A DNA stretch of 64,000 nucleotides from assembly GCA_963575745.1 (NCBI GenBank), contig CAUYUJ010000013.1, forward strand, positions 1-64,000, given 5' to 3'. The translations under genes and the position numbers were made by a program. This DNA is from Prorocentrum cordatum (Eukaryota). Shown here piece by piece: positions 1 to 64,000 of this stretch. The first letter of the stretch is position 1. The number at the start of each line of letters is the position of its first letter. The notes under the pieces are model-generated. The model had not been told where the DNA came from. It saw only the letters and a program-made list of their open reading frames with translations, and did not search any database.

Positions 1-1407
1 CGCTGGCGGCTTCGCGTCGCGGTTGCGCAGTGGGTCCAAGACCTTCGAGCCGAGACTGGAGAGAGGGAGGGAGAAGGCCTACAGCCCCCCATGACATCAC
101 GCACACTTCTTATCCAACTCCGTTGCTCGTTGATTTCAATGTTCAACGACGCACGCAACGCGGCCCGCGAATTCCGAAGCAAGAATGGCAATCGCCAGTT
201 GCGGCGCGAACGCTGAAATTTTGGGCTCGTTGGTGCCGCCACGTTTCCAGAAAAAACGCGCGCTTGATTTCGCAGGGAAACCTGGGACGGAGGCCTCCGA
301 AGCGGCATGTCCAAAAGGCAGGGGAACGGAGGAGAGAGGGGAGGGGAGGAGCAAGGGGATGGGAGGATCAGGAGAGAGGGGCGGAGCAAGGGGGAGGGAG
401 GGAGAGGGGCAGGGAGAGGAGGAGACACGGATGGAGGACGGGAAGGGAGTCCAAAGGGGACGGAGGAAAGGGACGGAGGGCGGGGAAACAAGACGGGGAC
501 GGCGGGGGATGCGGGGAGACGGCGCCCTCACGCCGTGTCGCCGACGGTGCAGTTGACCTCCGCGGGGAGGCGAGAACGCATGCGCGCGCGGCGTCGCGGC
601 GCGGCCGCCGTCTTCCAAACCGCCTCCCCCCCCCAGGGCAAGAATGACGGGGGATCAAGGCGGGAAGGGAGGGGGAGCCAGAGGGAGGGGGGAAGGGGAG
701 GCGAGGGGGGCAAAAGGAGGAGGAAAATGAGGATGAGTCCGGATTCCTCTCCATCCTCATCCGAACCACTCCTCATCCTGGCTTCATCTTTGAAGCGCTG
801 CGAGGGCCAGAGCGCTCGCCGAAAACCCCACGAAAACCGCCAGCCGGCAGGAGGCACCTGAGGCACGGCCCGGCCGTGCAGGGGGCACCGGGGCGAGGCG
901 GACGGCCCTGACTTCGGGATCGAGCAAACCTCTGGTCAGCGCAATTTGGCCCTGGACGCCGACAGGCCCCGCGGCGCGCACCTCTGACCTCCCAGAGGTG
1001 CGCCTGCCAGGCCGGTCCGGCAGGCAAAGGCAGAGCAAGAGAGCCTTCACCCCGCACTGCAACAAAAACTTGGGACACCCAGCGGAGGTGGGCGTGCCAA
1101 AGGTCGGGATACCTTAAAAAATGGGTCAGCGTTCGGACTGGCCTAGTCAGTTCAGGTGATTCCTGTGAGGCCCGAGTGCTGACCTGAGGCAGCAGTTCCA
1201 CGGCCGATTGGTCAGGTCTGTGTTCGGGCGGCCCTGGTGGCACTCAAGTAACTCTGTTGGGGCCCAACACTGACATGACTTGTCTTGATCCATACGGAAG
1301 GTAAAGCCTGCGACTTGGAGGGTCGGCTCCATCCTGGACCATCCTAAACATGTTGTCTGCCCTGGGCATGGAAGCTCGACCTCCGAAATTCACGTATTCG
1401 ATCCTCT

Positions 1408-1612
<205 letters not shown>

Positions 1613-1728
1613 CGAGAACTGGAAGGAGGCGGAGGGAAAAATGATAAGTTACATAAAGTTTAGGCTTTCCACGGGGGTCCATTGGGCCTCGGATGGTGCT
1701 GGAAGGGAAGGTGGACCCATCACTCCCA

Positions 1729-2472
1729 TGCTCCTCCTCCCCCTCCTCCTCCTCCTCCTCTTCCTCCTCCTCCTCCTCCTCCTCCTCCTCCCTCACTCCT
1801 CCTCCTCTCCTACTCCTCCTCCGCCTCCCCTCCCTCCTCCTCCTCCTCCTCCTCCTCCTCCTCCTCCTCACCTCCTCCTCCTCCTTCTCCTCCTCCCCTC
1901 CTCCTCCTCCTCCCCTCCTCCTCCTCCTCCTCCTCCTCCCTCCTCCTCCTCCTCCTCCGCCCCTCGGCCTCCCCTCCTCCTCCCCCTCGTCCTCCCGCGC
2001 CACCTCCCTCCTCTCCTCCCCCTCCCGCCTTCCCCCTCCCCTGCTATTCCCCCTTCCCCTTCCCCCCCCTCATCCTCCTCCCCCTCCTCCTCCCCCCGCC
2101 TCCTCCTCCTCCTCCTCCTCCTCTCCCCTCCCCTCCTCCTCCTCCCTCTCCTCTCCACCGCCTCCTCCACTCCTCCTCCTCCTCCTCCTCTCTCAACTCC
2201 TCCTCCTCCTCCTCCTCCTCCCTCCTCCACCTCCTCTCCTCCTCCTTCCTCCCTCATCCGTCCCTTCTCCACTTCCTCCTCCTCCCCTCCTCCTCCTCCA
2301 CTTCCTCCCCTCCTCCTCCTCCTCCTCCTCTCCTCCTCCTCCTCCACCTCCTCCTCCTCCACCCCCTCCTGCTCCTCCTCCCCCCCTCCTCCTCCTCCTC
2401 CTCCTCCTCCCCTCCTCCTCCTCCTCCTCCTCCTCCTCCTCCTCCTCCTCCTCCTCCTCCTCCTCCTCCTCC
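1729..2472. repeat. degenerate (CCT)n microsatellite
   Basis: Direct reading. Confidence 0.95.
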
Positions 2473-4041
2473 TGTAGCTGCGCGATTAGGTCGCGCAGGC
2501 TGTGTTCAAGGGCAGCCGCGTCCTCCTACTGCTCGAGGGTCCGCCATGGCAGTTGAAGATGTGCGCTTCGCGGGGTCAATGCGGAACTCCCCGACGTCGG
2601 GGTTCATCCTGTCGTCGTTGACGGGGCGGATGATTCGCTCGTCCTCCAGTCTGAATTCAATGCGGTCATTCACCATAGGCGTCGACGAAGGTGACAGCCG
2701 CGACCCGCGGGGCCTCGTGGCGGGTTCCCGGCTGGCTCTTGCCTCCGCGTCGTCGGCATCGCCCTTGGCCCCAGGCGGGGCCTTGCGCCGATGGCGGGAG
2801 CGCTGGTGGCAGAGGCCCCTCGGCGAGTCAGGTGGCCCCCAGTGGGCTTCTCGGCCGTCAAGGGTGCCGTCGTCGGCAACGTTGTAGCTGGCGGCGTCGC
2901 CGCTGGCGGCGCCGTCGCTGCGGCGCCCGTCGAGTTTGGCGGAGTTGCACCTGCAGTCGCCGCCGAAAGTGCCGCCGAGGAGGACGGCGCTGTAGCTGCG
3001 CTGGCGAGGCCTTCGCGGGCGCACTTCTGCTGCTGATAATTTCGCGGAGGATCCAGCCGTGGGGATAGGTGGAGGGGCCCTCGGCGACATGGCCCGAATC
3101 GCCAGGCGGGGGGGGGCGCCAGGGGGACCCCTTTGGGGGGATTCCCATCTTAACGCTCTTGTCAAGGCCAATGCCCGGGTCTACTCCGGGATGGAGCGCC
3201 CAGAGGGGCAGATCCTCGAACTACTCCTGGTAGCCGTACTGGGCGTCGTACTGGTAGTCGTGGTGGCTGGCGTAGCCGTGCTGGCTGTCGTACTGAATGC
3301 CGTGTTGGTAGCCGTACTTGTCGTCGAACTGGAAATGCTCGTGCCGCGAGGCGGATTTCAGCACGCTCGTGACGAGGTCGGAAATAGACTTCGGCGCCTC
3401 TCTGTCGAGGTTGTTGGTCTCCTGCGTGTTACGCAGGTCGTCGCTGAAGTTACCATGGTCGTCAGGATCCGGCGGCGGGCACGTCGTCTGTGGCGGGCTG
3501 CGCCCGACGAGATCCGTTACGATGTCCCTGGTGTCGGGTGCGACGTCTCTGCGCACTCCGCATGCGAGTCGACGCATGGCCGAAATCCGGGTTGTTGCGC
3601 TCCCTGTTGAAAGGGGGCAATGAACTCCACGTACAGTCGGGGCGTTGACCTGAGGAACCCTAAATCAGGAACGGGGCCCCTTTCTCCCGTACGTTGAACT
3701 TCGATTTCCCGTGGAAGACCTCAAGAAAACTGGGGGCAAAAACTGCAGAATAATCCAGGAACGCCGAGCCCCTCTCCAACGAGAAGGGTTCCTTCTTCAG
3801 GGCCCCGACGGTACTCGTGGGTCTCAGCCCTTGCGGGCAATTGGAGCTCGGCAGCAAGCCAGGGATCTCGGTGCACACGTTGGCCTCGAAATGCTTGCGG
3901 GCTGTGTTGGCGCTGGCGGTGGGCTGCTCGGTCGCGGGCTCCAAGCCGTTGGCCACTGCGCGAGGCCAGCGGGCGCCGCGCATGGCCGTCCGCCCCCGCT
4001 CGGGCCCCCCCACCCCTTCGGAAGGGGCTGGGCGGGAGGGC

Positions 4042-4056
4042 CTTGAGCCAAGTTGG
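4042..4056 (-). other. relict spliced leader (15 nt, CCAACTTGGCTCAAG)
   Basis: 13/15 match to the typical relict CCATTTTGGCTCAAG, directly 3' of a full SL. Confidence 0.85.
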
Positions 4057-4078
4057 CTTGAGCCAAAATGGCTATGGA
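4057..4078 (-). other. genomic copy of dinoflagellate spliced leader (TCCATAGCCATTTTGGCTCAAG)
   Basis: 21/22 match to DCCGTAGCCATTTTGGCTCAAG. The mismatch is at the CpG. It is not followed by a GT donor, so it is not an SL RNA gene. Confidence 0.93.
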
Positions 4079-4233
4079 CCTCCTCCTCCTCCTCCTCCTC
4101 CTCCAACTCCTCCTCCTCCTCCTCCTCCTCCTCCAACTCCTCCTCCTCCTCCTCCTCCTCCTCCGCCTCCTCCTCCTCCTGCCCCTCCTCCTCCTCCTCC
4201 TCCTCCTCCTCCTCCTCCTCCAACTCCTTCCCC
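4079..4233. repeat. (CCT)n microsatellite between the two divergent SLs
   Basis: Direct reading. Confidence 0.95.
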
Positions 4234-4255
4234 CCCGTAACCATTTTGGCTCAAG
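4234..4255 (+). other. genomic copy of dinoflagellate spliced leader (CCCGTAACCATTTTGGCTCAAG) at LINE 5' end
   Basis: CCGTAACCATTTTGGCTCAAG matches the SL core at 20/21. It is followed by ACGG, not GT. Confidence 0.92.
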
Positions 4256-4421
4256 ACGGGAACTCCTCCCCGTCCCGACTCCAGGGGCTCGAGGCCGAGG
4301 TGGAAGGGCAGCCCCTTCCCAGGCCTGGCTGCCTCGACCAGCGCGCGGCCAGCGGTGGCCACTTTGCAACCACGGCACTGCGAGTGACCTTCTCCTTTCT
4401 TCTTTCGCTCGTGCTCGCGCC

Positions 4422-5642
4422 ATGGCATGGGGCCGCAGTGCTTCCTTGCGCGGCGGGCGCAATGGCGCCTGGGGCCGCGGCAACAAGAAGCGAGCTGCCC
4501 GTGACAGTGGCGGTGATCGAGAAGATGACGTATGCTCTTCCTGCCGCCACTGGGACTTCAACCACCATGGGAATTGGTGCTGCTCTCGGTGCGGAGGCAT
4601 GTACCTCGCTGATGTCGGACAAGAGCCAGGAGGTGGTCAACCTGCTGGAGGTGCAGCTGGAGGGAACGGACAAGGGGGACCCGCTGATGATCCTCAACTT
4701 CGTGCAGCAGCTGCCGTCTTGCTCGCTGCCCGTCCTGACCTACATAATGTTCTTGGTAGATTGGTTCCTCCTCCTCCGCGTGAACCTGATGAGTGGACCG
4801 CGGCCCAGTATACTGATGCTGCCCGTCAGGAACACACTCGGCTCACAAAGGAGGTGGAGAACTACGCTAAGTCCGTGCGCCCGGCCGCCCAGGAGGTGCA
4901 CCATCGTGCTAACAAGGTTTCGAAGCTGGAGGAGCCCCTGCGCGACGCTCGGGAACACCACCAGCAGGCGGAGATCGATCTCCAGGAGCCCGAGAAGCAG
5001 AGGCGGAACGCCGACGACGCCCTGGGCCGCTTCTGCCAGGATGCCCGGGTGCCGGCGAAGCGGCCGGAGCACGCGCAAGCCGCCGAGGCCGCCCGCGCTG
5101 CCCGCGCCGCCCCCGCGCCCGCCGCCGCCCAGGCCCCGCGGGAGGCAGCGGCGGCCGCCCAGCCTGGCGGAGGCGCGGCCCCCGCCGCGGCGGCCGCTGG
5201 CCCAGGCACGGCGGCGCCCGCGGCGCCCGCTGCTGCTGCTCCTCGGGCCCGCATGGACGTCGACCTGCCTGAGCTCAACGCCATGGATGACGCCCAGATC
5301 CGCCGGTTCTGCCTGGACAGTAGTCCTCCCTACGGTCTGGTCGCCCGCTTCGCCGAGATGCAACGGCAGATCAACGAGGGCGTGCCATCTGAAGTGGGGG
5401 GCGACGCAGGATCCGAGCCTGGCGACCTTGCCCAAGATCGAGCTGACGAGGTGGCGGCCCTTCGCAAACGTTCATCGGAAGGTGCCTTGGCTGATGCCGA
5501 CCAGACGCGGATGGAGACCCTCATGTTCGAGAAGGCCAGCTCTCGGTCCGCGAAGAAAGTCCGTCGTGTGCAACGGGGCGTCGGCGCCAGCATCAAGGAG
5601 CTTTTCAAGGCGGCGCTCGCGGAGATGCCGTCGCTGATGTAG
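4422..5642 (+). CDS. LINE ORF1 protein (406 aa): C4 zinc finger, coiled coil, Ala/Pro-rich linker
   Basis: ATG at 4422 (MAWGRS...) is in frame with ORF 4068-5642. CSSC-x5-N-x6-CSRC resembles a RanBP2-type finger. Heptad-like segment ARQEHTRLTKEVENY...KQRRNADDAL. Ends immediately before the ORF2 endonuclease. Confidence 0.75.
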   Translation: MAWGRSASLRGGRNGAWGRGNKKRAARDSGGDREDDVCSSCRHWDFNHHGNWCCSRCGGMYLADVGQEPGGGQPAGGAAGGNGQGGPADDPQLRAAAAVLLAARPDLHNVLGRLVPPPPREPDEWTAAQYTDAARQEHTRLTKEVENYAKSVRPAAQEVHHRANKVSKLEEPLRDAREHHQQAEIDLQEPEKQRRNADDALGRFCQDARVPAKRPEHAQAAEAARAARAAPAPAAAQAPREAAAAAQPGGGAAPAAAAAGPGTAAPAAPAAAAPRARMDVDLPELNAMDDAQIRRFCLDSSPPYGLVARFAEMQRQINEGVPSEVGGDAGSEPGDLAQDRADEVAALRKRSSEGALADADQTRMETLMFEKASSRSAKKVRRVQRGVGASIKELFKAALAEMPSLM

Positions 5643-8600
5643 TGGGTCAGGGCTTCGCTCTCTATTCTGGAATGTAACTATTTGGAGCCCTCTTGCCAAA
5701 TCTTTCGCTGCTCAGTTGCGTAGTAAGGCTGGCGCCTCCTGTTCGCCGGACACCGCCAGCTCCCAGCCGATTTGAAGTCGGCCAAGCGTGATGTGGCCAC
5801 CGCTGGGTGGCGCCCCCATTTCCTCCCGGCCCCTCCCTCCCCCGGGAGAGGGGCCCGCGGTGGTGTCGGAACCGCGGTGCACAAAGGCATGTTGTCCAAG
5901 CGCTTTCTGGCCCAAGCTGGCCAACTTAGGGACGTAGGCATTTGCAATGGCTGAATGTTCCTGGAGCTCCGAACCCAATCCTGCGCGATGGCCGTCGGGG
6001 TTGTATATAAGGTAGCTGATCTGGGGGTCTCGGGCGTGAACATTACCAAGATGAAAGAAATTGCGTCTTTCGTGAGTACTTTCACCATGCATTGGTTCCT
6101 GATGGGGACTACAACATCAGTCTAGCTCATATGGAGGCCTGTGGTTGCTTGAAGATGGTTCGTGGTAAAGCTCTACCTCCAGCTGGCGTCTCTCTCACTT
6201 GCAGTAATGGAGGTGGATCCATGATTGACTGCTCGATTGCCTGTGACTCTTTGGCTCCGTACTTTCGAGTGTCCAAGTACCACGCTTCCCCCGGAGACGC
6301 ACTGCTGCATTGAGGTGCGGCTCCCGCATGAAGCCCTGGTCCAGACTATGTCCAAGCGTGTTCGGCCTCTCCCACTGCCCAGTCATGAGGGACCTGTGCT
6401 GCCGTGGGAGTACCATTTCCAGACTGCGCTGGCCGACTGGGCTCCACCTCGCGCGGGCCCTCCACCTCAACTTCCCCACATCCAGGCCAACCTCTCTGAT
6501 GACCTGACGTCGTCGTATCTGTTGTGCTCGCGTACTTACGAGAGGATGAAGCTTTCGATCTTAGGAGAAGACGAGGATAATGACCATCGAGGTCGGGGAG
6601 ATTTTGTTGATTTTCGCCTCACTACCTTGACTGATCATGCCTCACGCAGTGGCTGTGTTGCCCAGCCTTTGCTTACCTGTTGGTCCACCGTGTCGCAGAA
6701 ACTGCATGAGATGAGGGCGGCGGTGAGAAAGGGATACGGACGCATGCTTCTCTAACTATCTGCCCGACTGGGTGCCCTGGGACGCCGCCTTCTTCCGCAC
6801 TGTGAATGCCTCCCAGCTGATCAGACCGCCCAAGAGTGGCAGGCTCAGCTAGCGGACCTGGACCGTGTTCAGGCCCTGATAGATCGATGCAGTGAAGTCT
6901 TGTCCAGGGCATGGCAGCTCGCCCGTGTCTCAGCAACTAAGGCGATTAAGGATTGGCTGTCGCGGGCGCTCCCTCGAGGCGTCTCCAAGGCTCATGCCTG
7001 GCTCAGGCGTGAAGAGTAGGAGGGATTCGAATTTGTTGTTGCCCTCCAGGGCGCCCTCCAGCTCCCCCAGGAGATGAGGGCCCATCGTGAGAAGGTCTTG
7101 GGGTTTTTGGGCTGCCAGCCCGGCCCAGATACGACAGCTGGATGGGGCTTTGGATGAGCTCCGCTCGCGCGCCTTGGACTACGCGCCTGGGCTTCCTGAA
7201 ATCACCCCCCGCGGGACCTCCACCTCGCCTCCAGGGTCTTCTCTGAAACCACTGCGGTCGGGGTGGATGGCAAGAGGCCGCGTGATGTCTTGGATGTGAA
7301 TGATGGTGCTGCCGAAATGCTCGTGGGTTTGTCTAACGACTGCGAGGCTAGGATGACGTGGCGTGCCCACGCCCTCCTTGGGATTAGCTGTCTGCTCCCC
7401 AAGAGGAAAGTTGACGAGCGTCCTGCGTGCAAATGCCCCACCCTGCACCGTGTGCGCTGTAAAATGAGGGGGGAGTTTCTGGCAACCTGGAGTCGGAGTC
7501 ATATCGACTACTGGGATGACGCCATCAAAAGAAGTTCCGCCCTCCAAGCTGCGCTGCGTCGTGAGCTGTCCCATGAGGTGGCGAATTTCCAGGGTGCCGC
7601 GAGTGTCGCGATCCATTGGGATCTGAAGAAGTTTTTCGATACGGTCGCCCCTTTCAGGCTTGTGAAGTTCGCCATTGATCTGAACTCCCCCCCACACACA
7701 CATCACCTGTTGCATCTTGGGCTCCTTGGCCATGTTGCCCCGAGGATGCTCGAGAGAAGTGGCTTTTGCTCCCAGGTCATACCCGCAGGAGTTGGAGTCC
7801 TCCCAGGTTTCATGCAATCGATGTATTGGATGAAGATATATCTTTATCAGATATTGGATGATGTCCACAATCGCTACTTCTTTGCTACGCCTTCTGTGTC
7901 TACTAGATCGCATGTCGATGACATATCCCAGGTATGCCAGGGAGCGGACGACCTGGTTAGGCGTCAGATCGTTGCTGCTGCTGCACTCCTCGGCCTGTCG
8001 GTTGAAGCAGCCGAACTTGTTTTATCGAATACGTCTGCGGTTGTCGCTGACCGTCGGCCTCTCGCCCGCCTCGTGGCCGGCGACTTCAAAGCTGCTGGCT
8101 TACCTGTCAGGATGGAGGTCACGAGGGACTTGGGAACGTCTACCACGGCAGGCAAAAGGAGGACTTGTTCTATTGTACGCGTTCGATGGCGGAAGGCTGC
8201 GGCACGTTGCAAGCGAGTGCGCTACCTCACGTCCGTGGTTAAGAAATCTTCTAAGCTGTACTTACAAACCTGCAGTGCTCGCCGCAGGCACCTGGGGCCA
8301 CAATATTGCTGGTCTCTCTGGGGCCCAAGTCCAGAGCGCACGTGGGCAGGCGGCTGTCTGCTCCGGTCGTCGGCGTGCTGGCGCCCGTTCGACTACCATC
8401 CTGAGTGTCTATGGCGCCGCGCAGCACGACCCTATGTTCCGACTGCGGCGTGAACAATTAACAGGCTTTGTGGATCTTTGGAAGTCCCTCCCTGATAGGA
8501 AAATGTGTTGGTTTCGCAGGTTTGGCAAGCCCGTTTTCAGGAGTACATCAGTATTCCTAAGAACCAGGTTTGGGAAAAGGTCCGTGGTCCTGTCGGTGCC

Positions 8601-10258
8601 ACGGTTGCCGCTTTGCTCGGTTTGGAATGGTGTCCCCTGTATCCTGTGCAGTGGCGCGATAAGTTTGGCAATGACCTCTTCACTGAGGCCCCTGATTTTC
8701 CGTATACTCTGCGACTTGCTGTCAATGACACGTGTAGTAGTGTGGTCTGGCGCCAGGCGGCGCAGCATTACCATGGGTACGGAATCGCTTCGGGGGTTGA
8801 TTTCACCGTTCTCAAACAGGAGTTGAGTCATCTAGGAAAGGACCTTGATTTTGAGGGTCAGTCGTTGCTTTGGAGCATTGTCTCGGGGGGCTACTGGACT
8901 GATCAGCGGCTCCACGACGAGGGGTACCAAACGGGGTCCCAGGGCCGTTGCCCCCGATGTGGTGAAGTTGGTGAGACCCCCTTTTCATAGGTTTTGGGAC
9001 TGCAGGTGCAACGATTCCATCCCAGATCCTATCACGGAGCGCACTGCTCCACTTCGTGAGCAAGCCGCTCGTGATGTTGCTTGCCCTATTCTCTGGTGTC
9101 GCGGGCTAATGCCTCGAGATAGGTCGGTTGGACATCTCCCGATCGCGACTGGAGAAGTCATTGGTTGGGGATCGTTCGATGGGCTGCCTGTCCGCCAAGG
9201 GGGTGTTTGGGGCATCGATGGTTCGGGCGGTGAGCATGCTAAGGATGACAGACTAAGGCGTTTTGTGTGGGCCTGTGTCAGGCTCAGACCGACTTTGGAC
9301 AATATGTATGGTGGCGTCGCGGGGACTCTTGGTGGTGAGCAGTCTAGTCCCCGAGCTGGGTTATTAGCACTTATATGTGTCGATATACATACGGCCGTAT
9401 CTTGGTTTGCAGTGATTACTTCCCTGTTGTTCGAGCTTTTCGGCGTCCACGGGCCTTGTTGGCCAAGTCCGATATGTTAGACCTCTGGGTTCGCCAGTGG
9501 GAAGTCCTTGATGCGCGAGAGGGTGAAGTCGATCTCAGGTGGACCAAGAGTCACCCCACAAGCTCCCAGGTCAGCGCCCTCGGTCTCACGTTGATTGAGC
9601 GGCTCCTGAATGGAGCTGCCGACGCCTGTGCTGGGGAAATGGCCCGTCGTGCGGCCATTCCTCACAACTCGGCGGCCATCGCTTTTGCACAGGACCAGTT
9701 GAACAGAGACATTCTTCGGAGACTCCTGGATCCAGCGTGAGGTTGTTGTGTAGTGTCCTCGTGAGCGCACCTCGCACGCGCGTGTTGGGCATGAGCATGT
9801 GCGTGTGCGTGCGAGTGCGAGCAGTGCGCAGATCAGGCTAGAGCGTCTCTACGAGCAGGGACACTCCCCTGTCGAGCGGAGGACTCTTTTCAAGTGTAGT
9901 ATCTGCTGCTCCTGCTTCAGCAAGAAGGGGCCATTGTCGGTGTTCTGGCCTGGCCCCTGCTGTACTGGACGTTTTTCCCAGTATCGTGTGCCTCGTGAGG
10001 ATGATGATCCCGTTTTTGATCTCCCTGAGGCCGCTGGTTCTGGGGCCGCTGGTCACCCACCGGCCAAAGTGTGCCATGAGACCCACTCCCTTTCGGAGTT
10101 GAACGGTGTGCTGTTTTGTACTGTGTAGCAGTTTTGCGGTTTCCAGTGCCCGAAATTTGAAAAGCGAATGTCGGCCTCCGACCAAGAAAGGTCGTGGGGC
10201 ACTGGACCGATTGGGAAGAGGGCTCCCGCCCAAGTCGGGAATGGCCTTCCCTCTGTGA
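5641..10258 (+). pseudogene. LINE ORF2 pseudogene: apurinic-like endonuclease, reverse transcriptase, zinc finger, RNase H, Cys/His-rich C-terminus
   Basis: EN: LFWNV (~5662), GDYN (~6104), MIDC (~6221). RT: WDLKKFFDTV (~7617), GVLPG, HVDD (~7910). zf: CPRCGEVGET..HRFWDC (~8950-9003). RNase H: GIDGSGG, QSSPRA, CSD, WTKSH, NGAADACA (9210-9630). C-terminus HETHSL...LFCTV. Many stops and frameshifts. Confidence 0.9.
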
Positions 10259-10353
10259 GTATGGTGGGGCGGCCAGGCTAGCACCTGGGCACCGCGCTTC
10301 CGCCATAGCGCCATGGCTCCAACTCCTTCCCCAACTCCAACTCCAACTTATAT

Positions 10354-10946
10354 TCCTCCTCCTCCTCCTCCTCCTCCTCCTCCTCCTCCTCATCCTCTAT
10401 TTCCTCCTCTATTTCCTTCTCCCCGTCGTTCCATCAATCCCTCTCTCCCTCCCTCTCCTTCCCGTCTCCTCCTGCCCCCCTCCCCGTCCGCCTCCACATC
10501 CTCCTCTCTCATCCTCTCCATTCCCACCCTTCCCTTCCTCCCCTCCCCCCTCCTCCCCCCGCAGCTGGCCCAGCCCCCGCCGACCGTCACGTAGCCGTTG
10601 AGGAGGTACCCGTTGTGAGCGCACTCGTCCACGCTGTCCGAAATCTTCGCCACGACTCGGCGCCGGCGCGCCCCCGTCCAGCCGCCGCCGCCGCCGCCGC
10701 TGCTGCTGCTGCTGCTGCTGCCTGGCGCTACCCTCTCTTTCCACCCCTCCCTCCTCCCTCTCCTCCCTCCTCCTCCTCCTCCTCATCCTCCTCCTCCTCT
10801 CTCCTCCTCCTCCTCCCTCCTCCTCGTCCTCTCGTGCTCGTGCTCGTCCTCGTCTTCGTCTTCGTCGTCCTCCTCGGCCTCCTCCTCCTCCTCCTCCTCT
10901 CCGCCTCCTCCTCCTCCTCCTCCCACCTCCTCCTCCTCCTCCTCCT

Positions 10947-10979
<33 letters not shown>

Positions 10980-11114
10980 CTCCTCCTTTTCCTCCTCCTC
11001 CTCCTCTTCCTCTTCCTCCTTTTCCTCCTCCTCCTTTTCCTCCTCCTCCTCCTCCTCCTCTTCGTCTTCGTGTTATTATTATTACTAATCGTATTCTTAG
11101 TATTATTGTTATTA

Positions 11115-11175
<61 letters not shown>

Positions 11176-11235
11176 GATTATTATTATGATTATTATTATT
11201 ATTATTAGTGTTATTATTATTATTATTATTAGTAT

Positions 11236-11270
<35 letters not shown>

Positions 11271-11775
11271 GTATTAGCATTAGTAGAATTATCAGCATCA
11301 TCATTAGTATTAGCATTATTAGTATTACGAGTATTTTTATTATGCTTATTCTTCTTCTTATTATTAATACTATTACTAATATTATTAGTATTATTATTAT
11401 TAATGTTATTATTCGTGTTAGCATTATTATCTTTATTATCATTAATATCATTAGTATTAGTATTAGTATGTGTCTTATTCGTAGTATTATTATTAATATT
11501 ATTGATATTAGTCTTATTATTATTAATATTATTATTAATTGTCTGGTTATTATTCTTCTTATTATTATTATTATTATTATTCTTACTCCTCCTCCTCCTC
11601 CTCCTCCTCCTCCTCCTTCTCCTCCCCCTCCTCCTCCTCCTCCTCCTCCTCCACCACCTCCACCTCCTCCTCCTCCTCCTCCACCACCTCCACCTCCATC
11701 CCCATTTCCACCTCCACCTCCTCCTCCTCCTCCTCGTCCTCCTCCTCTTCCTCCTCCTCCTCCTCCTCCTCTTCC
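10354..11775. repeat. compound microsatellite block: (CCT)n, (GCC/GCT)n, ~500-bp (ATT)n at 11073-11582, (CCT/CCA)n
   Basis: Direct reading. Confidence 0.93.
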
Positions 11776-12094
11776 TTTTACGTTAGACCAACCTGAGATT
11801 TCCCTGTGGCGCTCTCAAAGTGCAATTACCTAGGAACGTACCCAAGCCTTTGCACACATGAGGCGACTATACATCCGACCGCTCAATACAAAAGCGAGCA
11901 TTGAAGGATCCGCCGTGCCCTTGGGCGATTCGCCCAAGAACGTCGGGCCATAATCACATGTTCACATATGCGGCGTCGCTCTTAATAGTCGGGCAGGAAG
12001 GCGGCCACGAGGGAGTGTGGAAACACAAGAAAGAGAGACGGTTGGAGACATAATTCGTGGGAGCAGCGCCACTGGACCCCCCAACATCGCAACC

Positions 12095-12628
12095 CAGTCC
12101 CCCAGAGGACGACAAGGTCTCATGGTGATCTGCGTAAGACGCACCTCCGCCAGGCCTCCCAGGAGCCCACGGGAAAAGGCGACAGTTTCGCAGATCGCAC
12201 CCCCCCACGGAACGACGAGGTCTCAAGGTGATCTGCGTAAGACGCACCTCCGCTGGGGCTCCCAAGAGCCCACGAAAGCGGCGACTGTTTCGAAAATCGC
12301 AGCCCCCCAGGGGACGGCGAGGTCTCGCGGTGCTCTGCGTAAGACGCACCTCCGCTGGGCCTCCCAGGAGCCCAAGGAAGTGGCGACAGTTTAGCAGATC
12401 GCAACTTTCAGGGGACGGCGAGGTCTCGCGGTGCTCTGCGTAAGACGCACCTCCGCTGGGCCTCCCAGGAGCCCAAGAAAGTGGCGACAGTTTCGCAGAT
12501 CGCAACTTTCAGGGGACGGCGAGGACTCGCGGTGCTCTGCGTAAGACGCACCTCCGCTGGGCCTCCCGAGGAGCCCACGAGGGCGGCAACAGCTTCGCAG
12601 ATCGCACCCCCCCAGAGGACGGCGAGGT
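12095..12628. repeat. ~102-bp tandem repeat, ~5 copies
   Basis: GACGCACCTCCGC recurs at 12138, 12241, 12343, 12444 and 12545. Confidence 0.92.
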
Positions 12629-13735
12629 CGGTCCAGCGGCGCTGGACGTCGGCAGGGTCGGTGGCAAGGCACCCGCCGATCCGCTCGACCACGGGGCTCG
12701 CCCTGGGGCGGGCGCCTCCGAGGCAGCGGACCACAGCAGACGCAGTTCGAACGTCTGCGCGGCCCACGGCGCGGTCCGCCTCGAGGACTGAATCGTCCAA
12801 GAACTCCTGGCGGTCTCGTCGGAGTAGGGGGCGCGGGCGGCGCTGGAGGTTCAGGATGGCAGCCTCGGCCACGCAATCACGGCGACGGACCAAGTGCAAC
12901 GTGCGAGAGGCATCGATGACTGCGCCCTGCCAGAGCAGCTTCCGCGCCGGCGCCGCTGCACAGCGCCACGCGTATAGTCCCACAGCCAACCACTGTCGGT
13001 AGATCAGGCGGAGGTCGGGGGAGCGAGCCCGTCGCAAAGGGGCAATCTGACGAATGTACCACCACGCATCCCATGATATCCACTTCTTGTTGGGTTGGTC
13101 TTTCGGCCCCCGAAATGCACGCACGGCAGCACGGCGAACGGCGACGTTGACGGCATCCAGGTGGGAGTCGATGTCCAGGCCACCCCAAAATGAGGAGCGT
13201 GCTACTGCCGACCAGAGCTCCTACGGGAAAAATGCACACCGGGACTCGCACTGCAGCGACGCTTTGTTGAGGACGAGTGGGGGCGTCGCGGATGTACGGG
13301 GGCACGCCTGGGCCGCGCGCGGCGGTGACGTAATCTTGACTCGAGCTCCGACGGCGACGTGGTCGACCTGGGTGGAGAAAGTAAGAGCTACTGAATCCAA
13401 TGTCTGGCACCACGAGATGCCTGGAAGGGCGTGAGTGGGAACCAACACGTAGTCGATGCGCGACCAGTACCCTCAGGTGAACCGCCATGTCTGCGACGCG
13501 TGATCGAAAAACGTGTTGACAGCAGCCATGTCGAATGTCTGGAGGTAAGTCCGGAGGCGCTGGCCGTTGCAATTCTCCGCCTGCGAGGAGAAAGGTCAAA
13601 TTCCTGCGTCCAGTATGCTGCCCACGCGGGCTTTGTTGTCGATGAGTATGACAGTCATCCCAGGGTGCTTGACCCTTAACTTGATGGTGAGATTTGTGAG
13701 AGCATCCCACCAATCACACCGTACATCATCATCAA
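12600..13735 (-). pseudogene. LINE ORF2 fragment (C-terminal half of APE endonuclease + EN-RT linker), different family from the 4234 LINE
   Basis: Minus-strand motifs IDNKARVGS, ENCNGQRL, AVNTFF, TW, SRIDYVLVP, DHVAV, KKWISWDAW and RRWTDL..LWGG, with in-frame stops. Confidence 0.82.
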
Positions 13736-13739
13736 CATT

Positions 13740-14635
13740 CGGCGGGGTGAGGGTCCAAAAACACATAGGATTTGCCACATTTGTGAAATTTGCTGGCACC
13801 CCTCACGCAGATCGGCGGGGTCGGGGTCCAAAACAAATGGGATTTGCCACATTTCTGCAATGTGCTGGCACCCCTCACGCAAATCGGCGGGGTCAGGGTC
13901 CAAAAACATATAGGATTTGCCACATTTCTGACATTCGCTGGCACCCCTCACGCAGATCGGCGGGGTCAGGGTCCAAAACACAATGGATTTGCTACATTTC
14001 TGAAATTCGGTGGCACCCCTCACGCAGATCGGCGGGGTCAGGGTCCGAAAACCAAGGGGATTCCCAACATTTTCTGAAATTCGGTGGCACCCCTTACGCG
14101 GATCGACAGGGTCAGGGTCCAAAAACACATGGGATTTGCCACATGTCTGAAATTCGGCGGCACCCCTCACGCAGATCCGTACCCTGACTCCGGATCCGCC
14201 CTACTTCGGCTTTTTTTCCAACTTAAAATTGCGTCGGAAATCCACCTATAAGAGGCCGAAACAGTAGGGCGGAAACTGCTGCACCCAACATAAAATAGGG
14301 CGGAAATCCACAGAAACAGCAACAGAAAAGTAGGGCGGAAACTGGCATCAGCGGGGCTCGAAAAGTAAGGCGGAAATTCCAAGCCCTACTTACGAATTTC
14401 CCCAAAGTAGGGCGGATCCGGAGTCAGGGTAGGGTCAGGGTCCAAAAAATACACGGGATTTGCCACATGTCTTAAATTCGGTAGCACCCCTCACGCAAAT
14501 CCGTAGGGTCAGGATCGAAAAACAAACAGGTCCCGACACTGCTTCACGGCGGCGCCCAGACCTCATGATTTAGTTGTTGCATCTCCCATTATCCAAGACA
14601 GGGGGCCAGCGGCATGGGGCGAAGCCCTTACGGAT
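13740..14635. repeat. 73-bp satellite array with conserved hairpin-bearing terminus
   Basis: Unit ...CACCCCTCACGCAGATCGGCGGGGTCAGGGTCCAAAAACACATGGGATTTGCCACATTTCTGAAATTCGGTGG. The terminus GGGGGCC.GCGGCA.GGGGCGAAGCCCTTACGGATA is shared with the copy at 29449-30216. Confidence 0.9.
14182..14429. mobile_element. 248-bp MITE, TA target duplication (Tc1/mariner-type), inserted in the satellite
   Basis: Perfect 25-bp TIRs CCCTGACTCCGGATCCGCCCTACTT (14182-14206 / 14405-14429). TA at 14180-81 and 14430-31. The uninterrupted unit ATCCG-TA-GGGTCAGG is seen at ~14499. Confidence 0.92.
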
Positions 14636-15052
14636 ATATACATTCATACATACGTACACATATACATACATATATATATATATATATAACCTGCGCGTAT
14701 ACCGGCTAGGTGATTGTGCTGGGTAGCGATACTTGTAAAACAACGAGCCTGTGCTACTGCGGTCGTGTATAAGTGGGGCCGCTCCCTGGATGGGGACTCC
14801 CAGCGTGAGCGCAGTGGACTGGTGGGCAACTCAAGGACAGTGCATGGCACTCCTCCACCTCCATAAGTGCACCCGTCCCCCCAGGAAGTGAAACCAGGAT
14901 GGCCGATCTGAGGCGTATGCAAGGCACAGGCAATGAGCGCAAAGTGTGGTTAACAAGAACTGCTGCTGCAGGCGACGGTATGCAACATGTGTTCCACAGC
15001 GTGCACGTGGGCAAATTGCACACGTGCCCACAGTTGTGGAGCAGAAAGAACG

Positions 15053-16420
<1,368 letters not shown>

Positions 16421-16759
16421 GGCGCCGCTCGGCGACCGGCCCGCCAAGGCCTCCAGGCAGCCTGGTCCCCCACCCAGGGGTTGGCGCCGCGCGCGCGCCT
16501 CGCAGCACGCCGCCCAGCGCGTCCTCGGTCACGTCCTGCTCCACCAGCGCGTGGTACTCGGCGGCGGCCCCAGCGGAGACGGGCAGTATGCACAAACCTT
16601 CGACGGCCCGCGCGGATGTACTGGATCTGCGCTGGACCTACCTTCCAGGCGTAAGGAGCACGTCAGGGGCGGCGCCAGAGGCGCCGCTACGTGGGTCCAC
16701 GCGGACCGTCGAACATTTATGTTGACCTGTACGACCACCCTTCTGATGATTAGGTGTGG

Positions 16760-17130
16760 AGGGGGCCATCGGGACACCATCGGGGCACCATTTGGATACC
16801 ATCGGGGCACCATCGGGGCACCATTGGGCACCATCGGAACACCATCGAAACACCCTCGAAACGTCATCTGGACACCATCGGACACCATCGGAACACCATC
16901 GGGGCACCATCGGGACACCATCGGGGCACCATCGGGACACCATCGGGACACCATCGGGGCACCCCGTGGACACCATCGGGACACACCCAAGCCACCGCCA
17001 CGCCCTACCAACGGCGAGTACATTCCGCTCGCCCGCCCACGCAGCTTCGCCTCGCACGCCCGCACGCACGCGCGACACCGAAACCGATTTGCTGGTGGGG
17101 TTCTCCGTTTCACTGCGATGTCACCCCAAA
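16760..17130 (+). repeat. dispersed repeat with internal 11-bp GGGACACCATC array (related copies 40370-40680, 41890-42180)
   Basis: Shared GCCCGCCCACGCAGCTTCGC...CACGCGCGACAC...CTGCGATGTCACCCC downstream of the 11-mer array. Confidence 0.8.
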
Positions 17131-19404
17131 AACCTCCGATGCAGTTTTTTCATCTTCGAGGCAAGGACGGAGGAGCAGAGGGGTACCAATGTGAGCGGAA
17201 AACCGACTCGGGTGTGCTGGCCCGAAGGCGCCTCACGGCGCACCCACAGCTGAAGCCGGAGCCAACGCTGAGGTGCTCAGAAAAATGGACAGTGCCCACC
17301 CTGCAGGTTCGGTTGACAGCACATCGTTGAGCAGTACTGCAGCCTCCCCTGAGGTTCGACAAGAGGATAGCAGCCAAGAGATCGAGATCTGTAGCTCCAC
17401 TTCCACTGACCATCGCCGTTTCCTCTCACCAGGGGGTGAACACGTCGATGTGCAGACTGGAGGGGCAGGTCAGGGCGCGCGGGTCAGCACCTGCTTGGCA
17501 ATGGCCACACCCGGGTCCGTCTACTACGCGCGGCGGCCCTGGAGGGGCGACAATGGGGGAGGGCGAGGGGGGCCCTGCTGGGAGTGGGCCTCGGACCACG
17601 CGGAGCGCTCCCGGGGACCCCGGGCAGCCTCTCGGAGTGCCCAGGAAGGGCCTCGAAGAGGCGGAGGTCCTCAGGACCCTTTTCCTGCGCGCTGAGCTGT
17701 GGTCGTTCCCCCCCTCTGTGCTCTTGGTGGTTTTTGGAAACGGCAGTGCCGTGACTTCGTTTCCTGTTTCCGAACATCCTGATCTTGAGAATGAAAGCGG
17801 TAAAACAAGCGGTCGCCGAAACGAGAGAAAGATCTGCTCCAGGACGGAGGCCGGAGTCGGAACCCAGTAACACATGGCAGAAGAACAGACAAAGTTATAA
17901 ACGACGCCGCAAGAGGGAGCAAAAACGGCAAAACGAGCATGGAGAAACAGCTGCCCCGTGGGCTCCAAGAGCCACCAAGCCGACCAGCCATGACTGGGGG
18001 AGCTGTGGTCCTTACCCCCCTGGGGGAACCCATCGCGTCGACGATCTCTCGAGAGGGGTGTCGAAATCGATGGGTCCCCCAGGGGGGTAAGTCTGTGCTC
18101 GTGCCCTCGCCGTCGTCCTTCGCATTTTTTGGGGGGCCGGCGCGGGGCTCGCCTCGAGCCGACGCCTGGCGCCCACGCAGCGGCCACCTGTCTTTGAGCC
18201 CGAGGGGGGCCCCTCTCCTGCAGCACACCCTCTTTGGGCGCCCGAGTTATCCGATTCGGGTTCGGATTCCCGAAAAACGAACCCGAGTTGGCCCTGACCC
18301 GAGTTACCCCTGATGATTCGGGGCTCCCCTCCTCTTCACCGGCGGGCTCCTCTCGGGGATGGAGGACGGACCCCCCTTTAGTGGAACGCGGTTTAGTGAG
18401 AACGACCCGAGGCCCAAACCCGGCGGGCGCGAGCCTGGAAAATAACGGCCACGGCGCCCTCTCGAGAACCGAAAACGGACGATTCACGAATCGACGTGTC
18501 ACTGTTGGGGGTTCTGTCCACCTCCGATCCTCCCCTGGAAGTATCCGGGGGACCTCCTACAGAAGCCCTCGGCAGCCCAGAAAAACCTCCGCAGAGGCCC
18601 ACGGAGGCCTCCGAGGGCCTCCAAAGACCCCAGCAAGGTGCCAAAACAAAGCCGGAGTGAGACGCGTTCGCTGCTTTGACACTTCTGGGGGCCACGATCG
18701 AAGAGAACATCCGCGACCCTCGATGGAGGATCAAGGATCCGCGATCGATCCTTGAGGTCGAGGACGGTATCCTCGATCCTCGATACTTGTGGTGTCTTTT
18801 GACACCCACCAGCTCGAGGATCGAGGACGAGCTCCTCGATCGTCGGTCTGGAGGTCGAGCCTCCGTCTCCGGAGACACAAAACCTCCAGGAGGGAGGAAA
18901 GCACGCCTCCAGAGTGGAGGTCGAGCTTCCACTCAGGGACGTCTGGAATCCTCTGGGGCCCAGGAGCTCCCAGAGGGGGAGGGCGCGGACCGAACACTTC
19001 CTCCTTTGGGACTCCCGCCGGCTTCAGGGGCCCCTGAGGTCCCACGGAGCCTCCGAGGGGCCTCCAAGAGCAATGCCAGCACTTCGCTCTGGATGCCAGG
19101 CCTCAGTTCTGGAGCCTCCCTGCGCGGATCTCCTGGGTGGCACCAGAGGCGCCGCCAGCGCGGGGCCCAGCGCCGATCCAAGAAATCTGCGCGGACCTCC
19201 GAGAGTTTCTGCTCATGCAGTTTTTTCCTTCCTCGAAGGATAGAGAATTATCCCGGCAAACCAATCTAACAGCGATGTGTAGGAGCATATCTGGAAGCAT
19301 TCCCCTCAAGATTCAGATGAGAATCCAGTTGTAGAATTCTGCTGTTCTCGCAGTCGTAGTCGCATTCGCGATGACAGTCGCAGTGGCAACGGCAGTCGCA
19401 GTCA

Positions 19405-20627
19405 CAGCCTCAGCCTCAGCCTGCCTCAGCATCAGCCTGCCTCAGCCTCAGCCTGCCTCAGCCTCAGCCTCAGCCTGCTTCAGCCTCAGCCTCAGTCTGC
19501 CTTCAGCCTCGGCCTCAGCCTCAGCCTGCCTCAGCCTCAGCCTGCATCAGCCTCAGCCTCAGCCTCAGCCTGCCTCAGCATCAGCCTGCCTCAGCCTCAG
19601 CCTCAGCCTGCCTCAGCCTCAGCCTCAGCCTGCTTCAGCCTCAGCCTCAGTCTGCCTTCAGCCTCGGCCTCAGCCTCAGCCTGCCTCAGCCTCAGCCTGC
19701 ATCAGCCTCAGCCTCAGCCTCAGCCTGCCTCAGCATCAGCCTGCCTCAGCCTCAGCCTCAGCCTGCCTCAGCCTCAGCCTCAGCCTGCCTCAGCCTCAGC
19801 CTCAGCCTCAGCCTGCTTCAGCCTCAGCCTCAGTCTGCCTTCAGCCTCGGCCTCAGCCTCAGCCTGCCTCAGCCTCAGCCTGCATCAGCCTCAGCCTCAG
19901 CCTGCCTCAGCCTCAGCCTGCCTCAGCCTCAGCCTCAGCCTCAGCCTCAGCCTCAGCCTCAGCCTCAGCCTCAGCCTCAGCCTCAGCCTCAGCCTTGCAG
20001 CCTCAGCCTGCAGCCTCAGCCTCAGCAGCCTCAGCCTGCCTCAGCCTCAGCCTCAGCCTGCCTCAGCCTCAGCCTCAGCCTCAGCCTGCCTCAGCCTCAG
20101 CCTGCAGCCTCAGCTCTGCCAGCCTCAGCTGCTCAGCCTCAGCCTCAGTCATCAGCCTCAGCCTCCTCAGCCTCAGCCTCAGCCTCAGCCTCAGCCTGCC
20201 TTCAGCCTGCCTCAGCCTCAGCCTCAGCCTGCCAGCCTCAGCCTCAGTCTGCCTTCAGCCTCGGCCTCAGCCTCAGCCTGCCTCAGCCTCAGCCTGCATC
20301 AGCCTCAGCCTCAGCCTCAGCCTGCCTCAGCATCAGCCTGCCTCAGCCTCAGCCTCAGCCTGCCTCAGCCTCAGCCTCAGCCTGCTTCAGCCTCAGCCTC
20401 AGTCTGCCTTCAGCCTCGGCCTCAGCCTCAGCCTGCCTCAGCCTCAGCCTGCATCAGCCTCAGCCTCAGCCTCAGCCTGCCTCAGCATCAGCCTGCCTCA
20501 GCCTCAGCCTCAGCCTGCCTCAGCCTCAGCCTCAGCCTGCTTCAGCCTCAGCCTCAGTCTGCCTTCAGCCTCGGCCTCAGCCTCAGCCTGCCTCAGCCTC
20601 AGCCTGCCTCAGCATCAGCCTGCCTCA
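19405..20627. repeat. (CAGCCT)n hexamer minisatellite with repeated variant blocks
   Basis: Direct reading. The variant block AGTCTGCCTTCAGCCTCGG recurs several times. Confidence 0.95.
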
Positions 20628-20988
20628 GCATTCAAAATGTGGCCCGGGAATGGAGTTCTGGGAACTCGAAGAACACGAAGTGGCCTACAGTTGGCTCCGG
20701 GCATTCAAAATCATGCCCAGGAATGGAGTTCTGGGAACTCGAAGACCACGAAGTGGCCTACAGTTGGCTCCGGGCATTCAAAATCATGCCCAGGAATGGA
20801 GTTCTGGGAACTCGAAGACCACGAAGTGGCCTACAGTTGGCTCCGGGCATTCAAAATCATGCCCAGGAATGGAGTTCTGGGAACTCGAAGACCACGAAGT
20901 GGCCTACAGTTGGCTCCGGGCATTCAAAATCATGCCCAGGAATGGAGTTCTGGGAACTCGAAGACCAAGAAGTGCGTTACTGTTGGCT
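20628..20988. repeat. 73-bp tandem repeat, ~5 near-identical copies (unrelated to the 13740 satellite)
   Basis: GCATTCAAAA at 20628, 20701, 20774, 20847 and 20920. Confidence 0.95.
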
Positions 20989-21781
20989 AAAAAAGAAATC
21001 CCCGGATTCCCGCGGGAGTCCCCGGATTCCCGCGGCACCCGTCCGGCATCTGCCCAGACCCCACTGGGAAGTCATGATGCTATTTTGAGACCACTAGAAA
21101 CCTATCAGTCTTCGCTGTAAGGTAAAAACGCCTCCAGAGTGGAGGTCGAACCTACATTTTGAAGGATCTTGATCCTCTGGGCTGGGTGAAATCGAGTGCA
21201 ATGTGCGACCATTGCCATCCCTGCCACCACGGGTCCCATCGACGATGGAGCATCGGACAACCCCGTGGGGGGCTTACTCGGCTGCGGACATCCTTCAGGG
21301 GCACTGAAAACACAAAACAGCCTGTAAAAGCATAAACTTTCGCGCAACAGGGGCGGCGCCGGAGGCGAGTGCTTATGCCGTTGCTTGGCCCTGTATCCCT
21401 CCGCAAAATCAAGCTCAAGTTCGCTTCCCGCGAGGTGGCGGCGCCCCTGGAGACCCGATGTCAATGTTCGCGACGAAACAGGCGACTGCTGCATATTGTT
21501 TTTCGACCCGCGGGCCGCGCCGCGCGCGTTGCTGAACATTGAAATCGAGGGGCGAGGGGGTTGGATAAAAACTTGCGTCTGATTTCGCGGGGGGTTGCAG
21601 GCAAGAGAAACCTTCGGCGCGCGGCTTGCCGATTGTTGACAGCGGCGACCTGCGTGCTTGTGCCTTACCGACGTCAATCTCAGGCTGTGTGGGGGGGGGG
21701 TCAAATTTACCTGACGGGGCCGCCAGAAAAATGGCGGGACCTCGCCTGAAACTTGACGCGAGCTTCTAGGGCAAACACCTA

Positions 21782-21951
21782 GGGCGACGAAATCTATACA
21801 TATCCACTGCTCCCTGGCAAGGCCCATCCTGAACCTGGCAGCGGTGTATGCGCCACGCCGACCTGGCTTGACCAGGAGGGCGTATACACAGTTCCCGGGT
21901 TCAGGATGAGCCTGGCCAGGGAGAAGCGGACATGTATAGATTTCGTCGCCC
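21782..21951. repeat. 170-bp imperfect palindrome (hairpin MITE-like)
   Basis: Arms GGGCGACGAAATCTATACAT...GTGTATGCGCC and their reverse complement (~73 bp each), with an inner CCTGG-cttga-CCAGG. Confidence 0.85.
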
Positions 21952-22674
21952 GAGCCAGAGGCCTCCTAGATCGGGGTCGGAGCAGATGCGGACGGAGGGT
22001 CGCGCCACATCGAGGGTACATCGCCGATGCATCGGGGATGCATCGGCGACGTCAGCGATGCATCGGCAACGCCGGCGCGGAGAAAATCGGGGCCCACACC
22101 GAGCCGCATCCCCTATGCGTCGGCGATGCGTCGGGAGCGGCCAAGAGGGGGGTGTCCAAGAGGGGGGGATGCAAATCATGACCGGCGGCATGTGTGCGGC
22201 CCAGCGGGGGGGCCAGGGACGTAATGAAATGAGAGGAGGCGCCATGAAATCTGAGGAAATATCATGGCCCCCTCGATTCGGCTACATGCAGGAGTGACCC
22301 TGGGTAAGAGTGACCTTTGGTGCGCGGCTTTTGGGGGGCCGTGGGGGGACCAAACACAGGCGCGCAAGGCGCTACTATCGCATCGCGTTCGGCGATCGGG
22401 GGGCCCCAGTGGGCCCGCACCTAAGGTCACTCCGGCGAAAGGTCACTCTTACGTCTAATCGATCGATGATATCCGCCCCCCCCCCCGGTCATCACCCCCC
22501 TCTTCGCTGCCCCCGGCATCTGCTCGGACCCCCTCTGGGAAGCCCAGGCGAACACCTCGCGGAAGCTCGGCCGTCGAAGCCACGGGCCCCGGGCCCCCCG
22601 CAGACCGCGCAGCGGGGCCGCGCCCGCGGGGCGCCGCTCTCGGGGCCGGCGGGGTGCCGTCGGGCGCGCCGAAG

Positions 22675-23056
22675 AGAGGAGGAGGAGGGGGAGGAGGAGG
22701 AGGAGGAGGAGGAGGAGGAGGAGGAGGAGGAGGAGGAGGAGGAGGAGGAGGGAGGAGGAGAGAGGAGGGAGGAGGAGGAGGAGGAGGAGGAGGAGAGGAG
22801 GAGGAGGAGGAGGGAGGAGGGAGGAGGGAGGAGGGCAAGGGGAGGAGGCGCACCGTGGCCCGCGGCACGGTGCGCGGACGAGGGGGGGGGAGCTGTCGGG
22901 GGGGGATGCGGCGAGGGGAGGGTCCCGACGGCCGGGAGGCGTCGTGGACCTGGCCATGGTAGCCACACGAGCACACGCAGACGCAGACGCACACGCACAC
23001 GAACACGCACGCGCACACAAACACGCACACGCACACGCACACGCACACGCACACGC

Positions 23057-23098
<42 letters not shown>

Positions 23099-23297
23099 AC
23101 ACGCGCACACGCGCACACGCGCACACGCGCACACGCGCACACGCACACACGCACACCACGCACACACGCACACACACGCACACACGCACACCGCACACAC
23201 GCACACACACACACACACACACACGCGCACACGCGCACACGCACACACGCACACACGCACACACACACACGCACACACGCACACGCCACACACGCAC

Positions 23298-23346
<49 letters not shown>

Positions 23347-23397
23347 CGCACACGCACGCACACGCACACGCACACGCACACGCGCACGCACACACGC

Positions 23398-23432
<35 letters not shown>

Positions 23433-23454
23433 ACGCACACGCACACGCACACGC

Positions 23455-23506
<52 letters not shown>

Positions 23507-23550
23507 ACGCACACGCACACCAACAACACACACCACACACACACACGCAC

Positions 23551-23586
<36 letters not shown>

Positions 23587-23799
23587 GCATGCATGCACGC
23601 ACACACGCACACACGCACACACGCACACACGCACACACGCACACACGCACGCACACACGCACACACGCACACACGCACACCACACACACACACACACACA
23701 CGCAGCACACGCACACGCACACGCACACCACGCACACGCACACGCACACGCAACACGCACACGCACACGCACACGCACGCACACGCACACGCACACGGC

Positions 23800-23878
<79 letters not shown>

Positions 23879-23882
23879 ACGC

Positions 23883-23921
<39 letters not shown>

Positions 23922-23922
23922 G

Positions 23923-23967
<45 letters not shown>

Positions 23968-24008
23968 GACGCACACGCACACGCACACGCACACGCAGAC
24001 ACGCACAC
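22675..24008. repeat. (GAG)n tract (22675-22850) and ~1-kb (CA)n/(CACG)n alternating purine-pyrimidine tract (22965-24008)
   Basis: Direct reading. Confidence 0.95.
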
Positions 24009-24417
24009 CTGCAGTCATCGTGCTAGCTTTGCGCGACGCGGCGAGCCTCGGCGTTGAACAGGTCCCCCGAACTAGACCTAAGGAGCGGCCCAGAAACTCC
24101 AGAGCCCCTCCTGAACCCAGTGTGGTCCTTATTTCAGCACCTTGACTGTAGTCCCCGCCCCTTGCCTGAGATCCGATGCTGCGAATCAATCGCACCAACG
24201 CAAAAGATCACGACTGGAGCGCCAGACCCCATCTCTCTGGGGCACTTGTCGAGCCAGATCGATCTGTGATGGTCCAGTCGCTCGAGCCCGGGCGAAAGTG
24301 CCTGGTGTGGAGAATCTCCACAAAGACCAAATCTCGGGTTGAATGCCTTCGACTCCAATGCGTGGACAAGCACGACCCCAGGAGCTGGCCGAGGAGGTGC
24401 GCGGCGCGGAGGGGCGA

Positions 24418-24739
24418 CCCTGACTCCAGATCCGCCTTACTTTGGGCGACTTCTCAGGTAGGGCGGGGAGATTTCCGCCCTACTTGTCAAGCTCCTCCGA
24501 TGCCGACATCTGCTGTACTTTTCCGTGGTTGTTTCCGCCCTGCTCCTGTGGGTGTCCGCCCTGCTCCGTAGACAGCTTTGAAGGCAGTTCCGCCAAGCCG
24601 TGGAACTTTTTACAAAATTACGTGGGAACTTCCGCCTCATTTTCCGAAGGCAGAAACCTTCGCCCCACTTGTTTGCATCCTGCGGGACGCGCTTTCAGCA
24701 CAGTTCTGAGTCGGGGAGTCGACAGATCCGGAGTCAGGG
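24418..24739. mobile_element. diverged relative of the 14182 MITE
   Basis: Left end CCCTGACTCCAGATCCGCCTTACTT, right end GATCCGGAGTCAGGG, internal TTCCGCCCT repeats. The TA TSD is not retained. Confidence 0.75.
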
Positions 24740-25204
24740 GGAGCAGGAGGGTGGGGGAGCGGTCTCGTCGTCCTCCGTCTCTGCCTCGGTGCGGGTGGTC
24801 CCGTCTCTCCTGCCCGCGGCCGCCGCGCCCCGTCTTCCACCCCCCATGGGCACGAGGCGGCCGCGCACCGCCCGGGAGCATCGGCGCCCACGGCTGTCGG
24901 AGTCCTGCCGGGGAACCCTGGGGAGCGGCGGGCGACACACGTGTGCCCGCCCTGCAGGGGGCGGGGCACACGTCCATCGGACATCCACCTTCTCCTCGAG
25001 GGGCGATGGAGGTCCTGGGGCACGACCCCGAGGCGGTGGACACGGACAGGCTCTGGCGGCAGAGGACGAGGACCGAGGCTCGCGGCTCGAGGCCTTCGTG
25101 AACTCCCCGGCCCTCTCTTGACTCCTGGCTGGGCTCCGCCGGGAGCCCCCGTGGGCCTGCCAGGGGTCTGAGGGGGCCTGGGGAGAGATGCGGAGACTGC
25201 GGCG

Positions 25205-25322
25205 AGGGAGGGAGAGAGGGAGGGAGAGAGGGAGGGAGAGAGGGAGGGAGAGAGGGAGGGAGAGAGGGAGGGAGAGAGGGAGGGAGAGAGGGAGGAGAGG
25301 GAGGGAGAGAGGGAGGGAGAGA
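25205..25322. repeat. (GAGGGAGGGAGA)n 12-mer purine tract
   Basis: Direct reading. Confidence 0.9.
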
Positions 25323-25848
25323 GGACGCTTCCGGCCTGGGGGGGCTTCTGGACGTCTTTGTCCCTTCGGGGGCCTCGGGAAGCTGTCGGCGTCCCAAGAT
25401 CCAGGCCTCTGGACATCTCCGGCGCTGCTCGGGCCTGCTGAGGCCATCGACGCTCGAGGGAAAAAGCTTTGGGACGGCTTCGACCTCCTTCTGGCCTCCT
25501 TCTGGCCATCGGCGCTCGAGAACCCAGGCTTCTGCTTCGGGCTCTCCTCGTGCCTCCTCGTGCTTCCCTGCAGGCTGGCTGGGGCGGACTGCCCCGCCCT
25601 CTCCAGGACGGCGTGCGGCCCTGCGCCTCGCCTGCAGGGCGACAGGCCAGCGTGGGGGGGGGGGGAGGGGAGAGGTGCACGCAGGAGGGCGCGAGAAGCG
25701 AGGATGGCGTGCGGCCCTGCGCCTTGCCTTCAGGGCGACAGGCCAGCGCGGGGGGGGGGGGAGAGGTGCACGCTGGAGGGCGAGAGAAGAGCGAGGGACG
25801 GCTGGAGGTCCAGGGCAGCGAGAGGGGGAGCAGCAAGCGGTGCCTTAA

Positions 25849-26016
25849 GTCGGGCCTGTCCCCCTACAGGCCGATTTTGGACGAAAAAATAAAATACCAA
25901 ACCAAAAATACACTAAAAATGCAAAACAAAAAAAAAAAAAAAATGTCACAATAAATAGTCCACAGACTATTTTTGACTATTTTTGAATATTCCCCCTGTA
26001 GAGGGACAGGCCCGAC
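25849..26016. mobile_element. 168-bp MITE flanked by TTAA
   Basis: 22-bp TIR GTCGGGCCTGTCCC(C/T)CTACAGG with 1 mismatch. TTAA at 25845-48 and 26017-20. AT-rich interior. Confidence 0.85.
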
Positions 26017-27449
26017 TTAAGCAGTGCCAAGACTGTCCCCGAACATCTCTACAAGTTGACCGAACTTCGCGGCACCTCCCGAGGCCGCACGACGCTACGA
26101 TTGGGGCTCGATCAACCTCTGGCGCCCGCCGTGCAGAGTCTGCACAGAGTGTCTGCTTCCCCGAAGGCTGGTCCGACACAGCGAGGGCGTGGCGAGGTCG
26201 CCAGTGGAGACCACCACCCGGCGTCGCTGATGGAGTGGCGCTGCGTACCCGATGCAGAGAAGAGGGGCACGCACGGCCGTGCAAGCGCCGACCGGGGGAG
26301 AGGCGCAACGGGAAAGAGCGGCTGCACAGTGCAGCGGCAGGGGCACGGCCGCAGGGGCGGCTCCGCAGGGCGGAAGGCCAAGACGGCAGGTGGAATCTGC
26401 GCTCCCCAGAGAAGCCTCGATATCTGCGACGCCGGGAAATTCCAGGCACGCGCGCACGCATGCGTGTCGGCGGGACATCGTTAATCGCAAGTGTGTGGGG
26501 GGAAGCGGAGGAGGCGGAGGTGGAGGTATACATGGACAGACCCACCAGCTGAAGGATGTGCAGTCAAGACGCTGAGACAAGGACCACGTTGGGTTCACGA
26601 TGGGGCTTCTTGTCGGGCCGTTCGAGCATGCTTCATCGAGGAAAGCGCCTGGCGCCAGAGACGGGCTGCACGCAGCAGATCTCGCGCCCCCCCCTTCCCC
26701 TATACCCCCACTTTCGTCCGACACGGTCCTCTCGACGCCCGGGAGCTCCCATCCAGAGGACCAAACAAACATTCAAAACGAAGGTCCCACTTCCTTTCTG
26801 GAAGCTGTCGTCCCCTCGCTCTGGAGGTTTCTCGCCCACCAACATGGAGGCTCGACCTCCAGAACGGCGGTCCTCCATCCTCTGGGACACCCCCCAAACA
26901 GGGACCCGGAGCCTTGCAGTGCAGGCAATCGCGGGGGAGCCCCGTCGAAGACATGCAATGCTCCCCCCAGGCGCTATCCTCCCCTGTTGCAGCCGCCGAC
27001 CCGAGGGGAAACGTTCGGTGTGGACTGGCCTACCTAGAGCGGGGGGGGGGGGGGACATCGACCTTGACTCGGCGACATATGGCCGACACATCGGCGACAG
27101 AGGCTCCCGATTGCGAGTCCGCACGTTCCTGGGCGGTATGGGCTACCAGGCCCCCATCGGCGATCCAGTGGCGGCTGGGTGTCGATGCATGCCTGTCCCC
27201 CCCGAACGTTGCCCCTGACGACCCTTTGGAGTCCCGAAACGGTGTGGTGACAGACCGTGCGGTGACCTCGAGATCCCCCAAGACCTCACCGCACGGTCCG
27301 TCAGCGCACGGCTTTGGAGACCCCGAGGGCCCCGGCCGCCCGAGACGTCGTCCCCGGAGAACGACCCGAGTCCCAAAACCGGGCGGCGACCCCGAATCCT
27401 CACCGACTCACCGCACGGTGTGGTCACCACCCCGTTTCAGGGGGACGTA

Positions 27450-27628
27450 AGACCTGGGTACAGGGGACTCGGAAATCCCCGACGAGGTCGTCAAAAAATG
27501 ACGAGGCCGAGCCTGCATTTTGACGAGGCCTCCCGCTGCAGACATCCCACGAAACTCCTCCTCGTCAAAATCCGAGTCGCGGTCGTCAAAAAACAATGGC
27601 GAACCCGAGTCCTGGCAAACCCGGGTCT
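27450..27628. mobile_element. ~180-bp TA-flanked MITE, degenerate
   Basis: TA-AGACCTGGGT..GGACTCGG at the left and CCGAGTCC..ACCCGGGTCT-TA at the right. Internal TCGTCAAAA repeats in both orientations. Confidence 0.6.
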
Positions 27629-29448
27629 TACGCTCCCCCGACCGTTTGGGCGCCCCTGACGACCCCGCCCCGCCCGTCCACATCTGCCGGCAGGGGTTCC
27701 CGCCAGGCTTCACGTTCCTGCGGGGCGGGCCGCGGGAAGGGCGCGCGGAGGGCGCGCCAAAGCCGCCCCCACACAGCCCCCGGGCGGGCTGAACGCCTCT
27801 CCTCGCTCGCGCTGGGCTTCACGTCCCCTCCTCGCTGACGCGCTGCCGCCGGGCCTCGCTGTCCCCTCCTCGTTCCCCTTCCCCGTCCCTTCCTCCTGCT
27901 GCTGCTGTTCCTCCTCCTCCTCCTCTTCCTCAGCCTGCTCCTCCTCCCACCTGCTCCTCCTCCCCTCTTCCTCCTCCACATCCCCTCTCCTTCATCCTCC
28001 CCACCATTCAGCTGCTCTTCCTCTTCCTCTTCCTTCTTCTCATCCTCCTTCTCATCCTCCTCCCTCCTCCTCCTCCTCCTCCTCCTCCTCCTCCTCCTCC
28101 TCCTCCTCCTCCTCCTCCTCATCCTCTTCATCCTCCTCCTCCTCCTCATCATCATCATCCTCCTCTTCCTCCTCCTCCTCCTCGTCCTCCTCTTCCTTCT
28201 CCTTCTCCTCCTCCTCCCCCCCTGTGGGCGCACTCTGCCAATGTCTTGCTCTTGTTGCCGGAACCCACCTGGATGAACTCGACGAGCTCGTCCGTGCCCT
28301 CCTGCCGAGCTGAGATGTGCGGTGAAGGACGGCCGAAGGAGGGAAGAGGGGAGAAATGGAGGGACTACTCCACCCATCTCCTCCATCTTCCTTCTTCTTC
28401 TTCTTCTTCCTCCTCCTCCTCCACTCTCCTTCTCCTCCACCTTCTCCTCCTCCTCCTCCACCTCATCTTCCTCACCCTCTCGCCACTCATCCTCCACCTC
28501 CTTCCTCCTGGCCTCCTCCTCGCGGGAGGCTGCTGCAAACACGGGTGCGGGTGGGAAAATCGTCGACATGCAGGCTACAATCAGGCCCTTGCCAGAAGGA
28601 ACGCTAAATACGGCACGAAGCCCCTTTTAATCATAATCAAATAATGCATTATGTAAGGAACGGCCGAGCCCCTTTTTGGAAGCGTTCCCTCATCGTTGCC
28701 TCTCGCTCTGACAGAGGCCCCCCCCCCTACCGAAACCTTCATAGCTCCGATAAGCAGGCAGACCAATCGAAACAACGCTCGGCAGAGGTGAAGGGGTCCT
28801 GGTGGACCTGGGCCCTGAGCCGGGGGACGTTGCCCGGGACGAGCCAGAGGTGAAGGGGTCCTGGTGGACATGGGCCCTGGGCCCGGGGACGTTGCCCGGG
28901 ACGAGCTGCTCAGTCTCGAGGTGGCTTGCTGGCGGCGCGAAGGTCTCGAAAAACGAGCAGCGCCCCGCTCCTCCAGGACAGCTCCCCCGCTTGGCGGCGT
29001 GCACCGGGGGGGGGGGCGCGGGGTGGACGGCAGTCTTAGAAGCCCTCCCGGCGTCTCGGGAGCCGCATGAGAAGCCTCGGGTCCCTTCCCGAAAGGGCCC
29101 CCTGCCTTCTGCGAAGCCCCCCCGCCGTTCTTCGAGAGCCGCCCCCCTCGCGCCACCCCCTTGTACGCGCTGAGTGAGGACCCGTGCTGGGCCATGCAGA
29201 AGAAAAATCCGCCGGCCCCCTTGTGGGGCCACCAGGCTGCGAGGCGCGGGATTCGCAGTTTCCTGTACCAGTTGTAGTTTGTAGTTTCCAGTGTTACAGT
29301 TCTGCTTCTTGCTGGTTACTGTAACTAGTTGACTTCTTGCTGGTTACTGTAACTAGTTGATTGACCGCGCGAGGGGGGGGAGGCCCAAACGGGATTTTTA
29401 GAGTCTCCTGGGCGCGTTGTCTGAATTGCTGGGGGGGCTCGAAATCGA

Positions 29449-30216
29449 CACCCCTCACGCAGATCCGCGGGGTCAGGGTCCAAAAACACATGGGATTTGC
29501 CACATTTCTGAAATTCGGTGCCACCCCTCACGCAGATCCGCGGGGTCAGGGTCCAAAAACGCACGGGATTTGTTACATTTCTGAAATTCGGTCAGGGCCC
29601 AAACACATAGGATTTGCTACATTTCTGAAATTCGGTGCCACCCCTCACGCAGATCCGCGGGGTCAGGGTCCAAAAACACAACGGATTTGCCACATTTCTG
29701 AAATTCGGTGCCACCCCTCACGCAGATCCGCGGGGTCAGGGTCCAAAAACACATGGGATTTGCCACATTTCTGAAATTCGGTGCCACCCCTCACGCAGAT
29801 CCGCGGGGTCAGGGTCCAAAAACACAGGGATTTGCCACATTTCTGAAATTCGGTGCCACCCCTCACGCAGATCCGCGGGGTCAGGGTCCAAAAACACAAG
29901 GGATTTGCCACATTTCTGAAATTCGGTGCCACCCTTCACGCACATCCATCGCAAGGCGTGGTAACCCAAACTGCGAGAACTCCCTCGGCCCTTTAATCGC
30001 AAGGTGTGGTAACCAAGCCCGTAAACCATACACGTCTTACCAATCGCCAGGTGTGGTAACCCCTCTTGTGATCAGTTGGTTTTGCTGATTGCGAATCGGC
30101 TTCGCATGAAGTTTCGATACTGCTTCACACAGCGCCAAGGCCTCATGACTTAGCTCTTCCATGGCCCATTCTCCGAGAGAGGGGGCCGGCGGCAGGGGGC
30201 GAAGCCCTTACGGATA
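29449..30216. repeat. second 73-bp satellite array (29449-29940) with the same hairpin-bearing terminus
   Basis: Same unit as 13740. TGCTTCAC...CCTCATGA.TTAG...GGGGCGAAGCCCTTACGGATA at ~30120-30216 matches ~14540-14635. Confidence 0.9.
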
Positions 30217-30478
30217 ACAAAAAGAAGAGGAAGAAGAAGAGGAACAATAATCATACTAAGAACGAAGAGGAATAGTCAAAGAAAGAAGAATATCCAGACC
30301 GTCGAAGTCGGTCTGAAAGATGACGACGTCCATCAGGCACTGCGGGCCGCGAGCGAGCAGGTCACGGCCACGGGCGCACACCGAGGACTGTGGAGAAGAG
30401 GAGGAAGGGGACAGCAGGAGCACGGCGAGAGCGAGTCGCCGTAATCATCAGGCAGGTGGCCACCTGGCGGCGCGCAGA

Positions 30479-30716
30479 CGAGCGTGGGGCAGTGGGAAGA
30501 ACCTCCCCGGAAGGCAGGGAGGGCATCCACAGAAACCCTCCTGCATTCCGAGGAGCCTTCTGAGAAGCCTCCCGTCCCCTCCAAGCAGCGCTCTGCCTTC
30601 CCACGGCGCACGAGCGTGGGGCAGTGGGAAGAACCTCCCTGGAAGGCAGGGAGGGCATCCACAGAAACCCTCCTGCACTCCGAGGAGCCTTCCGAGAAGC
30701 CTCCCGTCCCCTCCAA
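30479..30716. repeat. 132-bp tandem duplication
   Basis: CGAGCGTGGGGCAGTGGGAAGAACCTCCC at 30479 and 30611. Confidence 0.9.
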
Positions 30717-31799
30717 GAGCAGCACACTCTGCCCTCCCACGCCGCCGCTTCACAGAGAAGACGCGGCGATCGCGCTCGTGCACGCCCTCTGGACTTGGCG
30801 CCCCCGTCGGGCCCCACCGACTCTCTGGTCCCAGGCGTACCTGGCCCCTCCCCGCAGGATCGGCCAGCCTCGAATCGGGGCATCGCATCGAATCGGAAGG
30901 AGCGTCGGATCGGGCTGCATCGGCACGGCTAGGAAGGCACCAACTATACACCAACACCGATCCGGGCCAGGATCGGTGTTGGTGTATGGTTGGTGCCCTC
31001 CGAACGGCGCCGAAATCGAACCGGATCGGCTGCGCCAGGATGCACAACAATGTTAACGCCGGACGAGCATCGGGCCGCATCGGCTCGACGGCATGTCGGA
31101 ATGGAATCGGATTCGAGCCGGCCGGGATTAATATCGAATCGGATCGGTCGGATCGACCTGAACTGGATCCTGCCCCAGGCGCCCACGGCGCCGCGGGCCC
31201 CCCTGGCCAGGCGCAGCGGCAGCTGCTTGCCACCAGGCCGGCCGGCACGTGAGCGGAAGACCCTTCCAGGCCCGGTATGAGATCGCATCCCCACAGACGC
31301 CGACATCGCATGGCGCTTCGGCGCACGCGGCACGCGGCTCCGTTCACTTTTTTTTGTCGCGGCGATGGCGATCGCGCACCTCGGTCGAAGCCTGAGCGGG
31401 GACGCTGTGCGCCCCCCGCGCACACGGCGCCACACACAGCTCGGAGGCAGGGAGCACGCTGCACGCGTCCACGATGCACAGTGCAGCACACGCGTGGCAC
31501 ATTCGGCGCCGCGAGCAGTGCCGCGCACGCAGCACTGCGCACGCGGCACCACGCACAGAGCACCACGCGAGAGGCGCGACGCCCTCCCCTCCCACACCCT
31601 CTTGACAACCTCCACATCCACCAAACCTCCACAGGCCCGCTTGGAGGATGTAGTGTTGTAGTCTTCCAGCTTGCCCAGGAGCCGGTATTCACCGAGGTGC
31701 AGGCCCAAGTCTGGCCTGTAGGGTCTGGTGGTGGCACGCTGGCAGGATCCCCGTCCCGCCCTGGCCATCCCCCCTCTCCTGAGAGGTGGTACGCTGAGC

Positions 31800-32580
31800 G
31801 ATTCACCTTTGTTTCGCTCAACTTTAATTTCGCTCGAATCCTATCGCTCGTTTGATTTCGCTCACTTTTAATTCGTTCGGGTTTAATTTCGCTCGGTTTG
31901 TTTTCGCTCGGGTTTGAATTCGCTCGGTTTAAATTCGTTAGGGTTTAATTTCGATCGGGTTAGATTTCGTTCGGTTTAACTTCGTTCGGTCGATGCCGGG
32001 TCGCCGCGTGGGGCGCCGGATCCGGTCCGGGCGGCCACAACTCGCTCGGATGGGAACTGGCTCGGGGCGAAAATTCGTTCGAATTAAAATTCGCTCGGCC
32101 TTAATCTCGCTCGGTTGGAACTCGCTCGGTCGATGCCAGGTCGCCGCCTGGGACACCAGAGCAGTTAAATTCGCTCGGGTTTCATTTCGCTCAGTACTCG
32201 CTCGGTCGATGCCTGGTCGCCGCCTGGGACACCAAATGTAGCCCCGCAGGCCACAATCCGCTCGGTCGGGATGAAAACTCGACCGAATTCAAGTCGCTCG
32301 GGTCCAATTTCGGTTGAAACTCGCTCGGCCGATGCCCGGTCGCCGCCTGGGACACTGGATGCGGTCCCAGAGGCCACAAATCGTTCGGATGAAAATTCGC
32401 TCGGGGTGAAAAACTCATTCGGGGTGTAATTCGCTCCGTTTCCACTCCTTCGGTGGGTATTCGCTGGGCCAAATACCGGCGGCACGCCTGGGCCACCGCC
32501 TCTGGCCCCCGGACACCACAACTCGTCCGGGTGGCAATTCGTTCGACTGGAAGCCCGCTCGAATGCGGAGTCGTTCGGTT
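31800..32580. repeat. degenerate TTCGCTCGG-based minisatellite
   Basis: Dozens of (AA)TTCGCTCGG(T) motifs, plus larger repeated units CGATGCC.GGTCGCCGCCTGGGACAC. Confidence 0.8.
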
Positions 32581-34279
32581 TGCATCCTCCTCTCTTCCTC
32601 CTTTTCTTCCTTCTCCTCCTCCTCCTCCTCCTCCTCCTCCTCCTCCTCCTCCTCCTCCTCCTCCTCCTCCTCCTCCTCCTCCTCCTCCTCCCTCAACGCC
32701 TTCAACCTTGAGCGAATCGCTGCGCGTCGTCCACGCGCACCGCCGCCGACCCCGTGTTCGCGCAAGCGTCGCCCTCATACTACTAACTTATCTGACGCAC
32801 CGGCGCCGTTCCTCGCACGGTTTCGCTGCAACGCGAGAAACCGAACGTGAGTGGAATCATTCCTGATACTCCCCCTCTCCTGTTCCTCAAACCTGCAGGC
32901 CTCCAACCTTGAGCGCATCACCGCGCGTCTTCTGCATGCGACGCAGCCGGACCCAGTGTCGCACCAGTTTCGCCCTCCCACGACGCTCTGACGCGACGGC
33001 GACGATCCCCCCCCGGATTCGCACGCACGCCATAAACCGAGTGCAAATGCAAGCTTTCATTTTCCTTTTCCTCTTCCTAAAACCTCCATGCCTTCAGCCT
33101 TGACAGCGTCGCCGCGGGTCGTCGACATTTCGCGCCGCCGAACCCCATGTGTCGCACCAGCTCTCCCCTTTCCGACGATTGGTGTCCCGATGTGTCAGCT
33201 CCTTTGCTTGCCCTCCTGGCCCCCGCTTCGCCTAGTGAGTAACAAAACAAAAACCGCGTCGTTCGGCTGCCGCCTGCCAGACCCCAACGAAGTGATTTCT
33301 ACAATTTGCGACCCAGAGATCCCAAGTTTTCCCCCGGAATCACTACGTCGCCTTGGATGCAGTTTTGATGCGGGGACCGAGCGCAGCCCCCACAGGCGGA
33401 CATCAAGAGACGTGTTTTGAACTGGCGAAATACTATGATTGTAGGACCCCGCGCGAGCATCTGTTTAGCGTGCCCTTGGCCCTTTCCGACTCGCCCTGGC
33501 GGACGCCCTCCTCTCGCTCTTTGCTCAGCCCTCTCCTTTTCCTCCTTCTATCTGTCCTCTTCCTCCGCTTCCTCCTCCTCCTCCTCCTCCACCTCCTCCT
33601 CATCATCGCCCTCCCCCATAATTACCCTTATGTCCCCCCTCCTCATCCTCCTCCTGCCTCCTCTCCACGCGCGGTTCCCATTCCCCCTGCTGCGCCGTCG
33701 CCGACTCGGCCTGCGCGCGCGCGCGTTCGCCGACGGCTAGATCGCGAAGCCTTCGGGACAATCCCGCGGGCCGCGCCTTTGGGACACCCCCGCGGGCCGC
33801 CGGGGCGAGGGGCGGGCCGCCAGGACAATCCCGCAGGCCAGGCCGTTGAGGCACTCGCGCGGGCCTCGAGGCGGGCGCGGCCGCGCTCAGGCGGGGGGCA
33901 GCGCGAAGCCTTGTCGCGCTACGAGCTGCTCCGATTAGGTTATGGAGCTCTCGGCTGTCTCGGCGAATTTCCAAAGCGCCTTCCGCAGGGGCGCTGGCGG
34001 CCCGCGCCCCAGGAACTCCTCGCGCGGGCGGCCGCAGGATCGGCGTGTTCCACATGCACGTGGCGCGGGAGAACATGATTTAGAGGTGCAGCCACCACTG
34101 CTCGTCCGACGGGCCCGTGAGACCATCGCCCTCATCCCTGGCGCAGTCGCTGGCGACGCCATCGCCGCGTCGGGGGACTGGGTTCAGCCGAGCGCGTGTC
34201 CCTAGTAAGAGCACAAAAAATAACCCCGCTCGGATTGGCCCGCGAGGGCTCGCATCACCCTTCGTTCCTGAGAGGCCCA

Positions 34280-34935
34280 CCTTCGGTGGAGCTCCACGAA
34301 GCGCTGTACTGGGTGGGTGAAAAATGTCACATTGGATGTTTCGGGGCGCATGGGGACGGTCCCACTAGGGCCTTCGGTGGAGCTCCCTATGGGGCCACGA
34401 AGCGCTGTAGTGGGTGGATGAAAAATGCCAAATTGGATGTGTCGGGGCGCATGGGGACGGTCCCGCTGGGGCCTTCGGTGGAGCTCCCTATGAGGCCACG
34501 AAGCGTTGTACTGGGTGGGTGCGAAATGCCAAATAGGATGTTTCGGGGCGCGTGCGGACGGTCCCACTGGGGCATTTGGTGGAGCTCCCTATGGGGCCAC
34601 AAATCGCTAGGGTGAAACATGCCAAATTTGATGTTTCGGGGCGCGTGCGGACAGTCCCACTGGGGCCTTCGGTGGAGCTCCCTATGGGGCCACGGAGCGC
34701 TGTATTGGCTGGGTGGAAAATGCCAAATTTGATGTTTCGGGGCGCATGGGCATGGTGGCACTAGCGCCTTCGGTGGAGCTCCCTCTGGGGCCACGAAGCG
34801 CTGTACTGGGTGGAGGAAACGTAAGGAGAAGGGAGGGAGAGGGGGGAAGGGGAGGGAGGAGGAAGGGGGGAGGGAGGAACGCGGGGACCGTCTCTGCAAA
34901 ACGAGGACCCAAAACCACAGGATGGTTGGGAAAAA
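34280..34935 (-). mobile_element. partial Helentron/HINE-like element carrying ~101-bp satellite
   Basis: Array with core GGGCCTTCGGTGGAGCTCCCTATGGGGCCACGAA, then a purine tract, then the conserved end AAACGAGGACCCAA.ACCACAGGATGGTTGGGA. Confidence 0.65.
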
Positions 34936-37149
34936 TGTCGCGGCGACGGCGGGCGAAGGCGGCGGCCCCGCTCAGAAATTCCGGCGGCGGCGAGGTGGCC
35001 AGAAAGGCCCAACAAAAATTCAAAAGTGGAGGTCCGGTGTCCATAAAAGAATCTTTCTGGAAGTTATCATCCTCCGTCCTGGAGGTTTTTGTCTTCGAGG
35101 AATTTAAGATCTCGATATCTAGAATGACGGTATTCGATTTTCTGGGGGGCATCCCCTCCGAAAGCCCCGAAACGGGGGCAGCGGGGGCGGCGGCGGCGGC
35201 AACGGTGGGCCCCCGAAATGAAGGGGAACTGGGGGGTGCTGGCCAAGGTGGGAAACGTCGACCTGGCAGCGGCGATAGGTCCCCGATAGCAAGACCCTAC
35301 AATCTGGGGCGGTGAGGTTAATCAGGCCCCATCAGCGATGAGTAGCCGATTGGGGGTCGAATGTCCCCTGGTTTTCGGTTCCTAACTCGGCTCCCTGGCG
35401 GCCGTTCGGGACGACCTGGCCCCCCCCCCGAACGCTCTCGGCAAGGCGCAGCTGCTGGAGAGCACTACGAGGCTGGAAAGCCGCAGAGGATGTCCGAAAA
35501 CGTCCGACGAACCCCTGAGCCCCTCCCCGAACGTTGCCACCGACGAGGGCGCAGGAGCGGGAAGGCGGCGAGCGGCGAGCGGCGAGCGGCGGGGGCGGAG
35601 GAAATCCGCCGCGGCGGGAGCGTGCCGTCTTGACGGGTACCAGGGCGATGGCGAGCTCGACGTCGGCGAGGGCCGTGCAGCCGCGTTCTGGACACCTCCG
35701 GCGGGCGCGCCAGGACGTCTTCGTCGTCGTCGCGCGTCGTTCGCAGTCATCGCCGCTCGTCGTTCGCTCGTCGTTCGTTCGTTCTTTCGTTCGTCCGGTC
35801 ATCGTCGTCGTCGTAGTCGTCGTCGTCGTCGCCGTCCGCCGCCGCCGCCACCGCCACCATCGTCCTCGTTTTCGTGGGCGCCGTCGACGCCTTCGTCGTC
35901 GTTATTGTTCGTCGTCGTCGTCGTGGCCCTCCTCCGCCTCCTCGCCTGATTCGCCGCGCTCACTGTATAACCGTGGCTGAGCGATGCCAACTCGTGGTTC
36001 CCTACAAAGAGGGCCATCTTCCATCCGACGTCGATTCAATGCGCACGGTAGGTCGCACATAGCTCCTCCTCCTCCTCCTCCTCCTCCTCCTCCTCCTCCG
36101 CCTCCTCCTCATTCTCCCCGCATCTGCGCATTCGGAGGCCCCTTCGACGAAACGGCTGTTCGCGACTCGACAAAATGGGTCGGGGCGAGGCCCAGGAGGG
36201 GCCCAAGGACTGATTATGTGTGGATTTTCCGCCGTTGTCGTCGTCGTTCGAAACCGCTGTGACGATTCCGCCAGCCCCACAATCTATCTCTTTCTCAGGC
36301 TGAATGTTCTGGGCCTCAGGGGGTTGTGGGGGGGAAATCGAATACAGGCATCCGACGGAAACTTTTCCAAAAACAGAACGTGAACCCAGCCCTTTCGAAA
36401 ACCCCTTCCTGAAGCCCGTTCTCGGAAAGTTTTTGCTCCCAAAGTTCCTTCCTCTAAAAATGTCCCCTTTCCCCTGAAGGCCTTCCCAAGAAAACCATGA
36501 TGTACGATATGTGTTTCATTATTGACGGGGGGTCCCCCTTCCTTCGGACGGCCTTTACCTGGCAAGCCTTGTTCTTTCCAAAATGGTATCCACTGCGCCC
36601 AGGCCCACTCTGGGCCCAGAAGCGGTGTATACGGTATACGCCTCCCTGGCCATGCCAGCTGGCCATAGGCAGTGGATGTGTGTAGATCTCGTCACCCAAA
36701 GGAAGCCCTTCCTCTGGAAAGGATTTTCTTTTCTCAGGAAGGCACATCCCTTCCCGAGGTCGCGGGCGGTGGGCGCACATGAACGCGTTTTGTTACGGTT
36801 CGCGATAACGCCCGTTACCAAAGACGACCCGCCCCCTCCGAACCGAACCTGGTGACGTCACGATTCGCGCTGGCGCCGTCTGGAAAGGGTTCGGGGTAGC
36901 AAATGCTTAAACGGCGCCAACTCGAATCGTTGCGTTACCGGCCGGCGTGCTTGGTAGGGCGTGCCCTGGGTGAAGGAGCGGCTGCCAGCGCGCGGGCAAG
37001 CGACGCTCCTCCTGAACGACCTTTCTCGTCTTGGGACGCCCTTGGGCCGTCTCGGGACTCTTTTGGGCCGTCCTGTGGCCCACTGTGGGGACCGCTTGGG
37101 CCGATTTCTGGGGCCTCGTGGGCTGTCCCGGCCTGTCGGAAATATGAAA

Positions 37150-38644
37150 ATTATCCTGGCGAAGGACCGAACCATATGCAAATGTGGGTGCCGCAATTGT
37201 GAATATCTTCTTCGGTGGAGCTCCCTATGGGGCCACGAAGCGCAACGAAACGCTGTACTGGGTGGGGGGGACACATGCGGGCGGTAACACTGGGGCCGTC
37301 GGTTGAGCTGCCTACGGGGCCACGAAACGCTGCACTTGGTGGGGGGACGCATGCGGGCGGTAGCACTGCGCGGTAGACTTGGAACCTTCGGTGCAGCTCC
37401 CTATGGGGCCACGAAGCGCTGTACTGGGTGGGTGAAAATGGCAGATTGGATGTTTCGGGACGCATGCGGACGGTCCCACTGGGGCCTTCGGTGGAGCGCC
37501 CTGTGGGGCCACGAAACGCTGTAGTGGGTGTGCGAAAATGCCAAATTTGATTTTTTGGGACGCATGCGGACGGTGGCACTGGGGCCGTCGGTGGAGCTTC
37601 CTATGGGGCCACGAAGCGTTGTACTGGGTGGGTGAAACTGCCAGATTTGATGTTTCTGGGCGCATGCGGACGGTGGTACTGGGGCCTCCGATGGCCACGA
37701 AGCGTTGTACTGGGTGGGTGAAAATGCCAGATTTGATGCTTGGGGACGCATGCGGACGGTGGCACTAGCGCGTTCGGTGGAGCTCCCTGTGGGGCCACGA
37801 GACGATGTACTGGGTGTGTGATGGGTGAAAATGCCAGATTTGATGCTTTGGGACGCACGCGGACGGTGGCACTAGCGCGTTCGGTGGAGCTCCCTGTGGG
37901 GCCACGAGACGATGTACTGGGTGTGTGATGGGTGAAAATGCCAAATTCGATTTCTCGGGACGCATGCGGACGGTGACACTGGGGCCTTCGGTTGAGCTCC
38001 CTTTGGGCCACGAAACGCGGTACTGGGTGGGTGAAAATGCAAAAATTGATGTTTCGGGGCGCATGCGGACGGTGGCACTAGCGCCTTCGGTGGAGCGCCT
38101 TATTGAGGCCACGAAACGTGGTACTGGGTGGGTGAAAATGCCAAATTGGATGTTTCGGAACGCACGCGGACGGTGGCTGGTGCCTTCGGTGGAGCGCCTT
38201 ATTGAGGCCACGAAACGCGGTACTGGGTGGGTGAAAATGCCAAATTGGATGTTTCGGGACGCGTGCGGACGGTGGCACTGGGGCCTTAGGTGGAATTCCC
38301 TATGGGGCCACGAAACGCGGTACCAGGTGGGTGAAAATGCCAAGTTTGATGTTTCGGAGCGCATGCGGACGGTGGTACTGGGGCCTTCGGTTGAGCTCCC
38401 TATAGGGCCACGAAGCGCTGTACTGGGTTCGCGAAAATGCAAAATTTAATGTTTCGGGACACATGCGGACAGTGGCACTAGCGCCTTCGGTGGAGCTCCC
38501 TATGGGGCCACGAAACGCTGTACTGGGCGGGTGAAACGCAGGGAGAGGGAGGAGGGGGGAAGGGGAGGAGGAGGAAGGGAGTGAGGAACGCGGGGGCCGT
38601 CTCTTCAAAACGAGGACCCAACACCACAGGATGGTTGGGAGAAA
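37150..38644 (-). mobile_element. complete Helentron/HINE-like non-autonomous element with internal ~100-bp tandem array
   Basis: Subterminal inverted repeats CC(G)AACCAT (37167-75) / ATGGTTGGG (38631-39). Hairpin TCCT-GGCGA-AGGA (37154-66) at one end and CCCAA..CCA-cagga-TGGTTGGG at the other. T-runs flank on the minus strand. Confidence 0.7.
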
Positions 38645-38964
38645 CAGAGCCTGGGAAACCTTCAAAAACTGTTGACAAAATAGGTTTCGCATCCTGAGAG
38701 GCTCGTGGGGCACCTTTTGAAAGCCTCGTGGCCGTCTCGATGCCCTCTTGGGCTGTCTTGAAGCCATATTGGGCTATCTTGGAACGCTCTTGGGCGGTCC
38801 TGGGCTCTCTGAACCCGGTTTTGGGCCGTCTTGGAGTCCTCTTGGACGTCTCTTGGGCCATCTCGTCGCCGTGCTTCCCCTCCTTTGACGGGTCCAGAAC
38901 GGCCGGATACAAAATCGGTGCCCCCAGGGCCCCTGAGACCCCTCCTATTCATGTTTATCAATAC

Positions 38965-39795
38965 ACACACAAGACTCCATTGGCGCTTCGCGCCATGCGC
39001 CTGGGTCTTTCACGTCCTACATGCAGGCATAATTGGAGAGAGGTAAATCAACCAAAACAACGATCGCTGTTGGATGCAATTTTCACCGCCACCGTTATCG
39101 TATTGTTTTTCCCTTCTCCTTCCCTCATGTGTCCTCTTCCTCTTCCTCTTCCTCGTTCTCGCCTTCATTGCCCCGCGAACTCTTCCCCGTCCTCCGCAGA
39201 TTTGCTTGCGGAGGCTCCTGGCAGCCTGTGGAAACGTCCCTGGCGCCTTGTGGCGGCCTCTGGGGGTTTTCCTCGGGCCACCATGCCGCGAATCGTGGTC
39301 TCGGGTCACAGTTTGAATGCATCTGGAAGGCGTCTTGGGGCAACTTCGGCCCGTCATGGGAACCCTCTGTGGGCAGTTTCTGAGCCTTCTTGGGCCTTCT
39401 TGAGGCTCTCTTGGACTGTCAGGAACCTGCTATGGTCGTCTTGGAGCGGATGTCGGTGCGTGTCAGGCGTTCTCGGACTCCCAGAAAACCGAACAACCGA
39501 ATAGCTCAAAATCACACAAACTCCAAAGGAACATCAACCTTTCTGTGTTTCGAAAGCCTGTTGGGGTGATATTTGAGCCTTCTTCGGGCGTTTGGCGAGG
39601 TTTCCAGGGCCGCTACAGGCCATCTTGGACCGTCTTGGGGGTCTTTTGGGACCGCCGCCGACCCGTTTGCTCAGCTGGGCAGGGACTTCCGGAGGGACGG
39701 AAATTTCGCGGGATCCTTGAAGGAGGCGTCCAGGAGCCCCGGATCCCGGAGCTCCCGTTTCGGGGGGAAGGGCAAGGTGTCCGCATGGTCCGGAT
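38965..39795 (-). mobile_element. non-autonomous Helitron-like element (relative of 42397-43340)
   Basis: Minus-strand end GCATGGCGCGAAGCGCCA.TG.AGTCTTG|T is shared with 43312-43340. Internal and 5' similarity by eye. Confidence 0.6.
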
Positions 39796-39839
39796 TACAC
39801 CAGGGAAAAAATCCAATCAGTGGATGGTTTGAAATTGTA

Positions 39840-40718
39840 AGATCGATAGTGAGACCGATAGTGGGATGAAAAATAAGGACGGTAAAGAGTAAGGTCGATT
39901 GTGAGACCGATCGTGAAGTCGACTCACTGAGATCGATCGTGAGGTCGATCGTGAGATCGCTCGTGCGATCTATAGTTCCCCAATCAGTGCTTGCACTGAA
40001 GGGGTCCTAGCGGATATCGAAATATTTGGCGAACATTCAGGGTCAATTTCGGTAGGAGGCCGGGTTCCCAGGTCCGGGTTCCGAATTCCCAGGTTCCCCG
40101 TTTCTGGTTCCGGGCCGATTTCGATGGGCGGCGGAGTTTGGTGGGCGGCGGGGTTCTCGGGGTTTCACTATCGATACCACCATCCATCTCACTATCGATC
40201 TCACTATCGATCCCGGTACCGATCTCACTACCGATGTCACTCACATTATCTCGTTGCCAATCTATCGATCTCACGAGCGATCTTACTTTCGATCTCATCT
40301 AATGGATCTCAGTATCGATCGCACTATCGATGTCACTATCGCTAGCCTGACAATGCATAGCATCAAACACAGCACGGGACACACGCGCGCCACGGGACAT
40401 CACGAGACACTACGGGACACCATCGGGACTCTTTCGGGACACCAATGGGACACCATCGGGACACCATCGGGACACCATCGGGACACCACAGGGCCACTGC
40501 TGGCCAACACGGGGGACAGCAACGTTTGGATCGGTTTCGCCCCGGCAACGGAGAGTTCATTCCTCTCGCCCGCCCACGCAGCTTCGCTTCGCCCGCACGC
40601 GCGACACGAACGCGCATCCGAAACCAATATCCTAGTGGGGGGGTCTCCATTTCGCTGCGATGTCACCCCCACCCTCCGATATGTAGAAAGAGAGGGTGAG
40701 AAAGAGAGAGAGAGAGAG

Positions 40719-40749
<31 letters not shown>

Positions 40750-41870
40750 AAAAAAAAAAGATGAAGATCGAGAGAACAAATCAACGATGGTAAATAAATA
40801 ATGAGGTAGGCGGAAGAGAGAGAGAGAGAGAGAGATGAGCTGCTTGTAGATACGTATATATTATGTGTGTGCATGTATATATATATGTAAATGTATACAT
40901 ATGTACATATAAAGATATACACGCATGTATGCACCGGGAGATATAGGGAGTAATACATATATATAGAGAGAGAGAGAGAAAGAGAGAGATAGAGAAAGAG
41001 AGAGAGAGAGAGATAGAGCGAGAGAGAGAGAGAAAGAGAAAGAGAGAGAGAGAGAAGAACATATAATTTCCCAATCAATGCTTGCACTGAAGAGGTCTTA
41101 GCGGAGATTCCCCAATCAGTGCTTGCACTGAAGGGTTCCTAGTGGATATCAAAAAAATTGTCGAAAATTCAAAGCCGATTTCGGTAGGCGGCGGGGTTCC
41201 CGGGCTATTTCTGGTTCCGGGCTGATTTCGGTGGGCGGCGGGGTACGGTGGGCGGCGGGGTTTCCAGGGTTCCAATTGTTGGGTCCTGGGTTCCTGGGTC
41301 CCCCGTCGATCTCACCATCGATCTCATTATCGATCTCACCATCCATCTCATTCAATCGATCCCACTATCGATCTCACTACCGACCTCACTCTCGATATCA
41401 CGATCGATCCCACTATCGATCTCACTGTCGATCACACTATTCATATCTCCAATCTCACGATCGATCTCACGAACGATCGCGCGATCGATCTCACGATCGC
41501 TCTCACTATCGGGTACAATCGGTCTCACTATCGATGTCGTCATCGATGTCACTATCGATCTCACGATCGATATCACTATTAATCTCCCTATCGGCCTCAC
41601 GATCGATCTAACTCAATGGATACCACTATCGAACACACGAACGATCCATCGATCGATTTCACTATCGATACCACATAATCGATATCACCATCCATCTCAC
41701 TATCGATCTCACTATCGATCCTGGTACCGATCTCACTATCGATCTCACTCAATCGACCTCACTACCAATCTCACTATCGACCTCACTATCGATGTCACGA
41801 TCGATCTCACTTTCGATCTCATTTGATGGATCTCAATATCGATCGCACTATCGATCTCACTATCGCTAGC
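39840..41870. repeat. region rich in degenerate 12-bp (ACTATCGATCTC)n minisatellite, (GA)n/(TA)n tracts and CCCAATCAGTGCTTGCACTGAAG element ends
   Basis: Direct reading. Element ends at ~39979, 41069 and 41110. Confidence 0.85.
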
Positions 41871-42221
41871 CTGACAACGCATAGCATCAAGCATAGCACG
41901 GGACACCCGCGCGCCACAGGACATCACGGGACACCACGGGACACCATCGGGACTCTTCCGCGACACCAACGGGACACCATCGGGACACCACAGGGCCACT
42001 GCTGGCCAACACGGGGGACAGCAACGTTTGGTTCGGCTTCGCCCCGGCAACGAAGAGTTCATTCCTCTCGCCCGCCCACGCAGCTTCGCTTCGCCCGCAC
42101 GCGCGACACGAACGTGCATCCGAAACCAATGTCCCAGTGGGGGGTCTCCATTTCGCTGCGATGTCACCCCCCAACCTCCGATATGTGTAAAGAGAGGGTG
42201 AGAGAGAGAGAGAGAGAAAAA

Positions 42222-42256
<35 letters not shown>

Positions 42257-42396
42257 ACCAAATAACGATGGTAAATAAGCAATGAGGGAGGTCGAGTAGA
42301 GAGAGAGAGAGAGAGAAACACCTAGATAAACTGCGTGTAGTACGTATATGTATACTTCTAAGTGTATATATACACATATTCCTCTTCCTATATCTT

Positions 42397-43340
42397 TATA
42401 AGCCCGGGCGGGGGGAAAACCCATCCCCCCCCACCCCCCAAAACCGGACTCCCAGGACCTGGGGCTTTGGGGCCCTCCGGACGGGCCTCGAAGCGGCCAC
42501 CAGGCCTCGCAAGGCGTTTTGCCAAGCCTTCCCAGCACACTTAGGGCGATCAGGGGGGTCATCGGAGACGTCCCAGAGACCCCCAAGACAGCACAAGAGC
42601 GCTCCAAGAGTGACCGACGTGACCTCAAGATGGCCCAAGAGGCCTCCAGGACGGCCCCAAAGAGGCCTCCAAGAGCACTCCCAAGAAGGCCCCCCGAGGC
42701 AAAAATCATTGATTTTCTGATGGTTTTTGGTGAATTTTGGGGTTCTCCTCTTTTCGGCTTCCCGACGCTCCAAGACGGCGGTCTTCTGGGCGTCCGAAGC
42801 CGCCTGGGAGGCTCCCAAATCGCCCCACAACCATCCGAAAGGGCTTCCAGGCAGTCCAAGAGAGCCCCAAAACGGCACAACACGGGTCCAAGATGGCCCT
42901 CAGAGAGCCCCATGGCGGCCCAAGATGGCCCAAAGACACCCTCCGAAGAATTCCAAATCGTGATTCGGTCGTTCAGGGAGACGGCGGTTGGAGGCAGGGT
43001 GGCCCGAGGAAGCCCCCGGCGGCCCCCAGAATACGCCCAGGAGGCCTCCAGAAGGCCTTAAGAAAGCCCGAAACAACTTTTGTGAGGCCCCTAGAGGCTC
43101 TCCAAGGAGGAGCTTCCGCAAAAAAGAGCTGAGGAGGATGTGGAGAATGCGCAGGGTATGGCGAAAATAAGGAACAATGAGCATGGAGGAAGGATAACGA
43201 ATAACATCGTTATAGCGGCGATGCCGGAAAAGGCAACCAGGAGTTATCGCTAAATTGTCGGCTTGACCTTCCTGCCATTCCGCCTGCAAACCAAAGTTCA
43301 AGGACCAAGGTGCATGGCGCGAAGCGCCACTGCAGTCTTG
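42397..43340 (+). mobile_element. non-autonomous Helitron-like element inserted in a duplicated block
   Basis: 3' hairpin TGGCGC-GAA-GCGCCA (43315-43329), then CTTG|T. It interrupts sequence that is continuous in the sister block at ~40850-41100. Confidence 0.6.
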
Positions 43341-43384
43341 TGTGTATATATATGCACCAGGAAATATAGGAGTAACACATACAT

Positions 43385-43419
<35 letters not shown>

Positions 43420-43499
43420 TCAAAGAAAAAGAAAGCGAGAGGGAGAGAGAAAATAGAGAAAGAGAGAGAGAGAGAGAAAGGGAGAGAGAGGAACATATA

Positions 43500-44064
43500 A
43501 TTCCCCAATCAGTAGTTGCACTGAAGACGTCCGAGCGGAGATTGAAATATTTGGCGAGAATGCCAGGCCGATTTCGGTGGGCGGCCGGGTTCCTGGGTTC
43601 ATGGTTCCGCATTCCAGACCGAATTCGGTGGGCGTCGGGGTTGCCGGGTTCTTGGTCGATCTTCTTATCGATCGGTCTCACCATCGATCTCAGTACCCAC
43701 TTCTCTATCGATCTCACAGTCGATCGCACAGTCGATCTCACTATCGATCTCACAATCGATCTCACTATCCACAAATAAGGGTTTTTGTCCGGTGTAATGG
43801 GACCGATTGTGAGATCAATAGAGGTGGGCACGGGGATCGATGGTGAGACCGATCGATACAAAGAGATCGACCAAAAACATCGGAATCGGGAAACCCAAGA
43901 ACCCCGCCGCCCACTGAAATCGGTCCAAAACCAGCAACCGGAAACCCAAGAACCCGGAACCGGGAACCCAGTACCCCGGCCGCCTACCGAAATCGACCAA
44001 GCACTTTCGCCAAATCCTTCAATCTCCGCTAGGATCCCTTCAGTGCAAGCACTGATTGGGGAAT
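43500..44064. mobile_element. 565-bp foldback/MITE with long imperfect TIRs, TA-flanked
   Basis: ATTCCCCAATCAGT..TTGCACTGAAG...AGCGGAGATTGAA..ATTTGGCGA...GATTTCGGT.GGCGGCCGGG occurs at 43500 and inverted ending at 44064. TA on both sides. Confidence 0.8.
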
Positions 44065-44178
44065 TACCGAGAAGGGCATACATACATACATACATACATA
44101 CATACATACATACATACATACACAAACAAACTGACATACATACATACATGCATCCATGCAAGCATGCATCCATACATG

Positions 44179-44221
<43 letters not shown>

Positions 44222-44323
44222 GCGTACATGTATGTATAACTATGAACACACATGGAACTCACACATGAACAGAAATAAACACACAAGAAAGTTTATATGT
44301 ATATGGGTGTATACATATATGTA

Positions 44324-44353
44324 CTAGATCCATCGCGCGCGCTTCGCACATGC
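44324..44353 (-). mobile_element. canonical Helitron 3' terminus
   Basis: Minus strand reads GCATGTGC-GAA-GCGCGCGC (decayed hairpin), GATGGAT, CTAG, then T. The 5' end was not identified. Confidence 0.6.
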
Positions 44354-45825
44354 TCAAGTTCTAGCTAAGGTCATGATGCTCGTCATCATTGTCATCCTCA
44401 TCCCCGTCATCTTCATTGTCATCGAAATGGTCATGGTCACCTTCACCATCACATCAATCCTCCTCCTACTGCTCCTCCTCCTCCTCCTCCTCCTCCTTGT
44501 CCTCCTCCTTGTCCTCCTCCTTGGCCTCCTCCTCCTTCTCCTCCTCCTCCACCTCCACCTCCTCCTCCTCCTCCTCCTCCTCCTCCTCCTCCTCCTCCTC
44601 CTCCTCCTCCTCCTCCTCCTCCTCCTCCTTTCTCTCAACGCACCCAATACACGCGTGCATACTGGAACGCGTGCCGGGAGCCTTTTTGAAAGCATTGTGG
44701 AAGTCTCTGGAGCCTCTCCAGGCCTTCCTTTGGAGTCCTTTGGGGCCTTTGTTGGCGTTCCGGGTCCCTCCTGGCTCGTCGTGGGGAGCTCCCTCCTGGA
44801 GCCCTCCCCGACCATGTAGGAATCCCCTGGTGGCCCCCTCGGGCTTCCTGGGGGCTCTCTCGGGCCGTGTTGTAGCTCTTCTGTGCCGCTTGAAGCTCTC
44901 TTCAGCCCATCTTGGAACCCTCGTTGGGGCCTCTGGGGCCGTCTGGGGCCCATTTTGGTAACCTGTTGGGCCGTCGCGACCGCTGGTAGAACTGAAAAGC
45001 GAAACTCCCAGAAATATACCTTTTTCCATTGGAATCCCACCAGCCCTCTTGGCTTAGGTGGTATAACGCGTTGTTTCTTCTCTCTTCCACTGAAGCCCCT
45101 CCACCTACCCCCTCCCCTGGGGCAGGAAGGGGGGGTACCGAGGCGTTAGAGCGTCCAAGATGGCCCAAGATTGCTCCAAGAGGGCTTCGAAGTCGCAAGA
45201 TGGCCTCCAAAATGGCCCATGCTACTTCAAGATGGGTCAAGATATCAAGCCATCTCGGGCCCTCTGGGGCCTCGATGAGGCTGTCCTGCGGCTCAATAGG
45301 GAGCCCCGGGAGCCGGGGAGTAATGTTCCCGGACAGGCTTCCAGGAACATGATTTCGAACGGGGCCCTCTTGGGCCTCCATGAGGCTGTCTTGGGGGCCT
45401 CCTGGGCCAGCTTCGGGGCCTCTTGGGCCGTCTTGGGGGGGTTCGTGAGCCCCACAGGCCGACCCTTTTGGGCCGTCTGGGGCCCTCTTGGATCTCTCTT
45501 GGGCTGTGCTGGGGCGCCGCGGGGCCGTCTGGGGCACTGTCAAGACGAAGCCAGCGAGTATGCCGAAAACGCACGTTTTACAAAGGAAATGGGCCGATTG
45601 TTACCTCTTGAAGGCCCTCTTGGGGCCCTCACGGGCCCTCTTGTGGCGCTCTTGGGCGTCTTCGGGGCCTCTTCAGGCTTTCGTGACCATCTGTACGGCC
45701 CGCGGGCCTGTCGTGGGCAATTTGGAAGCGGCCCGGGGCAGACCCGGGGGGTCTGTGACACCCCGAAGGTTCGGGGGGGCCCCATGGGGGATGACGGCAA
45801 CGATTTTGGCCCCCCGCCGGGCCTA

Positions 45826-45879
<54 letters not shown>

Positions 45880-48010
45880 TACACACACACGCAAAGAGTG
45901 CGCATGCACGAAGCGTCGCTCATATATTTGTCGCTGCCGCAGTCTACTGGGCGCCCTGTGCGCCGGCCCGCGCGACGCGGGCCCACTGCCCGAGGCGGCC
46001 AACGACTGCGCCATCAGCCCAGTGAGCGGGCTTGCAGGCGAGGGCGCGCGAGCGGCCTTTATGCCGCGCCCCCTTCCAAAGCGTTCTGTCTCGCAAGTCG
46101 AGCGCGCGGGCCGTCGCAGCCGTCGGCGGGCGGAACTGCGCGGGATTGGACTGGATCGCCCGCCGACGTTCGTGGCCTGCGCGCCACTCGCGCGCCCCGC
46201 ACAAGCGCGCCAGCTGTAAGCGAGATCAGAAAATGGCCCCGCAAATGGCGCACGTACTGGACGAAAACGCGCGGAAACGTTGGAGCGCGCGCACGTTGCG
46301 CTGCATCCGGGCGCGGCTCTTCTGTCTCCCCGCGCCGAGGGCGCCCTGTCATTCCAGGCGCGCAAAAGGACGCGCTGAATTAGCGCGGTCTGCGGCGGGG
46401 CCCTCGCCCAAGACGGTCTCGAAGTGGGGGGTGGACACAACTTGGCGCCGAACCCCGGGACGCTGCGCAACGCAAGCAAGCCGCGCGTCGGCCGCCGCGT
46501 CTGGAAGCCCCAGCCGGGCGCGCCGCGACACCTGCGAGGTCCACCCGTGGGGGCGCGCGCCCGTGATCGCACTGAGATAGCAAAACCACTACGGAATAAT
46601 GACCTTCACGGAGAACGCGCCCCACGTACCGCACGCGCGCCCGGGCGACGAGGCAGCCCATGCCAGGGCGGCGACGGCGGCCTCGGAACTCCGCGCGAGG
46701 AGAGGCGAGGCCACGCCGCGGCCCCCCGCGCGCACCCCAGACGGCGCGCACGCACGGGCCATTCAACGCGCGAAGGTAAGCCGCAAAACCTCGGCGCGGA
46801 CGCCAAACAGCTCGGCGCGTCGCGCCGCGACGACGGGCGCGGCGCTCGACCCTGGCCGCGCGCGACGGCGCCCCAAGCCGACCGCGGCTCGGGCGCTATC
46901 CTGCGTTGCCGGCATAGCCGCGCGCCCAACGCGAAAACCCCGAGCTGAACGGCCACCGAGGGGGCGGCGGGCGGGCAAAAGCCGCGCCGCGGGTGCCCCT
47001 CGCCGAGCGCGGCGGGACACCCACCCAGCCGAGTGCGCGCGGCGCCCCTCCAAAACCTGGGCGGCGCACGCGCCCCCTCGCGCGCTCGCCCGCGCGAGCA
47101 GGGCGGACTGCTCGACACCTCGCGCCCAACGCTCGGACCCGCGCCCCCCAGCGCCGCCGCGCGCTGCGCGGCGCCCCACCCCCCCCCCCCCCCCCCCTCG
47201 CCCGAGCATGGGGGCTGGGGCGGGGCCCGCTCCACTTCTTCGCGACCGCGATCAACGTTGCACGACGATCGCCCAACGCAAAACCTTGGCGCGGTCGCCA
47301 GACGGCTCGGCGCGTCGCCTCGCGACGACGGGCGCGGCGCCCGGCCCCGGCCGCGCGCGGCGGCGCCCGAGCCGGCCTCGGCTCGGGCGCTAGCCTGCGT
47401 CGCCGGCCTAGCCGAGCGCCCAATGTGAACGCCCGCTGCCGCGGAGCGCCGGGCACTCGGCGGGAGGCCCAATCGCGCGCGCCAAGGCCCAAGGCCGCGC
47501 GGGAGCGCTAGCGCGCGCGCTGCGCCAAGCATGAGGCCCAGTCGCTTTTCCTCGCGCGTCGCTGTCGGTAGAGCAACTGCCCCCAGCCTCGAGAGTAGCG
47601 CCCCGCTCGAGAGACTCAACGGGCAGACGCTCCCAAAAGGCAGCGCCCCACCAACCGCCCGCGCAAATAATCTCGGCCAGGCCGGCCCCGCGCTCGACTG
47701 CGTCGAGCGCATGCCAGCGACGAATCGCCAGGGCGTCAAACTCCCAGGGGGCGCTCTGCGCCCGTCGCCCTGACCGCAGTCCAGATGGCGGCCGAGGACA
47801 CGCACGTCGCACGCGCGGAGCTGCGGCCACCAATCAGCCAAGGACGCGCGCCTCACGCGCGCGGAGTTGCGGCGGCCAGTGGGCCAAGGACACGCGCCTC
47901 ACGCGCGCGGAGTTGCGGCGGCCAGTGGGCCAAGGACACACACCTCGCACGCGCGGAGTCGCGGCCACCAGTGAGCCCAGGACGCACGCCTCACACGTGC
48001 AGACTTGCGG

Positions 48011-48760
48011 TCACCAATGAGCGCACCTCTCCGGCTGGCTGGCAAGATAGTCCGCATTCGACCCATCCACCGCCTCAAAGGCCACCTCAATGAACTCGGT
48101 GTTGCTCGGGGCGTTGATCTCCTCCTCGAGCTCGGATGCAGCCCAGGCTACCAGGTCGAATTTGTCCCAGTCCAGCTGGTCCCAGTCGGCCGCCTTGTCG
48201 TTCGTGAACACCCTGCAGCTTCGCAAGATCGGTCCGAGGTTCGTCTCCGACCAGAGCCTCCTCTTCATCTTCTCGAACAGGTTGGTCTTGATGTGTCCAT
48301 TACCTTTTTCGGTTTTCGGCTTCGTGTTGAGGTCAACGGTCGATCCTTGCTGTCTCTCCTCCTCCGCCCCTTTGACGTCCTCCATCAGGTCTAGGTCGTC
48401 CTCGTCGTTGAGGGCCCCCTGCGGGCTGATGTTCGCGTTGGTCTACGTGGCCTTCACCTCCGTCTGCTGTGCCTCAGGTTGCCCTTCAGGTACTGCAGGT
48501 GCAGCTCCTTCTGGCACTTTTCTTTGCTTGGTTCATGCTATTGCTCGCGTTGATCGTGGTGTTGGTCGTGCTGCTGGCGGTCCCGCTGGTGCCCGTGCTA
48601 GCGGTCGTGATGATTTTCGTGCCCGTGGTAGCGCTGGTGGTTGTGCTGGCCATGGCGGTCCTGGCAACGCCCCCCCAGCCAGTTTAGACGGGCTGCTCTC
48701 GAGTTGTCCTGCTGTGCTGCAAATGCTGGTCGTCGCGCTGTTGGTCGTGCGCGCCGGTCG
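48011..48760 (-). pseudogene. coding-like degenerate ORF fragment, unknown (possibly TE-derived)
   Basis: Natural-looking translation (NLFEKMKRRLWSETNLGPIL...DWDQLDWDKFDLVAWAASELEEE) with upstream in-frame stops. No recognised motif. Confidence 0.3.
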
Positions 48761-49469
48761 CTGACAGTAGGTACTTCTGGAACCCCAGATCCCAGTCTAT
48801 TTCAAGCGCCTTCCTATTTCAAGAATCGATATGATCATGCTTGTTTAAAGTATTGTCTGGGAGTGCCTGGCCCCTATCTAGTTTATCCGCCTTCCTACTT
48901 CATGTTTCATATATTCTTCCGACCGACGTGTGCTGCTGGCGGCCGTGCTGGTGCCCTCACCGTGATTTTAAACGATGGGCTCCGGTCGGCTTGGTCCTTC
49001 GGGGGGTCGTGGTCTGGATCGGGTTGGTGGATGCTAGATGGCGGTCGGGTTGGTGATGGCCGTTTCTGTTGGTCGTGCTGGTGTTCGTTATCTTGGTCGC
49101 GTTGGTGGTCGTACTGATTATTTGCGATGGTGACCGCGACTCCTGGCAGCCACCCCCTGCCATTGTGCACGATCGAATACGCTCGACCTGGCTTGTGTTG
49201 GCGGTCATGCAAGTGCATTTGCGGGCGGTCGCGTTGATGGTTCTTGCTGCTGATCGTGCACTTGGCCGTCCTGGCGCGTCCTAGCGGTAGTCGTGTTGAT
49301 GGTCGCACTGATGGTCCTGCTGTTGGTCGTGATGGTGGGTTTGTTCGCGTGGTCTTTATATGTTAAACACGTGGTTTGCATGTGAGAAACGTCTGGTTGT
49401 CCCATGACAGGCGCATGGTCTGCAACACTGAAGCGTACAGCTTGCTTCTGCGATGAGCGAAGCGACAGA

Positions 49470-50792
49470 ATTATCTTGGCAAAGGACCCAATCATATGCA
49501 ACTTGCGAATACCGCAAATGTGATTATTTCCTCCGGTGGAGCTCCCTAGCTGCATGCAAACGCAGCCGCTGGGGCCTTTGGTGGAGCTCCCTACGGGGCC
49601 CAGAAGCGCATGGCGGGTGTGCCGAAATGGGGGTGGAACCGCATGCGAAAGCAGCCGCTGGGGCCTTCGGTGGAGCTCCCGATGGAGCCACGAGACGCGT
49701 GAGAGGTGTGCCGAAAGGGCGGTGGGACCGCATGCGAACGCAGCCACTGGGGCCTTCGGTGGAGCTCCCCATGGGGCCACGACACGTGCGAGGGGTGTGC
49801 CGAAATGGCGGTGGAACCGCATGCGAACGCAACCGCTGGAGCCTTCGGTGTGCCCAAATGGCGGTGGAACCGCGTGTGAACGCAGCCACTGGTGCCTTCG
49901 GCGGAACTCCCCATGGTGCCACAAAACGTGTGATGGGTGTGCCGAAATGGGGGCGAAATCGCATACGAAGGTAGCCATTGGTGCCTTCGGTGGAGCTCCC
50001 TATGGGGCCACGAAACGCGTGGCGGGTGTGCCGAAATGGGGGTGGAACCGCATGCGAACGCAGCCACTGGGGCCTTCGGTGAAGCTCCCTGTGGGGCCAC
50101 AAAATGTGTGAGGGGTGTGCCGACATGGCGGTGGAACCGTATGCGAACGCAACAACTTGGGCCTTCGGAAGAGCTCCCTATGGGGCCACGAGACGTGCGA
50201 GGGGTGTGCCGAAATTGAGGCGGAACCGTATGCGAACGCAGCCGCCACAAAACGTGTAAGGGGTGTGCCCACATGGAAGTGAAACCGCATGCGAACGCAA
50301 CCACTGGGGTCTTCGGTGGAGCTCCCTATGAGGCCACGAAACGCGTGGCGGGTGTGCCGAAATGGGGGCGGAATCACATACGAACGCAGCCACTGGGGCC
50401 TTCGGTGGAACACCCTATGAAGCCACGAAACGTGTGAGGGGTGTGCCGAAATGGCGGTGGAATCACATGCGAACGCAACCACTGGGGCCTTCGGTGGAGC
50501 TCCCTATGGGGCCACGAAACGTGTGAGGGGTGTGCCGAAATGGCGGTGGAACCGCGTGCGAACAAAGCAACTGGTGCCTTCGGTGGAGCTCCCTTTGGGG
50601 CTACGAAACGTGTGAGGGGTGTGCCGAAATAGCGGTGGAATCACATGCAAACGCAACCGCTGAGGCCTTCGGTGGAGCTCCCTATGAGGCCACAAAACGT
50701 GTGAGGGGTGTGCCGACATGGGGGTGGAACCGCATGCGAACAAAGCTACTGGAGTTTTCGATGGAGCTCCCTGTGGGGCCACGAAACGTGTG
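49470..50792 (-). mobile_element. HINE-like element end plus ~89-bp satellite array (same core as 101-bp family)
   Basis: End TTATCTTGGCAAAGGACCCAATCATATGC matches 37151. Unit core GGGCCTTCGGTGGAGCTCCCTATGGGGCCACGAAAC. Confidence 0.7.
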
Positions 50793-51136
50793 AGGAGGAA
50801 GAGGAGGAGAGGACGGGAAGAATGATGAGGAGGAGGAGGAGAAGGAGGAGGAGGAGGAGGGCCAGTGTAAACCCAAGAGTCATCAACGATGTTGGAATAA
50901 ACCCTCCCTCCAAACTCCCTCTTCACAAGCCCCTACACGGGTTCATTTCCACTGAAAGAACTGCCTCGTTGGAAGACAACCGTTTGAAGAACCGGAAGCA
51001 TGGCAATTGTTCCCGGGATTCCAACGCCACGGATCAACCTGACTGTTGCGTCTTGACGATTCTGAATCGTGCCAGAACGCCACTCCTGGGACTTCAGCAC
51101 CACGAATCAACGAAAATGCTGCACCCTCAGAATCAT

Positions 51137-51235
51137 TGATTAGATGGTTTTGAACCAACACGACTGCGGAGCGAACCCCCGCATCACAATCTATCACAGT
51201 TCCTTTCCAAGGGATATGTACTATGCACTGATACA
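51137..51235 (-). repeat. 3' LTR (99 bp)
   Basis: TGATTAGATGG...CACTGATACA, direct repeat of 57574-57672. Confidence 0.97.
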
Positions 51236-51244
51236 CTCCTCCTC
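51236..51244 (-). other. polypurine tract GAGGAGGAG
   Basis: Purine run abutting the 3' LTR on the element strand. Confidence 0.8.
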
Positions 51245-51363
51245 GGCCAGTCGCTCCTTGCGGCGCCGCCGATACACCAGTGCACCAAGCTGAAATCAGG
51301 CGTCCTCGCGCCTATACACACAGTTATAATACTCTCTAGGCCGGCCACCGGCCCAAGTCGTGA

Positions 51364-54300
51364 CTACATAGCCGCCCTCAAAGACAGCTCACTCCTGCCC
51401 TGCATGATCACGAACCCGCACCGGTCCATGAAGAAATCGATCGTATCGCCGCTGAGATGCTTCGTCATCATGTCAGCTGTGTTGAGCTCACCCGGCACCT
51501 TGATGAGCCTCGCCAACCTCTCGTGGTAGATGGCCTGCACCCACAGGTACTGGGTGTGTAGGTGCCGCACCTTGCCAGCACCAAGCCTGAGCGCCATGCC
51601 GCGCCCGGCTGTCGCATCCGTCTCGACGACCAGGCCCTTCTTCATGCCGTAGTCGCTGCACATACTCTGAGCGCCCAGGCCGACGCTCGTTCCTCGGACG
51701 ATCGCGTAGAACTCCGACTCGCCGCTCGACAAGGCAATCACCGTCTGAGTGTTGGCGGTCGCCTTGAGCAGATGAGCACCGTGGTACAGGGCAATGCCCG
51801 ATGTGCTCCTCCGTGTTATCACACAGCCCGCATGATCCGAATCACAGGCTACCTTGATCACTTCTGGCTCGTCTTGCTGAACGAACCGCTGCACCATCCT
51901 CGGCCGGCGTAGCAAGTACCGCCCGATACGCTTCACCATCTCCATGGCTACCTGGGTCGGCTTGCTCATCCACCTGGCCGCTTCCTTCGCCGCGAAGAGC
52001 AGGTCGATCCTGTCCATCGCGAGGTAGTTGATACGCATACACACGCTCCTGAACAGCGCCGCGTCCGCAGCACCGAGTGGAGGAGATTCGGTCAGCTCCT
52101 CCGCCGTTCTCTTGATCCCTGGCGATGTCACCGCCTTGCTGCCCTTATCCAGGTTGAGCTTCAGCTGGGTCGTGACGATCTCGACGTGGCGGGCGTCTGC
52201 TTCCCATTCCAAACAGGGGATGCCGGCCTCGGTCTTGTTCAGCCTGACAATCCTGTTGAGCAGCGTGATCTCCCGCAAGTCGCCTTCATCCCAGCCAAGA
52301 ACTCCTCGAACCTTCACCAGCAGCCGTTTAGACAGCTCGGTCCTGAACCACTCCAGGGCGTCATCGTCGCCCTCGCTCACGAAATCGTCCCCGTGGTAGA
52401 ACAGCAGGATGTCCATCTCGTCGTGCCGACACAGGCACGGGCTGAACACCCCAATCTTGAAACCCATCTCGCGCAGCACCTCCATCACCTTGTCGGCAAA
52501 GTTGGCCGCTGCGTCTCGCGTGCCGTACATGCTCTTGAGCAGCAGCGCGCAATATCCTTCTCGGCGTCGCTCAGCAGGAAGCTGTACGAACACTCGTCGG
52601 CGTGCAGGACTGTGGAAGTGTGCCCGGCTGATGTCAATGAACATTAGCTTGCGCTTCCTGCAGTCGCCCCGCTTCCGACTCATCATTCTGCTGAACAGCA
52701 TCTTGACCCCTTCCTGTGGCGGTGTCGCCGAGAACACGTCGTCTCTGAAAATCCCTGCCTTCTGCTGCGCGCTCTTCAGCTCCTTCGCGACCAGCCTGCA
52801 CCGTATCTCCGGTCGAGCCTCGTCGCCCTTGTTGATGTCTACCCATTTGACCGGAATAGGCTTCGCCTTGGTCTCCTCCCAGCAGAGGGACTCTGGGACC
52901 TCCTGGAGCACCTTCATGTCGTCCATGTACTTGAGCTCCTCCTCCCGGCCGGCCCGCACCATCTTCGCGTCCAGCAGCTGGCCCGAGATGTTATCGCGGA
53001 ACTCCTCGTACTCCTCCATGTCCCAGTCCACGGCGTCCTCCTCGCAGGTGACGCCCACGGTGAACGCGCTCAGGTCGCCGTTGATCCTCAGCTGAGCCGT
53101 CAGGCCCCTGAGGATAGCTGCTACTAGGGCCGGCGGGTAGTTCTGCGCAGGCCGCGTCCTCGCACTGCCGACCAGCGGGACATGAACATGCCACTCGCTC
53201 TTGGGCAGGCTCTCGTTCTCGCACCTGCGGGATACCTCCTCCAGGATGCACGGCGAGTTGCTCAACCAGCCGGTGGGCTTGAGAACCAGCCCCATCTCGC
53301 CGTCGTAGTCGACCGTCTGCTGGCCCCAGCAGCACTGGTGCCCCGTCACGCGTGAGACACTTTCCATCTCCATCAGCTCGGCCATGAAGTCCAGCTTCCA
53401 GCTCCACGCTTGGTCTGGATGCTCGTGCAGGAAGTAGCGTCCCTCCCGCACCTGCTTCTTGTACTGCTTCACGCAGAATCGAAGGTGCCTGATACCCTCG
53501 ATGACCTTCCGCTCGTACTCCTCTGGGTCACGATCCTTGTTCAGGTTCATGATGGCACTGAACGCCCTGCACGTTGGCGACCCGATCAGGACGTACGGCT
53601 TCTCGTAGTCGATGATCTCCTCGCACAGCGCCTGCCGGTCTGGGTCCGACAGGTCCCACTGCACCCCGTCTTCGTCTGTCAGGCGTAGGTCGAACGCGTG
53701 CCCCGGGTTGAGGCCGAACGACTCCGCCCTGCCGGTGAACTTGCCCGGCCCGAACAGCTCCGTCACGTGCACGCCGAAGAATCCCAGGTCCCTCACGAGG
53801 CCCTTGACCTCCTCCAGCAGGTTGGCGTCCATGGTCTCCTTGACGCCCGGCGGGTCCTGGCTCTCGGCCTGCCGCTTCAGGTTCGTCCGCGAACTCTCGT
53901 CCATCGCCTCTTGCGGCTCTGGCGCCGCTCGGGTCTCGACCCGCGTCTTCGCGTCAGATCCCGAGCTCCCGTTGTAGATACCACCTCCGAGCGCAGCGTG
54001 GATCATTGCGCTCGACGCCGATATATCTCGATCAGCTCGAGCAGGTTGTACTTGCCCAGCTGCTGCTCCTGCTGCGGTCGATTTAGCAGCCGAAGCGGGT
54101 GCGCCACTGCTGCCCCCTCCGACCGCCTCCTCCGTGTCGACCGCCTGCTTCTCAGCCGGCCGTTTGACTCCTTGCCGCTCCTCGGCTATCCTTACTCGCT
54201 TACTCATCTCGAAGTCCTCCTCCATGAGCTTCGTGATCCTTGCCCTGCAGGCCTCACTGTGGCTGCGGGCCGGGAGCCCCAGGGCGTAGCTCTCGCAGCC

Positions 54301-55554
54301 GACGCACCCCTCGGTCCTCCCGAACTTCTTGATCTCTACCTCGTTGCGGATGTAGACCCGCCTCGGTCCAGGAACACCTCCTGCACCGGTCCCCGGCCGC
54401 AATGCCCGCGGCACGACTGGCAGAGGCGCCTCGTCGGACGCCTTCGTGATCGGGAATCGCGCCGCGGGCGCATCCTCCCCGTCCTTGACAGCACCTGGCA
54501 CCGGCCGCCATGGTGCGCCCTGCAGCTTCTTCAGCAGCTCGCCGTTGTAGCGGTCGTCCCCGGCCTTCCGCTTGACAGCCCTGGCCCTGACCACGCCCAG
54601 CTCCAAGCCGATATACAGCTCCTGGCTTTTCAGCTGCACGCCCAGGTAGATACCCGTCAACCACTTGGCGTCCAGCTTATTCTTGTGGCCCCTATTCCTG
54701 TCCGCCGGCAGGTAGTGCACCGTCTCGGCGAACGGTGGGAGCTCCTTGCGGTACTTCTTTCCGCGGATCCTCTCATACGCCGTGCGCCCATCCGCGCCGA
54801 CGTCGAACAGGCTGATCACCACACCTGCGTAGTTGATGAGCCACGGCACGATCACGTGGTCATGCCCGATCTTGATGTCGCACTGGCGCTCCACCGCCAG
54901 CTTCAGGGTCCGCACGATACCGCTCACGGACTGCACCGCCCGCTCGATCGCGCCGTTGGCCTGGTGTTCCTCCACCGGGCTCTCCTCCTTCACGATCTTG
55001 AAGTTCTCGCCCAGCGCCTCGATGACCTTATTCTTCAGGTCCATGATCGAGGCCTCCTGGTCGCTCTTGAAGATGAAGTGCTTCACCCCCGTGTACTCGA
55101 TGGCCTCCGCCACCCACTTGATGATCCAGACATCCTTCGTGCCCTTGCTCGTCACGGCGATCGATACTGTCCATCGCCCTTTGTGTTCCCGCAGCACCAG
55201 TGTAGGTTCTGCTCGCTCATCGTCTCCTCCAAAGAACGTGTAGTCGATGGAGATCGCATTGACCAGATGCTCTCGCTCGGCTTCCAGTCGCTTATGATCA
55301 GCATTACGGCCGCGTCCTCCCACGCAGTCACCGCACCATGCCCTGAACTGCACGTGCCCTGCCGCCTCGTGCACCTCGCGCTCGGCCATCGTCGGCTCGA
55401 ACGGTCGTGGGACCACCGTGACCGGTGGGTCGCCCATATCGTCATCCTCCTCGTCCTCCAGCTGGGCCTCCACGGGTTCCGCCGCTGCCGGCTCTGCCGA
55501 AGAGCTCCCGCCTCCAGTACTCGGTCTTACTGCCGCGCAGGCCGGCTGTTTCCC
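51364..55554 (-). CDS. pol: Pol (~1396 aa; -1 frame): integrase, C5-MTase-like domain, copia-type RT, RNase H
   Basis: IN: HEAAGH...CGDC, SIDYTF, KSDQE, NGAIER. RT: KWVDINKG, CRLVAKE, IDISRAH, LKSMYG, YHGDD. RH: CDSDHAG, SSGESE, ETDA, NTADMMTK. No stops. Confidence 0.95.
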   Translation of the reverse strand, partial: GKQPACAAVRPSTGGGSSSAEPAAAEPVEAQLEDEEDDDMGDPPVTVVPRPFEPTMAEREVHEAAGHVQFRAWCGDCVGGRGRNADHKRLEAEREHLVNAISIDYTFFGGDDERAEPTLVLREHKGRWTVSIAVTSKGTKDVWIIKWVAEAIEYTGVKHFIFKSDQEASIMDLKNKVIEALGENFKIVKEESPVEEHQANGAIERAVQSVSGIVRTLKLAVERQCDIKIGHDHVIVPWLINYAGVVISLFDVGADGRTAYERIRGKKYRKELPPFAETVHYLPADRNRGHKNKLDAKWLTGIYLGVQLKSQELYIGLELGVVRARAVKRKAGDDRYNGELLKKLQGAPWRPVPGAVKDGEDAPAARFPITKASDEAPLPVVPRALRPGTGAGGVPGPRRVYIRNEVEIKKFGRTEGCVGCESYALGLPARSHSEACRARITKLMEEDFEMSKRVRIAEERQGVKRPAEKQAVDTEEAVGGGSSGAPASAAKSTAAGAAAGQVQPARADRDISASSAMIHAALGGGIYNGSSGSDAKTRVETRAAPEPQEAMDESSRTNLKRQAESQDPPGVKETMDANLLEEVKGLVRDLGFFGVHVTELFGPGKFTGRAESFGLNPGHAFDLRLTDEDGVQWDLSDPDRQALCEEIIDYEKPYVLIGSPTCRAFSAIMNLNKDRDPEEYERKVIEGIRHLRFCVKQYKKQVREGRYFLHEHPDQAWSWKLDFMAELMEMESVSRVTGHQCCWGQQTVDYDGEMGLVLKPTGWLSNSPCILEEVSRRCENESLPKSEWHVHVPLVGSARTRPAQNYPPALVAAILRGLTAQLRINGDLSAFTVGVTCEEDAVDWDMEEYEEFRDNISGQLLDAKMVRAGREEELKYMDDMKVLQEVPESLCWEETKAKPIPVKWVDINKGDEARPEIRCRLVAKELKSAQQKAGIFRDDVFSATPPQEGVKMLFSRMMSRKRGDCRKRKLMFIDISRAHFHSPARRRVFVQLPAERRREGYCALLLKSMYGTRDAAANFADKVMEVLREMGFKIGVFSPCLCRHDEMDILLFYHGDDFVSEGDDDALEWFRTELSKRLLVKVRGVLGWDEGDLREITLLNRIVRLNKTEAGIPCLEWEADARHVEIVTTQLKLNLDKGSKAVTSPGIKRTAEELTESPPLGAADAALFRSVCMRINYLAMDRIDLLFAAKEAARWMSKPTQVAMEMVKRIGRYLLRRPRMVQRFVQQDEPEVIKVACDSDHAGCVITRRSTSGIALYHGAHLLKATANTQTVIALSSGESEFYAIVRGTSVGLGAQSMCSDYGMKKGLVVETDATAGRGMALRLGAGKVRHLHTQYLWVQAIYHERLARLIKVPGELNTADMMTKHLSGDTIDFFMDRCGFVIMQGRSELSLRAAM
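53090..53770 (-). other. C5 cytosine methyltransferase-like domain inside Pol
   Basis: Colinear motif-like blocks: I VTELFGPG; II/III AFDL, WDL; IV LIGSPTC (Cys codon 53569-71); VI FLHEHP; VIII HQCCWG..KPT; X AQNYPPALVAAILRG. Confidence 0.8.
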
Positions 55555-57272
55555 GACACTGCGCTGAGGTCCGGAGCCGACCGCTCCTGACCAGTGACCT
55601 TCTTCAGCTTGATCGTGTATACTCCACGTCGTAGGTGGATCGGCAGCCTCCTGCCGCTCGCGATGTGCTTCAGGTAGCACTCCCTCGGCCCGAAGTAAAC
55701 CTCGTGGCCCTTCGCCACCAGCTTCGACACCGCCAGCAGCATGCGGTGCACTCCAGTCGATGTGCATCGCAGTCTCCTCGTGCTGCCGTCCTCCGTCATG
55801 ACCTCGATGACCTTCTCGCCCTCGTCCTGCACCAGCTGCCCGTTGGCCGCCCGGTAGCTCGTGCCCATCTCGCTGGATACCGTCGGCCTCGTCCTCACCT
55901 CCGGGAACCAGGTGTTCGGGACGACGCTCTCTGCCGCGCCGGAGTCCACAGCCGCGTAGAAGAACTCCTCCGCTACGTCGTCTACCGCATTCAGCTCCAG
56001 GGTGCACAGGTCCAGCCCGCCGATGTTGCCCGGCTGCTCGGTCTCTGGCTCCTGCTTGTCGTTCGTCTCCAGGCTGTGGGCTCCACGCTTCGCTGGTTGC
56101 TGCTGCCCACGAGACGTTGGGCAGTCCTGACGCTTGTGTCCCCAGCCCCAGCACAGCGAGCAGTAGCCTTGGAACTCTTGTTGCTGTTGCTTGTCTGGCT
56201 GACCTCCAGGTCGCGGCCGAGACGGGTAGGGTGGAGGCGGCCGGTCCTTGACCTTCCCCTTGCCCTTCTTGCCTTTGCCGCCCTTGCCGTCGCCCTTGCT
56301 GCTGTTCTTGCCGCCGCCCTTCGGGTGTTGAGGACTCTTGTGGGCGCCACCGCCCGGTGCCCAGCAGTCGACCTTCTTGTGTCCCTTCTTCCCGCAGTTG
56401 TTGCAGGTAATGTCCTTCTGGCCGAGGCTCCCAACGTCCATGGGCGAGGCCATCTCGTTCACCTTCGACTCTAAGTAGCTCTGGATCTCCTCCCTCACGC
56501 TCACGTAGGTCTTCATCTTGTTCGCGTTGAGCGTCAGGTGGTCCTTCAACGCTCCCTTCGTCATGCTGACGAGCACCTGCGCCTTGATGTCCTCCTGCAT
56601 CGGTTGGCCAGCTCGCCTCTCGTAGACTCGAAGCCTTTCCTCCCACTTGGCTATGTGGCTGTTCAACTGTGGAGCATCGACCGCCCCTGGCTGGATCAGC
56701 GAGCCCAGGACGTTCCGCCTCCTGCCCGCTCCTTGCGGATCGAACCTCCGCGACACCACTCGCCAAGCCTCGAAGCCATCGTTGTCCTTCGTCGCCTGCA
56801 CCAGGTCCAAGGCTTCGCCATCCGTGAGCTGCGCCAACACTGTGTACAGCTGCCTGCCAATCATCTTTAAGTCCGCATCCTCGCTCTCGTGCGTGAAGAT
56901 CTCCCTGATGTCGTCCAGGTTGTCCTGTGTCAGCGCTTCCTCCTGGTCCTGAACGTAGTCCAAGGCCTCCTTGATGCCGCCGACAACGCCCTCCATGAAG
57001 TTCTGCAGCTTGAACGCCCATGAACTCCAAGACTTCATGTCGCTGTTGTAGACGCTCGGCTTGCCGATTCCCTTCACGTCCACCAGCTGAACTCGTCTCT
57101 TGGTCGAGTCTCTCTCCGTGATGATTGTCTGCTGCAGCCTCGTCATCGCCTCCAGATCTTGCATCCGTTGGGCCTGTACTGCATTCACTAGGTCTCGTTG
57201 CCTCGTCAGCTCCGCCGTCAAGTCTCTCACCTGCACGGTCAGCAGCTCCAGTTGTTGCTCGGGCGTGCTCAT
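55527..57272 (-). CDS. gag: Gag-protease (581 aa): capsid-like region, two CCHC zinc knuckles, aspartic protease
   Basis: ATG 57272 (MSTPEQ). GFEAWR..RRFDP capsid motif, CNNCGKKGHKKVDC and CSLCWGWGHKRQDC knuckles, AAVDSGA protease. TAA at 55527-29. Confidence 0.93.
   Translation of the reverse strand: MSTPEQQLELLTVQVRDLTAELTRQRDLVNAVQAQRMQDLEAMTRLQQTIITERDSTKRRVQLVDVKGIGKPSVYNSDMKSWSSWAFKLQNFMEGVVGGIKEALDYVQDQEEALTQDNLDDIREIFTHESEDADLKMIGRQLYTVLAQLTDGEALDLVQATKDNDGFEAWRVVSRRFDPQGAGRRRNVLGSLIQPGAVDAPQLNSHIAKWEERLRVYERRAGQPMQEDIKAQVLVSMTKGALKDHLTLNANKMKTYVSVREEIQSYLESKVNEMASPMDVGSLGQKDITCNNCGKKGHKKVDCWAPGGGAHKSPQHPKGGGKNSSKGDGKGGKGKKGKGKVKDRPPPPYPSRPRPGGQPDKQQQQEFQGYCSLCWGWGHKRQDCPTSRGQQQPAKRGAHSLETNDKQEPETEQPGNIGGLDLCTLELNAVDDVAEEFFYAAVDSGAAESVVPNTWFPEVRTRPTVSSEMGTSYRAANGQLVQDEGEKVIEVMTEDGSTRRLRCTSTGVHRMLLAVSKLVAKGHEVYFGPRECYLKHIASGRRLPIHLRRGVYTIKLKKVTGQERSAPDLSAVSGNSRPARQ
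55548..55554 (-). promoter_or_regulatory. -1 ribosomal frameshift slippery heptamer G_GGA_AAC
   Basis: X_XXY_YYZ correctly phased in the gag frame, 6 codons before its stop. A -1 slip enters the Pol frame (KQPACAAV...). Confidence 0.8.
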
Positions 57273-57557
57273 CACTTCGACAGAGTGAGGCACTCACGGA
57301 GTCGTCCTCGCAGCTCTCGGGTGCCAAGCCGTTGAAGAAACTGTCCGATGTGGCCCCAGTAGCGCTGCAATCTCCGCACTCGCCAGAGCTGCTCGCACAC
57401 AATCCACCAACGTTCTCGTATCGAGAGGTTCCTCCTGCTGCGCCGCACCACAAGCCAATCAGCCTTACCACAAGGCTCTTCGTCGCTACTATCTTGGCGC
57501 CACGCGCCGGAAGATGTAGTGGTAGATGGAACGGTGCGGTCGCCGGATCGTATTGAA

Positions 57558-57573
57558 CCAGCTCCTGCTACCA
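57558..57573 (-). other. primer binding site TGGTAGCAGGAGCTGG (tRNA-iMet-like)
   Basis: Directly follows the 5' LTR. TGGTAGCAG is complementary to the ...CTGCTACCA 3' end typical of initiator tRNA-Met. Confidence 0.8.
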
Positions 57574-57672
57574 TGATTAGATGGTTTTGAACCAACACGA
57601 CTGCGGAGCGAACCCCCGCATCACAATCTATCACAGTTCCTTTCCAAGGGATATGTACTATGCACCGATACA
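57574..57672 (-). repeat. 5' LTR (99 bp)
   Basis: Direct repeat of 51137-51235, with a single C/T difference at a CpG. Confidence 0.97.
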
Positions 57673-58084
57673 ATCATGCATCCTTCCAAAACGCAATTTC
57701 TGAGACGTCGATCATGGGAATCCGCGAAACTCTTGCAACTGTTTAATGGAATGTGCGCGGCGCTAAGGCGAGAACCACATTTTGAAAAGGAACCGCCCTC
57801 AATCAGTGAAACTCGTGCAAATGTTTGAAACGAATGAGCGCGGCGCTGAAGCGAGAGCCACATTGAAAACGGGTGGCCCTCAATCCGTGAAACACTTGCA
57901 CCCTTGCAAATGTTTAAAACGAATGTGCGCGGCGCTAAAGCGCGAGCTACATTTTGAAACCGACCCGCCCTCCATATTGGAAACTGTTGCCAAGTTTTAA
58001 GCTTCAAGGCCATAAATGGTGAGAGGTCTCAGGCGAAACGCCAGCCCTAAAAACTGGCCTCGGGGTGCGGCAGGGAGAAGTTAT

Positions 58085-58188
58085 TGATGAGGGGAAGGAA
58101 TGGAGGAGGGGAAGGAGGAAGGAAGGAGGAGAACGCGGGGCGCTCTCGTCAAAACGAGGACCCAACACCACAGGATGGTTGGGGAAAA
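58085..58188 (-). mobile_element. HINE-like element terminus (third copy)
   Basis: Purine tract plus GAACGCGGGG...AAAACGAGGACCCAACACCACAGGATGGTTGGGG. Confidence 0.65.
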
Positions 58189-58369
58189 TTAATACAGTCA
58201 AGCCTGGGACGGCCTGATAACCCCCCAGACCGTCGAGAGTGTCCCAAGAGGAGCCCAAGAGAGGCCCAAGAGGGGGAACTCGCAAAGCCCCCGGGGTCCA
58301 CCCCCCCCCACACACACACAACATAGCCCTCAAGATGCCCAACATAAAACGGCGCGGACCTCATGCTCG

Positions 58370-60715
58370 GAATGGCTTCCGCCAGCCTGTGACAAGGATT
58401 CAAATGCAGCCACCATGAAGCGTCTGCCCTGGAGCCTTGATTATGTTGTGGCCATGTTGGTAGCCGCCAAAGTGCAGTGCAATGCAGATGGTGGGATGTG
58501 GTGGGTAGCAAAGAGCATGGCCAACACAAACAAGGGATCCCTCATAAACATGGACGGAGAAATTGTGTTCGCGCGCCTGTCACAAGGTATCGCATTCAAA
58601 TGCAGACACCCTGAAGCGTTTGCCCTGGAGCCTTGATTACACTGTGGCCATGTTGGTAGCCGCCGAATTGCAGTGGAATGCAAGTGGTGGGTAGCAAAAA
58701 CATGGCCAAACAGACAAGGGATACACCACAAAAAGGAAAGCTGGCTTCATGTTCGGAACGGCAGCCGCCCGCATGTCACGAGGTATCTACTGAAGACAAC
58801 CCGAAACGTCTGCCCTGGAGCCTTGATTCCACTGTGGTCACGTTGGTAGCCGCCAAATTGCAATGGAATGCAAGTGGTGATTAGCCAAAACATGGCCACC
58901 ATAAACAAGGGATGCCTTATCAGAAGCATAAGCACCGACCGTATGTTCGGAATGGTTCCCGCCCGACTGTCGCAAGGCATCAAATGCAGACACCTTGAAG
59001 CGCCTGCCCTGGAGCCTTGCTCACATTGTGGCCATGCTGGTAGCCGCCAAGTTGCAGTGGAATGCAAGTGGTGGGTAGCAAAGCATGACCAACACACATA
59101 AGGGATGCCCGATGCAAAAAAAAACGAAAACACCAATCACGTACCTCGTGCTCGGAATAATGGTTGTTTCCGCCCGACTGTCGCAAGGCATCAAATGCAG
59201 ACACCTTGAAGCGCCTGCCCTGGAGCCTTGCTCAAAGTGTGGCCATGCTGGTAGCCGCCAAGTTGCAGTGGGATGCAAGTGGTGGGTAGCAACAACATGG
59301 CCAACAAAGACAAGGGATGGCCCACAAAAAGAACAACTGACTGCACGTTCGGAATTGCTGCTGTCCGCCTGTCACAAGGTACCAAATGCAGGCACCCTGA
59401 AGCGTCTGCCCTTGAGCCTTGATTATACGGTGGCCATGCTGGTAGCCGCCAAGGCGCAGTGGCATGCAAGTGGTGGGTAGCAAAAACATGACCAGACAGA
59501 CAAGGGATACACCACAAAAGGAAAGCTGGCTTCATGTTCGGAACGGCTGCCGCCCGCATGTCACGAGGTATCTGATGAAGACAACTTGATACGTCTGCCC
59601 TGGAGCCTTGATTCCACTGTGGTCACGTTGGTAGCCGCCAAATTGCAATGGAATGCAAGTGGTTATTAGCCAAACCATGGCCAACACAAACAAGGGGTGT
59701 CTTATCAGAAACATGAGCACCGACCGTATGTTCGGAATGGTTCCCGCCCGACTGTCGCAAGGCATCAAATGCAGACACCTTGAAGCGCCTGCCCTGGAGC
59801 CTTGCTCACATTGTGGCCATGCTGGTAGCCGCCAAGTTGCAGTGGAATGCAAGTGGTGGGTAGCAAAGCATGACCAACACACATAAGGGATGCCCGATAC
59901 AAAAAAACGAAAACACCAATCACGTACCTCTTGCTCGGAATAATGGTTGTTTCCGCCCGACTGTCGCAAGGCATCAAATGCAGACACCTTGAAGCGCCTG
60001 CCCTGGAGCCTTGCTCACATTGTGGCCATGCTGGTAGCCGCCAAGTTGCAGTGGAATGCAAGTGGTGGGTAGCAAAGCATGACCAACACACATAAGGGAT
60101 GCCCGATACAAAAAAACGAAAACACCAATCACGTACCTCTTGCTCGGAATAATGGTTGTTTCCGCCCGACTGTCGCAAGGCATCAAATGCAGACACCTTG
60201 AAGCGCCTGCCCTGGAGCCTTGCTCACATTGTGGCCATGCTGGTAGCCGCCAAGTTGCAGTGGAATGCAAGTGGTGGGTAGCAAAGCATGACCAACACAC
60301 ATAAAGGATGCCCGATACAAAAAAACGAAATCACCAATCACGTATCTCGTGCTCGGAATAATGGTTGTTTCCGCCCGACTGTCGCAAGGCATCAAATGCA
60401 GACACCTTGAAGCGCCTGCCCTGGAGCCTTGCTCAAAGTGTGGCCGTGCTGGTAGCCGCCAAGTTGCAGTGGGATGCAAGTGATGGGTAGCAACAACATG
60501 GCCAACAAAGACAAGGGATGGCCCACAAAAAGAAAAACTGACTGCACGTTCGGAATTGCTGCTGTCCGCCTGTCACAAGGTACCAAATGCAGACACCCTG
60601 AATCGTCTGCCCTGGAGCCTTGATCATACTGTGGCCATGCTGGTAGCCGCCAAGGTGCAGTGTAATGCAATTGGTGGGTAGCAAAAGCATGGCCAGCACA
60701 GACAAGCGATGCCCC
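58370..60715. repeat. ~190-209-bp satellite array (~12 units) with higher-order structure
   Basis: Core TGCCCTGGAGCCTTG...TGGTAGCCGCCAA recurs. The 209-bp and 785-bp periods are visible in repeated ORF starts (59765/59974/60183; 58868/59653). Confidence 0.92.
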
Positions 60716-60720
60716 ATGCA

Positions 60721-61430
60721 AAATTACCCTGGAAAGACCCAACCATGTGCAGTAGTGAATACCGCAGTTGTGATTGTCTCCGTGAGTGGAACTCCCTCGC
60801 AGCATGCGAACGCAACCACTGGGCTATTCGGTGGAGCTCCCCATGGGGCCACGAAACGTGTGATGGGTGTGCCGATATGGCGGTGGAACCGCATGCGAAC
60901 GCAGCCACTGGGGCCTTCGGTGGAGCTCCCTATGAAGCCACGCAACGTGGAAGGGGTGGGCCGAACTGTGGGGTGGAGCCGCATGCGAACGCAACCACTG
61001 GGGCCTTCGGTGGAACTCCCCTACGTATGGGGCCACGCAACGTGTGAGGGCTGTGCCGAAATGGCAGTGGAACCGCGTGCGAACGCAGCCACTGGTGCCT
61101 TCGGCGGAGCTCCCTGTGGGGCCACAAACCCGTGTAAAGGGTGGGCCGAACTGTGGGGTGGAGCAGCATGCGAACGCAACCACTGGGGCCTTCGGAGGAA
61201 CTCCCCGATGGGGCCACGAGACGTGTGAGCGGTGTGCCGAAATGGGGGCAGAACCACATACAAACGCAGCCAATGGGGCCTTCGGTGGAGCTCCCGATGG
61301 GGCGACGAAACGTATGACGGGTGCGCAGACATGGGGGTGGAACCACATGCGAACGCAGCCACTGGGGCCTTCGGGGGAACGTGTGACGGGTGTGCCGAAA
61401 TGGGGCTGGAATCGCATGCGAACGCAGCCG
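60721..61430 (-). mobile_element. HINE-like element end plus ~89-bp satellite array, truncated
   Basis: AAATTACCCTGGAAAGACCCAACCATGTGC...TACCGCAGTTGTGATT matches 37151/49471. Same unit as 49530-50790. Confidence 0.7.
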
Positions 61431-61959
61431 CCCCGAGAGGCAACAATCAATGGTTTCTTTGGTTTTTCATAGTTTCTGGGGTCATCGTCTTCTCGAGCTT
61501 CCGACGCTCCAAGCGCCCCAAAACTGCCCAAGAGGCCCCCGCGAGGGCCTCAGGACGGCCCAAGAGGGTTCCAAGACGGCCCAAAGAGGGGCCCAAGACG
61601 GCCAAATGTTGAAAGTTGCCACATGAGGTCCCCAAGAGAGGCAAAGAGGGAGAATACGAACCGAACATCTCATCTGTCCACTCCCAAGACGCCCCCCAAA
61701 GGCCCCCAAAAGCGCCCAAGCGGTCCAAAAGAGGCCCCCAAGAAGCCCCAAGAGGCTCCCGAGAGGCCCAAATGGGGCCCCCAAACAGGCCCCAAGACGT
61801 TTCGAAACTGCTTCCAAGAGGCTCCGCCAGGCCGCCAAACAGCTCCCAAGACGCCCACGAGTCCCCAGATGGAGCGCAAGATGCTGACGACGCCTCGACC
61901 GTGGACTCCCTGCCTCCTCTGGGGGTCGGCGGTATGGCGTAGCCTCTTGGATAAACTAC

Positions 61960-62630
61960 GCGGCGTAAGGCGACGAATCCTCGCAAAGTACGCCGGATTC
62001 ACTTCTCCGAAACCACGATCCCGTGTAAATTACACCACGCTCGCGTCCTCGAGGCCACGACACCCTGCAAAGCATGCCAGACTTGCGAACACGATCCTTC
62101 GGACATTACACCACGTTCGCGGCCCGGAGGCCCCGATCCTTCGTAAATTGCACCAAAGCACCCAAGGACACGATCCCTGGTGCAAAACTCGCGCCCCCGA
62201 GGCCACGCCATCTTTTGAATTACGCCACACTCACGCCCCCGGGGCCACAATCGCTCGCAAATGCAGACGCATTCGCAATTCCGAAGCCACGATCGCTCGT
62301 GGATTACGCTTTTCTCGCGCCTGCGAACTCAAGATTCCTCTTAAATTACGCTGCCGTCGCGCCCCCGAGGCCACGCTACCCCGCAAATTACACCGCACTC
62401 GCGCCCCCCAAGTCATAACCCGTTGTAAATAGCGACGCTCGCGCTTCCGAGGCCACGATTCCGGATACACTACTCCAGATTCGCTTCTCCGAGCCCATCA
62501 TCCTCTTTTGAATGACACCACGTTCGCGGCCCCGAGGCCACGAGACCTCGCAAATTCCTCCACAGTCGCGCCCCCGAGGCCACGACCCCTTTGCAAATTA
62601 CGCCACGCTCGCGCCCCCCAGACTACGATC
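61960..62630. repeat. degenerate ~43-bp tandem repeat
   Basis: AAATTAC.CCAC..TCGCGCCCCCGAGGCCACGA recurs more than 10 times. Confidence 0.8.
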
Positions 62631-63239
62631 CCATTCAACATCTCGATACGTGTTGCTGATCGCAAGCCGTCCTCGCAGGACCCTCCCAGATGTCTTCAAG
62701 ACGGCGCCCAGACGTCCCCATGTTGCGTTGATAAATGGAGCGAGGTCCTTACGAATTCGAAGGGACCCCTCGCGCGACAGTCGGCCCGAGAGCTTTCTGA
62801 GACACGGGGGCCTCTGAGACTTTATGAAATCTCATGCAAGACCTCGCGACGGCTTGTAGGAAGCATGTTGGAACTCCAGCCTTTTTCAAGCTTCGTGGAG
62901 GCCTCAAGGGGGTCGGGCGGCTTGGGCCCTTTGAGGGAGGCTGTTGGCGCGTGTCAGGGCCCTTTGGGGGCGCCTTGGGGCCTTGAACTGTTCCCTGTAC
63001 TGGGCTCTGATCGCCTAATGCTTGTCTACCTTGGTTTGGCTCTGGCGCGGTCCGCCATCTCCTCGTCCGCGAAATGAACGCGCAGGATCATCGACTGGCA
63101 CGTCACGCATTCCGCATAGCGGCCGTGCCGGTTGTTCGAGGGCCATCAGGCTCGAGGCGGGCGCGCGCATTCCGCCGGACCCTCGCGCTGCTCGACGGCG
63201 CTCGGCACGAGCGTCGAGGCGGGTGGAACCTGAGCGCGC

Positions 63240-63990
63240 GCGCAGGTGCCAGGCGATCCCCAGGACGAACCGGCGCCAACGGCGGGAGGGCAGCTCCAGC
63301 TTCGCGTAGCCCTTCACGAAGCAAGACCCTTCCCGCTCGGCCGTCGCCTCGAGGACCAGCGTGGCCTCCAGCTCCTCGCTGACCAGCGGCGCGCCCAGCA
63401 GCTCCCCCCGCACCTCCATCTCCGCGCCCCCAGGCCCGTCCTCGAGGGCGCTCGCGGCTCGCGATCGGAGCGCGCCCAGGTCGACGCGCGCCCCCCTGAT
63501 GATCTCCCCATGGCCCCGCCTCGGGGCGCGCGGCGACTTGCCGCGCGGGCCCCTCTTGCTGATGCCGCGCCCACCGCTGGGCGACATCTCGAACGCGGCT
63601 GGCTTTCTGGCCCGGGGCACTCGCGGGCCCCCCTGGCATTCGAGCCGACAGCGCCGGAAAAGATGGCCCGGGCCCGCCGACTTGCAACCCCGCCGCGGCC
63701 CCGCTGGAAGAAAGAGGAGAGGAGGGGGGGGCTGCCCGGGCTGCCGTGGAACACTGGTCGCGACTACCTAACCCCTCCCCGCGGCCCTGGATCAGGAATC
63801 GCTGGGCGGGCAGCTGCAGGGAGTCCTGGATCTCGCGGAGCAGGGGGAGCTGGCAGGGCGGGCGGCGCATTAGATCGACCGGGCGGCGGCCGGGCGGGCG
63901 CGCGACCAGATCGAACGCCGCCCGACGGCCCATGACGTCCACGCTCATCTGGTTCTTGCAGGGGTCGATCACGGAGCCGAGAGACGAAAG
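63240..63990 (-). CDS. possible exons of an unidentified host gene
   Basis: GC3-rich coding-like segments SVIDPCKNQMSVDVM (~63930-63980), LPLLREIQDSLQLPAQRFLIQ (~63787-63849) and EIIRGARVDL...CFVKGYAKLELP...FVLGIAW (~63245-63510). Boundaries uncertain. Confidence 0.35.
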
Positions 63991-64000
63991 GGACCTTGCA

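What the first reader, a model, noticed from the sequence alone, without database searches (positions are those of the whole stretch)
4218..10332. Full-length LINE whose 5' end is exactly a trans-spliced leader, bounded by a 16-bp TSD
Seen: CTCCAACTCCTTCCCC (4218-33), then SL (4234-55), ORF1 and ORF2, then the same 16-mer (10317-32). Known: DinoSL is added to mRNA 5' ends, and SL copies in DNA mark retroposed transcripts. Inference: the element's RNA intermediate is trans-spliced, so it needs no internal promoter or precise start. Read-through transcripts could be re-spliced at the SL's own AG, regenerating a capped, full-length 5' end every cycle. This differs from NeSL/CRE/SLACS-type targeting of SL RNA genes, because the SL lies inside the TSD and no SL intron follows the 3' end. 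Caveat: the TSD is low-complexity.
Basis: partly seen in the sequence, partly recalled or inferred. Interest (0 to 1): 0.8.

Follow-up and report, generated by a model that had tools for sequence, protein, structure and literature searches.

The report
Spliced-leader-headed LINE copy in a dinoflagellate
A dead but structurally complete jumping gene (LINE) in a dinoflagellate genome starts with the 22-base leader that these cells splice onto their messenger RNAs, so it was copied back into DNA from a trans-spliced RNA.

Summary
An exact 16-mer flanks a 6,083-bp insert (4234-10316). It occurs only at those two places in the window and is not plain (CTC)n. The insert starts with a DinoSL-like 22-mer matching the consensus at 20 of 22 positions.

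The insert is a non-LTR retrotransposon: 166-nt 5' UTR, open 406-codon ORF1, then an RT-bearing ORF2 remnant. ORF2 is broken by many stops and frame changes, so "full-length" is structural only. There is no poly(A).

The SL lies inside the duplication and is followed by the UTR, not an SL intron. Only one other SL-like site exists in 64 kb. SL-gene targeting (SLACS/NeSL type) is therefore rejected.

One independent datum extends this beyond a single copy. Of six database ORF1 homologues covering the ORF1 start, only P0004 (40% identity) runs upstream of its Met. It begins with residues that back-translate to the 3' part of an SL, 58 codons before the Met; here the spacing is 60. Its DNA could not be seen.

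No other genomic copy could be fetched, so the "re-spliced every cycle" and "needs no promoter" ideas remain untested. My reading is a new variant of the known DinoSL-tagged retrocopies, of moderate interest. I found no explicit description in print.

The parts
4218..4233 (+). Left copy of the 16-bp target-site duplication
   Evidence: Exact 16-mer, 2 matches in the window at up to 1 mismatch. Unique within the pyrimidine tracts.
4234..4255 (+). DinoSL-like 22-mer forming the 5' end of the insert (20 of 22 to the consensus; base 1 is C, base 7 is A instead of G)
   Evidence: 1 mismatch over the 21 defined bases; 0 expected by chance. Sequence read.
4256..4421 (+). 5' UTR, 166 nt, joined directly to the SL. 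It starts ACGGGAAC, so no GT intron start follows the SL.
   Evidence: No significant fold (z -0.81). Its last ~22 codons align with the stretch upstream of the Met in P0004.
4422..5642 (+). ORF1: 406 codons plus TAG. Cys/His zinc-finger-like motif, coiled-coil-like stretch, Ala-rich linker, conserved C-terminal domain.
   Evidence: No in-frame stop. 18 homologues found with E up to 0.001. 5 of the 6 homologues covering the N-terminus start at the same Met. No Pfam family. Its openness is weak evidence of selection: GC is 67% and a second frame is open over the same span.
5643..6310 (+). ORF2 N-terminal remnant, apparently an AP-endonuclease-like domain, badly degraded
   Evidence: Weak only. 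tblastn of P0002 residues 144-195 to 6104-6256 gives 35% identity, E 0.16. P0002 has Pfam Exo_endo_phos and RVT_1. A GDYN...T.C...ID motif was read by eye. No Pfam hit on the fragments.
6786..8450 (+). ORF2 reverse transcriptase region, with in-frame stops at 7017, 7155 and 7197
   Evidence: Pfam RVT_1 E 4.8e-5, 23.6 bits, below the 29.6 cut-off. HMMER hit to P0002 E 9.9e-9. tblastn of P0002 425-898 to 6786-8240, E 1.3e-14. Stops listed.
8949..9003 (+). CCHC zinc knuckle after the RT, split by a frame change near 8985
   Evidence: Pfam zf-RVT E 0.031, weak. Motif read.
9205..9737 (+). Possible RNase H-like remnant, spread over two frames
   Evidence: Motif reading only (DGS..., SD......H..., N..AD). 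Pfam found nothing. Tentative.
9754..10128 (+). Cys-rich C-terminal stretch of ORF2, ending in TAG at 10126
   Evidence: Open frame. Resemblance to the Cys-rich C-terminus of P0003 by eye. No Pfam hit.
10129..10316 (+). 3' UTR ending ...GCGCCATGG, with no poly(A) or A-rich tail
   Evidence: Fold not significant (z -1.66). Its faint SL-likeness is chance level (score 15; a score of 16 or more occurs in 304 of 12,792 windows).
10317..10332 (+). Right copy of the 16-bp target-site duplication, continuous with an (AACTCC) mini-array and (CCT)n
2485..4077 (-). Context: a separate retrocopy on the other strand, head-to-head with the LINE and about 156 bp away in the same (CTC)n tract. It starts with an SL (1 mismatch) plus a 15-nt relic SL and has no poly(A).
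   Evidence: (4057-4077, minus strand). No similarity to the LINE's ends. No Pfam family for the two minus-strand ORFs scanned, 2509-3180 and 3663-4250, which lie largely within it.

Best explanation
This is one old, inactivated copy of a dinoflagellate non-LTR retrotransposon. The host is probably Prorocentrum, judged from the closest protein hit and about 60% GC.

Shown: the copy is a 6,083-bp insert bounded by a 16-bp target-site duplication. Its first 22 bases are the dinoflagellate spliced leader, joined directly to a 166-nt 5' UTR, ORF1 and an RT-bearing ORF2.

Inferred: the template was an element RNA that had received the SL by trans-splicing at an acceptor about 166 nt upstream of ORF1. 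Reverse transcription, presumably target-primed and by the element's own or a related enzyme, ran to the very 5' end of the SL. The cDNA was integrated into a (CTC)n/(AACTCC)n microsatellite. Priming did not use a poly(A) tail.

Inferred, weaker: trans-splicing at this position is a regular feature of the ORF1 family, not a one-off. The only database homologue that extends upstream of its Met also starts with an SL-like peptide at almost the same distance. SL trans-splicing would then do for this LINE what an internal promoter or a 5' ribozyme does for others. It would cut a defined, capped 5' end out of read-through transcripts.
For: - TSD: exact and unique, placed at both complexity boundaries.
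- SL: 20 of 21 defined bases, 0 expected by chance. It is followed by ACGGG, not an intron.
- No LTRs and no second copy in the window.
- RT homology to APE+RT proteins.
- ORF1 family: 18 hits, one labelled Prorocentrum cordatum at 85% identity.
- ORF1 start: of the 6 homologues covering it, 5 start at the Met and are uninformative. The single one that runs upstream (P0004, no start Met) begins H-V-G-S-S. With favourable codon choice this matches 13 of 14 bases of SL positions 9-22. It lies 58 codons before its Met, against H-F-G-S-R 60 codons before the Met here.
- Passages of PMC7245778 say most DinoSL transcripts are recovered starting at SL position 2 or 8, which fits P0004's start. They also cite a reported GTT-variant SL.
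- Passages of PMC5585692 report the GO term 'RNA-dependent DNA replication' enriched among DinoSL-relict genes. RT genes with SL relicts upstream have therefore been counted before, without this reading.
Against: - Only one genomic copy was seen.
- P0004's nucleotide sequence and origin (DNA or RNA) are unknown, so its SL is a back-translation.
- The SL here deviates at two positions, and base 1 is C, which the D of the consensus excludes.
- There is no poly(A), although mature dinoflagellate mRNAs are polyadenylated (general knowledge). The template may therefore not have been a standard mature mRNA, or priming is 3'-UTR-specific.
- No relic SL is present. This fits a first-generation copy as well as precise re-splicing.
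- The endonuclease type is only weakly supported.
Confidence: 0.7

Rival explanations
1. Incidental SL. The element normally makes its RNA another way, for example from an internal promoter. In this case a copy lying inside a host transcription unit was trans-spliced at a cryptic AG in its 5' region. It was then retroposed like any processed pseudogene, so the SL is not part of the family's life cycle and the copy is slightly 5'-truncated.
For: Only one DNA copy was seen. SL-tagged retrocopies of ordinary genes are very common in dinoflagellates (passages). One lies 156 bp away.
Against: P0004 has an SL-like start at nearly the same distance from ORF1 in a 40%-identical homologue. LINE proteins tend to copy the RNA that encoded them (cis preference; general knowledge, not tested here), and a translated RNA in this host should be SL-capped.
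Confidence: 0.17
2. Template switch. Reverse transcriptase reached the 5' end of an SL-less element RNA and jumped onto an SL RNA or another SL-capped mRNA. This would make a chimeric retrocopy, as in U6/L1 chimeras.
For: Chimeric LINE retrocopies are known in mammals (recalled, not from a call). The junction alone cannot exclude this.
Against: A jump would have to land exactly at SL base 22. A jump onto SL RNA should bring in intron sequence, which is absent. P0004 shows the same arrangement.
Confidence: 0.07
3. Pre-existing SL. The SL belonged to the target, as a relic of an older retrocopy, and the LINE landed next to it. On this view the 16-bp repeat is a microsatellite coincidence.
For: The site is low-complexity. 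About 6% of random pairs in such tracts give an exact repeat of 16 bp or more. Another SL sits 156 bp away.
Against: This 16-mer is not (CTC)n and is unique. It matches only at the exact 3' boundary, while neighbouring 16-mers have no match. The left copy lies upstream of the SL.
Confidence: 0.04
4. SL-gene-targeting LINE of the SLACS/CZAR/CRE or NeSL type, inserted into an SL RNA gene.
For: An SL sequence abuts the element.
Against: The whole SL lies inside the duplication. It is followed by the UTR, not the SL intron. No SL remainder lies at the 3' side. The flanks are microsatellite. Only 2 SL-like sites exist in 64 kb and there is no array. Rfam found no small-RNA gene.
Confidence: 0.01

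Closest known systems
DinoSL-tagged retrocopies or retrogenes ('recycled processed cDNAs'; Slamovits and Keeling 2008, as described in passages of PMC6050394, PMC7245778 and PMC12014239; counted genome-wide in PMC5585692)
   Same: A genomic SL directly upstream of a transcript's 5' UTR marks reverse transcription of a trans-spliced RNA. The neighbour at 2485-4077 is a textbook case with SL plus relic.
   Different: Here the retroposed RNA encodes the retrotransposition machinery itself. A resolvable 16-bp TSD is present. The SL is complete and single rather than a truncated relic. The passages I read do not describe a LINE with an SL head. PMC5585692 only notes GO enrichment of 'RNA-dependent DNA replication' among SL-relict genes.
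SL-gene-specific LINEs: SLACS, CZAR and CRE of trypanosomatids, NeSL-1 of nematodes (recalled from general knowledge and named in the finding; no paper on them was read here)
   Same: A LINE physically joined to spliced-leader sequence.
   Different: Those elements insert at a fixed position inside SL RNA genes and carry a restriction-like endonuclease. This copy sits in a microsatellite. The whole SL lies inside its TSD, no SL gene parts are nearby, and its relatives carry an AP-type endonuclease.
L1Tc/ingi of trypanosomatids: Pr77 internal promoter plus an HDV-like ribozyme at the 5' end (abstracts of PMC1874656, PMC3185411 and PMC3383444 seen in the listings)
   Same: A LINE in a host with trans-splicing that must obtain a defined 5' end, in part by release from co-transcripts.
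   Different: L1Tc makes unspliced transcripts from its own promoter and ribozyme. Here no ribozyme or known RNA family is found, and the 5' end is the host SL.
SL-containing retrotransposons noted in Schistosoma mansoni (PMC5832876, passages)
   Same: Genome-encoded SL exon sequences merged to transposable elements. The authors suggest they might be trans-spliced, retro-transcribed elements.
   Different: That is a different phylum and a different SL. The authors gave no TSD or junction anatomy and raised assembly chimerism as an alternative.

Membership tests
Non-LTR (LINE-type) retrotransposon | Reverse transcriptase of the LINE type | tested here: met
   RVT_1 E 4.8e-5, below the Pfam cut-off. 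Homology to P0002, an APE+RT protein: E 9.9e-9 and tblastn E 1.3e-14 over 510 aa.
Non-LTR (LINE-type) retrotransposon | No long terminal repeats; bounded by a target-site duplication | tested here: met
   The element matches only itself in the window. 16-bp exact TSD.
Non-LTR (LINE-type) retrotransposon | AP-type endonuclease N-terminal to the RT | tested here: inconclusive
   Only a 52-aa tblastn match at E 0.16 and motifs read by eye. No Pfam hit on the fragments.
Non-LTR (LINE-type) retrotransposon | Intact coding capacity (autonomous copy) | tested here: not met
   14 stops lie in the ORF1 frame between 5643 and 8990, including 3 inside the RT alignment. At least four frame changes are needed.
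L1-like LINEs | 3' poly(A) or A-rich tail | tested here: not met
   The element ends ...GCGCCATGG directly at the TSD.
SL-gene-specific LINEs (SLACS/CZAR/CRE, NeSL-1) | Insertion at a fixed site inside an SL RNA gene, with SL gene parts on both sides or an SL gene array nearby | tested here: not met
   The flanks are (CTC)n microsatellite. The SL is whole and inside the TSD, with no intron after it. Only 2 SL-like sites in 64 kb.
SL-gene-specific LINEs (SLACS/CZAR/CRE, NeSL-1) | Restriction-like endonuclease C-terminal to the RT | not tested
   No dedicated search was made. The fragments after the RT gave no Pfam family. The two relatives examined, P0002 and P0003, carry Exo_endo_phos at the N-terminus.
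DinoSL-tagged retrocopy | Genome-encoded DinoSL or relic directly 5' of the transcribed unit | tested here: met
   20 of 21 defined bases at 4235-4255, immediately followed by the UTR.
DinoSL-tagged retrocopy | Evidence that the unit's RNA is actually trans-spliced (SL joined to the UTR in RNA) | not testable with these tools
   No sequencing run could be listed. No genome is held. P0004 is suggestive only.

The most novel reading that the evidence does not exclude
SL trans-splicing is the obligatory 5'-end-forming step of a dinoflagellate-wide LINE family, defined by this zinc-finger ORF1. Each new copy is promoter-less but carries a fossil SL. Its AG acceptors let read-through transcripts be re-capped, and its T-run may also help, since Song et al. 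proposed it as a promoter-like motif. The element would then renew a complete 5' end each cycle. In this copy the internal AG is lost, so the first AG after a 150-nt pyrimidine tract is the SL's last two bases. The same machinery, which demonstrably copies SL-capped RNA to its very end and leaves TSDs, would be the long-sought engine of the massive SL-tagged retrogene recycling in dinoflagellates.
Probability: 0.3. Interest if true: 0.75.

Novelty: new variant of a known kind. Interest (0 to 1): 0.5.

Why it matters
Dinoflagellate genomes are full of retrocopies tagged by the spliced leader. Passages of the review PMC6050394 state that it is unknown which retroelement does the reverse transcription, and favour Ty1/copia.

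A LINE copy that itself begins with a complete SL inside a clean 16-bp target-site duplication bears on that question. It shows that a non-LTR type of integration has handled SL-capped RNA end to end in this lineage. It also gives a concrete candidate family, the zinc-finger ORF1 plus RT, to test.

The finding also suggests a different solution to the LINE 5'-end problem. Mammalian L1 uses an internal promoter, and R2 and L1Tc use a 5' ribozyme. This element may borrow the host's trans-splicing. With the public genome and RNA data of the host, both ideas become a straightforward census.

A specialist would not be astonished. In a host that is said to trans-splice nearly all mRNAs, a translated LINE RNA is expected to carry the SL.

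Tried and rejected
Searches for more copies or reads:
- Whole-genome search: no genome is held.
- Metagenome contigs: a CpG-tolerant 24-nt pattern of the first UTR bases gave 0 matches. An ORF1 protein scan matched a pattern in 323 stretches, none confirmed.
- Viral contigs with a 6-sequence ORF1 N-terminal alignment: 37 stretches, none confirmed.
- Prokaryote genome contigs: 9 stretches, none confirmed.

Protein searches:
- By a coordinate slip, the first search and protein 1 used the wrong frame (4423). That frame is also open. The search still found P0001, because that gene model mixes both frames.
- The SL+UTR+ORF1 N-terminus search in the 90%-cluster database found nothing.
- The source of P0004 is unknown. 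The Atlas holds P0004 letter for letter but gave no usable relatives.

Ideas rejected:
- The LINE's 3' end mimics an SL: alignment score 15, while a score of 16 or more occurs in 304 of 12,792 windows.
- The neighbouring retrocopy is a non-autonomous partner sharing the LINE's ends: scores 16 and 22, against shuffle means of about 18.6-18.8 and maxima of 32 and 30.
- Structured 5' or 3' UTR: z -0.81 and -1.66.
- Ribozyme or other known RNA: 0 Rfam matches at E up to 1.
- Solved-structure relatives of the RT by sequence: none relevant.

Other:
- Earlier findings of this scan: nothing relevant in five look-ups.
- Literature: five full-text searches and passages of 13 papers gave no explicit description of an SL-headed LINE in dinoflagellates. 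Subscription papers, including Slamovits and Keeling 2008 and the first Symbiodinium genome papers, were not read. No supplementary tables were opened, including those of PMC5585692.


Full report
**1. Observation.** Window 4218-4233 and 10317-10332 carry the identical 16-mer CTCCAACTCCTTCCCC. It has only these two matches in 64 kb even with one mismatch allowed, and none is expected in 100 shuffles.

Among random position pairs inside the window's pyrimidine tracts, about 6% show an exact flanking repeat of 16 bp or more. Those cases come from pure (CTC)n. The observed 16-mer contains the variant AACTCCTTCCCC. It has one single match in the right-hand tract, and the ten 16-mers ending at 4223-4232 have none. 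The right copy starts exactly where complex sequence ends.

Removing the insert and one copy gives a continuous (CTC)n-CC-AACTCC-TTCCCC-AACTCC-AACTCC-AACTTA site. I accept the duplication as real.

**2. The spliced leader.** Positions 4235-4255 match 20 of the 21 defined bases of the dinoflagellate spliced leader. That consensus is printed in PMC7245778, PMC8045281 and PMC5585692. No such match is expected by chance.
- The single mismatch turns the internal ...GTAG into GTAA.
- Base 1 (4234) is C, although the consensus D allows A, G or T. The match is therefore 20 of 22.
- The SL is followed by ACGGGAAC, not by an intron-like GT.

The only other SL-like site in the window is on the minus strand at 4057-4077.

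**3. Anatomy of the insert (4234-10316, 6,083 bp).**
- The 5' UTR is 166 nt (4256-4421).
- ORF1 runs 4422-5642 and is open for 406 codons. At 67% GC a second frame is open across the same span, so openness alone says little.
- ORF1 has no Pfam family but belongs to a real family. An exhaustive HMMER search found 18 proteins with E up to 0.001. The family shares a Met-(Ala/Ser)-Trp-Arg start, a Cys/His zinc-finger-like motif and a conserved C-terminal domain.
- The best hit, P0001, is labelled Prorocentrum cordatum and is 85% identical over the C-terminal half. This fits the window's roughly 60% GC and the 59.7% reported for that genome (PMC10666404, passages).
- Downstream lies an RT. Pfam RVT_1 gives E 4.8e-5, below the cut-off. 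HMMER gives E 9.9e-9 to P0002, which carries Exo_endo_phos plus RVT_1. tblastn gives E 1.3e-14 over 510 residues.
- A CCHC knuckle follows (zf-RVT, E 0.031).
- An AP-endonuclease remnant (E 0.16) and an RNase H-like remnant are read mostly by eye and are tentative.
- ORF2 is dead. There are 14 stops in the ORF1 frame between 5643 and 8990, three of them inside the RT alignment, and at least four frame changes.
- The element ends ...GCGCCATGG with no A-tail.
- It has no LTRs and no second copy in the window.

It is therefore a structurally complete but inactivated non-LTR retrotransposon.

**4. What the SL means.** The whole SL lies inside the duplication, so it came in with the cDNA. It is joined to the UTR at base 22, which is what trans-splicing produces. 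A jump of the reverse transcriptase onto SL RNA should have brought in intron sequence.

The target is a microsatellite, not an SL RNA gene. No SL remainder is found at the 3' side, there is no SL array and no small-RNA gene. The SLACS/CZAR/CRE or NeSL type of SL-gene targeting is therefore rejected.

**5. Is it more than one copy?** No further genomic copy could be obtained:
- no genome is held;
- no sequencing run was listed;
- two metagenome scans, one viral-contig scan and one prokaryote-contig scan found no relative.

Protein data give one independent datum. I searched with the translation that runs from the SL through the UTR into ORF1, which is the same frame with no stop. Six homologues cover the ORF1 start. 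Five begin at the Met and say nothing about the upstream sequence.

The sixth, P0004, is 374 aa, 40% identical and has no start Met. It extends 58 codons upstream and begins H-V-G-S-S. With favourable codon choice this is CAT GTT GGC TCA AGY, matching 13 of 14 bases of SL positions 9-22. Here the same frame reads H-F-G-S-R, 60 codons before the Met. The last ~22 upstream codons also align.

A start at SL position 8 is what PMC7245778 reports for many SL-bearing transcripts, and that paper cites a reported GTT-variant SL. I could not see P0004's DNA or learn whether it comes from DNA or RNA. This is therefore one of one informative homologue: suggestive, not proof.

**6. Mechanism.**
- Shown: an SL-headed LINE cDNA was integrated with a 16-bp duplication and no poly(A).
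- Inferred (about 0.7): the template was an element RNA trans-spliced about 166 nt upstream of ORF1, and target-primed reverse transcription reached the first SL bases.
- Inferred, weaker (about 0.5): this acceptor is a conserved feature of the family. Trans-splicing would then define and cap the 5' end from read-through transcripts, a role played by an internal promoter and HDV-like ribozyme in L1Tc (abstracts).

The 'self-renewal' idea is untested, and two observations bear on it.
- In this copy the internal AG is mutated. The first AG after about 150 nt of pyrimidines is therefore the SL's last two bases, and splicing there would regenerate the same RNA.
- The neighbouring retrocopy at 2485-4077 on the minus strand carries SL plus a 15-nt relic. 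Re-splicing at the internal AG does therefore occur in this genome and leaves a scar that the LINE copy lacks.
- A single SL fits a first-generation copy equally well.

**7. The neighbour.** The minus-strand retrocopy sits head-to-head with the LINE, 156 bp away in the same (CTC)n tract. It also lacks poly(A). It shares no end sequence with the LINE and has no recognisable domain. Its flanks are pure (GAG)n, so its duplication cannot be resolved. The two inserts have opposite orientation relative to the tract, so no strand-specific target preference can be claimed.

**8. Comparison with the literature.**
- SL-tagged retrocopies are well known (passages).
- PMC5585692 found 'RNA-dependent DNA replication' enriched among SL-relict genes. 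RT genes with SL upstream were therefore implicitly counted, but were read as a sign of high retroelement expression.
- PMC6050394 says the mediating retroelement is unknown and favours Ty1/copia.
- PMC5832876 noted six SL exon sequences merged to transposable elements in Schistosoma and suggested trans-spliced retro-transcribed elements, with assembly chimerism as an alternative.
- In five full-text searches I found no description of a dinoflagellate LINE whose 5' end is the SL inside a TSD. Subscription papers were not read, and I opened no supplementary tables.

**9. Verdict.** The family-wide and self-renewing claims remain open.

This is a new variant of a known kind. In a host that trans-splices most mRNAs it is not very surprising. 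It does offer a concrete handle on which machinery makes dinoflagellate retrocopies. Interest 0.5.

Noticed in passing
window 2485-4077 (minus strand): A second retrocopy, head-to-head with the LINE in the same (CTC)n tract. It starts with an SL (1 mismatch, first base T) plus a 15-nt relic SL with two mismatches. It has no poly(A), short ORFs without a Pfam family, and flanks of pure (GAG)n, so its TSD cannot be resolved.
   Followed up: partly
window 51367-57567 (minus strand); arrays at 49438-50830 and 60719-61441: An uninterrupted 2,067-codon ORF with a Ty1/copia-type RT (Pfam RVT_2, E 2.8e-11). It is flanked on both sides by arrays of an 89-bp tandem repeat that are 76-84% alike. These may be repeat-bearing LTRs. 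No SL-like site lies nearby.
   Followed up: partly
window 4234-5640: Two reading frames are open across the whole ORF1 region. The database gene model P0001 (labelled Prorocentrum cordatum) switches from the wrong frame to the ORF1 frame part-way. It looks like an annotation artefact on a paralogous copy.
   Followed up: partly
window 5640-5720: The ORF2 N-terminal remnant continues in the same frame directly after the ORF1 TAG, with no ATG in between. ORF1 homologues end at the same place, so the stop looks native. How ORF2 would be translated (readthrough or reinitiation) is open.
   Followed up: no
protein P0003, residues about 18-28 (not in the window): This distant APE+RT relative (1,804 aa) has an ...NPGP motif near its N-terminus resembling a 2A 'self-cleaving' peptide. 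Read by eye and not tested.
   Followed up: no
window 16730-17017, 40384-40530, 41897-42021; 19310-20690; 22900-24000; 58334-60766; 13724-14231 and 29449-30000: The window is dense in tandem arrays. An 11-bp unit occurs at three separate places. There are also a 22/16-bp CTCAGCC-type array, a long (CA)/(CACG) tract, a ~190-210-bp satellite, and a 72-73-bp repeat at two loci 15 kb apart.
   Followed up: no
window 5921-5960: This is the best SL-like gapped match outside the two real SLs (score 23), and it lies inside the ORF2 remnant. It is probably chance.
   Followed up: no
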